64,000 bases of DNA from Oscillospiraceae bacterium (GTDB taxonomy: Bacteria; Bacillota; Clostridia; Oscillospirales; Acutalibacteraceae). Below, piece after piece: positions 1 to 64,000 of this stretch; the stretch's first letter is position 1; each line of letters starts with the position of its first letter. Location: positions 1,668 to 65,667 of the forward strand of contig SVOP01000001.1 in the NCBI GenBank assembly GCA_015066325.1, given 5' to 3'. Both the position numbers and the translations under genes were made by a program. The notes beneath the pieces are model-generated. The model saw only the letters and a program-made list of their open reading frames with translations, did not search any database and had not been told where the DNA came from.

Positions 1-138
1 TTGTCTGACATCTTTTAATCGTTGAAAAGGAATTGTATCTATCAGCTCTAATTGAAATTTTGTAACATTTATATAATCGTTTGCTAAATCTCTGATAAAT
101 TTAATGTGCTTGAAGTAGTATGATTTTTCGACTTTCAT
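1..138 (-). CDS. HD-domain phosphohydrolase (dGTPase-like), N-terminal 46 codons only; gene continues past the left edge
   Basis: Not in the ORF track because it is truncated. The reverse strand reads AGGAG, 7 nt, ATG(136-138), then MKVEKSYYFKHIKFIRDLANDYINVTKFQLELIDTIPFQRLKDVRQ. The IDTxxFQRLxxxxQ motif is typical of the N-terminus of HD-superfamily triphosphohydrolases. Confidence 0.4.
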   Translation of the reverse strand, partial: MKVEKSYYFKHIKFIRDLANDYINVTKFQLELIDTIPFQRLKDVRQ

Positions 139-273
139 AATATTGCTCCTTTAGATAAAAATTCCGTACACTTATATATGTCAAATTTCGACAAATACTT
201 CAGATTTTTTTACAAAAATTTTTCGTTTCTCTGTTTTGAACAAATCAAAACCTTAATAATTGGTGAAAATCAC

Positions 274-319
274 AATAAAAACTCCCCGAAATCTATCATT
301 TAAGGTAGGGTTCGGGGAG
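274..319 (-). terminator. Rho-independent terminator after the 338..1105 GNAT gene
   Basis: A 9-bp stem CTCCCCGAA (282-290) / TTCGGGGAG (311-319) is followed on the minus strand by a T-run (plus-strand AATAAAAA, 274-281). Confidence 0.6.
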
Positions 320-337
320 ATATGTTTTATTTATATG

Positions 338-1105
338 TTATTTATTCATTTCGTCAACAAATTCGCTGTTCCTTGCGGTGAGTTCAACCCAAGCAGGTCT
401 GAAACCGCTTCTAATTGCATTGCGAACGGATTTTATATTCGACCAAGCTGCACAGTAAAACGGAACTTTGCCGAGTTTAAGTGTTTCAATAGCAAGTCGG
501 CTTGTAATTGCAGATGCTATACCTTTTCTTCTGTATTCAGGCAGAACATCAACGCCAATTTGATACATAGTTTCGCAATCTGCAGAACAGCCTGCAAGAC
601 CAACAAGCTTGCCATTATCAAAAGCACCAACAGCGAGTTTATCAAGGTGTTTTCTGCTTTTGCACAAAGCGTTGCCCCATTCGGCAGTGTAATATTGCTC
701 AAAATCTTCGGGTTGCAAAACTCGTATTTCATAATCGCAAGGTAACTTTTTAAGCTCATTGACATCAGGCAAAAAGTATTCTGCCATAAAGCATACCTTA
801 TAACCGAATTGAGCCAATTTCTCATTAAGTGCAATGACATTGGGTGATTCAAAACAATGCTCAACGGCATATTTGCTTATGTACCACTCTACAGTTTCTT
901 TCGTTCTCGGACTGACCTGTGCCACAATATTGTTGCCGTATGAAACCAAATCACATTCAAGTGGTAATGGCATATATACTCTTGCTTTTTCGTTCTTCTG
1001 TGACAAAACTATTTTATTTTCAGTCGAAAGAAAATCCTCCGGATTGCAGTTACAGTCATATGCCGACTGCTGTAATGCGATTTTCAATATTTCTTGGTTT
1101 GTCAT
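338..1105 (-). CDS. GNAT family N-acetyltransferase (GNAT fold in the C-terminal half)
   Basis: Contains the acetyl-CoA-binding motif region QIGVDVLPEYRRKGIASAITSRL. It is the last gene of the co-directional array. Confidence 0.75.
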   Translation of the reverse strand: MTNQEILKIALQQSAYDCNCNPEDFLSTENKIVLSQKNEKARVYMPLPLECDLVSYGNNIVAQVSPRTKETVEWYISKYAVEHCFESPNVIALNEKLAQFGYKVCFMAEYFLPDVNELKKLPCDYEIRVLQPEDFEQYYTAEWGNALCKSRKHLDKLAVGAFDNGKLVGLAGCSADCETMYQIGVDVLPEYRRKGIASAITSRLAIETLKLGKVPFYCAAWSNIKSVRNAIRSGFRPAWVELTARNSEFVDEMNK

Positions 1106-1113
1106 AATTACTC

Positions 1114-1764
1114 CTATTTATTCGCCTTTATTGTAAATGTTGCACCCCAGTTATTAAGCACCTCAACGGAAGAAAAACCCGCTTCAAGCAAAGCTTCGGT
1201 TTCATGTTCAACAGTTAATGGGGTGTCATAATGATAAAATTCGTTATCATCAATGCCTTGTTCCTTTTTAAGACGAATGAGTTCGTTTCGGAAGGCTTTC
1301 TCGTCTTCATCGGTCAATGCAAAATAATCGGTAAGGATGAAATATCCGCCATCTTTTAGTGATTTACAGAGTTTTGTATAAAGCGGTATTTTTTCTTCTT
1401 TCGTGAAGTGATGCAGGGATTCAACCGATACTGCTGCATCAAAAGTGTTTCCATCAAATGGAATATCAAAATATGAGCCACATATCAAGGTTAAATCCTT
1501 TTCGGGGAACTTATTTTTCAATGCATTCAACATTGATTGTGTTAAATCAATACCTGTTATTTTTGCAGATGGATTAAGCCGAAAATAGTGTTCCAATTCC
1601 AGACCCGTACCACAACCTAAGTCAAGTATTTTTGCACCATCTGTTTTTGGTAAACAGTATGCTGTAAACGGATAAAACACATCAGATGATTCTATAGTGG
1701 TCATCATATGTTCATCGTAACCATCCAACCTTTTATTAAAAAATTCATTCATTTTTTCAAGCAT
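1114..1764 (-). CDS. Class I SAM-dependent methyltransferase
   Basis: Motif I ILDLGCGTGLE, followed by typical post-I/II spacing (DAAVSVESLHH). Confidence 0.85.
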   Translation of the reverse strand: MLEKMNEFFNKRLDGYDEHMMTTIESSDVFYPFTAYCLPKTDGAKILDLGCGTGLELEHYFRLNPSAKITGIDLTQSMLNALKNKFPEKDLTLICGSYFDIPFDGNTFDAAVSVESLHHFTKEEKIPLYTKLCKSLKDGGYFILTDYFALTDEDEKAFRNELIRLKKEQGIDDNEFYHYDTPLTVEHETEALLEAGFSSVEVLNNWGATFTIKANK

Positions 1765-1769
1765 AATTA

Positions 1770-2258
1770 TTATCCTCTATATATTACATCTATTTCATCT
1801 TCATTCGGTACTTCAAATATTGATGCAAATTTCTTAGCAAGGTTATCATCAATATAATAAGCGTTCGTTTCTTCTAATAATATTTCACTATTTCTTTTCT
1901 GTAAGCGTGCTTGCCAGGTTTCAACGCTGATATCAATGTAATGGAATTCACACGCTATATTTCGGCTGTTATAGAACTCACGAGCATAATCCCTTTCTTC
2001 CTTCATCCAGAAGCCCCAATCAAGAATAACATTGATTCCGTCCTCTATGAGATCCAATGATTTGTTGAATAAATAGTTTTGAGTTCTTTCCACATAATCA
2101 TCGTGTTTTTCACCACAATGCTGACCGAACAAAGCAAGGGTTATCTCATCTGTAGAGAGCAATACAGCGTGATTCTGGACACGTAACTGCTCAGCATATG
2201 TACTTTTACCGCTGCAGATTTTACCGCATATTAAATATACTTTTGGCATAAGAAACAC
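1770..2258 (-). CDS. P-loop NTPase / small-molecule kinase-like (AAA_33-type)
   Basis: Walker A motif GKICSGKST near the N-terminus. The protein is 162 aa. Confidence 0.65.
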   Translation of the reverse strand: MFLMPKVYLICGKICSGKSTYAEQLRVQNHAVLLSTDEITLALFGQHCGEKHDDYVERTQNYLFNKSLDLIEDGINVILDWGFWMKEERDYAREFYNSRNIACEFHYIDISVETWQARLQKRNSEILLEETNAYYIDDNLAKKFASIFEVPNEDEIDVIYRG

Positions 2259-2264
2259 CTTCTT

Positions 2265-2738
2265 TTATAATTTACAATACATCTCCTGTGCTTTGGGGAT
2301 GAATCCAAGCTTTTCATAAAGTTTGATTGCTCCGTGATTGTTTACAAGTACATCAAGATTTATAAGATTGCAGTTTTGCTCTTTTGCCCAGTCCTTTGCT
2401 GAATTCATAAGAGCTGTACCGAATCCTTTGTTTCTGTGAGTTTTCGTTACAATTACATCCATTATATAACAATATTTACCGGGAAGCATAAAGTCAAAAT
2501 CGGGTCTTGTTTTTGCTTGAAGCAGAATAAAACCAACAACTGTACAATCATTTTCGTAAACAAGGATATCCGACACATCATCTGAAATCGTTTTTTCAAG
2601 AAACTCTATACTTTGGTCGCCCTCTTTTATGAAATCAGGTATCAGTTTTGACATTTCCCTGAATTGCTCACGATATAATTCAGCTATTGCAGGGGTATCA
2701 TCAACTGTTGCTTTTCTTATCATAAACATTCCTCCCAA
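2265..2738 (-). CDS. GNAT family N-acetyltransferase
   Basis: VTKTHRNKGFGTALMNSAKDWAKE matches GNAT motif A (R/Q-x-x-G-x-G/A). Confidence 0.85.
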   Translation of the reverse strand: MGGMFMIRKATVDDTPAIAELYREQFREMSKLIPDFIKEGDQSIEFLEKTISDDVSDILVYENDCTVVGFILLQAKTRPDFDFMLPGKYCYIMDVIVTKTHRNKGFGTALMNSAKDWAKEQNCNLINLDVLVNNHGAIKLYEKLGFIPKAQEMYCKL

Positions 2739-4402
2739 GCTTGTTTAAGCTCTTTTATGCTTTGATAACGTTTATTTCTATCATCGCTTACTGCCTTTGT
2801 TGCAACTGAAAACGCTTTATCTGACAGTTGCCAATTTTCACGGCTACGGTTGTAATTACCGAACAAAGCAAAGGCAAAAGCACCGGCACAATAAACATTT
2901 GTTGTTTCGTCAATATCTGCACCGAGTTTGTATTCTTCGGGAGACTGAAACTTTGAACTGCCCCACATTCTGCCCATATCGTTGACACACGGCTGTTTTC
3001 TGAAAAAGTCAATATCACAGATTGTTGTTTTATGATTTTCAGCATCGTACATAATACTTCCGTCATAAAAATCAACAGCAACATAATCGCTTGAATTGGT
3101 ATAGTCCAAAAAATCAAGAATATCACTAAAAACAATCAGCCTATCTGCAGCGGGCATATTCATAAATTTACGATGCTCTGCAGTGTACATTCTGCCCATA
3201 CAGTCACCGTCAACCCACTTGAATACCATTGCAAAACCGCCGCCCATTTCTTTTGATTCAACAAACTCAATGAGATTTTTGTGTTTCATGTTTTCATATA
3301 CGGGTAAGGTTGATTTCAAACGCTCAATCGCATCTTCAGGAGTGCCGTTATATGCCTCGGTCGGCGCACCTGCAAATTTCACAAAATATCTTTCACCGTC
3401 TTTTTCTGTACCGAAACAGATATTACCTGAATCCTGGTCGTCAAACACCTTGAACACCTTTCCGTATTGGCTGATAAAACTGAAATCGAAAGGTGCTTTC
3501 ATTTTGTAAGGCAGACCATCTATGTATTGCAAATAATAACCTTTGAAATACCAAGTTGGAACAGGATGCTGCATATTATCATACCAATCGAGAACATCCT
3601 TTGCCTGATTAAGCATTGTCTGTACTTCACCGTCACCGAAAGGAATAGCCCAAGGGATCGATGAAAGCATATTACTGCTGATATAAAGTGCAAGGAGTTT
3701 CCAGAAATCCATTGGTACTTCATCATCAAAATATCCGTTAACAATACCTGAAGCAAAAATCGGAGCAGACTGTGCACACCACACAATACGGTTAAATTCT
3801 TCCCACGGGTCACCGAAATCATATCTATCAAAATCAATAATAACAATTTTGCCGTTTTCAATCATCATATTGCCGATATGATAATCTCCGTGCTGATAGG
3901 ATTGAGGTCTGTTTTTAAGCAAATTTCGGTTGGCTTCTATGTAATCAATGATATAGTCGGCACCGTCAAACTTTATAGGACAGTCATTATACATCTGTAT
4001 TTTTCTGTCCATTTTCTTGTTAAAACGGATTTCCCAATCAGGTTGGTCTGTAGGTGCTGGTATTGAGTGAAATTTCTTTAGTATTCTGCCCGCTTCAAGT
4101 CCGAGAGCATACTGTTCAGAGTCTGCAAGATATGGAACAACTTCCTCTGCGTCTTTGCCGTCAATCCAAGTCTGTAAAGTGTAAACACCTTCGTCACACT
4201 TGCCGAAATCAACAGGTTTGCACATAGGAACACCGAGCTTTTCAACCTCTTTCTGCATAAGGTACATATTCTCTCGATTTGCACTCTTTTCAAAAGGAGT
4301 AACACGCAGAAGATATTTTGTGCCATCAGCAGTAGTAACACAGTATTTCTTGTCACCCGACCAACCTTTGTTTATTGGTTCTTTTGTTATAAAATCAAGC
4401 AT
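2720..4402 (-). CDS. Tandem kinase: N-terminal aminoglycoside-phosphotransferase (APH)-like domain fused to a second protein-kinase-like domain
   Basis: The N-terminal half carries the APH catalytic region HGDYHIGNMMIENGKIVIIDFDRYDFGDPWEEF. The C-terminal half has a second kinase-like core (YFVKFAG ... VAVDFYDGSIMYD ... ICDIDFF). Confidence 0.7.
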   Translation of the reverse strand: MLDFITKEPINKGWSGDKKYCVTTADGTKYLLRVTPFEKSANRENMYLMQKEVEKLGVPMCKPVDFGKCDEGVYTLQTWIDGKDAEEVVPYLADSEQYALGLEAGRILKKFHSIPAPTDQPDWEIRFNKKMDRKIQMYNDCPIKFDGADYIIDYIEANRNLLKNRPQSYQHGDYHIGNMMIENGKIVIIDFDRYDFGDPWEEFNRIVWCAQSAPIFASGIVNGYFDDEVPMDFWKLLALYISSNMLSSIPWAIPFGDGEVQTMLNQAKDVLDWYDNMQHPVPTWYFKGYYLQYIDGLPYKMKAPFDFSFISQYGKVFKVFDDQDSGNICFGTEKDGERYFVKFAGAPTEAYNGTPEDAIERLKSTLPVYENMKHKNLIEFVESKEMGGGFAMVFKWVDGDCMGRMYTAEHRKFMNMPAADRLIVFSDILDFLDYTNSSDYVAVDFYDGSIMYDAENHKTTICDIDFFRKQPCVNDMGRMWGSSKFQSPEEYKLGADIDETTNVYCAGAFAFALFGNYNRSRENWQLSDKAFSVATKAVSDDRNKRYQSIKELKQAWEECL

Positions 4403-5310
4403 TATTCCAATCCCGTTTCTTTCATAATCTTTATCAGTCTTTTTGCACGAAACATAAGATAATCGTGTCCCATTTCACCTAAAAGAATATACCAATTCAG
4501 CTCATTGCACAGAGCATAAAGTTCAACCTTTAAATCACAATATTTTGAGGTTATATTTCTCTTTTTGTATTCTTCATATAGCCTCAGCTTTTCACCGAAA
4601 CCAAGAGACAAGCAGAAAATTTCATATTCAGGCTCTGCCCACAACATATCGAATGGGTCAACTGCACCTGCAAGTTCGGATTTCCAAAAGTCGATTATCA
4701 GGTTCGGCATCCAGAAATCACCGTGACAAAGACAAGGGGTGTTGTTTGTAACACTGAATATTTCGCCAAAATGCTTGTTAATCAGTTCAACCGCTTCCAT
4801 TATTTCAGTTTCGATTTCTTTCTTCTCAAACTTCTGTTTTGTGAAAGCATAGATATCAACGAAATAATCTTTATAATACTCTGCCCAGGTATCATAAACA
4901 GGGCTATCATATTTACCAAATTTGTCATTATGCACGCTTTGTGCGTTCATAAGAGCATCAATAATACTGTTTTTGAGCTTTTTTCTTGACGGAACAAGAG
5001 AGATATATTTGCTCTTACCACTCATGCCTTTTATGTAATCCATTCCGAGAAACACAGTATCGTTTTCCTGATGTAAAAAGTAGGTTTTAGGAACTCTGTA
5101 TGAAACTCTTGCAGAAAGGAAATCAAGCATTTCTCGTTCTTTGCAAATTGCATCATAAAACTTGCTTGTCTTAACTGCAATTTGATATGGTTCAGTTGTG
5201 ATTTTTACAAGATAAACACTTCCGCTTGCACCTTTACCAACAGCACGAATTTGCTTAACCTTTGTGTTCATTTGCTTTTCAACAATGGATTTAATTAAAT
5301 CAGTATTCAT
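4402..5310 (-). CDS. APH / fructosamine-kinase-like phosphotransferase
   Basis: Gly-rich loop GKGASGSVY plus a lysine (AVK), and catalytic region CHGDFWMPNLIID. Its stop overlaps the start of the downstream kinase. Confidence 0.7.
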   Translation of the reverse strand: MNTDLIKSIVEKQMNTKVKQIRAVGKGASGSVYLVKITTEPYQIAVKTSKFYDAICKEREMLDFLSARVSYRVPKTYFLHQENDTVFLGMDYIKGMSGKSKYISLVPSRKKLKNSIIDALMNAQSVHNDKFGKYDSPVYDTWAEYYKDYFVDIYAFTKQKFEKKEIETEIMEAVELINKHFGEIFSVTNNTPCLCHGDFWMPNLIIDFWKSELAGAVDPFDMLWAEPEYEIFCLSLGFGEKLRLYEEYKKRNITSKYCDLKVELYALCNELNWYILLGEMGHDYLMFRAKRLIKIMKETGLE

Positions 5311-5343
5311 TGGATTCTATCCTTTCGGATTATAAGATGTCAA

Positions 5344-5928
5344 TTATATCAAAATAAATCCCATCAGCAGACCGCCTGCAAAGCCGGAGATGTGTTCCCA
5401 TGCAGTTGCTTTGCCCATAAACATTCCGCCGACTGTGTATATCGCTAAAATTATCAATGCTATTGTAGGTACAGGCGAAAAGAAAACAGTTCCGTTTTTG
5501 ACGGCAAGCATAACAAACACGGCAATCAGCCCGTAAATTCCTGTTGATGCACCTTCGCCCTCGTGAAGTTTATAAACAAAAGCCATCCAAAGTCCCGATA
5601 TGAAAGCAGAGCCGAAATAGCAAAGCGCAGTTTTTGCCGTACCAAGCTGTGACTCAACGGCATATCCAACAATAAGCGTTGCAGTTATGTTAGAAACAAT
5701 ATGCCACGTTCCAACATGTAATAAAGCGGAAGAAACAAGTCTCCATACCTGACCCTTCTTTATTTTCTTTTCTGAAAGATGTAATGCGTGATTTATGTAG
5801 CCTTTGTTATGTCCCGTCCAGAGTTTTTCCTTAAGTGTTACTGTTTCGGTTTTAGGAATAATTATAAAATTATCAAGTATGAAGATTACAAAAATTATTG
5901 TGCAAAAAGTTATTGTAAAAACAGGCAT
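5344..5928 (-). CDS. Rhomboid family intramembrane serine protease
   Basis: Multi-TM protein with WRLVSSALLH, a GASTGIYGL (GxSxG) motif and a later histidine in a TM segment. Confidence 0.75.
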   Translation of the reverse strand: MPVFTITFCTIIFVIFILDNFIIIPKTETVTLKEKLWTGHNKGYINHALHLSEKKIKKGQVWRLVSSALLHVGTWHIVSNITATLIVGYAVESQLGTAKTALCYFGSAFISGLWMAFVYKLHEGEGASTGIYGLIAVFVMLAVKNGTVFFSPVPTIALIILAIYTVGGMFMGKATAWEHISGFAGGLLMGFILI

Positions 5929-5949
5929 ATCTTTTTCTCCTATAATATT

Positions 5950-6738
5950 TTAAATACTTTTATTCAACCATTCAACAGACTGTTTCAATCCGTCAATAGT
6001 TTTTGTTTCTAAAACCACACGGCAGTTTTGTTCGTTGGCAAGATCGATATATTTTTTAATATCTGTTTCACCTGTGCCGAGAGCAAGGTGGTTTTTTCGC
6101 GCTTTCGCATCGTGCAAATGAATGTGACTAAGGTGGTCTTTGTGCTTCATTATAAATTCTTCATCTGTACCACCTATACCATGATTATGTCCGACATCAA
6201 AAGTTAAAGCAAAAACCTTAGATTCCAAAAGCAATTCAATAGCTTCTTTTTGGAAACATTCATATCCATCACAGTTTTCAATGCAGATTTTAATATCATT
6301 TTCTCCGATAGCATTTTCGCACATATTCCTGAAATCAATAATGCTTTTGAGATACTGCTCTTTGTATTCAGAGAAAAGAAGCACTTTTCTGTCAGGCAAA
6401 GTGAAATATACACCTTTTGCCATATGCATATTTAAAACCTTAATATCAAGTTGCTTTGCGATTTTTATGGTATCAGCAACAGTCTTTATGTAAGCTTCTG
6501 CAACATAAGTATTGAAATCGCTGACATTCAGATTTTCATCAAGGTGAATTGTATAATAAATACCATATTTATCAGCAATGCTGTTGAAATAAGCAATGTC
6601 AATTTTATCAAGCTGATATTGCGGCAGGTTCATATTAAGCTCAATAAAATCAAGACCTAATTCCGCACACAGTTTCGCACACTCTTCAAGAGTGCTTGTC
6701 TCAATCAATGTAGGCATACCATAGTTATGTAATTTCAT
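5950..6738 (-). CDS. Sugar phosphate isomerase/epimerase (xylose-isomerase-like TIM barrel)
   Basis: Characteristic segments FIELNM, LNMH, VGHNH and HIHLHD, which are the metal ligands of the AP_endonuc_2 / TIM-barrel family. Confidence 0.8.
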   Translation of the reverse strand: MKLHNYGMPTLIETSTLEECAKLCAELGLDFIELNMNLPQYQLDKIDIAYFNSIADKYGIYYTIHLDENLNVSDFNTYVAEAYIKTVADTIKIAKQLDIKVLNMHMAKGVYFTLPDRKVLLFSEYKEQYLKSIIDFRNMCENAIGENDIKICIENCDGYECFQKEAIELLLESKVFALTFDVGHNHGIGGTDEEFIMKHKDHLSHIHLHDAKARKNHLALGTGETDIKKYIDLANEQNCRVVLETKTIDGLKQSVEWLNKSI

Positions 6739-6790
6739 AATTCACCTCTACCTCTTATCAAAAACTTATGACTTTATAAATTTTTAGCCA

Positions 6791-7834
6791 TTAATCTAAA
6801 GTAGCTGATTCTAAAAATCTTATTGTTTTAGCATCTAAATCCACTTCATAATTTATACCCAAAGGTAATAACCCTGAACCGAAAGCATGTCCGATATTAA
6901 CATTGTAAATTATGGGTAATTCTTCACAGTTAAACTCTTTTAATATCTTCAGATATATTTCTTTGTACTCTTCATAATATGTTTCATCCATAGGCTTTCC
7001 TACGATAATACCGTTGATATTATTCAATATGCCTTGAGCACCCAAATTTCTGAGATAATACGTCAAAAAGTTTGGTGTTATTTTTTCTTCAGATGTTTCA
7101 ATTAAAAGTATTTTGTCTTTCCAGTCATCTGCTTTCAGCCAAATTTCAGTTTCTAAAAGCATTGGAATTACATCTATACAACCGCCAAGTAATTGACCTG
7201 TTATTTTACCTTTACCTGATATGACCTCATAACCGTGTTCTTCTTTTGTTAATTTCCTTTGAACATTGATGTTTTCTTCGTTCCAAAACACATGATTATT
7301 TGACCAATATTCACTTGATTTGACACAGTAGTTTTCACTGTTTTCAAATAAGATTTTTTTAACAGCCTCTTTGGTATAATCAAACATTTTGACATATTCG
7401 CCAAAGCTACACATAACAGACGGACCATAATATGAAATTAATCCTGCTTTATGTAAAATAAAATGAGTGACAGTTGTATCTGAATATCCCATAAAAATTT
7501 TCGGATTATTCCTGATAACATCATAATCAATATACGGCAATATTCTTATTGAATCCTCACCGCCTATCGCACTGAATATTCCTTTAATTGTTTTATCTTT
7601 AAAAGCATCCATTAAGTCTTTTGCTCTGAGTTCCGGGTGCTCATAAACAAAATCCGTTCCTTTTAATGCATTAGGCATAGCAACAACTTCAAGACCAAAA
7701 TCATTTTCGAGTCTTTCTTTTGCTATATAATATTTATGTATTAAATCCTCATCACCTAAGCCGCCCCACGATAAACTTACTATCGCTATTTTGTCACCTT
7801 TTTTCAACTTTTGGGGTTTAATCATACAAATCAC
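6791..7834 (-). CDS. S66 family LD-carboxypeptidase (MccF-like serine peptidase)
   Basis: GDKIAIVSLSWG N-terminus, nucleophile motif FMGYSDTTV, and a C-terminal NVNIGHA histidine region. Confidence 0.8.
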   Translation of the reverse strand: MICMIKPQKLKKGDKIAIVSLSWGGLGDEDLIHKYYIAKERLENDFGLEVVAMPNALKGTDFVYEHPELRAKDLMDAFKDKTIKGIFSAIGGEDSIRILPYIDYDVIRNNPKIFMGYSDTTVTHFILHKAGLISYYGPSVMCSFGEYVKMFDYTKEAVKKILFENSENYCVKSSEYWSNNHVFWNEENINVQRKLTKEEHGYEVISGKGKITGQLLGGCIDVIPMLLETEIWLKADDWKDKILLIETSEEKITPNFLTYYLRNLGAQGILNNINGIIVGKPMDETYYEEYKEIYLKILKEFNCEELPIIYNVNIGHAFGSGLLPLGINYEVDLDAKTIRFLESATLD

Positions 7835-7838
7835 ATCC

Positions 7839-8324
7839 TTATGAATTTAATTCTTTCTCCATAAAACCAACTGTAAATGGTAAATGCTTAAATTTGCGTG
7901 TCGAAATATGTGTGAAACCGAGTTTTAAATACCAATTTTTTAACTTTGTGTTTTCTTCAATTATACCGATTGATATTTTATTACCACCATAGCTTTTAAC
8001 CATTTTAACAGCACAATTAACCATTGCTTTACCGATACCTAAATGACGATATTCAGGTAATACTGCAAGGTTGTTCAATTCCTATTCTTCATCACTGCAC
8101 TTCGCAAGAGAAAAATAACCAACAGGGATATCACCTTGATAAAACAAAAACATTGGTCTGCCATCGTCAAACTGCATTTTAAGTTTATCCATAGTTATAA
8201 ATGCAGTATGTGAAGGACAGTTGTTTTCAGTCAACCCAAACTCACCCGCAACTGTTATAAAACTGCTACGAATTATTTCAAGACAAATATTCAGTTGTTC
8301 TTTGTTTTCAACTTGAATTATCAT
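7839..8324 (-). pseudogene. GNAT N-acetyltransferase interrupted by a single in-frame TAG
   Basis: ORFs 8082..8324 and 7839..8078 are in the same frame, separated only by TAG (8082-8084) plus one codon. Joined, they read ...AKCSDEE*ELNNLAVLPEYRHLGIGKAMV, a normal GNAT core. Confidence 0.6.
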
Positions 8325-8333
8325 AAACTCACC

Positions 8334-9092
8334 TTATTTCACAGCAAGTGTAGCAAAATACTGTGGATAGTATTTTCTGATTTCGTTTCCGCCTTCTCTG
8401 TCACGGTCTTCGTATAATGCTTTGAGTATGAATCCTGCTTTGAGCTGACCGCCGATTTGCTCATCTAACGTGTGACTGAACTGTATTCCATCGCCATTTG
8501 CAATCATTGCATCACGTTTTTCTTTCGGCATTTTAAGAGGATTGAATGGCAACGGATTAACCACTTTTAACGGGTCGCTTTCATCAAACAAATAATCAAT
8601 GCCATTATCAAGACCTGAAAGTAATCTGCCACCTTTTTTGAGTATGCGGTAACACTCATTCCAGATATGATAAACATCTTCAACATAATTGTTTGAAACA
8701 GGATGAAAAATCAAATCAAAACTTTCATCTCCAAAGGGAAGAGGCTTTGACATATCACCTTTGATAATTTCAATACTATATCCTTCTCTTTCGGATACCA
8801 TTTTTTCTGCTTCAAGTTGTTTGTCAGAGTAATCAAACACGGTACATTCCGCACCAAGTTTTGAAAATACGGGCATCTGCTGACCGCCACCGCTTGCAAG
8901 TCCTAACACCTTTTTACCTTTCAATTCACCAAACCACTCGTGAGGAACAGCAATGCAAGGTGTAAGGAAAACTGCAAAATTATCCACATTAGTTTTTTCA
9001 TATTCTTCGTGGCTTATTGGTAACGACCATTCGCAACCATCTTCCGCCCACGAATCCCACGTTTCTGAATTTATTTTAGTATAGTCAAACAT
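8334..9092 (-). CDS. Class I SAM-dependent methyltransferase
   Basis: Motif I VLGLASGGGQQ, an acidic residue after beta-2 (VFDYSD), and LKKGGRLL. Confidence 0.8.
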   Translation of the reverse strand: MFDYTKINSETWDSWAEDGCEWSLPISHEEYEKTNVDNFAVFLTPCIAVPHEWFGELKGKKVLGLASGGGQQMPVFSKLGAECTVFDYSDKQLEAEKMVSEREGYSIEIIKGDMSKPLPFGDESFDLIFHPVSNNYVEDVYHIWNECYRILKKGGRLLSGLDNGIDYLFDESDPLKVVNPLPFNPLKMPKEKRDAMIANGDGIQFSHTLDEQIGGQLKAGFILKALYEDRDREGGNEIRKYYPQYFATLAVK

Positions 9093-9096
9093 TTTC

Positions 9097-9585
9097 TTAC
9101 CTCATATTGTTTATGTATTCTTCTGCTTCTTTTCTACTTTTAAAAATTATAATATCTTTTTCGCTGTATTTCTTCAAAAGTTCCAAAACCTTTGGTTTGC
9201 TTTGGGCGTTATAGTTTCTGATAAATTCCAGAAGTTCTTCATCAACTTCTGTTTCTATCCACGGCATATCAGAACGTGTTTTTCCTTGTCTTTGCATAAT
9301 GCCATCAATACAAACCTCAACAGGATAGTCAAGAAAGAAAACAGTATCGCATTCTTTCATACGAAGTTCTATTGAAGAGCCGTAGTTACCATCGATTATC
9401 CATTTATCAAGTTCAATAACATTCTGCAACCTTTCAAGAAAAATTGCTTTATCTACTGTTGTTTTATCACTGTTCCAATTCAACAAATCAAGGTGGTATA
9501 AAGGCAAGTCAGTAAGTTCGTGTAATGCTCTTGAAAATGTGCTTTTCCCCGAACCGGGACAACCTATTACAATTACTTTGTTCAT
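9097..9585 (-). CDS. P-loop NTPase, adenylate-kinase / topology-modulation (FlaR)-like
   Basis: Walker A motif VIGCPGSGKST. It is 162 aa and has a 4-nt overlap with the upstream HAD gene. Confidence 0.7.
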   Translation of the reverse strand: MNKVIVIGCPGSGKSTFSRALHELTDLPLYHLDLLNWNSDKTTVDKAIFLERLQNVIELDKWIIDGNYGSSIELRMKECDTVFFLDYPVEVCIDGIMQRQGKTRSDMPWIETEVDEELLEFIRNYNAQSKPKVLELLKKYSEKDIIIFKSRKEAEEYINNMR

Positions 9586-10319
9586 TTCTTCAAATCCTCG
9601 AGAACTTCAATCATTTCATCCCATTCCTTGATATACAAATGGTCGCATTGGGGTTGTCTTTCATTTACTCGGTCTATGTAATCCTTGTCAATTGAATTAT
9701 CATACCACACAGGAAAAATTCCAATCTGTGCCGCACCTTCAACATCATTCTGTGGATTGTCACCGCAATACCAAACCTCTTCAGCAGAAAGACCTGATTT
9801 TTGAAGAGCAATATCAAATAATATGCGGTTAGGCTTACAAATAAAATAATCACTTGATGTCATAACGAATTCAAACTTATTATTTGGCAGGAGTCTGTCA
9901 AGTCTTTTTGTAAGAGCTTCACCCGACCATAAAAGATTGCTTATAACTGCAGTTCTAATTCCATTTTCGTTAAGATAATCAAGAATTTTGTCTGCATTTG
10001 GCATAATTGCACCTATTGATGCATTATCCCAAAACACTGTTTCCGTTTCCACGGGAGTAAGAGAAAACTCAATACCAAGATAATCATAAAGAGTTTTGTT
10101 AGCATTTTGTCCGCTGATGTCGTAACCAAGCTTGCGCACATTTGTAACATGCTCACCGAAGATAAGTTCTGCACCTTTGGTTATATCTTCAACCGTACAA
10201 TTGTTAGGATTCTTAACAGCATATTTTAAAAGAGCTTCGTTACCTCGGTCAGTATTCCAATCAGGTTCATATAAAAGAGTGTGACCGTAATCAAAAATTA
10301 CCATTTTAGGATAGTTCAT
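9582..10319 (-). CDS. HAD superfamily hydrolase (subfamily IA-like)
   Basis: Motif I VIFDYGHTLL, motif II AVISN, and motif IV YCGDNPQNDVEGA. Confidence 0.75.
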   Translation of the reverse strand: MNYPKMVIFDYGHTLLYEPDWNTDRGNEALLKYAVKNPNNCTVEDITKGAELIFGEHVTNVRKLGYDISGQNANKTLYDYLGIEFSLTPVETETVFWDNASIGAIMPNADKILDYLNENGIRTAVISNLLWSGEALTKRLDRLLPNNKFEFVMTSSDYFICKPNRILFDIALQKSGLSAEEVWYCGDNPQNDVEGAAQIGIFPVWYDNSIDKDYIDRVNERQPQCDHLYIKEWDEMIEVLEDLKK

Positions 10320-10332
10320 AATTTTTCTCCCG

Positions 10333-10830
10333 TTATTTCACTTCAAAATACAATACGCTTGCCTCTGTACCATCACCGAAAGGCTCATCACCTATGCAAA
10401 GCTCAAAATTGCTATCATGCATCTTTGCAACTTTGTTCCATAAAATAGTGCTTGCAATATTATTTTTGTGATACTTTATGTGCCAAAAGCCCTTATGAAC
10501 ATTAAAAATCTGTCTGACAGCTTCTGTTGCTACTCCTTGACGCCTAAAATTATACGAAACAAAAAACTCTGCCATTGACCAATCAATAGGTCTTTCGCAT
10601 TCTTTATACTTGTTAATCAAAGCAAATCCGGCAAGAATTTCATCAACATAAATAAAATAAGCATATCTGCTTTCTTCTGTAAAATAGTTGTTTAAATATT
10701 TATATCCGAACAAGCCATTGCTGTTGAACTGTCTTTTATCGTACTGAGAAAATTCATAGTTGTATTTTTCGAGAAGATTTGCAAGGGTATCTTTTTCGCT
10801 CAATGTTACTTTTTTGATCGTTGTATTCAT
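10333..10830 (-). CDS. GNAT family N-acetyltransferase; first gene of the array
   Basis: FFVSYNFRRQGVATEAV matches motif A. AGGAG lies 9 nt upstream of the ATG. Confidence 0.75.
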   Translation of the reverse strand: MNTTIKKVTLSEKDTLANLLEKYNYEFSQYDKRQFNSNGLFGYKYLNNYFTEESRYAYFIYVDEILAGFALINKYKECERPIDWSMAEFFVSYNFRRQGVATEAVRQIFNVHKGFWHIKYHKNNIASTILWNKVAKMHDSNFELCIGDEPFGDGTEASVLYFEVK

Positions 10831-10846
10831 TGTACTTGTTGCTCCT

Positions 10847-10887
10847 ATAAAAAATTAAGGCACCTCCATTAGAATACGGAGATGCCT
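10847..10887 (-). terminator. Leader (attenuator) terminator immediately upstream of the GNAT start codon
   Basis: Minus strand reads AGGCATCTCC-GTATTCTAAT-GGAGGTGCCT (10-bp stem with one G.U pair), followed by TAATTTTTTA. It sits between a promoter and the first gene's SD, not after a gene. Confidence 0.55.
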
Positions 10888-10915
10888 GTAAGTTTGTGCT
10901 GAAAGATATATTACA

Positions 10916-10972
10916 TCAAATACAAACGGACAAAACGGCTCTCCTGTTTCGGAAATTAAGATTCATTGTCAT
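10916..10972 (-). CDS. Candidate 18-codon leader peptide (MTMNLNFRNRRAVLSVCI)
   Basis: AGGTGG lies 5 nt upstream of the ATG. The ORF lies wholly inside the 5' leader, and its codons form both arms of the alternative pairings described in the findings. Confidence 0.35.
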   Translation of the reverse strand: MTMNLNFRNRRAVLSVCI

Positions 10973-11004
10973 TTTGTCCACCTGCCTTTCAGTAATTTGC
11001 TATG

Positions 11005-11033
11005 ATTATACTCTTATGTATCAAGAAAGTCAA
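11005..11033 (-). promoter_or_regulatory. Sigma-70-type promoter for the minus-strand array
   Basis: Minus strand reads TTGACT (plus 11028-11033), a 17-nt spacer, then TATAAT (plus 11005-11010). Confidence 0.5.
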
Positions 11034-11118
11034 TGTTTTGAAATAGGTGTTATGTATAAATTAGTTCAGATATAACAACTTCAATTGACCTTGCTTCAAT
11101 ATTTTGCATACGGCATAC

Positions 11119-11235
11119 TCAATTAAGCTGATTCTCTGCTTTAAGTTGCTTGGTTACACCTTCTGCTTCTTTCATCTGAGCCGCAAGAGTTTCAAACATA
11201 TCTCGTGCTTGATTGTTTATCCTAGCACAGTGTCG
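11119..11235 (-). pseudogene. Possible TnpV-like (transposon-associated protein) internal fragment
   Basis: Minus strand translates ...QARDMFETLAAQMKEAEGVTKQLKAENQLN*. From memory, this resembles the (A/Q)EGVTEQLKAENQ segment of clostridial TnpV-family proteins. It is short, has no proper start, and ends prematurely. Confidence 0.3.
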
Positions 11236-11255
11236 ATTCCCCAATTTCAGTAATG

Positions 11256-11284
11256 TTGACATAACATAACTTTTGTGTTAAAAT
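11256..11284 (+). promoter_or_regulatory. Sigma-70-type promoter (extended -10) for the XRE/ASCH/HNH operon
   Basis: TTGACA (11256-11261), a 17-nt spacer, then TGtTAAAAT (-10 at 11279-11284). ATAACAT-type half-sites flank it (ATGTTGACATAACAT; ATGTTCTATGTAATATAACAT). Confidence 0.55.
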
Positions 11285-11322
11285 GTTCTATGTAATATAA
11301 CATATAACAAGGAGACAAAATA

Positions 11323-11706
11323 ATGCCCAAAAAGAACTTTGATAGCAAAAAGGAGCAAAAACAACAATTAGGAGCGATGTTGGCTCTTTGCAGAGGCAAA
11401 AGAAGTTTACGCGAAATTGCCCGTGCAATTGAAATTCCTGCATCAAATCTTAGTTATATTGAAAAAGGCATTAATGCTCCTAGCCCAGAAGTATACGAAA
11501 AAATCATCTTGGAATTGGAACCTTCCGATAAGAAGCGTCAAGAAATGGATGCTTTGTATAGCTGTATTAGAGATCTTCCACCACCTGATGTGTGCGAAAT
11601 ACTTGTTGCTAACAACGGACTCAATAATTCACTTCGTTTGCTCGGGAACAAACATGTTTCTAACGATATGCTTATACAAATCAACAAATTGTTTGCATCG
11701 TTATGA
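11323..11706 (+). CDS. XRE-family helix-turn-helix regulator (candidate regulator or antitoxin)
   Basis: HTH segment SLREIARAIEIPASNLSYIEKGINAPS. AAGGAGA SD. It lies 15 nt upstream of the 620-aa gene. Confidence 0.8.
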   Translation: MPKKNFDSKKEQKQQLGAMLALCRGKRSLREIARAIEIPASNLSYIEKGINAPSPEVYEKIILELEPSDKKRQEMDALYSCIRDLPPPDVCEILVANNGLNNSLRLLGNKHVSNDMLIQINKLFASL

Positions 11707-11721
11707 TAAGGGAGAAATAAT

Positions 11722-13584
11722 ATGAAGACATATTACTTGAAAATTAGAGATAAATTCATCGGCGAAATCAATGCCGGAAATAAAAAACATGAATACAGAT
11801 TAGCATCCCCAGAAAGAACGCAAGTAAAAGTGGGCGATACCTTGGTTTTGGTTTCTAATCAAAACAAAGCTGTGTTTGTAAAAACCACCGTAAAAGGTAT
11901 AAGAATTTTTCCTGGTTGGAGAGAAGCTTTGGAAGATAATTGGCAACAAGATTTTCAAAACTTATATACCACAATTGATGAAGCATTGCGGGAATGTTAT
12001 AAGTTTTATCCCAAAGATGAAGTCGATACCTACGGTATTATCGTTTATGAAATTGAACCGCTTAAAATGAACATCTTACAATCAAGTATCCTTATTGATA
12101 CTAATATCATAATCAAAAGAGAAAGCAGCAATAATGTAACCTTCGAAATTGCCAGTCTGTTTAATTGGTTTGCTAAAAAAGGTTCCGCAATTTTCGTTCA
12201 TGAGCGTTCCAAAGAGGAACTCTCTAATCACCGTGATGAAGCGGTCAAAAACAATATGCTTACAAAACTGAAGTCGTATAACATCTTACCTGCGTTCACA
12301 CATCAACCGGACAATTATTTTGAAGCTGTTATTTCTCAGTATGTAAAAGATCAAAACGGAATTATTGACAATGCTTTATTGCGTGAGGTGTATGACGGTA
12401 ATGTCGGCATACTTCTAACGGATGACAACCTTATTTTGAGGAAGGCACAGGAGTTATACATACGGGATAGAGTCCTTACATCAGCGGAACTTTTGTCATG
12501 GTTTGAAACCTGTGACCCAAAAAACATTGAATATAAAATGTTGGCAGTTACATTAAGCGAATTTGGCGATATAGATTTAAACTCTTCATTTTTTGATACA
12601 TTGAGAGAGGATTACGAAGGGATTGCTTTTGATAATTGGTTCAAGAAAAAAGCCCGTAATAAAGAAAAGGCATATATATTCAAAAACGAATCCGGGCTGT
12701 TACAAGGCTTTTTATACCTCAAAGACGAGTACGAGGATGAACCCGACTATTTGAAAGTAACACCGCCACTCGCGCCCAAGCGTAGAATGAAGGTAGGAAC
12801 ATTTAAAATTGAGCAAACCGGCTTCCGTCTCGGCGAACGCTTCTTAAAAATTATTTTCGACAATGCAAGAAGCCGCAAGGTCGATGAAATTTATGTTACT
12901 CTGTTTGAAAATAAGCGCGAAGGTGTCAAACGGTTGAAGTTGTTAATGGAAGAATGGGGATTCCGCAAGCATGGCTATAAACCGAATGGAGAACTTGTTC
13001 TTGTAAAAACAATGGAAACATACGATTCTAACGAAAGTCCTAAATTTAACTATCCGCTTCTAAAATCCACATCTAATTGCTATTTCCTTCCGATATATGC
13101 CCGATATCATACCGACCTATTTCCCGATATGATATTAAAAAATGAGGATATGCATTTGTATGAAGACAAAAAGGCTCATCGATATGCTTTAGAGAAAATC
13201 TATCTTTCAGGTTCTTTCAATGTGCCTGCTAATCCTGGAGATCTGTTTGTAATATATCGAATAGCAGAAAGAGGCCCGAAAAAGTATACTTCGGTTATAA
13301 CCGGCATCGCTATCATCGAAAGTATAATCAAAACAAAAACAGCTGATGAGTGTGTAGCTATATGTAAAAACCGCTCTGTATTTACCGAAGAAGAAATCAG
13401 GGAAATGCATAAGACTCGTCCAATTGTTATTAAATTACTCGATTATATGCCTTTTACTACAAAAGTAACTTTGGATGAATTGCAAAAGCAAGGGATAGTA
13501 CCTAAAAATTCTGGTGCCCGTCCGTTTGATTTAATTACGAAAGAACAATTCGATATTATATACAAATTAGGAATGGAGAAATGA
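11722..13584 (+). CDS. Multidomain protein: ASCH (PUA-like), then PIN nuclease, then GNAT-like, then an unassigned C-terminal domain
   Basis: Residues 1-115 look ASCH-like (LKIRDKFIGEINAGNKKHEYRL...VGDTLVLV). Residues about 120-260 look PIN-like (ILIDTNIII ... LLTDDNLILRKA). Residues about 285-440 look GNAT-like (FFDTLREDYEGIAFDNWFKKKA ... GFRLGERFLKIIFDNA ... LMEEWGF). Residues about 450-620 are beta-rich and unassigned (PGDLFVIYRI...SVITGIAIIESI). Confidence 0.6.
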   Translation: MKTYYLKIRDKFIGEINAGNKKHEYRLASPERTQVKVGDTLVLVSNQNKAVFVKTTVKGIRIFPGWREALEDNWQQDFQNLYTTIDEALRECYKFYPKDEVDTYGIIVYEIEPLKMNILQSSILIDTNIIIKRESSNNVTFEIASLFNWFAKKGSAIFVHERSKEELSNHRDEAVKNNMLTKLKSYNILPAFTHQPDNYFEAVISQYVKDQNGIIDNALLREVYDGNVGILLTDDNLILRKAQELYIRDRVLTSAELLSWFETCDPKNIEYKMLAVTLSEFGDIDLNSSFFDTLREDYEGIAFDNWFKKKARNKEKAYIFKNESGLLQGFLYLKDEYEDEPDYLKVTPPLAPKRRMKVGTFKIEQTGFRLGERFLKIIFDNARSRKVDEIYVTLFENKREGVKRLKLLMEEWGFRKHGYKPNGELVLVKTMETYDSNESPKFNYPLLKSTSNCYFLPIYARYHTDLFPDMILKNEDMHLYEDKKAHRYALEKIYLSGSFNVPANPGDLFVIYRIAERGPKKYTSVITGIAIIESIIKTKTADECVAICKNRSVFTEEEIREMHKTRPIVIKLLDYMPFTTKVTLDELQKQGIVPKNSGARPFDLITKEQFDIIYKLGMEK

Positions 13585-13961
13585 TTGACATGAAAAGAAA
13601 AATACTTATATCTATAAATCCCGAACATGTTCAAAACATCATTGCAGGGATAAAGAAATACGAGTATCGCAAAATCGCTGCTAAACAAGATATATCGTCT
13701 ATAATAATTTATGAAACGACGCCCATAAAACGAATAGTAGCAGAAGCTGAAATTATTGATGTATTAGAACTGCCCCCCGAGGAACTTTGGGAACAGACGA
13801 AAAACGAATCGGGCATTAGCAAAGCATTCTTTGATAGATATTTCGCCAACAGAACGGTAGCGTTTGCTTATAAATTAGGGGAAATCAAAGTATATGATAC
13901 GCCAAGAACATTACTGGATTACGGCATTAAAGCAGCGCCGCAATCATTTGTATATGTCTGA
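13581..13961 (+). CDS. Stand-alone ASCH domain protein
   Basis: ILISINPEHVQNIIAGIKKYEYRK is the classic ASCH N-terminal strand-helix-strand. ATGA overlaps the upstream gene. An alternative ATG at 13590 has better SD spacing. Confidence 0.75.
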   Translation: MIDMKRKILISINPEHVQNIIAGIKKYEYRKIAAKQDISSIIIYETTPIKRIVAEAEIIDVLELPPEELWEQTKNESGISKAFFDRYFANRTVAFAYKLGEIKVYDTPRTLLDYGIKAAPQSFVYV

Positions 13962-13963
13962 TT

Positions 13964-14779
13964 ATGAGATGTATTTTCTGTGGGAATGATTCCTCGTCGT
14001 CAAAAAGCGTAGAACATATTGTACCGGCATCGTTCGGCAATTCTGTTTCAATTTTACCCAAAGGTATCGTATGCGACAAATGCAATAATTATTTTGCACG
14101 TAAAATTGAATCTCCATTTCTTAATTCGGAAGTGGTTCTTCAATTAAGACAAGAGCTCGAGATAAATAATAGAGATGGAAAAGTGGTAAATAGATTTGCC
14201 GACTTGCCTACTAAAAACATAATGCAAATTTCTCAAGATTTACATCTTGTTATGTCGCAAGAAGACAAAACCGAGGAAGAAGTAGAGCAAGCTGTATTTA
14301 AATATCAAAAATACCTCAAAAGAACAGATGAATTACTCATAAAACCTGATTATAATTTATCTCGACTTTTAGCCAAAATGGCTGTGGAGGCTTTTGTATA
14401 TAAATGTCTTGATGATATGAATGTAATTGATTACATTATTGAAGATGAGGCATTTAAAAAGATTCGACAATATGTTCGTTACGGCGGAAATTACATTTGG
14501 GAGTACAACGCTCGGAGAATTTATGCACGCAACGAAGCGTATCACGGTGATGTTACAACCCACATCAATTATGAATTTGATTTTCTATTTACTTCTCAAG
14601 GAAAAGCATATTTTATAATTGTTATGTATGGTATTGAATATGTTATAAATATAATTGATAATACAATATCGGATTACACCGAATGGCTAAAAAATAATCA
14701 CTATATAAGTCCTTTGTATATATCACCTGAACAACGAAAAAAAGAATTTGAAGGATACATGAATTTTTTCGCAAAGTAA
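13964..14779 (+). CDS. HNH endonuclease-domain protein with an unknown C-terminal domain
   Basis: N-terminus CIFCGNDSSSSKSVEHIVPASFGN...GIVCDKCNNYF (CxxC ... EH ... N ... CxxC HNH/zinc-finger layout). It starts 2 nt after the ASCH stop with no SD of its own, which suggests translational coupling. Confidence 0.7.
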   Translation: MRCIFCGNDSSSSKSVEHIVPASFGNSVSILPKGIVCDKCNNYFARKIESPFLNSEVVLQLRQELEINNRDGKVVNRFADLPTKNIMQISQDLHLVMSQEDKTEEEVEQAVFKYQKYLKRTDELLIKPDYNLSRLLAKMAVEAFVYKCLDDMNVIDYIIEDEAFKKIRQYVRYGGNYIWEYNARRIYARNEAYHGDVTTHINYEFDFLFTSQGKAYFIIVMYGIEYVINIIDNTISDYTEWLKNNHYISPLYISPEQRKKEFEGYMNFFAK

Positions 14780-15088
14780 AAATACTACATAGCATCTATT
14801 CGTTATGCAAAATGGGAAACTGATTGAAAAAAATCACGTTATAACAGATGATTCGAATAGATAAAACATGTAGGTTTATAGACCATAGCAAATATTTTTA
14901 CACCAAATAAGATCCTTGAACTTTACCCAATTTATGCGTGGTTATGCAATGATCTCACTGCTTGAAAATGAGAGAAAAAATTGAGAATTTAAAAGTAATA
15001 ATATATTGTTTACATTTAGTCCTGTAAACCGAAAAGAAAAAATTATGAGCCTTCAGTGGTAAATAAATGAAAGCGTTGGAGAATAAAA

Positions 15089-16039
15089 ATGAATAATAAA
15101 ACTAAAAAGAAATACAAAATTGCAAATCAAGCAATTGATAGTGTTAATAGTATAAATAACAGTAGACAACCCAAGCCAGGTTTTCCAACAGTTTTTTTGT
15201 TAGCTTTTACTATTGTTTTTATCATTGTTGTGGTGACAGCACACTGTATTGAATCAATAAGCGAAAAATCTGTTGGTTTTTTATCAAATTTTATAACGAT
15301 TGTAATAACTATAATTATATTTTTTTATACGATCAATAACGAAAAACGTGAAGATTATAAATTAGCCAAAAAGAATGCCGCTATATTGGCACAATCATTA
15401 AATTCTATTATGGCTCAAATCACAATGATTAATAACGGAGAGCGATTTAATATTATTTATCCCTCAGAATTATTAGATTACTATCGCCAGTGTTCAGTAT
15501 ATTTAAAATATGAATACCTTGAGCCTATAATGAGTGAATTGAGTTTTGTAAATCGCATAAATTCTTGTATTGAAAAAAATGACGAAAGCCAAATACAAAT
15601 ATTAATAGATCACAGGAGAAAATGCTTATCTAGATGGAACGATGATTTTAACATTATTGAGGTTTCTTGTAATTTACATGCATTTTCACTAGAACAAGAA
15701 GAACAAAAACCATGGAAAGAACAAAAACAATACAAAGAATTCGACGAGTTTATTTTAAGTAATTATGAAAAGGATATTAAGAAAATTACTTTGAATCGGT
15801 TGAAAGAAATGGACGACGAATGCGATGAATCTATTATGGCAGATTATATTGCCGAACAGTTGTCTAAAGAAATTAAAAAGAAAAATCCAGAATTAACAAA
15901 ACTATTGTATGAAAACCGCGCGTTAACCAAAGCAATATTTAAAGTTTATCTTACTTTAGAGGATAAAGATGGATTTAAACTTTGTTGGGGAATACTATCA
16001 TTAAATAAAAAACAAGTATTGGATTCGAAGTCATCATAG
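15089..16039 (+). CDS. Hypothetical membrane protein (2 N-terminal TM helices plus a roughly 220-aa soluble domain)
   Basis: GGAGA SD. TM segments FPTVFLLAFTIVFIIVVVTAH and FLSNFITIVITIIIFFYTI. Very AT-rich codon usage. I recognise no family. Confidence 0.5.
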   Translation: MNNKTKKKYKIANQAIDSVNSINNSRQPKPGFPTVFLLAFTIVFIIVVVTAHCIESISEKSVGFLSNFITIVITIIIFFYTINNEKREDYKLAKKNAAILAQSLNSIMAQITMINNGERFNIIYPSELLDYYRQCSVYLKYEYLEPIMSELSFVNRINSCIEKNDESQIQILIDHRRKCLSRWNDDFNIIEVSCNLHAFSLEQEEQKPWKEQKQYKEFDEFILSNYEKDIKKITLNRLKEMDDECDESIMADYIAEQLSKEIKKKNPELTKLLYENRALTKAIFKVYLTLEDKDGFKLCWGILSLNKKQVLDSKSS

Positions 16040-16371
16040 CTTTTTTGAGTTTCTTTTTGAGTAATATCAATTAGCACAAGTACCAAATATAATTAAAATA
16101 TTAACCCTTATAATAGCACCAACTTTTGAGCTGTTTGATTGCGACAAAATTGCAAAAAAGCCAATCCAGAAGCAAAAGAGAGAAGAAAAGCATTAGGTGA
16201 ACTCGGCTTTAGTTTATCTGATGAGAAACTCATAGGTCATGATGGCACAGAATATATAAATTATTTTGTTTTACATAAGGATTCAACAAAGTAGTAGATT
16301 TAGTATTTTTAAGTAAAACTCCGACACAGGCAATGTTTTGCGGATATTTACTAAAATGAATTTTTAATTAG

Positions 16372-16400
16372 TTGACAACTCTTTTTAATAGAGTTACTAT
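16372..16400 (+). promoter_or_regulatory. Sigma-70-type promoter for the recombinase gene
   Basis: TTGACA (16372-16377), a 17-nt spacer, then TACTAT (16395-16400). Confidence 0.5.
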
Positions 16401-16409
16401 GCGAGCGAG

Positions 16410-17888
16410 GTGATACTTTTGACAGGCGTAATTTATGCGAGATATTCAAGTGATAATCAGCGTGAAGAGTCCATTGAAGGTCAATTGAGAGAGTGCAAGG
16501 TATTTGCCGAGAAAAATGGCATTGATGTTGTTGGTACATACATTGACCGAGCATTATCTGCCAAGACGGACAACCGTCCTGATTTCCAGAAGATGATTAA
16601 AGACAGTGTTAAAAAGCAATTCGATTGTGTTATTGTCTGGAAGCTTGACCGATTTGCTCGTAACCGTTACGATTCTGCTCATTATAAAGCTATTCTTCGC
16701 AAAAATGGTGTTCGTGTTTTATCTGCAACCGAAGCAATTTCACAAGGTGCAGAAGGTATCATTCTTGAATCGGTTCTGGAAGGTATGGCTGAATACTATT
16801 CAGCAGAACTTGCAGAAAAGGTTATCCGAGGTCAGACCGAAAATGCTTTGAGCTGCCGTTTTAATGGTGGTACAATTCCTATCGGTTACAAAATAAATAA
16901 AGATCGGAAATTTGAAATTGATAACGAAACAGCACCCTATGTTTTATCAGCTTTCAAAATGTACGAAGATGGTATGACGATGCAGGAAATTGCAGATGAA
17001 CTAAATGTCAAAGGTATTCGTAATACTCGTGGTACAAAATTAAATATCAACACTGTTTCTAACTTGTTGTCAAACAGAAGATATATGGGCGAGTATTATT
17101 ATCGTGATATTGTGATTTCCGATGGCATACCCGCTATTGTTCCAAAAGATTTGTTCCTGCGTGTTCAAGAAAGGATAGCTAAAAACAAAAATTCACCTGC
17201 ACGATACAGAGCAGATGAACAATATATTTTATCTACCAAGTTATACTGTGGTAAGTGTATGACTTTTATGGTTGGTGAAAGCGGTACTGCAAGGAACAAA
17301 AATACATATCGTTATTACAAGTGCTTATCTGCAAAACGCAAGCGTGGTTGCGATAAGAAAGCAGTTAAAAAAGACTGGATTGAAAATCTCGTTATAAACC
17401 AAATCATTCGTGTTATATGGGATGATAATCTGATTGAAGATATAACCGATATGGTTATGGACTTGCAGAAAAATGAAAACAATGTTCTTCCTCTTCTCAA
17501 AAAGAGACAAAATGAAATTAACAAAGGTATTTCAAATATCCTTTCCGCAATCGAACAGGGCATATTCACACCATCAACAAAGGAACGCCTTGAAGATTTA
17601 GAGAAACAAAAACGAGAAATCGAAATACAAATTGCAGAAGAAAGCATTGCAAGACCGATGCTTGACCGTGACCAGATTAAATTTTGGTTTCACCGTTTCA
17701 GAAAAATGGATGCATCGAAGCCTGAAAACCGAAGAAGATTGGTTGACAGCTTTGTGAATTCAGTGATTTTATATGATGACAGAATTGAGTTTTATTTCAA
17801 CTTCAAAAAAGGTGCAAAAAGCCTTTCTTTAGAAGATTTGGAAAAAGGTTCGGATACGCTTGATTCACTCCCACCAAAAAAGAACTAA
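16410..17888 (+). CDS. Large serine recombinase (resolvase catalytic domain, recombinase domain and zinc ribbon)
   Basis: GVIYARYSSDNQREESIEGQ contains the catalytic Ser motif. Also VWKLDRFARN, and a Cys cluster YCGKC...YYKC...GC. The likely true start is TTG at 16419, 5 nt after GAGGTGA. Confidence 0.9.
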   Translation: MILLTGVIYARYSSDNQREESIEGQLRECKVFAEKNGIDVVGTYIDRALSAKTDNRPDFQKMIKDSVKKQFDCVIVWKLDRFARNRYDSAHYKAILRKNGVRVLSATEAISQGAEGIILESVLEGMAEYYSAELAEKVIRGQTENALSCRFNGGTIPIGYKINKDRKFEIDNETAPYVLSAFKMYEDGMTMQEIADELNVKGIRNTRGTKLNINTVSNLLSNRRYMGEYYYRDIVISDGIPAIVPKDLFLRVQERIAKNKNSPARYRADEQYILSTKLYCGKCMTFMVGESGTARNKNTYRYYKCLSAKRKRGCDKKAVKKDWIENLVINQIIRVIWDDNLIEDITDMVMDLQKNENNVLPLLKKRQNEINKGISNILSAIEQGIFTPSTKERLEDLEKQKREIEIQIAEESIARPMLDRDQIKFWFHRFRKMDASKPENRRRLVDSFVNSVILYDDRIEFYFNFKKGAKSLSLEDLEKGSDTLDSLPPKKN

Positions 17889-17910
17889 GCGAAAGCTTAG
17901 TTCTTTTTTT
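17881..17910 (+). terminator. Rho-independent terminator of the recombinase gene
   Basis: AGAACTAAGC-GAAA-GCTTAGTTCT (10-bp stem, GAAA loop) followed by TTTTTT. The stop codon lies inside the stem. Confidence 0.7.
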
Positions 17911-18130
17911 ATCCATTGCGAAAGCAATGGCATATCATCAAGGGCGACTTGTCGCCCTTGTATCTCATCAGTCCGTCAGGACTGTATATCATCACACCTT
18001 TAGGTGTGTATCAAAAATGCTTTCGCAATGATGATATACAACGGTTAGCACCGTTGATGATATCCACGGCGTTGCCGTGATGATATGCAATTCCTTGCGG
18101 AATTGATTATATACAATGCTTCGCATTGAT
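17911..18130. repeat. Mirrored array of 9 variable mini-hairpins separated by a conserved 12-nt spacer (TGTATATCATCA, then its complement TGATGATATACA)
   Basis: Read directly from the sequence. See the finding for the unit-by-unit parse. Confidence 0.6.
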
Positions 18131-18154
18131 TTCAACAAAAATATGTGTTACAAT
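18126..18154 (+). promoter_or_regulatory. Candidate promoter for the 18178 gene
   Basis: TTGATT (18126-18131), a 17-nt spacer, then TGtTACAAT (-10 at 18149-18154). It overlaps the last unit of the hairpin array. Confidence 0.45.
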
Positions 18155-18177
18155 TTTGTTGAAAAGGAAGTGATATT

Positions 18178-18522
18178 ATGCCTAAGAACTATTTGCTTAT
18201 TTATTCAGAACAACTTGCAACTGATATCGCATTGTTGTGTCAAAGCATTAAAGCACCAAGCAACACTATTTTCCAAATTCAAAAAAGTTCAAGCAGTGTT
18301 TACGCAAATATTCGTGAAGCAAATTATGGTCAAAGTAAGGCAGATATGCTTTCTAAATTCGAAATAGCACTAAAAGAATGTAGCGAAACGGAAGGTTGGC
18401 TACAATTATTATTTAATACCAACGCTATTGATGAAGATACATATAAAAAACATAGAAATCTTTGTGGCAGAATCAGACGAATGCTGATTTCAAGTTGTAA
18501 AACGTTAAAAGAAAAGATTTAA
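18178..18522 (+). CDS. Four-helix-bundle protein (23S rRNA intervening-sequence protein family)
   Basis: REANYGQSKADMLSKFEIALKECSETEGWLQLL matches the family signature (EA..s..DF..K..IA.KE..ET..WL.L). Confidence 0.75.
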   Translation: MPKNYLLIYSEQLATDIALLCQSIKAPSNTIFQIQKSSSSVYANIREANYGQSKADMLSKFEIALKECSETEGWLQLLFNTNAIDEDTYKKHRNLCGRIRRMLISSCKTLKEKI

Positions 18523-18546
18523 TTTTTAACTAAAGGTGGTGAGGCT

Positions 18547-19242
18547 TTGTTTAGTTTTTTTAGAAAAACAAGAGAAAAAATAACGCCCATAGACTTAAAT
18601 AATCCTGATGCAGTAGTAACTGTTATCAACTGTCGCCACTCTAAAAATCCTTTTGGTAAAAACTATCGAGGTTGTTGTGAAATTCAAGAAGAATATTTTA
18701 CTTCAGTTTGTTTTCAGACAATTGATGGAAATGATATGCTTTATGAACAGCCGCACCATTGTTTTGTGAACTTTTCAACTCCAAAAGCATATCCATATAA
18801 ATTATGGGTAGGGCGTAAAATAGAACTTTACGAAGGTAAAATTCATGTTGGCACAATGGTTGTTGAAGAAATTAAAAATTCTATTCTTGATCGCAATACG
18901 AAATTTGAAAATCAAGATAATATTTTAGAAAACTATAAAGTTTTAAATCTTGCTTTAAAGCGCTCGTTGGAGTGGGGCAAAAAATATGTAATACCACTTG
19001 ATAATAAACTGTTGAAATCATTACCTACACTTTCGGGAACAGATATTGAAAAAATATCAAAATATGTTATTCAAGTAAGGGACGATATTCTTTGGAAAAT
19101 CTATTATCCAAATTGGGATGTAAAAGAAGGCGTCTTGAAAATTGATGCTAAAAAAGCCGTGTCTGAAAAATATTCTTGGATTAATAAAGATAATTTAGCT
19201 TCATTAGATTCTCAAGGGAAGTATTATGCTTGGCACGGTTAA
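18547..19242 (+). CDS. Hypothetical protein
   Basis: Long ORF with a GGTGGTGAGG SD. I recognise no motif. Confidence 0.45.
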   Translation: MFSFFRKTREKITPIDLNNPDAVVTVINCRHSKNPFGKNYRGCCEIQEEYFTSVCFQTIDGNDMLYEQPHHCFVNFSTPKAYPYKLWVGRKIELYEGKIHVGTMVVEEIKNSILDRNTKFENQDNILENYKVLNLALKRSLEWGKKYVIPLDNKLLKSLPTLSGTDIEKISKYVIQVRDDILWKIYYPNWDVKEGVLKIDAKKAVSEKYSWINKDNLASLDSQGKYYAWHG

Positions 19243-19278
19243 ATAATTCTCTGGACTTATAACAGTTTCTGTGCATAA

Positions 19279-19488
19279 TTGTTGTTACCAAAAAAGAAAG
19301 GTGGCAATAATATGAGTAAAGAAGAATTGCAGAAAGAAATTTGGTTTTTATATAGACTTTGGTATAGATACTATCTTATCTATACTTTTCTTCGCGAGAA
19401 CAAACGAGAATTAGAGTTAGTATCAAAACTGCAGGAAAAACAAAATGAGCTTTTACGGCTTATTGATTTTGCAAAAGACCAACTTTAA
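19279..19488 (+). CDS. Small hypothetical protein (the internal ATG at MSKEELQ is the likely start)
   Basis: AAAGGTGG SD before the ATG at 19312. Its 3' end is duplicated at 20283-20354. Confidence 0.35.
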   Translation: MLLPKKKGGNNMSKEELQKEIWFLYRLWYRYYLIYTFLRENKRELELVSKLQEKQNELLRLIDFAKDQL

Positions 19489-19520
19489 GTTGGCATCTAA
19501 ATTGTTCGTAACAACCAAAA
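19420..19520 (+). repeat. Direct repeat copy A (about 100 bp; 3' end of the small ORF plus palindrome CCAACTTTAAGTTGG)
   Basis: Aligns with 20286-20386 with 8 mismatches by hand alignment. Followed by a terminator-like hairpin and T-run (19522-19550). Confidence 0.8.
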
Positions 19521-19554
19521 ACCGACAAGCACTTGTTTGTCAGTTTTTTATTTG

Positions 19555-19644
19555 TGTCCTGCGGACATAAAATGAAGTTGCCTTACGGCAAATGATGTGG
19601 CATTGCCATTGAAGTGCTTACGCAACGAGGTGTGCCTGACGGCA
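19555..19644. repeat. Second cluster of five TGCC/GGCA-type mini-hairpins with purine-rich 6-8-nt spacers
   Basis: TGTCC-TGC-GGACA, TTGCC-TTAC-GGCAA, TGGCA-T-TGCCA, TGC-TTAC-GCA and TGCC-TGAC-GGCA, read directly from the sequence. Confidence 0.5.
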
Positions 19645-19808
19645 ACGGAGTTACACTTATGACAAACGAGTTTAATTTGTAGGAAAAACGGTGTAATATC
19701 AACCAGCAAGGATAGTAACAATCCAAACAATACCTTTTATTTTTTCACCTACCTATGTATAATTAAATCAGCAAAAAAACTTAATGCAAGAATGTAGAAA
19801 GGAAAGAT

Positions 19809-20216
19809 ATGAAAATGAAAAACAGCATAGGTGAAAGAATTGCCTACCATAGAAAAATGAATGCAATGACACAGGAGGAGCTTGCCGGGAAGTTGAATGT
19901 TTCTACTCAAGCCGTTTCGAAATGGGAACAAAAAATTTCTTCGCCTGATATTACGCTTTTGCCGGAAATTGCAAGTGTTTTTTCTATTAGTATCGATGAA
20001 TTGTTCGGAAAGAAAGTTGATAGGGAACCCGTGTTTAATTTAGTTGATAATGTTCCGTGGGACGATGACAGAAAAATACGAATTGCAGTTTATCATGGCA
20101 AAAAACTTATGCAACAATCAACACATCAACTTCAAAAAGGAACAAATAAAATAAATGTTCATTTTGACTATGGTGAAGTTTATAAAATACATGGTGTTTG
20201 TAATTTGAATTTATAA
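19809..20216 (+). CDS. XRE-family HTH transcriptional regulator
   Basis: IGERIAYHRKMNAMTQEELAGKLNVSTQAVSKWEQKISSPDITLLPEIASVFSISIDELFG is the canonical Cro/C1 HTH. Confidence 0.8.
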   Translation: MKMKNSIGERIAYHRKMNAMTQEELAGKLNVSTQAVSKWEQKISSPDITLLPEIASVFSISIDELFGKKVDREPVFNLVDNVPWDDDRKIRIAVYHGKKLMQQSTHQLQKGTNKINVHFDYGEVYKIHGVCNLNL

Positions 20217-20285
20217 AAAATTCTTTCATGTTGAACAAAAAGTTATTAAAAATTTGTTAGTAGTACAAAAACCCTCGAAGAGATG

Positions 20286-20386
20286 GTATCAAAATTACAG
20301 AAAAAGCAAAATGAGCTTTTACGGCTTATTTATTTTGCAAAAGCCCAACTTTAAGTTGGCATCTAAATTGTTCGTAACAGCCAAGA
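20286..20386 (+). repeat. Direct repeat copy B (encodes only a 23-codon remnant, MVSKLQKKQNELLRLIYFAKAQL)
   Basis: See copy A. Followed by terminator hairpin GCAGACA...TGTCTGC and a T-run (20389-20425). Confidence 0.8.
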
Positions 20387-20552
20387 AAAGCAGACATCCA
20401 ATAGGGTGTCTGCTTTTCTTTTGTTTGAAAAAAGTAAAGGTGGATTCGAACCACATTATGGTCTTTTTGAGTGGGTTAATATTTCCTTGTGTTTATTCTA
20501 AAAAAGTAGTATAATTAATAAAAAGGCACATAAAAATACGAGAGGTGATTTT

Positions 20553-21932
20553 ATGAGCATACAAAATTTAATTGCACAGTATAAAGAGAATAAAAATGGC
20601 ATAAGCCATTGTACCTTTAATCCTGAAGGGCCGGGAGTTGTCAGAATTCACCTTGTTCCGCCTAAATTTAAATTGTTTGGTGATAGGGCATACATAGTTA
20701 TTTTAAACGGTTACTATATGTTACCGTTGGGTTATTCCTGGGCTTTGTTGCTTTCTAATTTTATGAAAGAGGTAAATGCCTTTGCAGGTAAGCCCATAAA
20801 CGAAAACGATGAAGAGACTATTTTTAAAAGCACAATTAATAAAACATCAGCAGTTTATCCTTCTATGAGCAAAGAGGATATCGAAGAGGATCTGGAATTT
20901 ATTTTGCGGGTTCTTTTTGCAGTTGCAAGAGGGGACGACCCTGAAATCGAAATTGAAAAGCTTTCCATTCGACAATACGGAAAGAATATGACTGCACCTC
21001 ACAGAATGGATTTGTTAGTCAGTGCAATGACTGATGCAGAAGGTAAATGGCAGTGTAATCAGAAATGCAAATTTTGCTATGCAGCAGGTCAATGCAAGGG
21101 TCAGACTAACGAATTGGGAACGGATGAATGGAAAAAGATTATTGAGGTGCTTTATAAAGCCAATGTTCCTATGGTTACCTTTACAGGAGGGGAGCCAACA
21201 ATGAGAGCTGATATTGCTTCTCTTGTTGCCCATGCAGAAAAAATGGTAACCCGACTTAACACCAATGGAATTAATTTAACTCCCGATTTGGTTAATGAGC
21301 TTAAAAAAGCAGGTCTTGACAGTGTTCAGGTCACTCTTTATTCTCACGATGAAGCGATTCATAATGAGCTTGTTGGCGGTGAACATTTTAAAGATACGGT
21401 AAACGGCATAAAAAATGCGGTAAAAGCAGGACTTGATGTGAGCGTTAATACCCCTCTTTGCAAAAAGAATTCGGATTATATAAAAACACTTGAATTTATA
21501 AAATCTCTTGGTGTAAGCTTTGTTACAATCAGCGGTCTTATCTGCACGGGTATGGCGGAAATCAATCACGAAGAATATGATCTTTCGGAAGAAGCCTTGT
21601 TTGATATTGTTAAGGAAGCAAAAATGTTCTGCACAGTAAATGAAACAGAAATTGATTTTACCTCACCCGGTCTGATTGCAAAAGAACGGTTAGAGTCAAT
21701 CGGTATGAATGTTCCGATGTGCGGTGCGGCTCTGAGCAATATGGCAGTTGCACCTGACGGTACAGTGGTTCCCTGTCAGAGCTGGCTAAATTCTGACGCG
21801 AATTTAGGGAATATACTCAAAGATAAGTTTTCTGATATATGGAAAAACAAAAAATGTGTTGAATTAAGAAATATGACCGAGGAAGAAGCCTTGAATTGCC
21901 CATTCAGAAAAAGTGAGGTGATGGGGAAATGA
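20553..21932 (+). CDS. Radical SAM / SPASM-domain protein with a roughly 165-aa N-terminal extension
   Basis: CNQKCKFCYA is the CX3CX2C cluster. Also GGEPTMR, and a C-terminal Cys-rich SPASM-like region (PMCGAALSNMAVAPDGTVVPCQSW...C...CPF). Confidence 0.85.
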   Translation: MSIQNLIAQYKENKNGISHCTFNPEGPGVVRIHLVPPKFKLFGDRAYIVILNGYYMLPLGYSWALLLSNFMKEVNAFAGKPINENDEETIFKSTINKTSAVYPSMSKEDIEEDLEFILRVLFAVARGDDPEIEIEKLSIRQYGKNMTAPHRMDLLVSAMTDAEGKWQCNQKCKFCYAAGQCKGQTNELGTDEWKKIIEVLYKANVPMVTFTGGEPTMRADIASLVAHAEKMVTRLNTNGINLTPDLVNELKKAGLDSVQVTLYSHDEAIHNELVGGEHFKDTVNGIKNAVKAGLDVSVNTPLCKKNSDYIKTLEFIKSLGVSFVTISGLICTGMAEINHEEYDLSEEALFDIVKEAKMFCTVNETEIDFTSPGLIAKERLESIGMNVPMCGAALSNMAVAPDGTVVPCQSWLNSDANLGNILKDKFSDIWKNKKCVELRNMTEEEALNCPFRKSEVMGK

Positions 21933-22981
21933 GAGCTAAAAAGGATAAAAACGATTATTCTGCAAAAACTATAGAAAATCGCAGAAAATTTCCCGTGAGA
22001 AACACAGTGATAATTGCAGTTTGCGTAGTTGTTCAGATAGTTTTAATTTTTTTGGCAGTAACTGCAAAAGCAGAGCCTCAGGATGTTATTGAAAAATACA
22101 CTGTTACCGTTGAGCCGTTGGAAGACGGCACGCTTGACATTGAATATTCTTTCTTGTGGAAAGCTATTGACGAAGCAGAGGAGCTTACCTGGGTTGATAT
22201 CGGTATGGCAAACGCCTCTTTCTCCATATACGAGGAGTCAATTTCCGGAAATATAAAGGAATGTTCTGCAATATATGATGATGGTTATACGGGGGTAAGG
22301 CTGGATTTTCAAAGAGGCTATAAAGGCGGAGAAAACCTAAAGTTTTCCTTTAAGGTGAATCAGCAATATATGCTTTGTAAGGATATGGACAGTTACTTTT
22401 ATGAGTTTGTTCCTTGCTGGTTTAACAGTACCCCTGTGGAAAATTATGAGTTCAGATGGAAAAAGTCCGCCACTTCTTTCGGAGCAGACGGAGCAAATCT
22501 TAAAAACGGTTATTATACCTGGAACGGTAGCTTTGATTGCGGAGAATATGAAATAATGCAGGTTTCTTATGACCTTACTGCTTTTTCAGGGGTTGAAACT
22601 GTTGAATATGAGCCCTTTATGACTAACGGTGCATATAATCAGCTTGCAGAAGACCGAGCTATAAAAATAGGTGTTTTTTGCGTTGTAATTATAGGTATTC
22701 TGATTGGAGAAATTTATCTTTTAGACAGTCACGTTTCATATCGTAGAGGAAGGGGCTTCCTTGTTGGTTACGGACACCCCATACATACCTACGGCTATCA
22801 GAATCCCAGATACATAAAGGCATATAACAGAGCTCACACCTCTACTTCATCAGGTCAGGGTGGCGGTTTCCGTGGCGGTGGATGCGCCTGCGCCTGTGCT
22901 TGTGCTTGTGCCGGTGGCGGTAGAGCAGGATGCGGTCAGAAGGACACATACACAAATATCGAACGAATAAAAAAATATTAA
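21929..22981 (+). CDS. DUF2207-like two-TM membrane protein with a C-terminal Gly-rich / (Cys-Ala)5 tail
   Basis: ATGA overlaps the radical SAM gene. IEKYTVTVEPLEDGTLDIEYSF resembles the DUF2207 N-terminal domain. The tail reads SSGQGGGFRGGGCACACACACAGGGRAGCGQ. Confidence 0.55.
   Translation: MRAKKDKNDYSAKTIENRRKFPVRNTVIIAVCVVVQIVLIFLAVTAKAEPQDVIEKYTVTVEPLEDGTLDIEYSFLWKAIDEAEELTWVDIGMANASFSIYEESISGNIKECSAIYDDGYTGVRLDFQRGYKGGENLKFSFKVNQQYMLCKDMDSYFYEFVPCWFNSTPVENYEFRWKKSATSFGADGANLKNGYYTWNGSFDCGEYEIMQVSYDLTAFSGVETVEYEPFMTNGAYNQLAEDRAIKIGVFCVVIIGILIGEIYLLDSHVSYRRGRGFLVGYGHPIHTYGYQNPRYIKAYNRAHTSTSSGQGGGFRGGGCACACACACAGGGRAGCGQKDTYTNIERIKKY
22883..22912 (+). repeat. Imperfect hexanucleotide repeat (TGYGCY)x5 encoding (Cys-Ala)5
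   Basis: The sequence reads TGCGCC TGCGCC TGTGCT TGTGCT TGTGCC. Confidence 0.9.
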
Positions 22982-23171
22982 AAGATTTAACAACCGATGC
23001 TCACGAAAGGGTTTCGGTTGTTTCTCTTTTTGCGTCCGTTTAATATTTCGGAAAGATATAATCAATAAGTTTGCTTGCAGTTTTTTGTTGAAAACGGCGT
23101 ATTGAGAAAAAATGTATATTATAGTAAAATTATAACGTATGACGATTAATTTTGCGGAGGTCGTTTTTTGT

Positions 23172-26100
23172 ATGAAAAAACATTTGAAGCGTATATCAGT
23201 TTTATGCATTTGCGTAACATTGCTTATAGTCAGCCTCTTAACCCCTGTGGCAGCTGCCTCATCGGGAGTTTACGAGCTCACCTTTGACAATCTTTTTATT
23301 TTTGAGCAATGGGCAAATCATCCGAATTTAAAGGTTTATGCAGGTGATTCTTCCACAAGCAGCACATTAACCACTGATATTGAAAACGGTAGCTTTGTGC
23401 TTACTAACAATACTTCTGCAACAGAGGTTTTTACAACCTTTTCTATGAGTTCGGTAGGTGCGTTTTATTCAATGCCTGTTGAGGAGAATACAGAATATAT
23501 ATTTTCTTATGTTGCTAACGGAACAACAACCAATTTTGAGACCTTTGTGTTCTATTTTGATGAATCCGGACAATACACAACCCATGAAGCAAAGAACGCA
23601 TATCAATACGGCCTTAATGAATGGAGCTTTACAACACCTGAAAATACTGGTTATATTCAGGTAAGATTTGATAACAATTCTCCCAATTCTGATGTAACGG
23701 TTTCCGGTATAAGAATACGCTCCAAAGAGGTTTATGAATTTGCTAAGGATTCGGATTATCGTAAAACATTTACATATTCTGCAGGCGCCACATACGGAGC
23801 ACTTCCTGTTCCCGAAAGAGAAAATCTTGTTTTTGCAGGTTGGTTCACAGAATCTGACGGAACCGGTGAAAGAATTACTTCAAGCACCCCTGCTTCACCT
23901 GCAAGCAGATGTCTTTTTTCTAAATGGGACCCCATTGTAGCTGGTGATTTGAGCATTGTTTCGTTACCAATTAAACTGGAATATTGCGTTGGCGATAAAC
24001 TTGACACACGGGGGTTGGTTATCGGTGTTACATACCCTGACGGAATAAGCGAAAACATTGACGAAGGCTTTACTTGTTCACCTGAATATTTAACAACAGC
24101 AGGCACACAGACTGTTACAGTTACTTATGGTGGCAGTTCCGCAGAATTCGATGTAACCGTTAAAAATTCAGATAGCTATAATTTGTTGTTAAACAATGCA
24201 CAATACCCCGTAACAGTAGCAAAGAATACATATACCCTTAATTATAGCGGAACAGCCTTTAACCGCTATGTGATAAAATATTCCTCCGATGCTTATGTTA
24301 AAGGAGAGTTGAATTTTAACGGAACCATCGAAGAGTTTTTCTTGGAGCCGGCAGAAAACGGAGAGTTCTCAGGATATATTGACGGATTTCTTGTAGGAAC
24401 AACTCAAACTGCAATTACCAATATAACATTTAAGCCTCTTGATAAAGAGTTTATGGATTTCACATTTGATTCCTTAGCTTTAAGTAAGGAATCTGCACTT
24501 GGCGATGCTTCAGGTATGGTTTACCTTTCAAGCTCAGATTATAAAATCGGTATAGACTTGGATTGGGGTGGTGCTCTTACTTATCTTGAGGATTTATCAA
24601 ACGATGTTGTAGCGTCACAGAAAAGGAAGCTTATCGGAACAAATAATAATCCTGTGGAGGTTGGTTTATCCTCTGATTATGAGGATTCCACTTTCACAAA
24701 GTATAACAGAATATCCAATGTAAACTTAATCAATGCCCACGATACAGGCAGACTTGTTCAGCAGTCTTATTACGGAACCGGTTCTTATCCTTATGAGCCG
24801 GGTATGTATGGTGAAACTGTCTGGAATTATAACCCTGTTCAGGGCGGTAACCTTTATAACGAAGCAAGTAAAATTGTTGATATAAAAGTAACAGATAATC
24901 AAATTTATATTAAATGCCGTCCTCTTGACTGGGCAAAAGAAGCGAAGGATATAACCCCATCATATATGGAAGCCTGGTACACACTTGAAGACGGATTAAT
25001 GAGAGCAACCTGCAGATTTGTGGATTTTTCAGGCTATCCTGCAGTTACAACAACACAGGAGGTTCCTGCGTTTTACTGCGTTGAGCCTCTCAATAATTTC
25101 GTGTATTATGCGGGCGGTGAAGCTTGGACGGACAGCAACACAAAAGTGACCTTGCCGGATTTGGATTTCTGGGGAACGGCAACCGACCAGGATTACCAAT
25201 GTAATGAGAATTGGGCTGCATTTATCGGCGATGGTTCAAGCGGATACGGTATAGGCTTATACACTCCCGGTCAGACTCTTTATCACCCCGGTGTTTATCA
25301 GAGAGATACATTGAAATCTTTGGATGATGATAACAATCAACCGGCAGCAAATCACGATTCCACATCATACATCGGTGTTGTTGATACGCTTTATTTCCGG
25401 AGTTACAGCCCCATTTCCTATTGCTACTACATAACAACAGGTAATGTGGATACAATCCGCAGCAATTTCAAAACTCTTGCACAGACTGAAGAAGATATCT
25501 GCAATGCAACCAATACAAACGGGTTCTGTGATATGTGCGGTAAACCCGTTGCCCCCGAGCTTAATGAAAACAATGTTTATGAAATTTCAAATGCAGGCGA
25601 GCTTTATTGGTTCAAAGAGGCTGTAAACAACGGGAATGTTAATGCAAATGCAGTTTTGGTTTGCGATATTACAGATAACAGCGGTGTTCTTACAGAATAT
25701 GGTGTTTTGGCAAGTGATACATCCTCTTTCAGAAAATGGACACCTATAGGTTCTTCAACAAATAAATATAACGGTAATTTTGATGGTCAGGGCTATACAA
25801 TAAACGGACTTTATATGTATGATTCTGCACTCTCTTACGGTGGTCTTTTCGGATATACCGGTTCAAATGCAATAATAGAAGAGGTTGGTGTTGATTATTC
25901 GTATTTCAACGGCAATCAGTATATAGGCGGAATTTGCGGCAGAAACGAAGGTAAAATTAAAAATTGTTATTCATTCTATACAATGATTCAGGGAAATTCG
26001 TATGTAGGTGGTATAACAGGCTATAATTCCGGTACGCTTCAGAACTGCTATAATGCAGGTCTTGTAAACGCAATAAGCTATGTGGGCGGTGTTGCGGGTT

Positions 26101-26330
26101 ATAAAACCAGTACATCAAGCGTATCAAATTGCTACTATCTTGAAAATGCTGTAACAGACGGCTCGGGAACTGCCGATAATAATATCGGCTCACCAAAAGC
26201 TATTGAAGAATTTGCGAGCGGTGAAGTGGCATATTTGTTGCAGAGCGGAAACTCAGAGCAGCTCTGGGGACAAAAAACAACTGCAAAAGGTTCCGGTCCG
26301 ATATTCGATAAAGCGGTATTTTTAAGGTGA
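23172..26330 (+). CDS. Large secreted or surface protein (Listeria-Bacteroides repeat, Big_3-like Ig domain, central unknown domain, C-terminal GLUG repeats)
   Basis: Signal peptide MKKHLKRISVLCICVTLLIVSLLTPVAAA. Also YGALPVPERENLVFAGWFTESDGTGERI, LEYCVGDKLDTRGLVIGVTYPDG...TQTVTVTYGG, and repeated YVGG(I/V)(C/T/A)GY GLUG-type motifs. The track ORF begins at 23139, but the ATG at 23172 follows GGAGG. Confidence 0.7.
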   Translation: MKKHLKRISVLCICVTLLIVSLLTPVAAASSGVYELTFDNLFIFEQWANHPNLKVYAGDSSTSSTLTTDIENGSFVLTNNTSATEVFTTFSMSSVGAFYSMPVEENTEYIFSYVANGTTTNFETFVFYFDESGQYTTHEAKNAYQYGLNEWSFTTPENTGYIQVRFDNNSPNSDVTVSGIRIRSKEVYEFAKDSDYRKTFTYSAGATYGALPVPERENLVFAGWFTESDGTGERITSSTPASPASRCLFSKWDPIVAGDLSIVSLPIKLEYCVGDKLDTRGLVIGVTYPDGISENIDEGFTCSPEYLTTAGTQTVTVTYGGSSAEFDVTVKNSDSYNLLLNNAQYPVTVAKNTYTLNYSGTAFNRYVIKYSSDAYVKGELNFNGTIEEFFLEPAENGEFSGYIDGFLVGTTQTAITNITFKPLDKEFMDFTFDSLALSKESALGDASGMVYLSSSDYKIGIDLDWGGALTYLEDLSNDVVASQKRKLIGTNNNPVEVGLSSDYEDSTFTKYNRISNVNLINAHDTGRLVQQSYYGTGSYPYEPGMYGETVWNYNPVQGGNLYNEASKIVDIKVTDNQIYIKCRPLDWAKEAKDITPSYMEAWYTLEDGLMRATCRFVDFSGYPAVTTTQEVPAFYCVEPLNNFVYYAGGEAWTDSNTKVTLPDLDFWGTATDQDYQCNENWAAFIGDGSSGYGIGLYTPGQTLYHPGVYQRDTLKSLDDDNNQPAANHDSTSYIGVVDTLYFRSYSPISYCYYITTGNVDTIRSNFKTLAQTEEDICNATNTNGFCDMCGKPVAPELNENNVYEISNAGELYWFKEAVNNGNVNANAVLVCDITDNSGVLTEYGVLASDTSSFRKWTPIGSSTNKYNGNFDGQGYTINGLYMYDSALSYGGLFGYTGSNAIIEEVGVDYSYFNGNQYIGGICGRNEGKIKNCYSFYTMIQGNSYVGGITGYNSGTLQNCYNAGLVNAISYVGGVAGYKTSTSSVSNCYYLENAVTDGSGTADNNIGSPKAIEEFASGEVAYLLQSGNSEQLWGQKTTAKGSGPIFDKAVFLR

Positions 26331-27799
26331 ATGCTGTTACCAATGAAGATAATTATGTTTTGGTTGGTATCGGTGATATTGATGAGGATGATGATGTAGA
26401 TGTAATTGACTATCAGCAGCTTGTTAATAAATCCCTTTCAGGCAAGTCCTTTGAATATAAAGATTTGTTGAGTGCAGATATTGATTACGATGGTTATCTG
26501 GATGTTATAGATTGTTCACTTATGCAGCTGATAATAACCGGTCAATTTAATAAGGTTGATGTTTATTTGAAGGGCGATTTTGATTGCGACGGAATACCCT
26601 TTACACAGGAGGATATAAAGGCTATTAAGCACGGCCTTGTCAACCGGGATAAATTAAATACAAGGCAGAAATATGCATGCGATTTGAATTTTGATGGCGT
26701 TCTTGATATTAACGACAGAGATGTTTTAATCGAGCAAGGTGAAAATAATAAAAATCCATTCTTTACAAATATGGAGGAAGCAATCGGATTAAGAAGCGAA
26801 AAGGCAAATGTTATTATACTTTGCGGTCAATCCAATGCTTACGGTGCAAGTCCGTTAACGCAAGCGGTTCGTGATTCGGTTGGTAACACCGATTTCTCAA
26901 ATATTAAAATTAAATATAATAACATTAATACATACGACGGAACAAATTGGTCAACGCTTTTTTCCAACAACAGTTTTGAACAATTTCGTTTAGGTATAGG
27001 CGGTCAGGCTGATATGTGGTTCGGTCCTGAAGTGGGGCTTTCATATTACCTTGCAACAAATGAAGAAACCAAAAATGAAAAGTGGTATATTATCAAATAT
27101 ACCGCGGCGGGGACTTATCTTGGCGGTGACTGGTTGTATGACACCAGCGGAAAATATCTGAATCAGGCAAACAGCCAGAATATCTATAATTCTTTGGGTG
27201 GATATTTAGCGGATTTGATGATTCCTTATGTAAATACTGCTCTTGATGAAATTGTGAATATTCATGGTGCCGGTAATATTAACATCCGCTCATTTATGTG
27301 GATGCAGGGCGAAAGTGATTCTTTGGTTAAAGAATGGGCTGACCAATATGGCGATTTGCAGAATATTCTTGTAAACCGAGTTCGCACAGAGTTTGAACCA
27401 AGAGATACAGATTCTCAAATCGGTTTTGTTGATGGTGCTATCGCCGCATATAACAGCACAACCTTTGTTAATCCTCAAGCTAATAATGCAACTCAAACCT
27501 ATAACAGTTGGGTTTATTCTGATACTGTTAACACCAATAAATCCAATAATGCATCCCTTTGGTATGTGCCTGCGGTAACAAGCAGAAATGTTATAAATAA
27601 AACGAATGCAGGACTTTATACCAATGCGTCAACATCATCAAATAAGCTTTCTGACTCAATTTGGATTGATACATCTACCTGCAAATCCAAGTTAGAAAAC
27701 AATGTTGAAAACGGTGAATATGACGGCGCTCATTACTGCGGTGATTCTATGTTTAAAATAGGTCAATGGTTTGCCTACGGAATGATGCAGGTTTCGTAA
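26327..27799 (+). CDS. Tandem dockerin modules plus an SASA/DUF303-type carbohydrate (sialate-type) O-acetylesterase domain; no signal peptide of its own
   Basis: Four Ca-binding loops (DIDEDDDVDVID, DIDYDGYLDVID, DFDCDGIPFTQED, DLNFDGVLDIND), then ILCGQSNAYGAS (GQSN esterase motif). The GTG start overlaps the upstream stop (GTGA). Confidence 0.7.
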   Translation: MNAVTNEDNYVLVGIGDIDEDDDVDVIDYQQLVNKSLSGKSFEYKDLLSADIDYDGYLDVIDCSLMQLIITGQFNKVDVYLKGDFDCDGIPFTQEDIKAIKHGLVNRDKLNTRQKYACDLNFDGVLDINDRDVLIEQGENNKNPFFTNMEEAIGLRSEKANVIILCGQSNAYGASPLTQAVRDSVGNTDFSNIKIKYNNINTYDGTNWSTLFSNNSFEQFRLGIGGQADMWFGPEVGLSYYLATNEETKNEKWYIIKYTAAGTYLGGDWLYDTSGKYLNQANSQNIYNSLGGYLADLMIPYVNTALDEIVNIHGAGNINIRSFMWMQGESDSLVKEWADQYGDLQNILVNRVRTEFEPRDTDSQIGFVDGAIAAYNSTTFVNPQANNATQTYNSWVYSDTVNTNKSNNASLWYVPAVTSRNVINKTNAGLYTNASTSSNKLSDSIWIDTSTCKSKLENNVENGEYDGAHYCGDSMFKIGQWFAYGMMQVS

Positions 27800-27856
27800 C
27801 TTTTATGTAAAAAATAAATAATCGTCTGAAAACCAAAAATTTTCAGACGATTATTT

Positions 27857-29479
27857 TTATCTTTGTTCTAATTCTTTATTTATTCTTTCTCTTAAATCAA
27901 GCAACCATTGTTGTTCGTGAGGATAGGTTCGGAATGAGAGAGGAACATCTAAGCCCTGTTCAATAAGGCTTAAAACATATTTCCTCGATGTGAGGCTTTC
28001 CAAGAGCTTTAATGACCTTAAATCCTGGAAAGCGTCGTTAAAAACAAGGTGACGAAGAGAGTTAAGGGGCTTGCCGTCTTTGCCCGGATATACTACAAAG
28101 GCATCACCTGAGGGGAAAGCTCCGTCAGCATCTGTAACTTTATATGGGTCTATTGGGTATTTTGAATACTGTGAATACCAGAAATTGTGACCCCATTGTA
28201 AGAAGCCTTTTGCTTCATATTTATAAAGTAAAACGCCCAAAACTCTGTTTCTCTGTGAGGGTTGAGAGAACATTCTGTTAGGTAAGAAATTATGTACCTG
28301 GGTGCAACAATAATAAGTCCAGAAATTCTTAACCTCAGCTTTGAAAATATCAGCTTCGTCTTCACCGCAAACAGGGGTTTTTATAAGTCCGTTGCGGTAA
28401 TATTCGATGTCTGAAAGAGCATCAAAGGTGTTGAAACCGGGAAAAAGTCTGTGGAGTGTATCTGCGGCTTTTTTGTAGTCCTTAAACTGTTCTTGGTTTG
28501 GTTCATCAGAAACATGCAACCAACAACGCTCTTTAATTCCCAAGGCTTTAACCTCTTTGATAAAAGCCTTGGAAAATGCTTCAAGAAATTCTGTGTAGGG
28601 TTTTCCGCTTGCTGCAGTTTTCCAGCCAAAAATTTGCTTCTCTTTGCCGTTTACAGTTGCAATAATTTTAGGAGCATGCTTTGCACCCCATTGGGTAAAG
28701 AAATGAGAAATTTCAAAGGCTTCGATGCCACAGTCAAGGCAGAGCTTTATGTATCTTCTGAAGTTTTCGAAATCAAAGTAATATTTGTTGTTTTCTTTTG
28801 TAACCTTCACCAACTGAACTGTGGGGCGTTCACCGCCAACCGCAGTATCAAGGGGCGGTGTGAAAACGGGAGTCAAAAGCATATTAACGCCGTGCTCGGC
28901 AGCATTTCGGATATAGTTTTCAACAATTCTCCAATATTCTTCCGAGAAAACTTCAACACCATAATAGGTGCAAAGGCAGTCATTATGGAACCAGTTTGTG
29001 AAAAGAAGCTCTTGCTTTGGAAGCTCTTTATCAATAATGTTGAGAGTGAATGTTTTCTCAACAACTGTTTCACCTGCAGTTAAAGTAAGGGTTATTTTCT
29101 TTTTGCCTGTTACTGCTCTCTTTGGAGAATATTCTACCCAGATTGAATTCCACTCGCCTTTTTTTACAGCTATTTCATCCTTAATGGGCATAAGTAAATC
29201 GGGAAAGCTTTTTCTTTCAAGGTCATAATGGAAAGAATCTGAATTATCGTATCCGGTTTTGCCCGCGGGAATATCCTTAACATAATATAGCTTTAAATCT
29301 TCTGCCAACGGAGATTTAACCGAAATAGAAATTTTGTTTTCATTTTTATTTTCAGATAAAAACGCAAGCTGAAAAGAGAATTTTTCATTTTTTAAGCAGG
29401 AAAAAGCTTCTAATTCTTTAAAGTTAGGTTCTTTTTCCTTGAATATTTTGGTAAGAGAAGAAAGCAATAATGTTTTCAT
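27857..29479 (-). CDS. DUF4091 domain protein (glycoside-hydrolase-like)
   Basis: FTNWFHNDCLCTYYGVEVFSEEYWRIVENYIRNAAEHGVNMLLTPVFTPPLDTAVGGERPTVQLV matches my recollection of the DUF4091 family core. Confidence 0.55.
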   Translation of the reverse strand: MKTLLLSSLTKIFKEKEPNFKELEAFSCLKNEKFSFQLAFLSENKNENKISISVKSPLAEDLKLYYVKDIPAGKTGYDNSDSFHYDLERKSFPDLLMPIKDEIAVKKGEWNSIWVEYSPKRAVTGKKKITLTLTAGETVVEKTFTLNIIDKELPKQELLFTNWFHNDCLCTYYGVEVFSEEYWRIVENYIRNAAEHGVNMLLTPVFTPPLDTAVGGERPTVQLVKVTKENNKYYFDFENFRRYIKLCLDCGIEAFEISHFFTQWGAKHAPKIIATVNGKEKQIFGWKTAASGKPYTEFLEAFSKAFIKEVKALGIKERCWLHVSDEPNQEQFKDYKKAADTLHRLFPGFNTFDALSDIEYYRNGLIKTPVCGEDEADIFKAEVKNFWTYYCCTQVHNFLPNRMFSQPSQRNRVLGVLLYKYEAKGFLQWGHNFWYSQYSKYPIDPYKVTDADGAFPSGDAFVVYPGKDGKPLNSLRHLVFNDAFQDLRSLKLLESLTSRKYVLSLIEQGLDVPLSFRTYPHEQQWLLDLRERINKELEQR

Positions 29480-29669
29480 AAATCAAACCTCTTTCTGTGA
29501 TGGTTTTATTTAATTATAGTTGTAAATATATTAAGTGTCAAGAAAATTGAATGTGTATAAATACAGCAGAAAAACCAATAATTTTTTTGTTAATAGATTT
29601 TTGAAAGGTTTACAAATTTCAGAATGTGTGGTATCATAATTCAGTTATGAAAATTTTGGAAAGGAGGTA

Positions 29670-31064
29670 TTGCAGTTGGAGCATAAATTGGTCAGCTTTG
29701 CAGCAAATGCAGCGTTATCAAGAATATTAAGATATATTGACAAAGCCCCAGAAGAAAATCTTTTGAAGATTTTGAAGGTTGCAGAAAAATATTTTACAAT
29801 GTATCCCAAGGAAAACTACGAAAAAATGCGTAGGGCGGTTGGTGATAAAGATAATGTTTATATGCAGCTTGCCAAGAATATTCTTAATGATGTTGACCGT
29901 GATTTAGTAAAATCCTTACTCATTTCTTTGGGTATTCACGCAGGTTATTTCGGAACAAAAACCGTTCGTGCAAAGCGTGATAAATATAATTGCAATATTC
30001 CTTTCATTATTCTTTTTGACCCAACAAGTGCTTGTAACCTTAAGTGTAAGGGCTGTTGGGCAGCGGAATATGGTCACAGCTTTCAGCTTTCGCTTGATGA
30101 TATGAGAAGCATTGTGAACCAGGGTAAGGATTTGGGAACTCATTTTTATATGCTCACAGGGGGCGAACCACTTATCAGAAAAGATGATATAATTACCCTC
30201 GCTTCTGAAAATCCTGAGTGCACATTCCTTATTTACACCAATGCAACGCTCGTTGATAAAAAGCTTTGTGACGATATTAAGCGGTGCGGAAATATCACAC
30301 TTGCTCTTTCCATTGAGGGTGATGAGTGCAGTAACGATGACCGAAGAGGTCAGGGTGCTTATGAGAAGACCGTTGAGGCTATGGAGCTTCTTAAAAAGGA
30401 GAAAATTCTTTTCGGTATTTCCGTTTGTTACACAAGCAAAAATGTTAATGATGTAACAAGTGATGAATTTCTTGATAAAATGGTTGATTTGGGAGTTAAA
30501 TACGCTTTCTATTTCAACTTTATGCCTGTTGGTCATGGGGCGGACAAGGATTTAATTCCTACTCCCACACAGCGAAAATATATGTATTTCTGGATGAAGA
30601 AAATGCGTAACGGACATACAGGGAAGCCCTTGTTTGTTATGGATTTCCAGGACGATGGCGAATATGTTGGCGGTTGTATTGCAGGTGGCAGAAACTACTT
30701 CCACATTAACTCAAAGGGTGATATGGAGCCTTGTGTTTTCATTCATTACTCAGATTCCAATATTAAAACAGATACCCTCCTTGAAGCACTTCAAAAACCG
30801 CTTTTTATGGCATACAGAAAAGGACAGCCCTTTAATGACAACCATCTTATGCCCTGTCCCATGCTTGAAAATCCCGATATTTTAAGAAAGATTATAAATG
30901 ATACGGGTGCCCGAAGCACAGATTTTGTTTCTCAGGAAACAGTTGAAGAGCTTTGCTCAAAATGTGATGATTTCAGCAAAGCCTGGAGGCCTGTTGCAAC
31001 TGAAATCTGGGAGAATAACCCCCATCCCAAAACTCACACACAATATTACAGAGACCACAAATAA
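29670..31064 (+). CDS. Radical SAM protein with a C-terminal auxiliary-cluster-like region
   Basis: CNLKCKGCWA is the CX3CX2C cluster. Also GGEPLIR, and later GGCIAGG...GDMEPCVF...MPCP. The likely start is TTG at 29676, 8 nt after AAGGAGG. Confidence 0.8.
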   Translation: MQLEHKLVSFAANAALSRILRYIDKAPEENLLKILKVAEKYFTMYPKENYEKMRRAVGDKDNVYMQLAKNILNDVDRDLVKSLLISLGIHAGYFGTKTVRAKRDKYNCNIPFIILFDPTSACNLKCKGCWAAEYGHSFQLSLDDMRSIVNQGKDLGTHFYMLTGGEPLIRKDDIITLASENPECTFLIYTNATLVDKKLCDDIKRCGNITLALSIEGDECSNDDRRGQGAYEKTVEAMELLKKEKILFGISVCYTSKNVNDVTSDEFLDKMVDLGVKYAFYFNFMPVGHGADKDLIPTPTQRKYMYFWMKKMRNGHTGKPLFVMDFQDDGEYVGGCIAGGRNYFHINSKGDMEPCVFIHYSDSNIKTDTLLEALQKPLFMAYRKGQPFNDNHLMPCPMLENPDILRKIINDTGARSTDFVSQETVEELCSKCDDFSKAWRPVATEIWENNPHPKTHTQYYRDHK

Positions 31065-31118
31065 AAAACGACTTGCGTTTGGCAAGTCGTTTTTAAGTGT
31101 ATAGGGGAATTCCTGTAT

Positions 31119-31838
31119 TTAAAATAAGCCACCATTATATTTATATTGATGCTTAAACAGCAGTGCCACGCATATTATATACCCTATAATTAAAAAGGAA
31201 GTACCCAACACCTCAAGAAAATGAATTGCAGGAAATAAAGATGTTAAACTGCAAATAAAGGTCGGTATGCTCATAAGCATAATTCCCTTGCCCATAGCCC
31301 TGCAGTAGCCTTCTCTGTCAACAACATTTCTGTAATGGTAGGAATGCAAAAGTGAAATATGACCTTTTCTGACGGTAAAGCCGGAAGCGAGCAGAAGAAT
31401 TGCTACTGTCAATAAGCCGATAAATTCAGTCGTGTTTTCAAATGATATGTTTGATAATATTGCATCTGCAAGATAAATGAATGTGGGAATTGCAGTAGGT
31501 ATAAGAAGAACGGAAAAAATAATTATACATATTGCCATTTGCAGCTTTTTCTTTTTTACAGAAATTTCTTTTTCCTTAATAGCTTGTATAACATTTTTTT
31601 CTGCAATTTCATTGATTTTTTCTTCTTCAAGCCTTTTTCCTGCTAAAAGCTCATTAACGCTTACCAGGAAAAAATTACTTAATGCCAAAAGAGAGTTAAC
31701 ATCAGGAAAGCCTTTTCCTGTTTCCCAACGTGACACGGCTTTATCTGAAACATTTATTTTTTTTGCTAATTCCTTTTGAGTAAGATTTTTTTCTTTTCTT
31801 AATTCGCAAATAAATTTACCGCAGTCTTTTGATGACAT
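31119..31838 (-). CDS. Membrane-anchored XRE-family HTH regulator
   Basis: LRKEKNLTQKELAKKINVSDKAVSRWETGKGFPDVNSLLALSNFF is the HTH, followed by about 4 TM helices. Confidence 0.75.
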   Translation of the reverse strand: MSSKDCGKFICELRKEKNLTQKELAKKINVSDKAVSRWETGKGFPDVNSLLALSNFFLVSVNELLAGKRLEEEKINEIAEKNVIQAIKEKEISVKKKKLQMAICIIIFSVLLIPTAIPTFIYLADAILSNISFENTTEFIGLLTVAILLLASGFTVRKGHISLLHSYHYRNVVDREGYCRAMGKGIMLMSIPTFICSLTSLFPAIHFLEVLGTSFLIIGYIICVALLFKHQYKYNGGLF

Positions 31839-31916
31839 AATATCACCGCCTTGAATAAATTATACTTAAATCTATATAAAATCGTCAACCTATGAATCAT
31901 AGAGTTTGGAATAAAT

Positions 31917-31944
31917 GCGGAATGCGGAGTGCGGAATTCGGAAT
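31917..31944. repeat. Four tandem heptamers: GCGGAAT GCGGAGT GCGGAAT TCGGAAT
   Basis: Read directly. It lies about 80-105 nt upstream of the minus-strand XRE-TM gene start. Confidence 0.7.
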
Positions 31945-32198
31945 TAAGCTTCGCAAAACGGTAAAAATAGTATAATTTTTATCATCCCTGTTCGCCTTTG
32001 CGAATAGGGAGGGGGAGCATTCTTGGATAGGTGAATTAATGTATAAAATATATTTCGGGTGGAAATTATTTGTTAACACATATTCGGGCGGAATGGTGGT
32101 GGATTGCCCACTCTATACATTGTTGATGAGGTTTTTTGTTTCAAAACGATTGCATTTTAAAAATTCACGATTTATAATTAGAGTATCAAAAATAACAG

Positions 32199-32699
32199 GT
32201 GAAAAACAAAATGGAAAACAAATTCGAAACAATAACACAATACGCCAAAATATATTCTGACCCGCCCGAGAGAATCCGAGAGGGTTGCAGGGCAATAATA
32301 GTTAAAGATAACAAGGTTCTTTTATCCTGGGAAGAAAGAAAAGATGTTTATATGAGCCCCGGTGGGGGAGTTGAAGATAACGAAAGCCGTGAAGAATGTG
32401 TTATAAGAGAGCTTCAGGAGGAAACAGGCTTTAAGGTTAAACCCATAAAGCCATTTGTTAAAGTTAATGAGTATTGCTATGAAACCCTATGGATAAATAA
32501 TTATTTTATTTGCCAAATCGAAGGCGAGTGCGAAAGGCACTTAACTGAAAGCGAGCTTTATAACAGAGTCAAACCTGTTTGGATTGAAATAGATAAGGCT
32601 ATTGAAATTTTCGGTGAATATGACAGCAAAACTGTTGACCATGCAAGCTTGTATTTGAGAGAATATACGGTTCTTAATAAATTAAAAGACCTTTGTTGA
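32199..32699 (+). CDS. NUDIX hydrolase
   Basis: Nudix box GGGVEDNESREECVIRELQEETG. Confidence 0.85.
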   Translation: MKNKMENKFETITQYAKIYSDPPERIREGCRAIIVKDNKVLLSWEERKDVYMSPGGGVEDNESREECVIRELQEETGFKVKPIKPFVKVNEYCYETLWINNYFICQIEGECERHLTESELYNRVKPVWIEIDKAIEIFGEYDSKTVDHASLYLREYTVLNKLKDLC

Positions 32700-32724
32700 C
32701 ACCGAAAAATATATATGCTAAAAT
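32696..32724 (+). promoter_or_regulatory. Sigma-70-type promoter for tRNA-Leu
   Basis: TTGACA (32696-32701), a 17-nt spacer, then TAAAAT (32719-32724). Confidence 0.55.
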
Positions 32725-32814
32725 ACAACTTACGTAAAAAGTTAGTAATAATGCAGAAAACGAAATTGAAACTTTCACCTCTTCACTATTCACTCTTACT
32801 TCTTAACTAAATAT

Positions 32815-32901
32815 GCGGGGATGGCGGAACTGGCAGACGCGTATGATTCAGGTTCATATGGACGTAAGTTCTTGAGGGTTCAAGTCCCTTTTCCCGCACC
32901 A
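32815..32901 (+). tRNA. tRNA-Leu (anticodon CAG), class II with a long variable arm; CCA encoded
   Basis: Hand-folded. Acceptor GCGGGGA/TTCCCGC. Anticodon stem TATGA/TCATA with loop TTCAGGT. Variable stem GGAC/GTTC. T-arm GAGGG-TTCAAGT-CCCTT. Discriminator A plus CCA. Confidence 0.9.
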
Positions 32902-32906
32902 TATTT

Positions 32907-32948
32907 GAGTATTCATAAAGGATTTGTCCTGTGAATACTCATTTTTTT
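32907..32948 (+). terminator. Rho-independent terminator after tRNA-Leu
   Basis: GAGTATTCA (32907-32915) / TGAATACTC (32932-32940), followed by TTTTTTT. Confidence 0.65.
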
Positions 32949-33268
32949 GATTAAAATAGAGTTTTGTATATATTTTCTTGTTTTATGTGTTATCACATTC
33001 CTTTTGGAGTGTCCTTTTTTTGCGGGTTTTAAAATAGTTCCTAACAAGCGAAAATTATATGAACAAATTTAATGCTTGCTAAAACTTATGCCTCGATTAT
33101 TTTCACTTCCTATATATAAAAATTTTATAAAAATTCGTACACTGAAACTTAAAGTACAAGGATATATATCCGGGTTGATTTAAGTGTAGTCATTGTGATA
33201 TAATAATTCTATAAAATCGACTTATTGAACATGAGCACAAAACTAAATAAAAATATTTAGCATATTCC

Positions 33269-35563
33269 ATGGAGGATATTATGAACAAGGAAAATAAAAA
33301 ATATCTAATACCCATGCTTGTTGCTGTAGTGCTTATGTTTGTGTGGATTTTTGTCACCGTAGTTCTTACAGGCGGGCGTGAGATTTCGGATTTTACCGAT
33401 ACAGATAAAATGTTTTTTACGGGTTTTATAATCGTTGAATTATTAACAGTGGCTTCTATTATAATTTTAATCGTTAAAGCACAAAAGCTTGTTAATAAAA
33501 ACAATACCAACATTGAAACTAACACCAAAATGCCCGTTGATAAACGCAGAGTTGCACTTACTGTTGCATCTTTTGTAGCAATAATTGCAACTATGTTTGG
33601 TGGCATTTTTGCAAAAAATTTATTTGATACTTTTTCGGAAAATATAATCGGTATTATTGCTATCTCCACATTACTTTTACCGGTTTTATTTTTAATAATA
33701 AATGTTATTGCAAATCGCATCTATGTCAAAAAATTAAATCAAAAATCTATTGCCGAAAACCAACAATACTGGCTTGCACACCGTGATAACCCCGAAAAAA
33801 CCATAGCAAAAAAACTATATTTATTGAAAATGCTTATAATAATCAATGATTTTTATAGTGTACTTTTGGCTGTTTGTGCTTTTGTTTCAGCATTCTTTAT
33901 GGGTGTTATCAGTGATGGTGGTGGTTCTGTTGCCCCGTTGTTCGTTTGCTTTATGATTATTTCAGGTGCTGCATTAAGAATACGACTTAAAACACCTGAA
34001 AAGATTTTTGAAGAGGATAAAACTTATGTTTCTGAAAGTGATTATCCTGTTCTCTACGATTTAGCAAAAAAAGCTGCAGTTGCAACAGGCTGCACAACAA
34101 AAATTAAAATTGCAATACTTGATGATTTCAATGCAGGCTCTGCCAACATTAATAACACAATTTCAATTCAGCTTGGTGCACTTTTGCTCAATGTGTTATC
34201 AGAAGATGAATTATATTGTGTTTTGCTGCATGAGTTCTCCCACATAAAAGATGAAGTTAACCGCGAAAAAATAAATGACTACTACCAGTATATATGTGAT
34301 GTTCACAATAATAGTATAACAAATACTTATTCAAGCATCACAAGGCATCTGTTTACTTTTATTGATGTTTATTTTAATGTGCATTACAAATTATATTTAT
34401 ATGCAGTTTCATTGGTTCGCGAACGTGCTGCAGATGAGGCTATGTCGATATACGGCAACAATGAAATTGCAGCCTCCTCATTGGTAAAAATCAAATATTA
34501 TGAGCTTTACGATTGGGAAAAAGGCTCCTACGACACGCCTTGCAATATGCTATCAGAGGAATACGACACTAATTCATTGAACAATGAAGTGATAAAATTC
34601 AAGAAAGCAATACAACTGAACGCTGAAAAATGGAATGGGCTTATAAACAAAGAAATACTTTCACGCAGTGCTACACACCCCACTTTAAAAATGCGACTTG
34701 AAAGTCTGGGGGTAAATGAACTTAGAATCTTGTATCCCGAAAGTTCAAAGGAATATGTTTCGGAGAGTAAAAAAGCCATTGAATATGTAAGTTCGTTAAT
34801 TGCCCAGCAAAGCAAGGAGTCTTATGGGGAATACCGTAAATACTATTACACCGAATCAAAAGAATTGGTTGAAAAATGGGAAAATAACGGTAGACACATA
34901 ATTGCAGAAGAATACAGCGATGTATGTGATGCTTTGCGCCGTTTGGGCAGAAACACCGAGGCTTTTGAATTATGTGAAAATGCTATCAAAATTCTTGATG
35001 ATGTTGGTTCGTGCTACGCACACTTTATGAAGGGTTGCTTTTTGTTGCATTTTTTTGATGAAACCGGTATAGGCTATATTTATAGGGCTATTGAAACAAA
35101 TCACAACTATATTGATGAAGGTCTTGAGGTAATAGGTCGTTTCTGTTGCCTTACAGGACAGGAAGATCAATTGGAAATTTATCGTGAACGTGCAATTGCC
35201 TTGGCACAAGAAAATGAAATATACTCCGAAGCCAGTGTTCTTAATAAAAAAGACAAGCTTTCAACTGAAGTTCTTCCGGAAGGTATGCTTGAAGATATTC
35301 TTGAACATATCACATCTGAGTGTAGCGACAACATAGAAAAAATTTATCTTGTCAGAAAAACAATAACCGACAACTTTTTCACAAGTGCATTTGTTATGAA
35401 AATGACTCCCGATACAGATGATGATACCCGATATAAAATTTTACATAAGGCCTTTAATTATCTTGATACTTGCAGTGATTGGCAATTTTCCTTATTTGAT
35501 TACGAGGATGTGAAAAATGTTAAAATAGAGAATATTGCCGGCAGTTGTGTTTATTCACGGTAA
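33269..35563 (+). CDS. Membrane-bound M48-family zinc metallopeptidase with a C-terminal helical-repeat domain
   Basis: About 6 N-terminal TM helices. HExxH in VLLHEFSHIKDE, with a downstream E (RERAADE). The C-terminus looks TPR-like. Confidence 0.65.
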   Translation: MEDIMNKENKKYLIPMLVAVVLMFVWIFVTVVLTGGREISDFTDTDKMFFTGFIIVELLTVASIIILIVKAQKLVNKNNTNIETNTKMPVDKRRVALTVASFVAIIATMFGGIFAKNLFDTFSENIIGIIAISTLLLPVLFLIINVIANRIYVKKLNQKSIAENQQYWLAHRDNPEKTIAKKLYLLKMLIIINDFYSVLLAVCAFVSAFFMGVISDGGGSVAPLFVCFMIISGAALRIRLKTPEKIFEEDKTYVSESDYPVLYDLAKKAAVATGCTTKIKIAILDDFNAGSANINNTISIQLGALLLNVLSEDELYCVLLHEFSHIKDEVNREKINDYYQYICDVHNNSITNTYSSITRHLFTFIDVYFNVHYKLYLYAVSLVRERAADEAMSIYGNNEIAASSLVKIKYYELYDWEKGSYDTPCNMLSEEYDTNSLNNEVIKFKKAIQLNAEKWNGLINKEILSRSATHPTLKMRLESLGVNELRILYPESSKEYVSESKKAIEYVSSLIAQQSKESYGEYRKYYYTESKELVEKWENNGRHIIAEEYSDVCDALRRLGRNTEAFELCENAIKILDDVGSCYAHFMKGCFLLHFFDETGIGYIYRAIETNHNYIDEGLEVIGRFCCLTGQEDQLEIYRERAIALAQENEIYSEASVLNKKDKLSTEVLPEGMLEDILEHITSECSDNIEKIYLVRKTITDNFFTSAFVMKMTPDTDDDTRYKILHKAFNYLDTCSDWQFSLFDYEDVKNVKIENIAGSCVYSR

Positions 35564-35651
35564 CTCTCCCGCTTCCTTTTATGTTTTCTGACGGTTCAGA
35601 ATACATTCTTTGTTGTTTTAAACAAAATCCTTATGAACACTCGTATCAAAA

Positions 35652-35688
35652 CCGAAGTTCACACAACAGTGTGGTCTTCGGCTTTTTG
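35652..35688 (+). terminator. Rho-independent terminator
   Basis: CCGAAG..CACAC-AACA-GTGTG..CTTCGG followed by CTTTTT. Confidence 0.6.
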
Positions 35689-35917
35689 TTCATTCTTTGT
35701 TCACAATTTTTGGTGTAAATCCAACATTTAATACAACAGGTGTTTAATGTTTCGTGAAAGGGGCGTTTTTTTACAGATTTGCTTGACTTTGTCGGAAAAA
35801 ACCATTATCATCAAACTACGCAATTATCGTTAAAACAGATTGTTTGAGTTTTTATAAATTCATAAATTGTCTTTTTTACATAAAATGTTCTTTCAAAAGA
35901 ACAGAAAGAGGTTGCCA

Positions 35918-37693
35918 ATGGGCACAAAATGTGATTATTTTTCAACAATGAAAGCAATATCTTTGATAGATTTACCTATTGAAGAAAAAACTTGGCTTCA
36001 GCACTACGGCAATATGCATGAGCATATGTGCTACCGCGAGGGCTCAATTTATGAGCTTTTAAAAGAGATGGTTGATAAACAGCCTGATGCACCTGCATTG
36101 GAGTTTTTTGACACAGTTTACAGCTTTGAATCAATGGATGAAAATATCAATATCGTTGCAAATGCTCTTAAAAAATTAGGTGTTGTTGAGGATGAGAGTG
36201 TAACAATTTGTATGCCCAATATGCCTGAGGCGATTTTCCTTATTTACGCTATTAATAAAATCGGCGCAGTTGCAAATGTTATTCACCCTTTAAGCGATGC
36301 AAACGAAATCAGAAATGCGGTCGCTCTTACAAATTCAAGCCTTATTTTCACAACAGATGTTTCCTATAAAACTGTTAGAGATGCTTGCGTTGAAAAGGTT
36401 GTTGTTTGCGAAGTCAGTATGAGTATGCCACCTGTTCTTAAAACTCTTTATAATATCAAGAGCAGAAAGAATATGAAATACTCTTCCGATACAATTACCT
36501 GGAAAAAGTTTATTTCCGGAATGGGCACAATTGCACCATCTGTTAAAAGAAACAGAGATGATGCAGCAGTTCTCATTTACAGCGGTGGCACAACAGGTAA
36601 ATCCAAGGGGATTGTTCTTTCCAATCTTTGCTTTAATGCACTTGCAATTCAATGTATTGATGTTTGTCCTGAAGCAAGACCGGGTGCATCTATGATGTCC
36701 GCACTTCCCATTTTTCATGGTTTTGGTCTTTGCGTTGCAGTTCATGCACCGCTTTGTTTGGGTATGAAATGTATTCTTATTCCTAAAATAGATATTAAAA
36801 AGCTTAACGAAACAATAAAGAAGAAAAAACCCACAATTGTTCCCGCAGTTCCCACAATGTTAAAGGCGATTACAAATAACAAAAACTTAGGTCCTGACAG
36901 CTTTAAAAGCGTTAAGGTTATACTTAGCGGTGGCGACTATTTAAGCGATGATTTAAGGGCAAAGGTTATTGATTATTTCCGTTCATGTGGTTCAAAGGCA
37001 CACATAAGAATCGGTTACGGTCTTTCTGAAGCAACTGCTTTCTTTACTGCAACTGCTTACGGGTCAGAGGATATTGATAATATCGGTATTCCAAACCCTG
37101 ATACTCATATCAGAGTTTGCGACCCCGTTACTAACGAAAAGCTCCCCGACGGTGAAATCGGTGAAATCTGCGTTAACGGACCAACTGTTATGCTTGGTTA
37201 TGTTAACGATAAAGAAGAAACCGATAATGCAATAAGAACCCATGCCGACGGAACACAATGGCTTCATACAGGTGACCTGGGTTATCTTCAGGACGGTGTT
37301 CTTCACTTCACATCTCGTCTTAAAAGAATGATTATTTCCAATGGTTATAACATTTACCCCACAGAGCTTGAAAATATTCTCAATAAGTGCAAATATGTTG
37401 CATCAAGTGTAGTGGTTGGTATTAAAGATAAGGTTCGTGAAGAAGCACCTAAGGCGGTTATCGTTCTTAAAAACGGTGTTCAGAGAACTGCAGAAATTGA
37501 AAAGGAAATCAAAGAATTCTGCAAAAAGAACATTGCAAAGAATGCACAGTTCAAGGAAATTGAATTTACAGATGCATTACCCACAACAAAAATCGGTAAA
37601 GTTAACTACCGCATTTTTGAAAAATTAAAAGATAAAGAAAATGAAACAGAGGCTGTTGAAGAAAAAGAAACGGTAACAGCTGAAAAAGAATAA
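35918..37693 (+). CDS. AMP-binding acyl-CoA synthetase / long-chain fatty-acid-CoA ligase
   Basis: AMP-binding motif IYSGGTTGKSKGIVLSN. Also GYGLSEA, and TGDLGYLQDGVLHFTSRLKRMI. The track ORF starts at 35867, but the ATG at 35918 follows AAAGAGG. Confidence 0.85.
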   Translation: MGTKCDYFSTMKAISLIDLPIEEKTWLQHYGNMHEHMCYREGSIYELLKEMVDKQPDAPALEFFDTVYSFESMDENINIVANALKKLGVVEDESVTICMPNMPEAIFLIYAINKIGAVANVIHPLSDANEIRNAVALTNSSLIFTTDVSYKTVRDACVEKVVVCEVSMSMPPVLKTLYNIKSRKNMKYSSDTITWKKFISGMGTIAPSVKRNRDDAAVLIYSGGTTGKSKGIVLSNLCFNALAIQCIDVCPEARPGASMMSALPIFHGFGLCVAVHAPLCLGMKCILIPKIDIKKLNETIKKKKPTIVPAVPTMLKAITNNKNLGPDSFKSVKVILSGGDYLSDDLRAKVIDYFRSCGSKAHIRIGYGLSEATAFFTATAYGSEDIDNIGIPNPDTHIRVCDPVTNEKLPDGEIGEICVNGPTVMLGYVNDKEETDNAIRTHADGTQWLHTGDLGYLQDGVLHFTSRLKRMIISNGYNIYPTELENILNKCKYVASSVVVGIKDKVREEAPKAVIVLKNGVQRTAEIEKEIKEFCKKNIAKNAQFKEIEFTDALPTTKIGKVNYRIFEKLKDKENETEAVEEKETVTAEKE

Positions 37694-37704
37694 GCTTTAA
37701 TTAA

Positions 37705-37743
37705 ATACTCCCCAACAAGAAAAATTTTCTTGCTGGGGAGTAT
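37705..37743. terminator. Bidirectional terminator between convergent genes
   Basis: Long hairpin ATACTCCCCAACAAGAAAA / TTTTCTTGCTGGGGAGTAT. Confidence 0.7.
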
Positions 37744-37758
37744 TGGTTTAATGTGTTG

Positions 37759-40086
37759 TTATTTTACAACTTTAAGTGTTTTATAACCGCTTAAGGTTTT
37801 TCCGTTAACTGCTCTAACACGATAAGAATATGTTGTGTTGCGTTTTAATGCTGTGTCCTTATAGGAAAGCTCAGTTGTTGTGGTGAGCTTTGTCCATTTG
37901 GATTCACCACTTGCTTTTCTGTAAACCGCATATTCCTTTGCGCCGGTGATTTCGTTCCAAGAGAATTTAACAGATTTTGTGTATTCTTTTACATTCACTT
38001 CAGGGGCATCGAGGTGCTTGATTTTAAGACCTGTTTTGTTATAGGAGCTGTTAGTTTTGCTCTTATATGCCTTAACTGTGTAGGTGTAAGTTGTGCCGGA
38101 TTTTGCAGTTTTATCTATATAAGTAGTTTTAGAGGTTGTCCCTATATATTTATAGCTACCACTACCGGATTTTCTGTAAACCTTATAACCCTCTGCACTG
38201 TTTACCTTTTCCCAAGAAAATTTAACACCCAAAGTAGTGTTATGCACTGAAGAAAGCTTAGGAGCAGAAAGGAAATATTTGCTTACTACATTATAACCGC
38301 TCATTGTTTCGCCTTTACCTGCCATAACGCGATAATAATATTTCTTGCCGCTTTTTGCAGTTTTATCTGTAAAGGATGTGCCGGTTACTGTATCGATATA
38401 ACTCCATTTTGATGAGCCTGAGGTCTGGCGATAAATTCTGTATTTTGTTGCACCGGCAATTTTTCCCCAGCTAAGATAAACACCTTTTGTTGTGCTTTTT
38501 ATGCTGACATCGGGAGCAGAATAATATGTGTGAGTAACGCCTTTTGAATTGAATTCGCCCCAACCCACAAAATTATAGCCTTTTACTGTATAGATATATT
38601 TCTTGCCACTCTTTGCGGTTTTATCAATAAATGAGGTTTCATCTGCATCAATTGTGTCAAGTCGGGTCCAGTTTTTGGCGCCTTCAGCTTTTCTGTAGAT
38701 TCTGTATTTATCTGCAACAGGATCGGCAGCCCACGAAACTTTTACGCCTTGATTAGTGCTTTTCGCAGTTATATTTTTGATTTTTTGGGGTTCAATAATT
38801 GAACCGCCGTTGTTGATTGTTACATCAGAATAAATAGACGCATTTGCAAAATCTTTTTCATCGATTTTAAGAGGCGTTAATCCGCTTAAAGAATTTTTGT
38901 TTTTGTCTTCAACAGCAATTATGCCGTAAGTTGGATGGTTAATTAAATTGTAAATATAAGTATCTGTTTCAAGTGTTCCGTCATCGTATTCGTATTCGTG
39001 CTGCCAGAAGCCATATTTTGTTCCCTTTTCATCTACGCAAAGGTCAAAAAATTCTTTTTCAGAGGGATCGAAAATGTATTTGTATGAGTCATTGGGTTCA
39101 TCGGGATAATCTGTGTAACCAATATAGAAGCCTAAATTCTGATCGTATATGGGTTCATTTTCGGTTAAAACTGTAAAGCCATCAAGAGAAATCGCTTCAC
39201 CGTCTGCGTATTCATTCGAAACATAGCAGTCAAGAATTTCGTCGTATGTAACGGAATAAACCCAGTATTTTCCTGTATAATTATAGGTTTCTTCATCAAG
39301 TTCTTCGTCGGCAACGTAATAAACGCCGTCTTTTATCAGACCGAATTCATACCAGTCATAACAGTTCCATTCTAAATCATATGCTTCAATTTGTTCGTAA
39401 TAATCTACTGTGTATTTTTTAAACTCAAGGTTGTTGCCTTTAACAGTTCCGCCTAATTTTATGATTTCGGAAGAATCTAAGCACGCGGATGAATAAATAT
39501 CAATTGCGGGAGTTTCAAACTCAGGGGCTGAATAAGCTTTGAGTTTAACAGTCTCTTCAACAGTCAGGGTTGAGTTGGTTTCGTTAGCATCAATTTGAAT
39601 ACCACTGAAATCTTTAGTTCTGTTAACAACCAATTCGCCGTTACCTGTAATTGTTACAGATCCGCCTCTTGTTCCTGCCAAGGAAGTGATTTCACCTAAT
39701 TCGTTGTAACCAATAAGGTTGATTTTGAAATCGTCACCCATTTCCATAAGCATAAGAGATGCATTTTTAGCCGTGACATTATTAAGAGTAAGAGTATTGG
39801 TGTTAAGGTTATAAGAGGCACCTGTAAAAGGCTGCGATGGTTTATATCCGTCGATTTGCGGATATAAGATGGAGGTTTCTCCCATCATGGTGTCTTCCTC
39901 ATCGTCTGTAATATAATTCATAAAGATGATTGCAGACATTTTTGAAAGCAGGATATCGGTAATATCTGTGTTTTCAGGGTCAAAAGGATGGGGTCCGTTT
40001 TCTGCAAAAACTGTTATGGGAGATATAACAGAGAAAACCAAAATCACCGTCAAAAATAAGCTTAAAAACTTTTTCATATTTTCCAC
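37759..40086 (-). CDS. Secreted protein with about five C-terminal fibronectin-type-III-like repeats
   Basis: Signal peptide MKKFLSLFLTVILVFSVISPITVFA. Repeated modules of the form GVK(V/F)SW..(V/I)..A..Y.(I/V)YRK...S..W..(L/I)......(S/T)(F/Y).D(K/T)(T/A)(A/L)K...Y.Y.V.A. Confidence 0.65.
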   Translation of the reverse strand: MENMKKFLSLFLTVILVFSVISPITVFAENGPHPFDPENTDITDILLSKMSAIIFMNYITDDEEDTMMGETSILYPQIDGYKPSQPFTGASYNLNTNTLTLNNVTAKNASLMLMEMGDDFKINLIGYNELGEITSLAGTRGGSVTITGNGELVVNRTKDFSGIQIDANETNSTLTVEETVKLKAYSAPEFETPAIDIYSSACLDSSEIIKLGGTVKGNNLEFKKYTVDYYEQIEAYDLEWNCYDWYEFGLIKDGVYYVADEELDEETYNYTGKYWVYSVTYDEILDCYVSNEYADGEAISLDGFTVLTENEPIYDQNLGFYIGYTDYPDEPNDSYKYIFDPSEKEFFDLCVDEKGTKYGFWQHEYEYDDGTLETDTYIYNLINHPTYGIIAVEDKNKNSLSGLTPLKIDEKDFANASIYSDVTINNGGSIIEPQKIKNITAKSTNQGVKVSWAADPVADKYRIYRKAEGAKNWTRLDTIDADETSFIDKTAKSGKKYIYTVKGYNFVGWGEFNSKGVTHTYYSAPDVSIKSTTKGVYLSWGKIAGATKYRIYRQTSGSSKWSYIDTVTGTSFTDKTAKSGKKYYYRVMAGKGETMSGYNVVSKYFLSAPKLSSVHNTTLGVKFSWEKVNSAEGYKVYRKSGSGSYKYIGTTSKTTYIDKTAKSGTTYTYTVKAYKSKTNSSYNKTGLKIKHLDAPEVNVKEYTKSVKFSWNEITGAKEYAVYRKASGESKWTKLTTTTELSYKDTALKRNTTYSYRVRAVNGKTLSGYKTLKVVK

Positions 40087-40261
40087 TCCTTTTTGTTTGT
40101 TTTATCGTGGTTCAAGTTTAAAATATCACAAATCAAGGTCTATAACAATAGAATTTTGTCAATTGTATTAATTTTGTAACCTTAAAGTTCAAGTGACTTT
40201 CTTTTGCAATATAGGATAACTTGTGACATAGAACAATATACCTGTTCATTAATAAGTGTAA

Positions 40262-40304
40262 AAAAAGGAAAAACTTGACAAAAATTTCCTTTTTGTCAAG
40301 TTTT
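40262..40304 (-). terminator. Rho-independent terminator after the 40311..42752 gene
   Basis: AACTTGACAAAAA / TTTTTGTCAAGTT stem. On the minus strand it is followed by TTTTTCCTTTTTT. Confidence 0.6.
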
Positions 40305-40310
40305 TTAAAA

Positions 40311-42752
40311 CTATTTTTCGATTTTAACAGTTTTGATTTCCCAGGGCTTGAAGACTAATTTGTTATCGATTATCTCATTTGTTTCTTTACCCAGCAAGTC
40401 AGTTTCAAATGTTGTTTTTCCGATATTCATATTTAATTCTATTTTTTCTTCTGTGTCAGAGTAATTGCAGAAACGCGCTAAAATATGGTTATCTTCGGGG
40501 TAAAGAGCAGTAAGAATAACATTTTTATTATCAGTATTAATATTCGCAAAAGAACATTCTGTCATACTGCCGTTACCAATGGGTAAAGCCATAGCATTTG
40601 GTGCATAAGCATAAGAGAGAGCTTTTTTGTGAAGCTCTGCTTCGGAAAGCTCGCTTTCGAATGGGAATAAAGCAAATTCATTTTCAAAAACTCCGTTGAG
40701 AATTCTGTCACCGCAAAGATATTCGTTTGAATAAATGAGTGGAATATGAACTTTGTTTCCTGAAACTGCTGCACCCATACAGCCTTTATTGAAAATCCCA
40801 AGACCGTTTTGCTTATCTTTAAGAGAAACCCAATAAATACCGTGATAATAAGTTGTTGAATTAAAGGATTCTTCGGGAGTTACATCAATATCGAGGATGA
40901 TTTTATCATCAGGATACCAGTATTCCTCAGTTTTTCTCAATGCACCGTTCCATTCTGAAATTGAATAGGGCAAATCTCTGAACATTTTTCTGTCTTTTGA
41001 AAGGCAAGGATTTATAACAAAGCAGATTTTATCCTCGTGATGATGTCCGTTAACGGTAAGGGGAACGGGCTTGCCGTGAGTGATATCAGTTCTGCCTACT
41101 TTCTGACCCTGAACGTCAAATTTTGTTTTGAAATCAATTCTTTTGCTGTTTCCGTTGAATTGCATCTGCACTTCATAGGGGATTGAACCGATTTTACCTT
41201 TCTGAATTGCCGTTGCAGAGCAAGCAGAGGTTTTTACTTCCCATACGCCATTTGAGGAATATTCTTCATCGTCAACAAAACCGGTAAAAAGAACACCGTT
41301 GCCGTTGTCACATAAGATTTTTCCGCTTTTTATGTCTTTAATGTATGAAATTCCGTCAGTTACAAGCTTGATTTCATAGTTGGGTGTTGTGAGAACGCCC
41401 TCTTTTTCAGACCAGCAGAAAGGCAACTTTGAAGAATTTACGACTTCTTTAAGAATATATGATTTAGCGGTGAATGGCGGCAACTGAATATGTGCTCGGA
41501 GAACTTTTTTATTTTTATCAATAACTATTTCACTTTCGATTTCTTTGTGACCATCAAAAGCACAATATTCTTTTTCAACATCAACCTGAACCCATTCATC
41601 AACGGGGAAAGAGTGAGTGTTTATAACTAAAAGGCTTTCGTAGTCTTTGTGAGCAAATTTTGAAGCAATAAACTTTAAAGACTCTTCTTTAACAGCTTTT
41701 GATGCTTCAAGAGATGTAGGAATAAATCTTCTTGAAAGGTCAAGAAGACCGCAAATTGTAACATCGTGGTGCTCTGCGGCAAGAATGTATTTCCAGGCAT
41801 ATTCTGATTTTTCCTGAAGAGATTTACCGCCCAACATAACTGAAAGAGCATTGAGTTTTTCGCCCTGAACGGCTTCAACCTCACCCTGACGGCAACCATT
41901 GAAAATTTCATTACCGCAATAACCCCAAGGCATCTGAACATGGAAATCGTTGTCGGTTGTGGGAAGCTCCTCATCAGCTTCTCCATAGATTTCGGGGATT
42001 TCTTCAAGAAGAACATACTGACAGTTTTCTTTTTTTACAGTATGGGCAATAACTGATTCAACGGGCTGTGTAAGGTCATCATACCTTGAAGCCAAAAGAG
42101 GTTCATGTTTTTGGAACATTTCGGCAAAATCCTCAGGAGAATAAAGCTCGGAATCAACGGGCCAACGGGAAAAAATCCAGTTATCAACTGTGGTACAGTT
42201 GAAGCCTCGTCCTTGCTTTTCGTATGTAGGAACTGCAGGGATAGAAGTGCCGTCTTTACCAATCCATTTGCCCCAGGCACAGTCAAAGGTTCTCGGGTAG
42301 CCGTAACCCATAACGTGAGAACGCAAAATTGCAGCGTCATAGCCACATTTTGAAATTAATTGAGGTGTCTGGTTGTGAAGTGCAAATTCTGAAATGGCGT
42401 ATACGTTTGGAGTTTTGCCGAAATAAGCTAAATTTGTTCTTACTGCATAAAGAAGCTGACGGGCATTTGACTCTTCGGAAATGGTAAGAGCTAAAGGCTG
42501 ACCGTAGGTAGTTGCACCTAAACCAACTCTGTCAGGGTATTTTCCCAAAAGCTCTCCTATAAGCTCAACAACCTCAGGGTCTTCCTTTGAAAACTCGTCA
42601 AAGGTAAAGGATTCATAATCAAGACCGATTTTTAAGGTCGGGTATTTTTCCAACCACTCAAAAAGCTTTTTTAAACGGGGCTTAACTTCATTTTTCCAAA
42701 GCACGTAACCGCCGTGCTCATAAGTAAGTATATATAATTTTTTATCACTCAT
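40311..42752 (-). CDS. Large cytoplasmic protein, possibly glycoside-hydrolase-like (GH38/GH57-type N-terminal barrel); function uncertain
   Basis: 813 aa with no signal peptide. It has only weak resemblance to alpha-mannosidase-like architecture (N-terminal barrel plus beta-sandwich C-terminus). The sugar-utilisation neighbourhood is suggestive. Confidence 0.3.
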   Translation of the reverse strand: MSDKKLYILTYEHGGYVLWKNEVKPRLKKLFEWLEKYPTLKIGLDYESFTFDEFSKEDPEVVELIGELLGKYPDRVGLGATTYGQPLALTISEESNARQLLYAVRTNLAYFGKTPNVYAISEFALHNQTPQLISKCGYDAAILRSHVMGYGYPRTFDCAWGKWIGKDGTSIPAVPTYEKQGRGFNCTTVDNWIFSRWPVDSELYSPEDFAEMFQKHEPLLASRYDDLTQPVESVIAHTVKKENCQYVLLEEIPEIYGEADEELPTTDNDFHVQMPWGYCGNEIFNGCRQGEVEAVQGEKLNALSVMLGGKSLQEKSEYAWKYILAAEHHDVTICGLLDLSRRFIPTSLEASKAVKEESLKFIASKFAHKDYESLLVINTHSFPVDEWVQVDVEKEYCAFDGHKEIESEIVIDKNKKVLRAHIQLPPFTAKSYILKEVVNSSKLPFCWSEKEGVLTTPNYEIKLVTDGISYIKDIKSGKILCDNGNGVLFTGFVDDEEYSSNGVWEVKTSACSATAIQKGKIGSIPYEVQMQFNGNSKRIDFKTKFDVQGQKVGRTDITHGKPVPLTVNGHHHEDKICFVINPCLSKDRKMFRDLPYSISEWNGALRKTEEYWYPDDKIILDIDVTPEESFNSTTYYHGIYWVSLKDKQNGLGIFNKGCMGAAVSGNKVHIPLIYSNEYLCGDRILNGVFENEFALFPFESELSEAELHKKALSYAYAPNAMALPIGNGSMTECSFANINTDNKNVILTALYPEDNHILARFCNYSDTEEKIELNMNIGKTTFETDLLGKETNEIIDNKLVFKPWEIKTVKIEK

Positions 42753-42804
42753 AAAGTAACACCACCTATACTTTCAAGTATATATTTTGAAATGGGCATT
42801 GTCA

Positions 42805-42836
42805 ATAAAAAAGCAACCCTCAATACGAGGATTGCT
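42805..42836 (-). terminator. Rho-independent terminator after glyA
   Basis: Minus strand reads AAGCAATCCTCG-TATT-GAGGGTTGCTT followed by TTTTT. It is directly followed by TTGACA-N17-TATACT, a candidate promoter for the downstream gene. Confidence 0.6.
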
Positions 42837-42843
42837 TAAAAAT

Positions 42844-44100
42844 TCAGTCATTGTATAAGGGATATTTATCACAGATTCTTGCAACGTTTTCAATAATGTA
42901 GTCTTTACTGTTTTCAAAATCTGTTGCGGCAAGCTTGATATATTCTGCAATATCAATCATATCCTGAGCTTCAAAGCCTCTTGATGTAACTGCTGCTGTA
43001 CCGATACGGATACCACTTGTAACGAAGGGCTTTTCAGGGTCGTTGGGGATAGCGTTTTTATTAACTGTAATGTGAACCTCGTCAAGACGGTGCTCAAGCT
43101 CTTTACCTGTAATTCCGAGGCTTCTTAAGTCAAGGAGTAAAAGGTGGTTATCAGAACCGCCTGAAACAATGTCAACACCCTGAGCAATGAGTGCATTTTC
43201 AAGAGCTTTACAGTTAGAAATAACTTTTTTACCGTATTCCTTGAATTCGGGCTTAAGTGCCTCGCCGAAGCAAATTGCTTTTGCGGCAATAATGTGCATA
43301 AGAGGACCGCCCTGAATACCGGGGAAAATTGCTTTGTTAACTTTCTTTGCAATTTCCTCATCATTTGTAAGAATAATACCGCCACGAGGACCGCGAAGAG
43401 TTTTATGGGTTGTGGAGGTTACAACGTGAGCATAGGGAACGGGGGAGGGGTGCATACCTGCGGCAACAAGACCTGCAATATGAGCCATATCGACCATAAA
43501 GAGTGCGCCGACTGAATCTGCAATTTCACGGATTTTTTTGAAATCAATAATTCTTGAATAAGCGGATGCGCCTGCAACGATAAGCTTGGGACTGCATTCT
43601 TTTGCTTTCTTTGCGAGAGCGTCATAATCAAGATAACCTTTTTCATCAACGCCGTAACTCTCAAAGTTGAAGTAAGAACCACTAACGTTTACGGGTGAAC
43701 CGTGAGTAAGATGGCCACCGTCCGCAAGGCTCATACCGAGAACTGTATCACCGGGCTGAAGAAGTGCGAAATAAACTGCAAAGTTTGCCTGAGAGCCTGA
43801 ATGAGGCTGAACATTTGCATATTCACAGCCAAAAAGCTTTTTAAGTCTTTCAATTGCAAGACCTTCTGCAATATCAACATATTCACAACCGCCGTAATAT
43901 CTGCGAGAGGGATAACCCTCTGCATATTTATTTGTGAAAATGCTGCCGCTTGCAGCCATAACGGCGGCAGAGGTGTAGTTTTCACTTGCAATAAGCTCGA
44001 TGTTTCTGCTCTGACGAACCTGCTCTTTTTCAAATGCCTCAAAAAGCTCACTGTCAGCATTTCTGAGCAACTCAAAATCTTTTTCAAGATAACTGTTCAT
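42844..44100 (-). CDS. glyA: Serine hydroxymethyltransferase
   Basis: [41 protein letters not shown] and the PLP-lysine motif [15 protein letters not shown]. The start is set at the ATG at 44100 (GAGGAGG SD), not the track's 44118. Confidence 0.95.
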
Positions 44101-44254
44101 TGGGGAAATCCTCCTCAAATTTAATTGGTTTAAGCTTGCTTATATAATACCTTAAAACAAAAAGTATTTCAACAAAAATAATTATTTAACAATAAGTTCT
44201 GTGATATTAACATAAACAAGGGCAAATTAAAGGTGTTTTTTAGAATTTTTTATA

Positions 44255-44282
44255 TTGCCAAGTGGCAAAATAGTGGTATAAT
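44255..44282 (+). promoter_or_regulatory. Candidate nadA promoter with an overlapping palindrome
   Basis: TTGCCA (44255-44260), a 16-nt spacer, then TGgTATAAT (-10 at 44277-44282). The -35 element is part of the perfect palindrome TTGCCAAGTGGCAA (44255-44268). Confidence 0.45.
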
Positions 44283-44326
44283 CATAATGAAGTAGTTTGA
44301 TTATTCAAATTATATGAGGTGATGTA

Positions 44327-45244
44327 ATGAACAAGCAGGAGCTTAAAAATAAAATTATTGAGGCAAAAAAGGCAACTGATACGGTAATACTTGCACACAC
44401 ATACCAAGACCCCGATATTATTGATATTGCAGATATCACGGGGGACAGCTTCTTTTTAAGCAAAAAAGCTGCAGAAATTAAAGCCAGAAGAGTTGTAATG
44501 TGCGGTGTTCGCTTTATGGCAGAAAGTGTTAAAATTCTTTCTCCTGAAACCGAAACGATTCTTCCCGTTGCAACTGCAACCTGCCCCATGGCAGAGCAGA
44601 TTGCTCCTGAAAAAGTAAGAAAATTCAAGGAAGAAAACCCTGATACAGAGGTTGTTGCATATATTAATACAACTGCAGCACTTAAAGCGGAATGTGATGT
44701 TTGTGTAACAAGCTCTTCCGCAATTAAAATTGTTAAAAAGCTTCAGGGAGATGAGATTCTTTTCATTCCCGATCAGCATTTAGGCTCTTTTGTTCAGAAA
44801 AGTGTACCCGAAAAGAAGCTTATTTTGTGGGACGGTTACTGTCCCGTTCACGCTCAGCTTACTAAAGAAGATGTTTTAAAATGCAAAGCGGAGCATCCCG
44901 ATGCAGTCTTTGCAGTTCATCCCGAATCACCCAAAGAGGTTGTTGAGCTTGCAGATATGGTGGGTGCAACAAGTGAAATTATAAGCTATGCAAAATCACA
45001 AAAAGGAAAAGTTATTATAGGAACAGAGAGGGGCGTTGTTGATTATCTTGCCATTAACGAAGAAAATGGTGAAAGATTTATTCAGCTTGCTCCCGAAAAG
45101 CTCTGTTGCGAGGATATGAAAAAAATCACTCTCGGGGACGTTTATAAAGCCATAATCGGTGAGGGTGGAGAAAAGGTAGAATTAGAAGAGGGTTTACGCA
45201 AAAAAGCACTTAAAAGCATAAACCGTATGCTTGAATTGGGGTAA
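44327..45244 (+). CDS. nadA: Quinolinate synthase
   Basis: ILAHTYQDPDIIDIADITGDSFFLSKKA, with conserved Cys residues and NadA length. It is followed by nadB and nadC. Confidence 0.9.
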   Translation: MNKQELKNKIIEAKKATDTVILAHTYQDPDIIDIADITGDSFFLSKKAAEIKARRVVMCGVRFMAESVKILSPETETILPVATATCPMAEQIAPEKVRKFKEENPDTEVVAYINTTAALKAECDVCVTSSSAIKIVKKLQGDEILFIPDQHLGSFVQKSVPEKKLILWDGYCPVHAQLTKEDVLKCKAEHPDAVFAVHPESPKEVVELADMVGATSEIISYAKSQKGKVIIGTERGVVDYLAINEENGERFIQLAPEKLCCEDMKKITLGDVYKAIIGEGGEKVELEEGLRKKALKSINRMLELG

Positions 45245-45248
45245 GAAA

Positions 45249-46718
45249 ATGAATCTTTCCGAATTAAAAAAACATTATAGTGTAGTCATTGTGGGAAGCG
45301 GACTTGCAGGGCTTTACGGAGCTCTCAATTTCCCTGAGGATATTGATGTTCTTATGCTTTCCAAAAAGGAACGGCACCAGTCCAACAGCTCCTTGGCACA
45401 AGGCGGTGTTGCTTGTGTGCTTGATTTGGAAAACGATAGCTATGACTTGCATATTGAAGATACACTTATTGCAGGTGGCAGAGTAAATGATATTGATGCA
45501 GTAACCCAGCTCGTTGAAGAGGGCCCCGGGGATGTTTTAAGAACAATAGACTACGGCGTTGAATATGACCGTGATGAAAATGGTGAGCTAATCAAAACCC
45601 TTGAGGGAGGGCATTGCAGAAGAAGAATTGTTCACCATAAGGATACATCGGGTAAAGAAATGGTGGACAAGTTAGTTCTTGCAGTTGAAAAGCTTCCTAA
45701 TGTTACTCTTTCCGATGAAACAATGGTAACCTCAATGAGCCGTATAAAAAACGGTTTTAAGGTTGAAATAATGAGGGGTAATGAGTTCAGAACCGTTTAT
45801 GCAGATTTTGTGCTTCTGGCATCGGGTGGCATCGGCAGAGTTTATAAATACACAACTAACCCGTCCGTTGCAACAGGGGACGGAATACGCCTTGCTTATG
45901 AAATGGGTGCTTCAATTAAAAACTTAAGCTATGTTCAGTTTCATCCAACAGCATTTAACGGCGCAAACAGAGAGCAGTTTTTAATCAGTGAAGCGGTAAG
46001 AGGTGAGGGCGCATATCTTCTTAATTGCAATAAAGAGCGATTTATGGACAGATATGACAGCCGTCTTGAGCTTGCACCCAGAGACGTAGTTTCCCGTTCG
46101 GTTATTATGGAATCAAGGCGTTTGGGAAGCAACAGCTTCTATCTTGATATCCGATATAAAGGTGAGGAATATCTTAAAAAGCGTTTCCCCGGTATTTATG
46201 CAGGATGCTTAAGTCAGGGTGTTGATATTTCAAAGGATTTAATTCCTGTTTTCCCCTGTCAGCATTATCTTATGGGTGGCATTGAGGTTGATTTGAATGC
46301 GAGAACAACCCTTCCACGACTTTATGCCGCAGGTGAATGTGCATGCACAGGTGTCCACGGCAAAAACCGCCTTGCCAGCAACTCTCTTTTAGAAGCACTT
46401 GTTTTCGGAAGAAAAGCGGCAGAGGATATTACCCGTTGCATAAGAGCAGGATTTTATAAATTAACCATTCCCGAGGAAAAGGAAGCGGACAGAACCGGTG
46501 CACCTCTTCCAAAAGGAACGAGAACTGAAATCCGGGATATTATGCAACGAGCATATTTCGTTATTCCCGATGAGGGTGCAATACCTCAAGGGAAAAAACG
46601 AATTGAAAATATACTTAACAGGCTTAAAAACGGTAAGTTTGCGGTAACAGCAGATTATTGTGAGGCTCTTTCCCTTGCTACCATAGCTTATATAATTCTT
46701 CAGGAGGTTGACAAATGA
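45249..46718 (+). CDS. nadB: L-aspartate oxidase
   Basis: FAD motif VVIVGSGLAGLYGA. Also AQGG, HPTA and RLASNSLLE. The track ORF starts at 45231; the ATG at 45249 avoids overlap with nadA. Confidence 0.9.
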   Translation: MNLSELKKHYSVVIVGSGLAGLYGALNFPEDIDVLMLSKKERHQSNSSLAQGGVACVLDLENDSYDLHIEDTLIAGGRVNDIDAVTQLVEEGPGDVLRTIDYGVEYDRDENGELIKTLEGGHCRRRIVHHKDTSGKEMVDKLVLAVEKLPNVTLSDETMVTSMSRIKNGFKVEIMRGNEFRTVYADFVLLASGGIGRVYKYTTNPSVATGDGIRLAYEMGASIKNLSYVQFHPTAFNGANREQFLISEAVRGEGAYLLNCNKERFMDRYDSRLELAPRDVVSRSVIMESRRLGSNSFYLDIRYKGEEYLKKRFPGIYAGCLSQGVDISKDLIPVFPCQHYLMGGIEVDLNARTTLPRLYAAGECACTGVHGKNRLASNSLLEALVFGRKAAEDITRCIRAGFYKLTIPEEKEADRTGAPLPKGTRTEIRDIMQRAYFVIPDEGAIPQGKKRIENILNRLKNGKFAVTADYCEALSLATIAYIILQEVDK

Positions 46719-47554
46719 TATTACCACAGTTTTATATTGATGATTTAATAAAAAATGCAATTACCGAGGATATAAACTACATTGATGTTGCAACTGATTA
46801 TCTTTTAGATGAAGGTTCTGTCAGCGAGGCATATTTTGTTGCTAAAGCTGACGGTGTGCTTTGTGGTGCGGAAATTGCAATGAGAGTATTTGAGCTTCTT
46901 GATGAACAATTCTCATACACTCTTTATAAAAAAGACGGTGACGTGGTTAAGAACGGCGACCTTATTGCAGAATTCAAGGGCAGAACAGTTAAGCTTCTTA
47001 AAGGAGAAAGAACTGCACTTAATCTGATTCAGCATATGAGCGGAATTGCAACTCTCACAAATGAATGTGTAAAGCAGACCGAGGGAACAAGAGCAACAAT
47101 TGCGGATACAAGAAAAACTCTTCCGGGTCTTCGCTCTCTTCAGAAATATGCAGTAACCTGCGGTGGCGGAAGAAACCATCGCTATAACCTTTCCGATTGT
47201 GCAATGCTTAAGGATAACCATGTTGATGCAAAAGGCGGAATTACTGCGGCGGTTATGGCTCTTCGTGAGAAAATCGGTCACACAGTAAAAATAGAGGTTG
47301 AAACAAGAACTCTTGCTGAGGTTGAAGAAGCAGTTTCTGTTGGCGCAGATATTATTATGCTCGATAATATGGATAACGAAACAATGAAACGTGCAGTTGA
47401 AATTGTTGACGGTAAAGCACTTCTTGAAGCTTCGGGTAATCTTACAAAAGAAAGAATTAAAAGCGTTGCAGAATTGGGCGTTGATATTCTTTCAATCGGC
47501 GCTCTTACTCATTCTGTTACAGCGTTCGATATATCAATGAAGATTAAGAAATAA
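46715..47554 (+). CDS. nadC: Nicotinate-nucleotide pyrophosphorylase (carboxylating)
   Basis: GERTALNLIQHMSGIAT, TRKTLPGLR, KYAVTCGGGRNHR and IMLDNM. Confidence 0.9.
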   Translation: MILPQFYIDDLIKNAITEDINYIDVATDYLLDEGSVSEAYFVAKADGVLCGAEIAMRVFELLDEQFSYTLYKKDGDVVKNGDLIAEFKGRTVKLLKGERTALNLIQHMSGIATLTNECVKQTEGTRATIADTRKTLPGLRSLQKYAVTCGGGRNHRYNLSDCAMLKDNHVDAKGGITAAVMALREKIGHTVKIEVETRTLAEVEEAVSVGADIIMLDNMDNETMKRAVEIVDGKALLEASGNLTKERIKSVAELGVDILSIGALTHSVTAFDISMKIKK

Positions 47555-47566
47555 CAGGTGCTCTTT

Positions 47567-49822
47567 ATGGACTATAAATACAAAAATTCTGCTCTTTCCC
47601 CCGAGGAAAGAGCAGAAGATTTACTTTCTTTAATGACTTTGGAAGAAAAGGTTGCTCAGATTGATATTCTTCGTGGTGTTGAATATGCAACTGTTCCCAG
47701 CACATTGAACCATTGTTGCATTCACGAGTCTTCCGATGTGGATTATGAAAAATTCCGTAAAACTGTTGGTGACAGAGGCATCGGCTTTATTCACGATTCT
47801 TATACAATTCCTGAGGTTTTCAACAAATTTCAGAAATATCTTGTAGAGAAAACAAGACTTGGTATTCCTTGTATTTTCACAGGTGAAGCTCTTCACGGAA
47901 TTTCGTTTCCCGGTGCAACAATTTTCCCGGTTCCTCTCGGTCTTGGCGCAAGCTTCAACAGAGAACTTGTTAATAAAACAGGTAAGGCTATCGGTGCGGA
48001 AACCCGCGCTTTAGGTATGCAGGAAATTCTTGCTCCCAACCTTGATGTTGCAAGAGAGCCTCGTTGGGGAAGAGTTGAGGAAACCTTTGGCGAAGATACA
48101 TATCTCTGCTCCGAAATGGGTTATTCCATTATTACAGGTGAACAGAAAAACGGCGATTTTGCAAGAAACGATGCAGTTTTAACTGAGCCCAAGCATTATT
48201 GTGTTCACGGTATGCCTGAAAACGGCATTAACTGTGCAAATGCAAGGGTTGGCAAAAGAGAAATCGAGCAATGCTACCTTCCTGTTTTTGAAAAAGCAAT
48301 AACTAAAGCGGGGGCGTACAATGTAATGTCCTGCTATAACTGTATTGACGGCGAGGTTGTTGCAAGTTCAAAGCATTATTTAACAGATATTCTCCGTGGC
48401 AGATATGGTCTTAAAGGCTATGTCCGTGCGGACTGGGGTTCAATTACAAGACTTGTTACTGCTCACAGAACTGCCGCAAATCACGTTGATGCCATTTGTG
48501 ATTCAGTTAATGCAGGTCTTGATATGCAGGGCTGCCTTGATTATACACCTGAATTCTGGGAAAGCACTCTTTTGAAGCTTATTAAAGAGGGAAGAGTTTC
48601 CGAAGAGCTTATAAATAATTCTGTAAAGAATGTGCTTAAGGTTAAATTTGAGCTTGGACTTTTTGAAAATCCTTATACAGACGAAGAGCATTATAAAGAT
48701 GTTATCAGATGCGATGAGCACAAAAAAATTGCTCTTGACGGTGCTCGTCAGGCTATGACCTTGCTTGAAAATGACGGAATTCTTCCTCTTAAAAAGAAGT
48801 ATAAAACTATTGCCGTTGTTGGTCCTTCTTCTGCAAGGCAGAGAGTGGGCGGTTATTCTTCCGTTCCCTATGGCTATACAGTGAAATCTGTTTATGAAGA
48901 GCTTAAGAATGCTTTGGGAGATGAATTTACCGTTCTTCAAAGCTCAGGTTGCGGAATTCCTAAAGGCGTTGAAGCGGTTGCTATGGAAGACGGTCAGCCC
49001 CATCTTATTGAGGTTTATGATGAGGATGAAAGCGGAAGCATTGAGGATGCAGTTAAGATTGCAGAGCAAAGCGATCTTGTTATCTTCGTTGGCGGTGATA
49101 ACAACTTTACAAGTGGCGAGGGTCACGACCGTTCAAGCCTTGTGTTGCCGGGCAAACAGAGAGAGCTTATTCTTGAGGTTGCAAAAACAGGTAAACCTTT
49201 AATTCTTGTTTTTGAAAACGGCAGAGCAATAGATTTAAGTGAAGAGGTTAAGGTTTCGAACGCTATTCTCGTTTCCTGGTTCGGTGGCGAGTTTGGTGCA
49301 AAAGCAATTGTTGACACTCTTTTAGGTGAAAATAATCCTGCGGGTAGAGTGCCTGTTTCATTCCCTGCGGATTCCAACAGAATTCCTTGCTACTATTCAA
49401 TTCTTCCCAATCACACAGAAATGATGTTTGAGGGAGAAAGAGGTCCCAGATATGCCTTTGGTTACGGACTTTCTTATACAGAGTTTGAATATAGCAATTT
49501 AAGAATTGAAAAGCAGGGTAGAACAGATTATACAGTTACATTTGACGTTAAAAATATCGGTTTTGTTGACGGTGACGAAGTTACGCAGCTTTATGTAAAT
49601 GATGTTGTATCATCTGTTGTAACACCGCTTAAACTGCTGAAAGGCTTTGAAAGAATCAGCCTTAAAGCAGGAGAAAAGAAAACTGTAGAATTCAAGCTCG
49701 ATTTTGAATCCTTCCGCCTTCTCAATAAAAATTTTGAATGGGTTGTTGAAGACGGTGAGTTTGAAATTATGGTAGGCGCTGCTTCAAATGATATAAAGCT
49801 TAAAGAAACAATAAAGATATAA
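47567..49822 (+). CDS. Glycoside hydrolase family 3 (beta-glucosidase / beta-xylosidase-like)
   Basis: LTLEEKVAQ, REPRWGRVEETFGED, KHYCVHG, SCYN and VRADWGS. It has a C-terminal FnIII-like domain and no signal peptide. Confidence 0.85.
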   Translation: MDYKYKNSALSPEERAEDLLSLMTLEEKVAQIDILRGVEYATVPSTLNHCCIHESSDVDYEKFRKTVGDRGIGFIHDSYTIPEVFNKFQKYLVEKTRLGIPCIFTGEALHGISFPGATIFPVPLGLGASFNRELVNKTGKAIGAETRALGMQEILAPNLDVAREPRWGRVEETFGEDTYLCSEMGYSIITGEQKNGDFARNDAVLTEPKHYCVHGMPENGINCANARVGKREIEQCYLPVFEKAITKAGAYNVMSCYNCIDGEVVASSKHYLTDILRGRYGLKGYVRADWGSITRLVTAHRTAANHVDAICDSVNAGLDMQGCLDYTPEFWESTLLKLIKEGRVSEELINNSVKNVLKVKFELGLFENPYTDEEHYKDVIRCDEHKKIALDGARQAMTLLENDGILPLKKKYKTIAVVGPSSARQRVGGYSSVPYGYTVKSVYEELKNALGDEFTVLQSSGCGIPKGVEAVAMEDGQPHLIEVYDEDESGSIEDAVKIAEQSDLVIFVGGDNNFTSGEGHDRSSLVLPGKQRELILEVAKTGKPLILVFENGRAIDLSEEVKVSNAILVSWFGGEFGAKAIVDTLLGENNPAGRVPVSFPADSNRIPCYYSILPNHTEMMFEGERGPRYAFGYGLSYTEFEYSNLRIEKQGRTDYTVTFDVKNIGFVDGDEVTQLYVNDVVSSVVTPLKLLKGFERISLKAGEKKTVEFKLDFESFRLLNKNFEWVVEDGEFEIMVGAASNDIKLKETIKI

Positions 49823-49826
49823 AAAT

Positions 49827-49865
49827 ATGACTGCATCAAATTTTAAGAGAATTTGATGCAGTCAT
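49827..49865. terminator. Bidirectional terminator between convergent genes
   Basis: ATGACTGCATCAAATT / AATTTGATGCAGTCAT hairpin. Confidence 0.7.
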
Positions 49866-49869
49866 TTAG

Positions 49870-51336
49870 TTATTTTGTAATTGCTATTTTTTTTGCTTTT
49901 CTTTTATCTCGGAATTTTTTTAAAATCGGTACCTTTATCTGTGGTTCGTTGTCGTTACATTTTTCAACAACAATCATATAGATAATCACCAGAAGAAGAT
50001 ACGGCATAGGACATAAAATTCCGGGATTCACCAAGGACATAAGCTCAAGACTTATATAAGAAAGGAAGATTGTCATATTGAAAAGAGTTGCCCGTTTCCA
50101 TATTAAAAGGTTTCGTTTGATGAATTGGTAAGTGAAAGCAATGATACCTATTATGCCGAAGCTGCCTGCAATCTGAATAGGTTCACAGTGATACCAGCAA
50201 AGAGAACCGGGCTTGTTTTTGAAAATATCGCGGTTTGTCATATTGCCCAGGCCTGTTCCGAATATTGGGTGGTTAAGGAAATCTTCAACGCCGCGGGCAT
50301 AGTGGCGAACACGGGTTTCTGTATCTGCACCGCCCATCAGGAATTCATTAAGAACCTTAAAAACTCGCTGAATTGTGGTGTTTAAAAAGCTTGTGATTTC
50401 GGGAAGATAGGTAAGAGCAATGAACACAAAGCAACCGCAGATAATAAGGTATGCAAGTCTTCTGCGTTTGTCGTAGAGGATATACATAACAATACACATA
50501 ACCATTTCAATAGAGCCGAAAATCATACCGCCTCTTGAACCGGTTAAAAGTGTTGCGATGAAGAATATGAATGCCAGAATTGCCGCAGAGGATTTGCGGT
50601 TTCCTAAAAGAAACGCAAAGGGCATTGCCATCATAAGCATTGTTGAAGCATTATTTCTCCATCTGATATAGAAAATACCACCTTCATCAATAACTGTGTT
50701 TATGTTGATAATATAGTGCATAAATACCATAAAAGATATAAACAAGCCTATGACTACCATAACATCAGTAAGCTTTTCTATTAATAAATAATCCTTATTT
50801 GTGTTGATTTTTGAATAGAAAAAGCAATATAAAAGAAGCATACCGAAGCCGATGCCAAGCATATTGTAAATAGCCGCACCGCCGAAGTAATCCTTGGCGG
50901 AAATAACTCCGACACCACCGATTGTTACCGCAAAGGAAACAAACAGCATGGGCAGGAATTGAGAACCTTTAATAGTAGGCTTTTTAAAATATGTGATTAT
51001 ATTGAATAAAACCATCGCAACCAAGGGTATTGCAAGCCACCATATTTCACCAAAGGTTGATAAAGAGTTATAGCACCGTATACCTATACAATAGGTAAAC
51101 ATTGCAGGAATGAGCATAGCAAAAATATCACCACTGAGAACAAAAACAACACCGGTGATATACGCTAAAACAACTGAACCCCATATATGATATTGGGCTT
51201 TGGGGAAATATGAATGTAAGCAAGCAAAAACACCTGCTATAACAAAAAGGATAGTCATCCATTTTTCGCTCAGCAGAAATTTGCGTATCTGCTCAAGCCT
51301 CTGCAAAGCTTTTTCTGATTTTAATATATATTCCAT
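49870..51336 (-). CDS. O-antigen ligase / Wzy-family polytopic membrane protein
   Basis: About 12 TM helices and the TGSRGGMIF motif typical of the Wzy_C family. Confidence 0.55.
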   Translation of the reverse strand: MEYILKSEKALQRLEQIRKFLLSEKWMTILFVIAGVFACLHSYFPKAQYHIWGSVVLAYITGVVFVLSGDIFAMLIPAMFTYCIGIRCYNSLSTFGEIWWLAIPLVAMVLFNIITYFKKPTIKGSQFLPMLFVSFAVTIGGVGVISAKDYFGGAAIYNMLGIGFGMLLLYCFFYSKINTNKDYLLIEKLTDVMVVIGLFISFMVFMHYIININTVIDEGGIFYIRWRNNASTMLMMAMPFAFLLGNRKSSAAILAFIFFIATLLTGSRGGMIFGSIEMVMCIVMYILYDKRRRLAYLIICGCFVFIALTYLPEITSFLNTTIQRVFKVLNEFLMGGADTETRVRHYARGVEDFLNHPIFGTGLGNMTNRDIFKNKPGSLCWYHCEPIQIAGSFGIIGIIAFTYQFIKRNLLIWKRATLFNMTIFLSYISLELMSLVNPGILCPMPYLLLVIIYMIVVEKCNDNEPQIKVPILKKFRDKRKAKKIAITK

Positions 51337-51429
51337 TATTATGTACCACGCAATAATAAGTTTCTATTGTATCTTCATCTTATCATTATATACTAATTTT
51401 GAAAAAACACAATAAATATTACAAAGTTG

Positions 51430-51463
51430 TAAAAAATCACTCACATAAAACTATGTGAGCGAT
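51430..51463 (-). terminator. Rho-independent terminator after the ABC exporter operon
   Basis: Minus strand reads ATCGCTCACATA-GTTT-TATGTGAGTGAT followed by TTTTTT. Confidence 0.65.
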
Positions 51464-51473
51464 TTTTCTGTTA

Positions 51474-53450
51474 TTACGATAATTCAAACTGTCCGGTGTA
51501 TAATTTATAGTATTTTCCTTTTTCTTCCAAGAGGGTGTCGTGGTCACCTTTCTCGATTATTTCACCATTTTCAAGCACCATAATTGCATTGGAGTTTCTT
51601 ACTGTTGAAAGTCTGTGGGCAATAACAAAAACAGTTTTACCCTGCATAAGAGAATCCATACCCTTTTCGATAAGGCGTTCTGTTCGGGTGTCAATTGAGC
51701 TTGTTGCTTCATCAAGGATTAATACGGGCGGGTCTGCAACAGCTGCACGTGCGATGGCAAGCAATTGCCTCTGGCCTTGTGAAAGATTTGCGCCGTCACC
51801 TGTAAGCATAGTGTTATAGCCGTCGGGAAGACGGGTGATGAAGCTGTCTGCATTGGCAATTTTTGCAGCTTTCACAATATCCTCATGGGTTGCATCAAGC
51901 TTGCCGTAGCGGATATTTTCTTCAACCGTTCCTGTGAACAGATGAGTGTCCTGGAGCACCATTGCAAGAGAACGGCGTAAATCATCCTTTTTGATTTTCT
52001 TGATATTTATGCCGTCATAGGTAATTTTGCCTTCCTGAATATCATAAAAGCGATTAATAAGATTTGTGATAGTTGTTTTACCTGCACCCGTTGAGCCAAC
52101 AAAGGCGATTTTCTGACCGGGTTTAGCATAAAGAGAAACATTTTTAAGAACTGTTTTCTTTCCGTCATAAGAGAAAGTAACATCGTGGAAACGCACATCA
52201 CCTTTAAGAAGAGTGTAAGTAACGCTTCCGTCTGCTGAGTGGGGATGCTTCCAAGCCCAAGTACCTGTTCTGGTTTCGGATTCTGTAATATTTCCGTTTT
52301 CGTCAACATTTGCATAAACGAGTGTAACATATCCGTTATCCTCTTCAGGCGTTTCATCAATGATTTCAAAAATTCTTTCTGCACCTGCAAGGGCAGCAAG
52401 AATGCTGTTCATTTGTTGTGAAATCATGCTTATGGGGCGCGAAAACTGTCTGGTGTATTGGAGAAATGGTGCAAGAGAACCAACTGAGAGTACCCCTGCT
52501 GCACCGCCAAGGAACAATCCTGTTATACCCCCTACGGCAGTGTCACCGACTTTAAGTATTATGAAAGCACCCATAGCTGCAGTAGCAGCAAAATTGAAAT
52601 ATGAAAGGTTACCCATAATGGGCATTAAAATGCTGGCAAATGTATGTGCATTTGTTGCAGCTTTTCGATAATTTTCATTAATTTCATCAAAAGTCGTTTT
52701 TGCTTTTTCCTCACGACAGAAAACCTTAACAACCTTTGAGCCCTCAATGAGTTCTTCAATATAGCCGTTAACTGCACCAACAGCCATTTGCTGACGGCGG
52801 AAATAAACGGAAGAGCGGCCTCCGATAAGCTTGATAACAAAAAGCATCACAATAAGCATAGCTATAATAAGGCAAGTAAGAGCAGGGCTGATGTAGAGCA
52901 TCATAAAGAAAATACCAACAACAGTTACAAGAGAGGACATTGTTTGCACAAGACCATTACTTATAGCTTCACGAATGGTGTCAACATCGTTAGTAAAACG
53001 GCTCATAAGCTCACCGTGGGTATGAGTATCAAAATATTTAATAGGTAAATCCTGCAGATGCTCAAAAAGGTCTTTTCTCAAAATGTTCAGAGTACCATGA
53101 GAAACATTGAGCATAAGGCGTGAATAGGTGTATTGAGCTACTGCACCTAAAATATAAATCATGCCTAAAACACAAAGATATTTCAGAATTACGGTGAAAT
53201 CTCTATTGCCGGTTGAAACCATATTGCCGATTTCATTGATAATAGGTTTTAAAAGGTATGTTCCTGCGATGTCTGCGATAGAACTGAAAAGAACAAGGAT
53301 AAAAACAACCACAAGTAAGGCTTTTTTCTGGGTGACATAAGAAAGAAGTCTTAAAAGAGTTTTTTTAGTGTTTTTCGGTTTTTCAAATTTCATTTTGCCT
53401 GCAGGTCCGGGTCCGTTGCCGTTGGGGCGTTTAATTTGTTTTTGTGCCAT
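51474..53450 (-). CDS. ABC exporter, fused permease/ATPase (heterodimer partner 2)
   Basis: Six TM helices. Walker A GSTGAGKTT, signature LSQGQRQ, Walker B LILDEATS. The start is reset to the ATG at 53450 (MAQKQIK; GGAAGGAGGAAG SD); the track start at 53582 lies inside the upstream gene. Confidence 0.9.
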   Translation of the reverse strand: MAQKQIKRPNGNGPGPAGKMKFEKPKNTKKTLLRLLSYVTQKKALLVVVFILVLFSSIADIAGTYLLKPIINEIGNMVSTGNRDFTVILKYLCVLGMIYILGAVAQYTYSRLMLNVSHGTLNILRKDLFEHLQDLPIKYFDTHTHGELMSRFTNDVDTIREAISNGLVQTMSSLVTVVGIFFMMLYISPALTCLIIAMLIVMLFVIKLIGGRSSVYFRRQQMAVGAVNGYIEELIEGSKVVKVFCREEKAKTTFDEINENYRKAATNAHTFASILMPIMGNLSYFNFAATAAMGAFIILKVGDTAVGGITGLFLGGAAGVLSVGSLAPFLQYTRQFSRPISMISQQMNSILAALAGAERIFEIIDETPEEDNGYVTLVYANVDENGNITESETRTGTWAWKHPHSADGSVTYTLLKGDVRFHDVTFSYDGKKTVLKNVSLYAKPGQKIAFVGSTGAGKTTITNLINRFYDIQEGKITYDGINIKKIKKDDLRRSLAMVLQDTHLFTGTVEENIRYGKLDATHEDIVKAAKIANADSFITRLPDGYNTMLTGDGANLSQGQRQLLAIARAAVADPPVLILDEATSSIDTRTERLIEKGMDSLMQGKTVFVIAHRLSTVRNSNAIMVLENGEIIEKGDHDTLLEEKGKYYKLYTGQFELS

Positions 53451-53466
53451 TTGACTTCCTCCTTCC

Positions 53467-55266
53467 TTATTGTTCCATTTTGCCTTCTTGCTGTGAAATA
53501 TATACTTCTTTATATATTTCATTTCGTGAAAGCAATTCTTCGTGTGAACCAATATCGTTAATCTGACCGTCATCAATAACAATGATTCTGTCAGCGTGTT
53601 GAACAGAGTTGATTCTCTGAGCGATTATAATCTTTGTTGTATCGGGTAAAAGGTTTTTCATACCCTCACGGATTTTTCCGTCCGTTGCTGTATCAACTGC
53701 GCTCGTTGAGTCATCAAGAATAAGTATTTTAGGATTCTTGAGAATAGCACGGGCTATGCAAAGTCTTTGCTTCTGACCGCCGGAAACATTGACGCCGCCC
53801 TGACCTAAATCCGTCTGATAACCGTCGGGAAAGCTCATAACAAAATCATCTGCCTGAGCGATTTTTGCAGCGGCTCGGATTTCTTCAAAGCTTGCATTTT
53901 CATTACCCCAACGCAAGTTTTCTTCGATAGTGCCGGAGAATAGGATGTTGGTCTGAAGCACCATTGAAACATTGTCGCGGAGATTGTGGAGTTTGTAATC
54001 CTTAACATTTCTTCCGCCAACAAGAACTTCGCCTTCAGTTGTATCATAAAGTCTCGGAATAAGCTGAACGAGAGAGGATTTTGCACTACCTGTTGAGCCG
54101 ATGATACCTATTGTTTCACCTGATTTGATTGCAAGATTTATATCTTTTAAAACTTCTCTTTTAGCATTTTTGCCGTATTTGAAGGAGACATTTTTAAACT
54201 CAATGCTTCCGTTCGCTACAAGAAGATTTTCATCTGCATCGTCATCATTAATATGGGGTTTCTCTGTAAGGACTTCATAAACACGGTCCATAGATGCTTT
54301 TGACATAACGGACATAACAAAAATCATTGAAATGAATGAAAGAGATATAAATATTTGCTGAATGTATGTTATGAAGCTCATAAGGTCGCCTAACTGCATA
54401 TTTCCGCCTAAAATAAGCTTTGAACCTATCCAAAGAATGAGGATTATGCAAGTGTAAACAGAAACGGACATTATCGGACCATTTAAAATTATGAGCTTTT
54501 CTGCAAAGATTGAAGCATCCTTCAACTCATCGTTGGAGATTTTGAATTTATCTTTTTCGTGCCTTGCACGGACAAAGGCTTTAACAACTCTTGCGGCAAT
54601 AAGATTTTCCTGAATGAATGTATTGAATTTATCATATTTTTTAAACATTCTCTTGAATCGCTTATGGGCTTTAACACCGATAAGAAGAATGAGGAAAAGC
54701 ATAACGGGCGCCACACACATAAAAACAAGCGAAAGCTTTTTGTTTATGCTGAAAGCCATAACAATTGCCATTGAGAACATAAGAGGGGAGCGCACAAACA
54801 TGCGAACTGCCATCATAAATGTGTTCTGAATCATTGTTATATCGGTTGTCATTCTTGTGATAAGTGAACCTGTTGAAAATTTATCAACATTGGAGAAAGA
54901 AAATTCCTGGATTTTTTGAAATATCCCGAAGCGCAACTCTGCACCAAAACCCATACCTGCTTTTGCAGCAAAAAATGCCGCCGCCGCACCGCAAACAAGA
55001 GAGATACAAGCCATACCAATCATAAGAGCGCCAAGTGAAATGATAAGGTCTGTGCCTGCTTTGTTACCGAAGCCCATTGAAATGAGAATTTCTGCTATAA
55101 AGCTATCCTTGCTTTCAAGAGGCTGACCGCTTATTCCGCAGTCGATAATTACGGACATAAGAAGAGGTATTATAACTTCAATAAGAACCTCCAGAACAAT
55201 TGAAACAGGGGAGAGTATAGCGTAAATTTTATATTTGCCTACATAGCTCATAAGTTTTTTAATCAT
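53467..55266 (-). CDS. ABC exporter, fused permease/ATPase (heterodimer partner 1)
   Basis: Walker A GSTGSAKSS, signature VSGGQKQR, Walker B LILDDSTS. Confidence 0.9.
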   Translation of the reverse strand: MIKKLMSYVGKYKIYAILSPVSIVLEVLIEVIIPLLMSVIIDCGISGQPLESKDSFIAEILISMGFGNKAGTDLIISLGALMIGMACISLVCGAAAAFFAAKAGMGFGAELRFGIFQKIQEFSFSNVDKFSTGSLITRMTTDITMIQNTFMMAVRMFVRSPLMFSMAIVMAFSINKKLSLVFMCVAPVMLFLILLIGVKAHKRFKRMFKKYDKFNTFIQENLIAARVVKAFVRARHEKDKFKISNDELKDASIFAEKLIILNGPIMSVSVYTCIILILWIGSKLILGGNMQLGDLMSFITYIQQIFISLSFISMIFVMSVMSKASMDRVYEVLTEKPHINDDDADENLLVANGSIEFKNVSFKYGKNAKREVLKDINLAIKSGETIGIIGSTGSAKSSLVQLIPRLYDTTEGEVLVGGRNVKDYKLHNLRDNVSMVLQTNILFSGTIEENLRWGNENASFEEIRAAAKIAQADDFVMSFPDGYQTDLGQGGVNVSGGQKQRLCIARAILKNPKILILDDSTSAVDTATDGKIREGMKNLLPDTTKIIIAQRINSVQHADRIIVIDDGQINDIGSHEELLSRNEIYKEVYISQQEGKMEQ

Positions 55267-55756
55267 TTTTATCTTCCTCCTTTACTTTATTCTCGTTTTT
55301 CTGTATTTCTGCTTTCATCTGACAATTTGTGAGATTTTCCGTATGAAGATTGTTGTATAATCGCTGGAGATAATTGCACAACAGTTCGCATTCCTCTTCG
55401 GAAAAGCCTTTGAACATTTCTTCATCGGTTTCATCGCAGATGCTTCGGAATTCCATTAAAATATTCAAGCCTTCTTTAGTTAAAGAAAGACGGTTTTTCC
55501 TTACATCGTCTTTATCTGTTGTGCGCTTTACAAAGCCGCTTTTTTCCAGCCTTTTTATTGATGTTGCAACACTTGCAGGGGAAATATGCAAGCTGTCTGC
55601 AAGTGCCTTTTGTGTGCAAAGGTTATGTTCTTTTATATATTCCAATATCATCGGCTGGCCATAATATAATCCGACCTTTTGGGCAGCTTTTGTTATATGG
55701 TAGCGATGAATCAGAGATGTAGAAATGAGCTTGTGTACCATTTCTCTGTAATTCAT
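55259..55756 (-). CDS. MarR-family transcriptional regulator
   Basis: Winged-helix segment TQKALADSLHISPASVATSIKRLEKSGFVKRTTDKDDVRKNRLSLT. It overlaps the start of the ABC gene by 8 nt. Confidence 0.85.
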   Translation of the reverse strand: MNYREMVHKLISTSLIHRYHITKAAQKVGLYYGQPMILEYIKEHNLCTQKALADSLHISPASVATSIKRLEKSGFVKRTTDKDDVRKNRLSLTKEGLNILMEFRSICDETDEEMFKGFSEEECELLCNYLQRLYNNLHTENLTNCQMKAEIQKNENKVKEEDKND

Positions 55757-56076
55757 TTATTTCTGACCTCCAAAATAGTTAAACGTTTAAGTATACAGTT
55801 GAATATAATACCATTTTTTATGTTTTTATTTTTCTGAAAAAGAAAAATAACGAAATAATTTATTCTTTTACAAATGGTTAATATTTACTTTTTTAAAGAA
55901 TAAACAATAACCATTGCTTTTTTGATGACGATTTTCACAAAAACATTGTGCAAAACAGACAAAAAGAAATGGTAAAATTTAACTTTACTTTAACAAAATA
56001 TATCAAAATTCCCTTGAAAAGAGGTTGGGAATTTGATATTATTACATTGATATAATGTAAGTTTGTGTTGTGAGGT

Positions 56077-58029
56077 GTGGAAGTGAAAAAAGAGAAAATT
56101 AATGATTACAATGATTTTCCTCTATATGTGTTCCATCAGGGGAAAAACTTTAAAGCACAAGAATTTTTAGGTGCTCATAAGGTAGAAGACGGAAAGTACG
56201 TTTTCAGAGTCTGGGCACCCAATGCGGAAAGTGTTTTTGTAACGGGCACCTTCAATGGTTGGAGCGAAGATGCCTCACCGATGTATCGCCTCAATGACGG
56301 CGGTGTATGGGAAGCTTATATTGACGGCGTAAAAAACTTTGACGCTTATAAGTACATTATATATACCCAAACCGGTAGAAAGCTTTATAAGGCAGACCCT
56401 TATGCAATTCACGCTGAAACACGTCCGGGTACAGCCTCAAAAATTTTCGAGGGTAATTATCAATGGAATGACAGCGCTTGGCTCAAAAAGAGAAAATCAT
56501 CAAGTGTTTATTCCTCACCTGTGAATATATACGAGGTGCATTTAGGCTCTTGGAAGCGATATGATGACGGTAACACCTTAAGCTATCGTGATTTGGCAAA
56601 AGAGCTTGTGGAATATGTGAAGGATATGGGCTATACCCATATAGAGCTTCTTCCCGTAGCAGAATACCCATTTGACGGCTCCTGGGGTTATCAGGTAACA
56701 GGATATTTTGCGGTGACCTCCCGTTACGGTACACCCGATGATTTTAAATATTTTGTTGACCAATGTCATAAAGCAGGAATAGGCGTTATTGTGGATTGGG
56801 TTCCTGCCCATTTCCCTAAGGATGCCCACGGCCTTGCTGAGTTTGACGGAACTCCTTGCTACGAATACGCAGATATCCGAAAGGGTGAGCATCTCCAATG
56901 GGGAACAAAGGTTTTCGATTTTGGCAGGAACGAGGTTCAAAGCTTCCTTATTTCAAATGCTTGCTTCTGGTTTGATGAATACCATGTTGATGGTCTTCGT
57001 GTTGATGCGGTGGCATCTATGCTTTATCTTGATTATGGCAGAGATGACGGTCATTGGATTGCCAACGCCAACGGCGGAAATGAAAATTTAGAGGCAGTTG
57101 CTTTTCTTAAACAGCTTAACGAAACCGTTTTCACAGAGCACGGAGATGTTATGATGATGGCGGAGGAAAGCACCTCCTGGCCAATGGTTTCAAAGCCGGT
57201 TTATATGGGTGGACTTGGCTTCAACTTCAAGTGGAATATGGGATGGATGAATGATATTCTTCGCTATTTCTCCCTTGACGGTATATTCAGAAAGTTTAAC
57301 CACGATTTAATAACCTTCTCGTTTTTCTATGCTTTCAGTGAAAATTTTGTGCTGCCGATTTCACACGATGAGGTTGTTCACGGAAAATGCTCCCTTATCA
57401 ATAAAATGCCCGGTAACTATAACGAAAAATTTGCGGGGGTAAGAGCCTTCCTTGGTTATATGTATGCTCATCCCGGTAAAAAGCTTCTCTTTATGGGTAG
57501 CGAATTCGGTCAGTTTATTGAATGGGACTATAAAAAAGGTCTTGATTGGCTTCTTCTTGACTATGAAATGCACCGTTGGTTGCAGGACTATGCAAGAGAG
57601 CTTAACAAATTTTACAAAAAGAATTCTCCTCTTTGGGAAATTGATTACAGCTGGGAAGGCTTCAACTGGATTGTAAGCGATGATAATACGAACTCTGTTA
57701 TTGCATTTGTAAGAACGGATAAAGAGGACGAAAAGATAATTTCAGTATGTAACTTTACTCCTGTTTTGAGAAAAGATTATAAAATAGGTGTTCCTGAGGG
57801 AGAAAGCTACGAGCTTGTTTTCAATTCCGATTCCGAAAAATTTGGCGGTACGGGTGAAAAAATAAAGAAAACCTATAAAACAAAAGATGGTGAAATGCAC
57901 GGCTATAAGCAGTATATTGAACTGACTCTGCCACCTATGACAACCCTTTATTTCAAGCAGAAAAAAGTGAAAGCTTCTGAAGGAAAAAAGGTGGTCAAAA
58001 AACCATCAACTAAAAAAGCAAAAAAATAA
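56077..58029 (+). CDS. glgB: 1,4-alpha-glucan branching enzyme
   Basis: FRVWAPNA, YEVHLGSW, GIGVIVDWVPAHF, VDGLRVDAV and MMAEEST (GH13 regions I-IV). The likely start is GTG at 56083, 5 nt after GAGGTG. Confidence 0.95.
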   Translation: MEVKKEKINDYNDFPLYVFHQGKNFKAQEFLGAHKVEDGKYVFRVWAPNAESVFVTGTFNGWSEDASPMYRLNDGGVWEAYIDGVKNFDAYKYIIYTQTGRKLYKADPYAIHAETRPGTASKIFEGNYQWNDSAWLKKRKSSSVYSSPVNIYEVHLGSWKRYDDGNTLSYRDLAKELVEYVKDMGYTHIELLPVAEYPFDGSWGYQVTGYFAVTSRYGTPDDFKYFVDQCHKAGIGVIVDWVPAHFPKDAHGLAEFDGTPCYEYADIRKGEHLQWGTKVFDFGRNEVQSFLISNACFWFDEYHVDGLRVDAVASMLYLDYGRDDGHWIANANGGNENLEAVAFLKQLNETVFTEHGDVMMMAEESTSWPMVSKPVYMGGLGFNFKWNMGWMNDILRYFSLDGIFRKFNHDLITFSFFYAFSENFVLPISHDEVVHGKCSLINKMPGNYNEKFAGVRAFLGYMYAHPGKKLLFMGSEFGQFIEWDYKKGLDWLLLDYEMHRWLQDYARELNKFYKKNSPLWEIDYSWEGFNWIVSDDNTNSVIAFVRTDKEDEKIISVCNFTPVLRKDYKIGVPEGESYELVFNSDSEKFGGTGEKIKKTYKTKDGEMHGYKQYIELTLPPMTTLYFKQKKVKASEGKKVVKKPSTKKAKK

Positions 58030-58059
58030 AACTGTATATAGGAAAGGAATGTAACGACA

Positions 58060-59280
58060 ATGGCAAAAAAGAATGAGTGTATTGCAATGCTTCTTGCAGG
58101 CGGTCAGGGCTCCCGTCTTGGCGTTCTTACAAAAAACATTGCGAAACCTGCCGTTCCCTACGGCGGAAAGTACAGAATTATTGATTTCCCTCTTTCAAAC
58201 TGTGTGAACTCAGGTATTTATACCGTTGGTGTTCTTACACAGTATCAGCCCCTTGAGCTTAATGATTATATCGGTAACGGCGGTCCTTGGGACCTTGACC
58301 GTGCAAACGGCGGTGTTCATATTCTTTCACCCTATCAGCAGATTGAGGGAACAGAGTGGTATAAAGGTACTGCTAATGCGATTTACCAGAATATTCAGTT
58401 TATTGACAGATATGACCCTGAATATGTAGCAATTCTCTCAGGTGACCACATCTATAAAATGGACTATGCAAAAATGCTTCAATACCACAAAGAAAAGGAT
58501 GCAGCTTGTACAATCGCTATGCTTGAGGTTCCGTGGGAAGAGGCTTCCCGCTTCGGTCTTATGTTTGTTGATGATGACGGAAGAATTACAGCATTTGAAG
58601 AAAAGCCAAAGAATCCCAAAAGCAACAAGGCTTCAATGGGTGTTTATATGTTTACTTGGGAAAAGCTTCGTAAATATCTTATTGATGATGAAGCTGATCC
58701 GGATTCATCAAATGACTTTGGTAAAAATGTTATTCCGGCAATGCACGAAGCAGGTGAACGACTTTTCGCTTACGGCTTTGACGGTTATTGGAAGGATGTT
58801 GGAACAATAGATTCTCTCTGGGAAGCAAACCTTGATTTGCTCAATCCCAAAGCAAACATCGATTTATCCGATAACAGCTGGAAAATTTACGGCAGAGGTG
58901 CTGTTACTGCTCCTCAGTATGTTTCCGATAAAGCTATAATTGAAAATTCGCTGGCTGCAGAGGGCTGTGAAATTGAAGGCAAGGTCGATTATTCGGTTCT
59001 CTTCTCCAATGTTACTGTTGAAGAAGGTGCATTTGTTGATTATTCAATTGTCATGCCCGGCGCAGTTATTAAAAAGGGCGCAGTAGTTCAGTATGCAATG
59101 GTTGCAGAAAATGCAGTTATTGAAGAAGGCGCAGTTGTAGGCGAAAACCCCGAGAAATGCGAAAACCTTGAAAATTGGGGTGTAAGCGTTGTTGGTGCAG
59201 GTGTAACAGTTGGTAAAAATGCGACTGTAAAAGCACAGTCAATGATTTCAGAAGATGTTAAGGAGGGCGAAACAGTATGA
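58060..59280 (+). CDS. glgC: Glucose-1-phosphate adenylyltransferase, catalytic subunit
   Basis: [35 protein letters not shown] and [12 protein letters not shown]. Confidence 0.95.
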
Positions 59281-60389
59281 TGCCGAAAAATGTTCTCGGA
59301 ATTATTTATTCCAATTCTTACGATTCCTCTTTAGGTGCGCTCACAGCAAGGCGCACTATGGGTTCAGTGCCCTTCGGAGGCAGATACCGCCTTATAGATT
59401 TTGCTCTTTCTAACCTTGTTAACTGCGGTGTTACAAAGGTTGGCGTTATAGCAAACAGCAATTTCCATTCTCTTATGGACCACGTTGGAAGTGGCAGACC
59501 CTGGGACCTTTCAAGAAAGGTTGATGGTCTTTATATGCTCCCACCATTTACTCCCGGTGCTAAAGAGAGCGCAGACAGAATTGACACTCTTAACAGAATA
59601 ATGGAGTTTATTGCAAACTCAAAGCAGGAATATGTTCTTCTTATGGATACAAATGTTGTTTGCAATATAGATTTATCAAGACTTTTCAGCTTCCATGCAG
59701 GAAAAAATGCAGACATTACCATTGCTTATGCAAACGGCAAAGCTCCTAAGCTTGAAAAAACAATGGCACTTACTCTCAATGAAGAGGGTAAGGTAACAAA
59801 TGTTGGTATAGACGTTAAAACAGAAAGTGATATTAACTATTCCACCAACATTATTCTTATAAGAAAAGCGCTTCTCGAAAGACTTATCGGCGATGCGGAA
59901 AGCTATGCCTATACAAGCTTTGAAAAGGACCTTATTCAGAAAAATGTTTCTCACCTTAATATCTATGGCTATAAGGTTGATGAGTGGACTCGCACAATTG
60001 ACAGTATGGAAAGCTATTTTGATGCAAATATGGCTCTTCTTGAAAAAAATTGCAGAAAAAATCTTTTCCGTGCAGATGCACCTGTTTATACAAAGGTTCG
60101 TAATGATATGCCCGTAATTTACGGTATTACTTCAAAATGCGAAAACTCTCTTATTGCTGATGGTTGCCAGATTGAAGGTACAGTTAAAAACAGTATCATT
60201 TTCCGTGGTGTAAGAGTTGCAAAGGGTGCAGTTGTTGAGAATTCAATTCTTATGCAGGATGCTTTTGTTGGCGAGGATGCAAAGCTTAATTGTGTGATTA
60301 TGGATAAAAATACAGTTATCACTCCTAAGAAAACTCTTAGCGGTGATAAGAGCTATCCCTTATTTGTGGGCAAGGAAATTGTTATCTGA
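59277..60389 (+). CDS. glgD: Glucose-1-phosphate adenylyltransferase, GlgD regulatory subunit
   Basis: A GlgC paralogue that lacks the GGxGxRL loop ([16 protein letters not shown]). Also [16 protein letters not shown]. It has a 4-nt overlap with glgC. Confidence 0.85.
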
Positions 60390-60421
60390 TAAAAATTTGT
60401 TTTGATTGTGAGGTGTTGGTA

Positions 60422-60964
60422 ATGGCAGTTTGTCCTATTTGCGGTTGCAAAACCGATGAGCTTGATTTTGTTGAAAGAAAGATAAGTGATGCGGATTGCA
60501 AGGTTTGTTCTTTTTGCAGTCGTCAGTTGAATGTTTTTGATACAACAGAAGAGCCTACTGAGGCACAGTTAAGGTGGCTGATTGCAGTAATTGGAAAAGA
60601 TGTTCCTGAAAGGGCAGATAATATTTCAAGTGCATTGAAGGATATTCGTTCCCGTTATGCAGCAACGGAAATACCACAATCTGCTACACCTGTGCAACAA
60701 AATGTAAAAATTGTTCAGCAGAGCGGTTCAAATAAAAGCTCAAAACTCGATTACGAAACTGATGATGTTATCAATGAATTAAAAAATCGAGTGGTTGCCC
60801 TTGAAAATGAAATTCGAACAATGAAGAGAAAACAAATGATAAAAACAATAGTTGAGTTGGGTGCACCCGTGGTACTCCTTATACTGCTTATTATCATTGT
60901 TTTGTCTTCAGGTCTGATTGATAATATTAAAGCTATTTTTGATATGGCAGGGATAGTTATTTAA
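60422..60964 (+). CDS. Hypothetical zinc-ribbon / coiled-coil / C-terminal TM protein inside the glg operon
   Basis: MAVCPICGC...CKVCSFC forms two CxxC pairs. Also a coiled coil (VINELKNRVVALENEIRTMKRKQ) and a TM helix (VELGAPVVLLILLIIIVLSSGL). The ATG at 60422 follows GAGGTG. Confidence 0.5.
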   Translation: MAVCPICGCKTDELDFVERKISDADCKVCSFCSRQLNVFDTTEEPTEAQLRWLIAVIGKDVPERADNISSALKDIRSRYAATEIPQSATPVQQNVKIVQQSGSNKSSKLDYETDDVINELKNRVVALENEIRTMKRKQMIKTIVELGAPVVLLILLIIIVLSSGLIDNIKAIFDMAGIVI

Positions 60965-60986
60965 AATTAATACGGAGGTTTAATAT

Positions 60987-62411
60987 ATGAAGGTTTTATA
61001 TGCTGCAAGTGAAGCCCTTCCCTTTATAGCAAGTGGCGGCTTGGCTGATGTTGCAGGTTCTCTTCCTCAGGCTTTAAGAAAAAGGCTTGTAGGCTGCAGA
61101 GTTGTTATGCCTCTTTATGATGGCATAAAGCAAGAGCTTAAGGATTCAATGAAATTTATAACAAGTATTTCCGTTCCTGTTGCATGGCGTAGGCAGTATT
61201 GCGGAATATTTGAAGCAAAAGCAGGGGGAGTAATTTACTATCTCCTTGATAATCAGTATTATTTCAAGAGAGATTCTCTTTATGGCTTCTATGATGATGC
61301 AGAAAGATTTGCATTTTTTGCAAGAGCAATTCTTGAAATAATTCCGCATATTGATTTCAAGCCCGATATTATTCATTGTAATGACTGGCAAACTGCCCTC
61401 ACGCCTCTTTATTACAGCACAATGTATGCAAATCAGCCGGGCTATGAAAATATCAAAACAGTTCTCACAATCCACAACATTCAGTATCAGGGCGTTTACG
61501 GTGAAGAGCTTATTGATAATGTTGTTGGTATAGACCACGCCCATAAAAACCTTATTGAGTATGATGGCGCGGTAAACCTTATGAAAGCGGGTATTGAGTG
61601 TGCTAATGCGGTTACAACCGTTAGCCCCTCTTATGCTAAAGAAATTCTTGATCCATGGTATTCTCACGGTCTTGATATAATACTTCGTGAAAGAAGCTAT
61701 AAATTGCGCGGTATTCTCAACGGTATTGATGTTGAAAACTATAATCCCGAAACAGATAAGGATGTTTTCAAAAATTATTCTGTTGAAAATATGCGCGGCA
61801 AAGCAGTAAATAAAAGAGAACTCCAGAAGCTTTTAGGGCTTCCGGAGAAGAAAGATACTCCCGTTATGGGTATGGTAACAAGGCTTGTTTCTCACAAGGG
61901 TCTTGACCTTTGCAAAGCAGTTCTTGATGAATTACTTGCCACAACAGATATTCAGTTGGTCGTTCTCGGTTCGGGAGATTACCAGTATGAAGAATTTTTC
62001 AGAGGTCTTGCACAGCGTTATCCCGATAAGGTAGGTCTGTGCCTTGGCTTTATTCCTGATTTGGCAAGAAAGATTTACGCAGGTAGCGATATGTTCCTTA
62101 TGCCCTCGAAGAGTGAGCCTTGCGGACTTTCACAGATGGTTGCTCTTCGCTATGGTTCAATTCCGATTGTCCGTGAAACAGGCGGTCTTCGTGACTCTGT
62201 TACAGACAGTGGCGATAATATGGGGAATGGTTTCGTATTCTCATCATATAATGCTCACGATATGCTTCACGCTATCAAACGCGCTGTTGAAGGTTATCAG
62301 GATCAGAAGGGTTGGGCAATCCTTGTTAAACGCGCAATGGAAAGCGATAACTCTTGGGGTAAATCCGCAAATGAATACATTAAAATGTATAAAGAAGTTT
62401 TAAAGGGTTAA
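60987..62411 (+). CDS. glgA: Glycogen synthase (ADP-glucose type, GT5)
   Basis: MKVLYAASEALPFIASGGLADVAGSLP (KxGGL-type motif). Also IHCNDWQTAL and PSKSEPCGLSQM. Confidence 0.95.
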   Translation: MKVLYAASEALPFIASGGLADVAGSLPQALRKRLVGCRVVMPLYDGIKQELKDSMKFITSISVPVAWRRQYCGIFEAKAGGVIYYLLDNQYYFKRDSLYGFYDDAERFAFFARAILEIIPHIDFKPDIIHCNDWQTALTPLYYSTMYANQPGYENIKTVLTIHNIQYQGVYGEELIDNVVGIDHAHKNLIEYDGAVNLMKAGIECANAVTTVSPSYAKEILDPWYSHGLDIILRERSYKLRGILNGIDVENYNPETDKDVFKNYSVENMRGKAVNKRELQKLLGLPEKKDTPVMGMVTRLVSHKGLDLCKAVLDELLATTDIQLVVLGSGDYQYEEFFRGLAQRYPDKVGLCLGFIPDLARKIYAGSDMFLMPSKSEPCGLSQMVALRYGSIPIVRETGGLRDSVTDSGDNMGNGFVFSSYNAHDMLHAIKRAVEGYQDQKGWAILVKRAMESDNSWGKSANEYIKMYKEVLKG

Positions 62412-62412
62412 T

Positions 62413-63018
62413 TTAATTTTCTTTTATAGAGCTTGCCATTTTACTTAACAGACTTTCAACTCCTTTTATGACGGCCTCGATACTCTTGGGTTCGGGGCCG
62501 CCGTAGCGTCTTGCATTTACGGTTTTTTCAGGAAAATCGTCAAGATACGCTTCTACTAATGAAAGGCAGGCTGCCTGGGCATATTTTGGTGGAAGAGAGA
62601 ACCACCTTTTAGGAATGTATCCTTTTTGAGCAGCGGCAAAAAGGGTTCTGTAAATTGTTGCAGCATAGATAATATCAGCATATTCTCCGGCTTGAAATGA
62701 ACCTGCGTTCATTCTTTCGTGAGTCATAATTGCTGCACGGTATATGGAATTTGTATTAAAAACCGAGTCTTCTTCTCTGTCTTCGAGAGCAGTTGAGTTA
62801 AGACCTGAGCGGCTGTCTGTAATACCTAAAATATAGTCAGTTGTAACGTTATAATATTCTGCTGCTTTACATAAAAAGGCGAGGCTGTATTCACGGATAC
62901 CTTTCTCGTAGTGAGATAAAAGTGCTTGTGATACGCCTAAATCTGCAGCGGCATCTTTCTGGCTCAAGCCTTTTTCTGTTCGAAGTTCTACTAATCTTTT
63001 ATTAAAATTTGTGTTCAT
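62413..63018 (-). CDS. XRE-family HTH protein with a C-terminal helical domain
   Basis: LVELRTEKGLSQKDAAADLGVSQALLSHYEKGIRE. Confidence 0.7.
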   Translation of the reverse strand: MNTNFNKRLVELRTEKGLSQKDAAADLGVSQALLSHYEKGIREYSLAFLCKAAEYYNVTTDYILGITDSRSGLNSTALEDREEDSVFNTNSIYRAAIMTHERMNAGSFQAGEYADIIYAATIYRTLFAAAQKGYIPKRWFSLPPKYAQAACLSLVEAYLDDFPEKTVNARRYGGPEPKSIEAVIKGVESLLSKMASSIKEN

Positions 63019-63079
63019 ATAACCACTTCCAAATTATACTATTTGTATAATACTATACACTATCTTATAGGAGAAATCA

Positions 63080-63802
63080 ATGAAAACTTATACAATACAT
63101 TTAATTCGCCATGCTCTAACACAAGGAAATATTGCAGGCAGATACATTGGTCAGACTGACGAGGAGCTTTGTCAGGAGGGTCTTCAACAGCTTGAAGTGA
63201 TGAAAAGGGATTATAATTATCCTATAACTGATGTTGTATTTTCAAGCGGTTTAAAGCGTTGTGTTCAGACAGCAAAAATTCTTTATCCCGATAAAACCCC
63301 TATTGAAATGAGAGGCTTTGAAGAATGCGATTTCGGCGAGTTTGAGGGTCATACTGCTGATGAATTAGAGCGTTATGAGGAGTTTTCACAATGGCTTTCG
63401 GGCGGTGAAGATGCTCGCCCTCTTAATGGAGAGAGTAACTCTGAATTTGCAACAAGAGTTTGTGATTGCTTTGCAAAGACTGTTGACGGTATGATTAAAA
63501 CCGGAACAAGAACCGCGGCAATTATTACTCATGGTGGTGTTATGATGAGTATCCTTGCGGCATTTGGTGTGCCTGAGCTTCCTATGACGGAATGGCTTTG
63601 CCCTTCTTGTTGTGGTTATACAATTCGTATAACTCCGTCTCTCTGGAGCGCAACAAAAAAGTTTGAAGTTATAAGCGAAATTCCTGCAGAACCCTTAACA
63701 GCAGAGCAGGAAGAACGTTTGTGGGATTATTATGCGGATATTCCCGAGGATGAAAATATCGATTGGGACAGTATGTCCGATGATGATTTTAAACTTGTGT
63801 AA
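63080..63802 (+). CDS. Histidine phosphatase family protein (phosphoglycerate-mutase-like)
   Basis: IHLIRHALTQGN is the RHG-type catalytic motif. There is a later ITHGGV histidine. Confidence 0.85.
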   Translation: MKTYTIHLIRHALTQGNIAGRYIGQTDEELCQEGLQQLEVMKRDYNYPITDVVFSSGLKRCVQTAKILYPDKTPIEMRGFEECDFGEFEGHTADELERYEEFSQWLSGGEDARPLNGESNSEFATRVCDCFAKTVDGMIKTGTRTAAIITHGGVMMSILAAFGVPELPMTEWLCPSCCGYTIRITPSLWSATKKFEVISEIPAEPLTAEQEERLWDYYADIPEDENIDWDSMSDDDFKLV

Positions 63803-63816
63803 ATTGGGTGATTAAA

Positions 63817-64000
63817 ATGTCTGAGTATAAAATTTTTGCTAACCACGCTCACCTTTTTCCGAAAAATACAAAGCCAAACGGCGATATTGACACATTAAAG
63901 TCCATTATGGATGAATGTGAAATCGAAGGTGCGGTTTGCTTTTCTCCTTTCTGGCATCAAATGGATATGTATGCTCACACAACAGGGCAGAACCCTTGTG
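63817..64000 (+). CDS. Amidohydrolase-like (metal-dependent TIM-barrel hydrolase), N-terminal fragment; runs off the right edge
   Basis: Hand translation gives MSEYKIFANHAHLFPKNTKPNGDIDTLKSIMDECEIEGAVCFSPFW. The N-terminal HxH (NHAH) is typical of amidohydrolase_2. Confidence 0.35.
   Translation, partial: MSEYKIFANHAHLFPKNTKPNGDIDTLKSIMDECEIEGAVCFSPFWHQMDMYAHTTGQNPC

Follow-up and report, generated by a model that had tools for sequence, protein, structure and literature searches.

The four genes carried on the forward strand between positions 11252 and 14785 of the window (the whole 64,000-nucleotide stretch of DNA that was analysed) contain at their centre a pair of proteins that sequence comparison assigns to the (PIN)-GNAT-EVE + ASCH family. 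The explanation that we favour, and in which our confidence is about even, is that the cassette is a mobile four-gene variant of this family and a toxin-antitoxin-like candidate anti-phage module. By profile matching, the pair formed by the 620-aa and 126-aa proteins is the PADLOC phage-defence candidate PDC-M11, since PDC-M11A matched residues 123-617 of the 620-aa protein (E 1.2e-152) and PDC-M11B matched the 126-aa protein (E 1.4e-39). The original prediction had presented the operon as an undescribed system matching none with a name, and this reading fails in view of the PDC-M11 and PIN-GNAT-EVE + ASCH matches. The two functions that it had proposed, sensing of modified nucleic acid or an RNA-targeting toxin, are the same two already debated for the family. 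The (PIN)-GNAT-EVE + ASCH operon was reportedly described in 2013 by Iyer et al. (NAR 41:7635). It is presented as a predicted toxin-antitoxin/defence operon, none of whose modules has been characterised, in the portion of Bell, Wolf and Koonin (2020, BMC Biol 18:159, PMC7641849) available to us, and PDC-M11 is listed as a phage-defence candidate in the supplement of a preprint (Payne et al. 2024). No experimental paper on any family member was found in our literature search.

Domains of the two core proteins

The 620-aa protein (gene at 11722-13584) showed the domain order ASCH-PIN-GNAT-EVE in profile, structure and homologue searches. The N-terminal ASCH domain (residues 1-118, positions 11722-12075) has a predicted PH0355/YqfB-like fold and a GxKxxExR motif (K21, E24 and R26) whose residues are conserved among homologues. 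Residues 6-114 were matched by Pfam (E 1.2e-7), by PDB entry 2z0t (E 5e-11) and by Foldseek (4e-10), the structural matches being 2z0t and the YqfB entry 9kyf (E 8e-5, TM 0.80 normalised to the target). The PIN-like RNase domain (residues 119-268, positions 12076-12525) was matched weakly in the protein itself (Pfam PIN_12, E 4e-3 with the whole protein and 4e-4 with the isolated segment); PIN_3 was found in 11/57 relatives (best 9e-7), and the acidic residues D126, E134, E166, D216 and D235 are kept in at least 90% of 78 sequences. Neither a GNAT match nor a significant EVE match was returned by the Pfam search with the 620-aa protein itself. The GNAT acetyltransferase domain (residues 269-440, positions 12526-13041) was recognised through a PHROG 'acetyltransferase' match at residues 279-415 (E 5e-20), through Foldseek (2oh1, 1.4e-5, and also NatD) and through Acetyltransf_1 matches in relatives. 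The EVE (PUA-like) domain comprises residues 441-620 plus the stop codon (positions 13042-13584); PF01878 scored above its gathering score (E 2.3e-6) at residues 501-615 of the 63%-identical homologue P0093, and Pfam matched EVE in 8/57 relatives; PMC7641849 also classes the family as GNAT-EVE. Within the large protein the GNAT is conserved best, and the cores of both the GNAT and the EVE are conserved. The ASCH, PIN and GNAT calls first made from the sequence were borne out by these searches, and the guess that the C-terminus holds a second PUA-like barrel corresponds to the EVE domain.

The 126-aa protein (gene at 13581-13961) had been taken for a stand-alone ASCH domain, in agreement with its Pfam ASCH match (3e-5), and it is of the ZmASCH type (PDB 5GUQ, 7e-6). 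Its residues Y44, K50, Q121 and S122 correspond to Y47, K53, Q127 and S128 of the nucleic-acid cleft of ZmASCH, and Y44, Q121 and S122 are at least 95% conserved. ZmASCH, from Zymomonas mobilis, is a binder of both ssDNA and ssRNA and shows weak cleavage of ssRNA in vitro (Kim et al. 2017, PMC5615036); unlike the 126-aa protein, it belongs, according to its deposition, to a 'helix-turn-helix domain-containing protein'. A small ASCH gene lies directly downstream of the large gene in all of the 80 species-level loci (80/80) and is therefore an obligatory partner. It is also the component with the highest mean identity (74%, against 66% for GNAT, 57% for EVE and 56% for PIN), which is atypical for a proteic antitoxin and fits a conserved cellular ligand combined with fast-evolving sensor/effector domains. 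This type of small ASCH matches an NCBIfam model named 'ribosomal protein L22/unknown domain fusion'.

The resemblance of the N-terminal ASCH fold to YqfB would suit a housekeeping writer/eraser pair for RNA modification that lies in the island by chance and serves, for example, the acetylation of cytidine in tRNA or rRNA. The substrate of the amidohydrolase YqfB, an ASCH protein of E. coli, is ac4C, which GNAT enzymes of the TmcA type can write. This explanation is, however, very improbable. Both ASCH domains have a Glu in the GxKxxExR motif at what we take to be the position of the nucleophilic Thr of YqfB, and a fused PIN and a linked HNH nuclease would be unexpected in a housekeeping modifier. 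The genes moreover occur patchily and have undergone horizontal transfer, different genera having near-identical cassettes between unrelated flanks, and their context is one of prophages, mobile elements or defence genes.

Operon layout and transfer between genera

The predicted four-gene operon was confirmed, with an XRE gene (127 aa, 11323-11706) followed by the large gene, the small ASCH gene and an HNH gene (271 aa, 13964-14779). A 15-nt gap with a GGGAG Shine-Dalgarno separates the XRE and 620-aa genes, the 126-aa gene overlaps the 620-aa gene by ATGA, and the 271-aa gene starts after 2 nt without a Shine-Dalgarno; the reading as a single operon holds. A putative sigma-70-type promoter (11256-11284) consists of TTGACA (11256-11261), a 17-nt spacer and a TG-extended TAAAAT (11279-11284), and its 3' end is 39 nt from the XRE start codon. 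With 11/12 consensus matches it is joint best in the region 10.8-16.5 kb, and it is the only promoter-like site there that combines 11/12 with TG. Promoter-like sites in this region (28) are not above the shuffled expectation (27.1), so the argument for the promoter rests on its position and not on statistics. Two copies of ATAACATA, at 11261-11268 and 11297-11304, flank the -10 region; this short two-copy repeat, possibly due to chance, is a speculative candidate for the XRE operator.

The limits of the cassette, within which the promoter lies, were defined by blastn against metagenome-assembled genomes of Ruminococcus, Oscillospiraceae, Faecousia, Fimenecus and Eubacterium CAG:841. Similarity of 81-91% begins at 11252-11255 and stops at 14757-14785, between flanks that show no relation, indicating that a discrete 3.5-kb cassette, from the promoter through the HNH stop codon, is one transferable unit between genera of gut Clostridia. 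The cassette lies within mobile DNA that includes a TnpV-like remnant and a large serine recombinase, and integrases and serine recombinases occur around its relatives. The mobile, accessory context of the original prediction was thus upheld, but not the AT-rich island, since the GC content of the cassette (0.34-0.39) is similar to that of the upstream genes and the AT-rich DNA (0.27-0.29) lies downstream, at 14.6-16.4 kb. Neighbours of the relatives include HaeIII-type restriction-modification genes (L001-3), a TIR protein, Fic, AbiJ and FRG, and an HsdM fragment (L008). Neither a restriction-modification system nor any other recognised defence system was found adjacent to the cassette in the window.

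These mobile surroundings, and the movement of a discrete 3.5-kb unit between genera, could also be expected of a plain addiction (post-segregational killing) toxin-antitoxin that stabilises its mobile carrier and takes no part in phage defence. Type II toxin-antitoxins typically contain a helix-turn-helix gene that regulates itself, and a short form of the family is labelled GevT toxin and GevA antitoxin in GenBank PV340567.1 (Escherichia phage PhiR47_2). This same short form, however, sits between cI and kil, the rexAB position in the immunity region of lambdoid prophages. The family was picked up embedded within defence systems, its neighbours are restriction-modification, TIR and Abi genes, and the small ASCH is more conserved than is usual in a labile antitoxin. 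We therefore consider a pure addiction role quite unlikely.

Accessory genes and proposed mode of action

The XRE call was confirmed by HTH_31 and HTH_3 matches at residues 15-62 (E 6e-6), and the protein is probably the transcriptional regulator of the operon. An XRE homologue was present directly upstream in 15/41 ASCH-PIN-GNAT-EVE loci (about 37%) and in 0/33 PIN-GNAT-EVE loci, and one cassette copy, 88% identical, has none, indicating that it is an accessory component. The proposed analogy with TacT/AtaT, in which XRE would be the small upstream antitoxin repressing a GNAT toxin, is disfavoured because XRE is missing in 26/41 and 33/33 loci and in the 88%-identical copy, whereas the downstream ASCH gene is never missing.

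The 271-aa protein had been described as an HNH head on an unknown body, and both parts of this description stand. The head (residues 1-55, positions 13964-14128) contains an HNH_5 zinc-finger nuclease domain (residues 3-54, Pfam E 1.9e-11), whose residues C3, C6, E17, H18, C37, C40, N41 and N42 are invariant in 33 homologues. The body (residues 56-271, positions 14129-14779), formed by predicted helices and a beta-sheet, has conserved residues K138, E142, R172, W179, R184, D206 and E225. The AF2 model of the protein reached a pLDDT of 91.7 and a pTM of 0.90; Foldseek with the body gave no match in PDB (best E 0.21) or BFVD (best 0.18), nor did a sequence search of PDB. The HNH gene adjoins the system in 11/38 (about 29%) and 3/34 assessable loci, being missing in about 70-90%, and does so in all three architectures (ASCH-PIN-GNAT-EVE, PIN-GNAT-EVE and AAA_17 + GNAT-EVE). 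It is thus an accessory, recurrent but optional partner, and of the three genes initially proposed as a conserved unit only the large one and its small ASCH partner are always linked. Most HNH_5 relatives are solitary genes (55/69 assessable), so the HNH protein may act independently of the system. In relative L065, ASCH and HNH_5 are fused in one chain.

This fusion is exactly the PUA-like reader plus HNH design that is canonical in type IV restriction enzymes, and it would suit a modification-dependent, restriction-like DNA system in which EVE and both ASCH domains read phage DNA that is modified, or else a DNA mark left by the GNAT, HNH_5 is the main DNA-cutting effector and PIN and GNAT are auxiliary. 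Restriction-modification neighbours (the HaeIII-type genes, the HsdM fragment and, in PMC7641849, type I systems near the family and an HsdS-ASCH fusion), the DNA-base acetylation favoured by Iyer et al. as cited in PMC7641849, and the binding of ssDNA by ZmASCH (PMC5615036) point in the same direction. Nevertheless, such a system is unlikely. The absence of HNH from most loci, with the large gene and its small ASCH partner always together, means that HNH cannot be the core effector. In addition, the fold of PIN is that of an RNase, cleavage by ZmASCH is of ssRNA and not DNA (PMC5615036), the NCBIfam model joins the small ASCH type to ribosomal protein L22, and the cassette contains no methyltransferase or other DNA-modification gene.

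In the toxin-antitoxin-like model that we prefer, we infer that the target of the module is nucleic acid, RNA being the likeliest kind. The 620-aa protein would be the effector, its ASCH and EVE domains docking on nucleic acid that is probably modified and probably RNA (for example tRNA or rRNA). The GNAT would acetylate the docked substrate or aminoacyl-tRNA and the PIN would cleave RNA, the two halting translation in the infected cell. The co-translated 126-aa protein, a putative single-strand nucleic-acid binder of the ZmASCH type, would restrain the effector by occupying or protecting the same substrate, by reversing the mark or by binding the effector. HNH_5 may be an add-on DNA nuclease cooperating with the small ASCH protein, a link supported by the L065 fusion, and XRE would repress the strong promoter.

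Comparison with known systems

The GNAT toxin-antitoxins (TacAT, AtaRT, KacAT and ItaRT) resemble the cassette in their small operon, DNA-binding regulator and presumed toxic GNAT, and the cassette GNAT could plausibly acetylate aminoacyl-tRNA. Their GNATs, however, are single-domain proteins neutralised by an upstream RHH/DUF1778 antitoxin, whereas the GNAT of the cassette lies between PIN and EVE, its invariable partner is the downstream ASCH and XRE is dispensable. Type IV modification-dependent restriction enzymes (EVE-HNH, SRA-HNH and ASCH/YTH-nuclease) likewise combine PUA-like readers with HNH, as the ASCH-HNH_5 chain does, but in the cassette different genes encode the reader and the nuclease, the family can do without HNH, and a GNAT and an RNase-fold PIN, both lacking in type IV enzymes, belong to the core.

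Among the closest systems, GevT/GevA has the same gene order with overlapping genes, and identity is 36% to GevT over residues 269-617 and 39% to GevA over the full length. GevT is a 357-aa GNAT-EVE protein without PIN or N-terminal ASCH, and the pair, located in a lambdoid immunity region, has no HNH or XRE genes. No publication behind these names was found in the literature search, and the toxin and antitoxin labels come from one GenBank annotation. The PIN-GNAT-EVE + ASCH operons share with the cassette the PIN-GNAT-EVE chain, the small ASCH gene right after it and the defence or mobile context, and the HTH-ASCH fusions of alpha-proteobacteria (PMC7641849) are a precedent for the association with an XRE helix-turn-helix. 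The cassette differs in that XRE is a separate upstream gene, the AAA_17 ATPase is lacking and a fourth gene encodes the HNH_5 nuclease, a partner not named in the portion of Bell et al. (PMC7641849) available to us. AAA_17 was found upstream in 21/34 PIN-GNAT-EVE loci and in 0/44 ASCH-PIN-GNAT-EVE loci. Relative to the published descriptions, as far as their text was available, three features seem new, namely the fusion of ASCH at the N-terminus, never accompanied by AAA_17 in our sample; the HNH_5 partner, recurrent but optional and in one case fused to ASCH; and the 3.5-kb cassette (11252-14785) with 81-91% nucleotide identity across genera.

The operon and the domains of its large protein

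Four ORFs were called on the forward strand of the cassette: an XRE gene (11323-11706; 127 aa), a large gene encoding an ASCH-PIN-GNAT-EVE protein (11722-13584; 620 aa), a small ASCH gene (13581-13961; 126 aa) and an HNH_5 gene (13964-14779; 271 aa). The large gene starts after a 15-nt gap and carries a GGGAG Shine-Dalgarno sequence, its stop codon overlaps the start of the small ASCH gene in an ATGA, and the HNH_5 gene begins 2 nt further downstream, without a Shine-Dalgarno sequence. The four-gene arrangement and its spacings were thus those of the original prediction. The promoter it had proposed is also present, at 11256-11284 (+), as a TTGACA-17-TAAAAT sequence with a TG extension, 39 nt upstream of the first ATG. 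This site scored 11/12, tied for the best in the region, and was the sole one combining that score with the TG. Promoter-like sites as a class showed no enrichment in the region around the cassette (28 versus 27.1 in shuffles), and support for the promoter therefore comes from its position and its conservation within the transferable cassette, not from the count. The -10 region is flanked by a two-copy ATAACATA repeat, which on weak evidence is a possible candidate for the XRE operator.

The large protein was analysed by Pfam and PHROG searches, through its relatives, and by Foldseek with an AF2 model (mean pLDDT 80.6). Pfam identified the N-terminal ASCH domain at residues 6-114 (E 1.2e-7). 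This domain matched PDB PH0355 (2z0t) both by sequence (5e-11) and by Foldseek with the AF2 model (4e-10), and the E. coli ac4C amidohydrolase YqfB (9kyf) was a fold match (8e-5). The PIN domain is weak in the window protein (PIN_12, 4e-3; 4e-4 with the isolated segment); PIN_3 was matched by 11 of 57 diverse relatives (best 9e-7), and the acidic residues D126, E134, E166, D216 and D235 are kept in at least 90% of 78 homologues. The GNAT domain spans residues 269-440 of the four-domain protein. The Pfam search of the window protein gave no GNAT match, but the model matched GNAT structures (2oh1 at 1.4e-5, NatD and others), a PHROG 'acetyltransferase' family covered residues 279-415 (5e-20), and relatives matched Acetyltransf_1 in Pfam. 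The C-terminal part, which had been guessed to be a PUA-like barrel, was identified as EVE: PF01878 matched residues 501-615 in the full-length homologue P0093, which shares 63% identity with the window protein (E 2.3e-6; 28.1 bits against a gathering score of 23), and it also matched 8 of the 57 relatives. The window protein itself falls below the threshold of the GNAT and EVE Pfam models, and its GNAT-EVE fusion was recognised through Foldseek and P0093. When the whole family profile was compared with the PDB, a marginal match to NAA50 was the sole result. Together with the HNH_5 head of the 271-aa protein, all four predicted domain types (ASCH, PIN, GNAT and HNH) were confirmed.

Identity of the cassette and distribution of its genes among relatives

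The operon had been thought to match no named system. In PADLOC-DB, the large protein matched PDC-M11A (PDLC04422; E 1.2e-152, residues 123-617 against profile positions 3-492 of 501) and the 126-aa protein matched PDC-M11B (PDLC04425; E 1.4e-39), which are the two genes of a named candidate. The PDC-M11 gene order, with the large gene followed by the small ASCH gene on the same strand and an ATGA overlap, was found in the window, and 80/80 related loci were alike. In the supplement of Payne et al., PDC-M11 is the two-gene cassette CAS_00069, one of 145 candidates obtained by 'guilt by embedding' within known defence systems. The GNAT-EVE architecture corresponds to the 'purple cluster' of Bell, Wolf and Koonin 2020 (PMC7641849). 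According to that paper, the cluster comprises GNAT-EVE fusions, many of them with PIN at the N-terminus, as well as HTH(XRE)-ASCH fusions in alpha-proteobacteria. The forms with PIN lie close to type I restriction-modification systems, whereas prophages carry the GNAT-EVE forms. Its authors read the cluster as toxin-antitoxin or defence, refer to its modules as uncharacterised as of 2020, and name Iyer et al. 2013 as the first to describe the architecture.

The short form was found in lambdoid phages by tblastn of annotated phages. Escherichia phage PhiR47_2 (PV340567.1; locus L007) carries at 4001-5429, between cI and kil, two overlapping genes, GevT then GevA, labelled 'GevT toxin' and 'GevA antitoxin' in GenBank. 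The window proteins are related to GevT (36% identity, E 4e-46) and GevA (39%, E 2e-31) in the same gene order. In lambda, this slot is that of rexAB. No experimental paper on GevT/GevA or GNAT-EVE was found in a literature search. The pair was also observed in seven further E. coli lambdoid phage records (eight table rows) and in Salmonella SopEPhi, annotated as 'hypothetical' or 'unknown'.

Given the matches to PDC-M11, the purple cluster and GevTA, the claim that no named system applies is unsupported. The domains and the two functional readings, modified-nucleic-acid sensing or an RNA-targeting toxin module, survive from the original interpretation, but not the proposal of an undescribed system. 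Membership in the (PIN)-GNAT-EVE + ASCH family is near certain. The best explanation is that the cassette is a mobile four-gene variant of this family's toxin-antitoxin-like defence module (PDC-M11, GevTA-like), with the chances about evenly balanced for the mechanism in outline.

An exhaustive profile search (E up to 1e-3) retrieved 1,609 representative relatives of the large protein, which fall into three length classes: ~620 aa (ASCH-PIN-GNAT-EVE), ~500 aa (PIN-GNAT-EVE) and ~350 aa (GNAT-EVE). At least 524 confirmed relative-encoding stretches were obtained by scanning GTDB species genomes with a 19-sequence alignment. The best 80 of these at least 524 loci (44 of the 620 type, 34 of the 500 type and 2 fragments), a sample that favours top matches, were analysed for partner genes by ORF calling and phmmer, and the AAA_17 assignment was checked by Pfam. 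Within these best 80, the 620 type comes nearly always from gut or rumen Bacillota; the 500 type is also present in Treponema, Endomicrobium, Verrucomicrobia and Nitrospirae.

The small ASCH gene was located directly downstream of the large gene in all of the best 80 loci (44/44 of the 620 type, 34/34 of the 500 type and both fragments). In the same set, a homologue of the 271-aa HNH protein was adjacent downstream in 11/38 assessable loci of the 620 type and 3/34 of the 500 type, with HNH upstream in one further 500-type locus. The predicted three-gene unit is hence conserved in its large and small ASCH genes, but not in its HNH neighbour. An XRE homologue was found directly upstream in 15/41 loci of the 620 type and 0/33 of the 500 type, and XRE and HNH occurred together in 7/36 loci of the 620 type, again among the best 80. 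Because it is dispensable in most relatives, XRE was considered a regulator and not the neutralising partner. A ~180-aa AAA_17 protein was encoded in 21/34 of the best-matching 500-type loci, directly upstream in 19 and right after the small ASCH gene in 2, and in 0/44 of the 620 type. No locus in this top-match-biased sample, the best 80 of at least 524, combines the N-terminal ASCH domain with AAA_17; the fused ASCH domain may replace the AAA_17 partner, or both may mark separate clades (loci L056-L091 versus L012-L054 and L076).

The four-gene arrangement was found again in Eubacterium and Christensenella MAGs, at 52-65% protein identity. At one locus on a mobile element, beside a HaeIII-type restriction-modification system, only the large gene (69% identical) and the small gene are present. 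An apparent fusion of the large and small ASCH proteins in locus L171 was set aside, since its profile matches overlap and it is possibly a deletion or an assembly artefact. Locus L112 encodes, at 1360-3555 (+), a 731-aa relative that matched the family profile in its PIN and EVE parts only. This protein has an extra N-terminal region of ~200 aa, and no alignment was obtained between its middle and the GNAT section of the profile. Its gene is followed by ASCH and HNH_5 genes; possibly it is a variant whose central enzyme differs.

The small ASCH protein and its HNH_5 partner

The 126-aa protein was identified as ASCH by Pfam (3e-5), and its type matched the NCBIfam 'ribosomal protein L22/unknown domain fusion' model (E 1e-11). 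Among solved structures, the closest relative is ZmASCH (5GUQ; E 7e-6), which in vitro binds ssDNA and ssRNA and shows a weak Mg-dependent cleavage of ssRNA, and whose cleft is lined by Tyr47, Lys53 and Ser128 (PMC5615036). These residues align to Y44, K50 and S122 of the small ASCH protein. Of 80 homologues, at least 95% keep Y44, Q121, S122 and a GxKxxExR motif (K25, E28, R30). Over the 44 loci of the 620 type, the mean identity to the window was 74% for the small ASCH protein, 66% for GNAT, 62% for the N-terminal ASCH, 57% for EVE and 56% for PIN; in the mid-range, HNH and XRE showed the fastest divergence. Within these loci (L012-L054 and L076), the small ASCH protein (74%) is more conserved than every presumed-toxin domain (56-66%). 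Such conservation would be unusual for a simple labile proteic antitoxin, and the pattern is consistent with a partner whose task is the recognition of a conserved cellular ligand or a chemical reaction, together with fast-evolving sensor and effector domains. The homology to ZmASCH, this conservation pattern and the RNase fold of PIN tilt the probable nucleic-acid substrate to RNA (tRNA or rRNA); it may also be DNA, the substrate that Iyer et al. 2013 is cited as favouring in the corresponding passage of PMC7641849.

The HNH_5 head of the 271-aa protein was detected by Pfam (E 1.9e-11), and its residues C3, C6, E17, H18, C37, C40, N41 and N42 are invariant in 33 homologues. Its body was modelled with pLDDT 91.7 and pTM 0.90 (AF2). 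Foldseek gave no significant match for this body in the PDB (best E 0.21) or BFVD (best 0.18), and neither did the profile search of PDB sequences for the protein; as modelled, the body is a confidently predicted fold with no PDB or BFVD match.

In locus L065, right after a PIN-GNAT-EVE gene, a single 365-aa ORF at 7531-8628 (+) contains both small ASCH (phmmer 1e-28) and HNH_5 (Pfam 2.8e-8). This fusion is a Rosetta-stone link between two proteins encoded by separate genes in the window. HNH homologues with 36-37% identity lie in operons of AAA_17, GNAT-EVE, ASCH and HNH_5, where GNAT-EVE (366 aa) is 31% and ASCH 54% identical to the window proteins, and in a cyanobacterium ASCH-like, HNH_5 and AAA_17 genes are adjacent. 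Altogether, the fusion, these operons and the cyanobacterial cluster link HNH_5 to the system and, in particular, to its small ASCH protein. Among 88 HNH relatives from metagenomes and IMG/VR, small ASCH adjoins 14/69 assessable cases and GNAT-EVE 11/45, and no conserved neighbour was found for the remainder. The HNH family is therefore broader than the system, and HNH_5 looks like a largely autonomous nuclease, apparently recruited repeatedly in either gene order.

A 'write, read, cut' immune scheme was also considered. GNAT-EVE would acetylate an RNA or DNA base, the ZmASCH-type protein would read or erase the mark, and PIN and HNH_5, the latter fused to ASCH in some relatives, would destroy nucleic acid according to its acetylation state. 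We consider this improbable. If true, it would amount to restriction-modification logic on acetylation instead of methylation.

The cassette as a mobile unit and comparison with known systems

By blastn, relatives share 81-91% nucleotide identity with the window from 11252-11255 to 14757-14785, with unrelated flanks; the similarity sets in 4 nt ahead of the -35 hexamer and runs to about the stop codon of the HNH gene. The MAGs sharing it belong to Ruminococcus, Oscillospiraceae, Faecousia and Eubacterium CAG:841. The copy in locus L015 (88%) starts at 11719 and hence lacks the promoter and XRE. By these alignments the cassette is a discrete mobile unit of 3.5 kb. Its flanking genes elsewhere include those of a TIR protein, a Fic protein and large serine recombinases; in the window, no restriction-modification or other recognised defence system adjoins it. 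Searches of the cassette DNA against a plasmid collection and of the cassette region for Rfam families gave no match.

A truncated TnpV-like ORF at 11119-11250 (-), consisting of 43 codons plus stop and ending in ARINNQARDMFETLAAQMKEAEGVTKQLKAENQLN*, shows 47% identity over 36 aa to the Pfam TnpV protein of locus L001. Since it is cut exactly at the start of the cassette, it suggests insertion of the cassette into a Tn4451-like mobilisable element, or recombination between the two. Downstream lie a large serine recombinase (16410-17888, +; Resolvase, Recombinase and Zn_ribbon_recom in Pfam) and a '23S rRNA-intervening sequence protein' family gene (18178-18522, +; PF05635, E 5e-19), probably the integration module of the surrounding element. 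The operon had been placed in an AT-rich island beside this recombinase. The recombinase and an AT-rich stretch are indeed present downstream (14600-16400, GC 0.27-0.29, the most AT-rich one), but the cassette itself has a GC content of 0.34-0.39, like the upstream genes. That stretch contains, outside the conserved cassette, a gene for a 316-aa predicted membrane protein (15089-16039, +). Pfam, PADLOC, NCBIfam and PHROGs gave no family for this protein, and its gene could be a separate accessory or Abi-like one. Neither the membrane protein nor the recombinase was accepted as a member of the unit, given that similarity to other genomes ends at 14785. A 162-aa P-loop kinase-like protein (9097-9585, -), 1.7 kb upstream and with weak AAA_18 and AAA_33 matches, was tried as a displaced AAA_17 (27% over 77 aa, E 1e-3) and rejected as unrelated because the similarity is at P-loop level only, and the gene lies on the opposite strand and outside the conserved cassette.

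Elsewhere in the 64-kb window, a tRNA gene at 32815-32898 (+) was the sole Rfam match. Radical SAM/SPASM enzymes are encoded at 20553-22981 and 29670-31064 (+), the first followed by an overlapping 350-aa ORF of no family, with helix-turn-helix regulators nearby (19809-20216 and 31119-31838); a role of these loci in RiPP-like peptide maturation is possible.

Several features appear to be new relative to the literature consulted: the large protein's ASCH-PIN-GNAT-EVE architecture, which excludes AAA_17 in the sample; HNH_5 as a partner, once in an ASCH-HNH fusion; an HNH body whose fold has no match; and a defined cassette of 3.5 kb. Some of them, such as the HNH partner or the N-terminal ASCH, may already be in Iyer et al. 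2013. The family was predicted over a decade ago and is widespread (1,609 representative proteins, at least 524 GTDB stretches), with no published mechanism found. Should its GNAT mark a nucleic acid and an ASCH protein read or reverse that mark, immunity or toxin-antitoxin control would have a biochemical logic not seen before. An obligatory and most conserved small ASCH, fast-evolving EVE and PIN, the exclusivity of N-terminal ASCH and AAA_17 in the sample, and an HNH_5 recruited repeatedly and once fused to ASCH lead to hypotheses on which parts are core, sensor and add-on effector. A specialist would recognise the family, the biochemistry is potentially unusual, and the cassette, compact, self-contained and with its own promoter and regulator, suits heterologous testing and is a good experimental entry point.

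Four other known systems were compared with the cassette. In the TacAT/AtaRT/KacAT class, a single-domain GNAT toxin of ~160-180 aa has an obligatory upstream antitoxin of RHH/DUF1778 type, whereas the window GNAT is internal to a four-domain 620-aa protein and the upstream gene encodes an XRE helix-turn-helix protein. XRE had been proposed as such a small upstream antitoxin, but it is missing in 26/41 related loci of the 620 type and 33/33 of the 500 type. VapBC, which pairs a free-standing PIN toxin with a VapB-type antitoxin encoded upstream, was rejected because the PIN domain is internal to the large protein and no VapB, AbrB or RHH family match was obtained. Septu combines the ABC ATPase PtuA with the HNH protein PtuB; the PtuB match (E 0.0047) had no stretch passing alone and the cassette has no ATPase, so that Septu was also rejected. 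Type IV modification-dependent restriction joins a PUA-like reader and a nuclease in one polypeptide or an obligatory complex; reader and nuclease are separate genes in the window and are fused as ASCH-HNH_5 in locus L065, and HNH adjoins 11/38 loci of the 620 type and 3/34 of the 500 type.

What the first reader, a model, noticed from the sequence alone, without database searches (positions are those of the whole stretch)
20553..22981. Radical SAM/SPASM enzyme translationally coupled to a DUF2207-like membrane protein whose cytoplasmic tail carries (Cys-Ala)5 in place of the usual poly-Gly
SEEN IN SEQUENCE:
- The 459-aa radical SAM protein has CNQKCKFCYA plus a Cys-rich SPASM-type C-terminus and an extra roughly 165-aa N-terminal domain.
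- It overlaps by ATGA a 350-aa protein with this predicted layout: basic N-terminus inside, TM1, a roughly 200-aa external domain (IEKYTVTVEPLEDGTLDIEYSF...), TM2, and a roughly 85-aa cytoplasmic tail ending in ...SSGQGGGFRGGGCACACACACAGGGRAGCGQKDTYTNIERIKKY.
- The (CA)5 is encoded by an imperfect hexanucleotide repeat (TGCGCC x2, TGTGCT x2, TGTGCC).

ESTABLISHED KNOWLEDGE: SPASM-domain radical SAM enzymes modify Cys/Ser-containing peptide or protein substrates (sactipeptide and ranthipeptide thioethers, anSME formylglycine, SCIFF and others) and are normally encoded next to their substrate. As I recall it, DUF2207/TIGR04222-type membrane proteins typically end in Gly-rich or Gly/Cys-rich tails of unknown function.

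INFERENCE: The Cys-Ala tail of a full-length membrane protein, rather than a small RiPP precursor, may be the substrate of the coupled maturase, and the predicted topology places the tail in the cytoplasm where the enzyme works. The N-terminal extension could be the substrate-recognition domain. The hexamer repeat could also vary in length between strains. I do not recognise this pairing as a described system.
Basis: partly seen in the sequence, partly recalled or inferred. Interest (0 to 1): 0.65.

Follow-up and report, generated by a model that had tools for sequence, protein, structure and literature searches.

The report
Radical SAM enzyme paired with Cys-Ala-tailed membrane protein
A radical SAM enzyme and a membrane protein whose inner tail ends in an almost invariant Cys-Ala repeat form an undescribed two-gene unit found in hundreds of gut and rumen anaerobes; the enzyme most likely modifies that tail chemically, which would be the first such modification of an integral membrane protein.

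Summary
A 459-aa radical SAM gene (20553-21932) overlaps by ATGA a 350-aa membrane protein gene (21929-22981) whose tail reads ...GGG-(CA)5-GGGRAGC-GQKD...

The pairing is not chance:
- In 80 genome loci seeded with the membrane protein, all 78 evaluable ones carry the enzyme next to it.
- In 80 metagenome loci seeded with the enzyme's own N-terminal domain, all 55 evaluable ones carry the membrane protein directly downstream.
- No third gene is conserved.

The core peptide CACACA-GGGRAGC is kept across proteins only 26-34% identical elsewhere. It is encoded by 120 different DNA versions in 126 instances, so selection acts on the peptide, not on a DNA repeat.

The enzyme has the layout of peptide maturases. 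Its best structural matches are SkfB and SuiB over the full length, and its N-terminal domain has an RRE-like topology. It lacks the canonical 7-Cys SPASM motif.

The membrane protein reaches no Pfam or NCBIfam threshold, though relatives score just below the DUF2207 cut-off. I found no paper on the pair.

Most likely the enzyme modifies the cytoplasmic Cys-Ala tail, plausibly with thioether cross-links. The chemistry is untested. Strain-level repeat-length variation is not supported. I rate it a new variant of a known kind.

The parts
20383..20420 (+). Terminator hairpin of the preceding unit; marks the left boundary of the cassette.
   Evidence: Terminator-like site with 17 pairs followed by a T run. 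Synteny with the closest relatives starts at about 20478-20542.
20487..20549 (+). Putative promoter and ribosome-binding site: TTGTGT, 17 nt, TATAAT at 20510-20515, then GAGAGGTGAT at 20540-20549.
   Evidence: Read by eye. The consensus scan did not call it because the -35 is weak. Inferred.
20553..21932 (+). Radical SAM enzyme, 459 aa, with a peptide-maturase-like layout.
   Evidence: ORF. Pfam Radical_SAM plus SPASM. Best PDB sequence hit is SkfB, E 4e-20. Foldseek top matches are SkfB and SuiB.
20553..21047 (+). N-terminal domain (aa 1-165), specific to this subfamily. Conserved motifs are H-[CT]-T-x-N-P-x-G-P-G-V-V-R-I-H-L-V-P-P and A-P-H-R-M-D-L. It is the candidate substrate-recognition (RRE-like) domain.
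   Evidence: Invariant columns H19, T21, P24, G28, H33, P36, N52, G53, P58, P149, H150, R151, D153. Model topology is four strands then three helices. No Pfam or PDB sequence match.
21054..21077 (+). CX3CX2C motif (C168, C172, C175), the ligands of the radical SAM [4Fe-4S] cluster.
   Evidence: Sequence. 100% conserved in 75 relatives.
21720..21899 (+). Abridged SPASM/Twitch-like C-terminal region (aa 390-449): C390-x12-G-x4-C408, C435, C449. No CX2CX5CX3C.
   Evidence: Pfam SPASM at 42.6 bits. Cys conservation.
21929..22981 (+). Membrane protein, 350 aa, translationally coupled to the enzyme by the ATGA overlap. GAGGTGAT lies upstream.
   Evidence: The family has 2918 hits at E<=1e-3.
21995..22063 (+). 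N-terminal hydrophobic helix (aa 23-45): a signal anchor, or a signal peptide with an AKA|E cleavage-like site.
   Evidence: AF2 helix 23-45. Distant members have a classical signal peptide here. Cleavage is inferred.
22076..22633 (+). Extracytoplasmic beta-sandwich domain (aa ~50-235).
   Evidence: pLDDT is mostly above 90. Foldseek matches ribophorin I/OST1 and the N-domain of M1 aminopeptidases. Relatives give sub-threshold PF09972 hits.
22640..22744 (+). Transmembrane helix 2 (aa 238-272 in the model).
22745..22882 (+). Cytoplasmic linker (aa 273-318). It holds the clade-specific RGRGFLxGYGHxxHxYGxxNPxY motif and a Gly-rich stretch.
   Evidence: Alignment A1. Lachnospiraceae-type relatives have a zinc-ribbon segment in its place.
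22883..22912 (+). (Cys-Ala)5 run, C319-A328: the candidate modification site.
   Evidence: The CA run directly before GGGRAGC is 5 units in 157 of 195 members, 4 in 12, 6 in 24 and 7 in 1.
22913..22945 (+). GGGRAGC-G-Q-K-D, the most conserved element of the family (consensus GGGRAGC-[ST]-x-K-[DN]). It is the candidate recognition motif and contains a Cys-x3-Asp spacing.
   Evidence: Exact GGGRAGC in 195 of 200 members. 126 instances are encoded by 120 distinct 39-nt DNA versions.
22989..23031 (+). Hairpin plus T run after the stop codon (AACAACCGA, 16 nt, TCGGTTGTT, TCTCTTTTT): the likely terminator of the two-gene operon.
   Evidence: Read. The scan did not call it because the loop exceeds 8 nt. 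Metatranscriptome contigs stop at 22941.

Best explanation
This is a self-contained two-gene cassette.

The second gene encodes a membrane protein with an external beta-sandwich domain and a disordered cytoplasmic C-terminal tail. That tail ends in (Cys-Ala)n-GGGRAGC-[ST]-x-K-[DN].

The first gene encodes a cytoplasmic radical SAM enzyme built like a peptide maturase. It has an N-terminal recognition-type domain, a radical SAM core and one abridged SPASM/Twitch-type auxiliary-cluster region.

Proposed mechanism (inferred):
1. The enzyme docks on the invariant GGGRAGC-[ST]xK[DN] segment through its N-terminal domain.
2. It uses the 5'-deoxyadenosyl radical to modify the adjacent Cys-Ala run after translation.
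3. The most likely chemistry is Cys-derived thioether cross-links: sactionine-type links to an alpha-carbon such as Ala, and/or a ranthionine-type link across the conserved C-x3-[D/N] spacing.
4. This turns a flexible tail into a rigid or chemically new structure that the membrane protein needs for its still unknown function.

Shown here:
- the obligate pairing and co-inheritance;
- protein-level purifying selection on the tail motif;
- the domain layout and the topology;
- absence from curated families.

Inferred:
- that the tail is the substrate;
- the role of the N-domain;
- the type of chemistry.
For: 1. Pairing seeded from the membrane protein: in 80 genome loci, 78 have a ~450-480-aa homologue of this rSAM directly adjacent, nearly always upstream and overlapping. 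The other 2 loci are cut inside the membrane gene.
2. Pairing seeded from the enzyme: using only its N-domain motifs, all 55 metagenome loci with at least 180 bp downstream encode the membrane protein right there.
3. No third conserved gene: the best neighbour cluster occurs in 12 of 78 loci.
4. Co-inheritance: pairwise identities of the two proteins correlate at r = 0.91. Eggerthellaceae copies have Lachnospiraceae/Oscillospiraceae-type nearest neighbours for both genes, so the cassette moves as a unit.
5. Tail conservation: GGGRAGC is exact in 195 of 200 members, while ectodomains fall to 26-34% identity. The 39-nt core has 120 DNA versions in 126 instances and uses all Ala and Arg codons. 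Strain variants are synonymous.
6. Variable context: the linker before the motif varies widely in length and content (a zinc ribbon in some members), and 0-198 residues follow the motif. The tail therefore behaves as a portable peptide module.
7. Multi-site appearance: distant members repeat C-A-C-[AV]-S-S units upstream, which resembles a multi-site core. One locus has two tail proteins flanking a single enzyme.
8. Enzyme type: the best PDB sequence hit is the sactionine synthase SkfB (E 4e-20). Foldseek tops are SkfB (439 aligned columns) and SuiB (429-459 columns), which means the N-domain is included.
9. Compartment: the tail is cytoplasmic, where an oxygen-sensitive, SAM-dependent enzyme works (established knowledge).
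10. Expression: a gut metatranscriptome run has contigs over 20670-22941 only, including one across the gene junction.
Against: - There is no biochemical evidence for any modification.
- The N-domain shows no sequence similarity to PqqD/RRE families, and its strands have low model confidence (pLDDT 44-57).
- The enzyme's HMM scores against every curated maturase family lie far below the cut-offs, and the best scores go to NirJ2, MoaA and AhbD-type enzymes, which are not peptide maturases. The chemistry cannot be read from homology.
- A CxCxCxCxC tail could equally bind metal or an iron-sulfur cluster.
- No stand-alone short peptide carrying the motif was found that would tie it to classical RiPP logic. 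The short hits I looked up (10 of the ~27 retrieved) are singleton fragments on short contigs.
- The metatranscriptome evidence rests on assembled contigs and could include DNA.
Confidence: 0.58

Rival explanations
1. The tail is not a substrate. It is a metal- or iron-sulfur-cluster-binding or docking element. The membrane protein then acts as partner, anchor, scaffold or regulator for the radical SAM enzyme, whose real substrate is something else: a small molecule, a membrane lipid, a cofactor assembled on the tail, or another protein.
For: - Six invariant Cys in CxCxCxCxC...C spacing are typical metal ligands (established knowledge; motif).
- The enzyme's best curated-family scores go to cofactor enzymes (NirJ2, MoaA, AhbD).
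- A lipid-modifying enzyme, GDGT-MAS/Tes, is the second-best PDB sequence hit and an NCBIfam hit for relatives.
- Strict co-occurrence fits a complex just as well as an enzyme-substrate pair.
Against: - Metal binding does not explain the strict invariance of Ala between the Cys residues, nor of GGGRAGC-[ST]xK[DN].
- The full-length structural matches are peptide maturases with N-terminal recognition domains.
- The similarity to GDGT-MAS covers only the radical SAM core, residues 165-295.
- The tail sits at a very variable distance from the membrane, which is odd for a fixed docking geometry.
Confidence: 0.25
2. The membrane protein is a carrier or precursor. The tail is modified and then cleaved off, releasing a small Cys-rich product in the manner of a ribosomally made natural product with an unusually large 'leader'.
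For: - The enzyme has a maturase-type layout.
- The tail is a portable C-terminal module.
Against: - No protease or transporter gene is conserved next to the pair.
- The tail is cytoplasmic, while the conserved, well-folded domain is outside the cell.
- The ectodomain itself is conserved, with many invariant residues. That argues for a function of the whole protein.
Confidence: 0.07
3. The Cys-Ala run is a by-product of a slippage-prone DNA hexamer repeat (a contingency locus or low-complexity drift), and the adjacency of the two genes has no functional meaning.
For: - The run is encoded by an imperfect hexanucleotide repeat in the window.
- Repeat number differs (4-7) between distant clades.
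Against: - 120 distinct DNA versions encode the identical 13-residue core in 126 instances.
- All 37 full-length relatives at 71% identity or more have exactly five units.
- Strain variants are synonymous.
- Adjacency holds in 78/78 and 55/55 evaluable loci.
Confidence: 0.02

Closest known systems
SkfB/SkfA and other sactipeptide systems (AlbA/subtilosin, Trn, StsB)
   Same: - The enzyme layout matches: an N-terminal recognition domain, a radical SAM core and a C-terminal auxiliary-cluster domain that in SkfB is abridged (Twitch-type).
- The substrate is Cys-rich.
- The enzyme gene is next to the substrate gene.
- SkfB is the best sequence and fold match.
- Ala is a known sactionine acceptor in thuricin CD (from my own knowledge).
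   Different: - The putative substrate here is the C-terminal tail of a 310-500-aa membrane protein, not a short exported peptide with an N-terminal leader.
- No protease, transporter or immunity genes accompany it.
- The TIGR04403 score is 79.8 bits against a cut-off of 300.
- The chemistry is untested.
SCIFF peptides with their maturase (CteB / Tte1186 type)
   Same: - Both involve a very strongly conserved Cys-rich segment of unknown function.
- Both pair it with one dedicated radical SAM enzyme, widely spread in anaerobic Clostridia.
- CteB is among the PDB sequence hits (5wgg, E 9e-9).
   Different: - SCIFF is a free peptide of about 45 aa, and its enzyme has a full SPASM domain with two auxiliary clusters.
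- Here the module is fused to a membrane protein and the 7-Cys motif is incomplete.
- No SCIFF-system family appears among the 25 best NCBIfam matches shown, and every family shown scores far below its cut-off.
QhpD/QhpC and anaerobic sulfatase-maturating enzyme (anSME)
   Same: These are precedents for SPASM-type radical SAM enzymes that act on Cys of a full protein in the cytoplasm rather than on a small natural-product precursor. QhpD makes Cys-to-Asp/Glu thioethers, and a conserved C-x3-[D/N] spacing exists here. anSME appears among the fold matches.
   Different: - The substrates of those enzymes are soluble proteins exported after modification.
- The sulfatase motif C-x-[PA]-x-R is absent from the tail (sequence).
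- anSME matches only weakly by sequence (E 1.3e-4).
DUF2207 (PF09972, YciQ-type) membrane proteins
   Same: - Both have an external N-terminal beta-sandwich followed by a membrane segment and a Gly-rich C-terminal tail.
- Relatives give sub-threshold PF09972 hits (best 23.0 bits against 24.4).
   Different: - The window protein has no Pfam hit at all.
- The family has one membrane helix after the ectodomain.
- It carries the (CA)n-GGGRAGC tail and an obligate radical SAM partner. To my knowledge neither is a feature of DUF2207, but I did not test that here.

Membership tests
Radical SAM superfamily (PF04055) | CX3CX2C cluster motif and a match to the core HMM above the gathering score | tested here: met
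   C168-x3-C172-x2-C175, 100% conserved. PF04055 scores 87.8 bits against a cut-off of 29.5.
SPASM subgroup of radical SAM enzymes | C-terminal 7-Cys motif CX9-15GX4C ... CX2CX5CX3C ... C, which binds two auxiliary [4Fe-4S] clusters | tested here: not met
   PF13186 matches (42.6 bits against 21.5) and C390-x12-G-x4-C408 is present. CX2CX5CX3C is absent; only C435 and C449 follow. An abridged, Twitch-like domain with probably one auxiliary cluster fits better (inference).
RiPP-type peptide maturase with an RRE | N-terminal PqqD-like recognition element (three strands plus three helices) that binds the substrate peptide | tested here: inconclusive
   The model shows strands 18-22, 30-35, 46-50 and 55-59, then helices 61-75, 84-101 and 107-125. 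SkfB and SuiB align over 429-459 columns. The strands have low pLDDT, and neither the profile-vs-PDB search nor the Pfam scan finds any RRE. Binding is not testable here.
Sactipeptide / ranthipeptide system | Cys sulfur to alpha-carbon (or beta/gamma-carbon) thioether formed on a ribosomal peptide | not testable with these tools
   This needs mass spectrometry or NMR. The only support is homology to SkfB and the Cys-rich tail.
Sactipeptide / ranthipeptide system | A short precursor peptide with a leader, usually with protease and transporter genes nearby | tested here: not met
   The motif sits at the end of a 310-500-aa membrane protein. No conserved third gene was found. The short motif-bearing hits I looked up (10 of the ~27 retrieved) are singleton fragments.
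Any curated NCBIfam radical SAM equivalog (NirJ2, MoaA, AhbD, PqqE, SkfB, WgkB and others) | Whole-protein score above the curated cut-off | tested here: not met
   The best is TIGR04055 at 120 bits against 500. All of the best 25 families shown (of 71 matched) lie far below their cut-offs, for the window protein and for three distant relatives.
DUF2207 (PF09972) | Match to the N-terminal domain HMM above the gathering score | tested here: not met
   The window protein has no hit at E<=10. The best relative scores 23.0 bits against 24.4 (E 1e-4), and 4 others have E 0.014-0.03. Remote homology is plausible. The fold is a ribophorin-I-like beta-sandwich.
anSME / sulfatase maturation | Substrate motif (C/S)-x-(P/A)-x-R | tested here: not met
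   No Cys in the tail has P/A at +2 and R at +4 (sequence).
Known anti-phage defence systems (PADLOC) | Match of the components to a defence-system model | tested here: not met
   There is only generic radical-SAM-core similarity to viperins (55.6 bits). The membrane protein has no hit.

The most novel reading that the evidence does not exclude
A radical SAM enzyme covalently remodels the cytoplasmic Cys-Ala tail of an integral membrane protein, for instance into a ladder of thioether rings or a protein-derived cofactor or metal site. This would be a post-translational modification class not yet seen on membrane proteins. It would be carried as a mobile two-gene unit by hundreds of gut and rumen anaerobes, human gut species included.
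Probability: 0.5. Interest if true: 0.8.

Novelty: new variant of a known kind. Interest (0 to 1): 0.64.

Why it matters
- Radical SAM maturases are known for small peptides and for a few soluble proteins. A dedicated enzyme for the tail of a membrane protein would widen the range of known targets.
- It would give a first functional handle on a large unannotated family: 2918 sequence clusters for the membrane protein and at least 580 metagenomic loci for the enzyme's N-domain.
- The family is common in gut and rumen Clostridia and has spread to Eggerthellaceae. It is also seen in MAGs labelled Victivallales and Saccharibacteria.
- The tail motif is short, invariant and easy to express as a fusion, so the hypothesis can be tested directly by mass spectrometry.
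- It may also shed light on the puzzling Gly/Cys-rich tails of DUF2207-type proteins.

Tried and rejected
- **Curated families.** Pfam, NCBIfam and PADLOC scans of the membrane protein, for the window and for distant relatives, gave no family.
- **N-domain.** A profile of the enzyme's N-domain against PDB sequences, and each member against Pfam, gave only noise.
- **Literature.** Searches for the motif GGGRAGC, for DUF2207 plus radical SAM, for CACACACA plus radical SAM plus thioether, and two broader term sets found nothing relevant.
- **Third gene.** I looked for a conserved protease, transporter or regulator. There is none. The upstream HTH gene is not part of the unit, because synteny starts only at about 20480.
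- **Free peptides.** A search of 1.84 billion representative proteins with the 40-aa tail gave 96 hits. I retrieved 27 of the short ones. Many read as C-terminal fragments of family members or begin inside the TM helix. The 10 I looked up are singleton or two-member clusters; nine lie on contigs of 0.5-2.8 kb (P0336 reaches 15.9 kb), and two cluster with full-length 328- and 425-aa members. One equals the frameshifted tail of L049. The full-length (~300-445 aa) hits and the two long low-identity hits (P0241, P0282) were not retrieved.
- **Contingency-locus idea.** Rejected.
- **Loci without the tail.** L049 and L074 seemed to lack it, but the motif lies just downstream in another frame. These are frameshifts or assembly errors.
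- **Other readings considered and dropped by inspecting the sequence:**
  - the glycyl-radical motif (R-V-x-G-[YFW] has different spacing from R-A-G-C);
  - C-terminal sorting signals (no hydrophobic segment follows the motif);
  - the sulfatase motif.


Full report
**What is there**

The window holds two same-strand ORFs: 20553..21932 (459 aa) and 21929..22981 (350 aa). The stop of the first overlaps the start of the second in ATGA. A GAGGTGAT ribosome-binding site precedes each start.

A strong terminator hairpin lies upstream at 20383-20420. A hairpin with a T run follows the second stop at about 22989-23031 (read by eye). The pair therefore looks like a stand-alone bicistronic operon.

Synteny with the six closest genome relatives begins at about 20478-20542 and continues downstream. 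Nothing upstream is shared. The HTH gene and the serine recombinase upstream are therefore not part of the unit.

In one gut metatranscriptome run, assembled contigs cover 20670-22941 and nothing in the flanks. One 589-nt contig crosses the gene junction. This is weak evidence of co-transcription, since contigs can contain DNA.

**The enzyme**

- Pfam finds Radical_SAM (168-305, E 1.2e-24) and SPASM (390-448, E 7e-11). Residues 1-165 match nothing.
- No NCBIfam model comes near its cut-off. The best is NirJ2 at 120 bits against 500. This holds for the window protein and for three distant relatives.
- Public sources call the protein only 'radical SAM protein'.
- Against solved structures, the best sequence hit is the sactionine synthase SkfB (E 4e-20). 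GDGT-MAS, SuiB, BtrN and PqqE follow.
- The AlphaFold2 model is of moderate quality (mean pLDDT 67). Its best Foldseek matches are SkfB (439 aligned columns) and SuiB (429-459 columns). That is essentially full length, so the N-terminal domain is included.
- The N-domain is predicted as four short strands followed by three helices, the order seen in peptide-recognition (RRE) domains. The strands have low confidence, and a profile of the domain finds no RRE in PDB or Pfam. I call this RRE-like by topology only.
- The domain is strongly conserved, with the motifs H-[CT]-T-x-N-P-x-G-P-G-V-V-R-I-H-L-V-P-P and A-P-H-R-M-D-L.
- Across 75 diverse relatives the conserved Cys are the CX3CX2C triad plus C303, C360, C390, C408, C435 and C449. 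CX12GX4C is present, but the CX2CX5CX3C block of a canonical SPASM domain is missing. The C-terminal region is better described as abridged SPASM or Twitch-like, probably with one auxiliary cluster (inference).

**The membrane protein**

It has no Pfam or NCBIfam hit, even at E<=10. It belongs to a large family: 2918 clusters at E<=1e-3.

The AlphaFold2 model (mean pLDDT 78) gives:
- helix 23-45;
- a confident beta-sandwich at 52-214;
- helix 238-272;
- a disordered tail from 304.

The sandwich resembles ribophorin I/OST1 and the N-domain of M1 aminopeptidases. Five of eight distant relatives give sub-threshold hits to the DUF2207 N-terminal domain (best 23.0 bits against 24.4, E 1e-4). 'DUF2207-like' is therefore a fair description of remote similarity, but membership is not met.

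Distant members start with a classical signal peptide, then have the ectodomain, a single TM helix and the tail. This independently fixes the topology as ectodomain outside and tail inside.

**The tail**

- In the best 120 homologues (45-98% identical) the segment G-CACACACACA-GGGRAGC-S-Q-K-D is nearly invariant.
- Over 200 family members, 195 carry GGGRAGC exactly. The CA run directly before it has 5 units in 157 members, 4 in 12, 6 in 24 and 7 in 1. The following residues are [ST]-x-K-[DN] in almost all.
- The exceptions are near-variants (SGGRAGC, AGGRAGC, and SSGRAGC in L116 and L148), truncations, or two loci where the motif lies just downstream in another frame.
- Lachnospiraceae-type members are only 26-34% identical in the ectodomain. 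They have a zinc-ribbon segment in the linker and extra C-A-C-[AV]-S-S units upstream, but they keep the same terminal motif.
- At the DNA level, 126 instances of the 13-residue core are encoded by 120 different 39-nt sequences that use all Ala and Arg codons. Strain variants seen in metagenomes are synonymous.
- Selection is therefore on the peptide. The hexamer repeat in this window is incidental, and the idea of strain-level length variation is not supported.
- A search of 1.84 billion representative proteins with the 40-aa tail found 96 hits. I retrieved only the 27 short ones. Many read as C-terminal fragments of family members, and the 10 I looked up are singleton or two-member clusters, nine of them on contigs of 0.5-2.8 kb. 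The ~300-445-aa hits were judged by length and match position only, and two long low-identity proteins (P0241, P0282) were not examined. I saw no sign of a separate class of free peptides.

**The pairing**

- Seeding from the membrane protein in one genome per species: 191 relatives were found and the best 80 kept. Of these, 78 have a 450-480-aa homologue of this enzyme directly adjacent (E 1e-105 to 1e-282). It is nearly always upstream and overlapping, twice downstream, and once 1.3 kb away. The other two contigs end inside the membrane gene.
- Seeding from the enzyme's N-domain motifs alone in metagenomes: 580 relatives were found and the best 80 kept. All 55 loci with at least 180 bp after the enzyme gene encode the membrane protein right there. 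The other 25 are cut.
- No third gene is conserved.
- Pairwise identities of the two proteins correlate at r = 0.91. The Eggerthellaceae copies have Lachnospiraceae/Oscillospiraceae-type nearest neighbours for both genes, so the cassette travels as a unit.
- One locus has two tail proteins flanking one enzyme.
- Carriers are gut and rumen anaerobes: Acutalibacteraceae, Oscillospiraceae, Lachnospiraceae, Eggerthellaceae, and MAGs labelled Victivallales and Saccharibacteria. They include human gut metagenomes. MAG binning errors cannot be excluded for the odd phyla.

**Interpretation**

The evidence shows a conserved functional unit of one maturase-like radical SAM enzyme and one membrane protein. 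The only universally conserved cytoplasmic element of that protein is the Cys-Ala/GGGRAGC tail. The most economical reading is enzyme and substrate: recognition of the invariant GGGRAGC-[ST]xK[DN] segment, then radical chemistry on the neighbouring Cys-Ala run.

Thioether formation is my leading guess, for three reasons:
- the closest characterised relative, SkfB, makes a Cys-to-alpha-carbon link;
- the invariance of Ala between the Cys residues is better explained by steric or acceptor roles than by metal binding;
- the conserved C-x3-[D/N] spacing recalls Cys-Asp thioethers made by other enzymes of this class (my own knowledge).

These points are inference, and the chemistry could be something else entirely.

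The main rival is that the tail binds a metal or an iron-sulfur cluster, or merely docks the enzyme, whose substrate lies elsewhere. Strict co-occurrence cannot separate these two readings. Mass spectrometry after co-expression would.

**Comparison with what is known**

The system works like a sactipeptide, SCIFF or QhpD-type enzyme-substrate pair, but it fails the membership tests for each:
- no short leader-bearing precursor;
- no accessory genes;
- no curated family reached;
- an incomplete SPASM motif.

It also fails the HMM threshold for DUF2207. I found no curated model and no paper describing it. I therefore rate it a new variant of a known kind: a radical SAM maturase with a membrane-protein tail as its likely target. 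Its side claims are corrected: repeat-length variation is not supported, and the SPASM and DUF2207 labels are imprecise.

Noticed in passing
window 19413-19521 and 20279-20387: A 109-nt direct repeat (91% identical, 866 nt apart) brackets the HTH_3 regulator gene at 19809-20216. The second copy runs into the terminator hairpin at 20383-20420. It looks like a duplication or insertion scar around the HTH gene.
   Followed up: partly
window ~15000-20450: This block is strain-specific and absent upstream of the cassette in the six closest relatives. It holds a large serine recombinase (16410-17888; Resolvase, Recombinase and Zn_ribbon_recom domains), a 23S rRNA-intervening-sequence-type protein (18178-18522), two proteins with no family, and the HTH repressor. 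It is probably an integrated mobile element or its remnant.
   Followed up: partly
window 23139-27799: Directly downstream lie a 1063-aa surface protein with Big_3, GLUG and Listeria-Bacteroides repeat domains, and a 490-aa protein that combines a dockerin with a SASA-type carbohydrate esterase. This points to a cellulosome-type, fibre-degrading Oscillospiraceae/Acutalibacteraceae host. The large protein is syntenic in close relatives.
   Followed up: no
window ~10800-11800: GC skew changes sign from negative to positive, and gene orientation switches from the minus strand to the plus strand, at about 11-12 kb. This could be a replication origin or terminus, or just a divergent gene boundary.
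   Followed up: no
L122: 369-1628 (-) and 3235-4482 (+): Two paralogous tail-bearing membrane proteins flank a single radical SAM gene in one rumen metagenome contig.
   Followed up: partly
L047, L056, L062, L066, L076, L116, L148 (cytoplasmic linker): Lachnospiraceae- and Eggerthellaceae-type family members carry a CxxC...CxxC zinc-ribbon segment (Zn_ribbon_3, E 3.7e-4) between the TM helix and the Cys-Ala tail. The Oscillospiraceae clade has the RGRGFLxGYGHxVHxYG motif there instead.
   Followed up: partly
window 22934-22936 (residue 336): The window protein has Gly where nearly all relatives have Ser or Thr directly after GGGRAGC (GCGQKD against GCSQKD). Its 98%-identical relative P0001 has Ser.
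   Followed up: no
window 19983/20551, runs X1 and X5: Metagenome contigs from two faecal samples join position 19983 (inside the HTH gene) to 20551 (two bases before the enzyme's start codon) through 21 unrelated bases. This suggests an alternative upstream arrangement in co-occurring strains.
   Followed up: no
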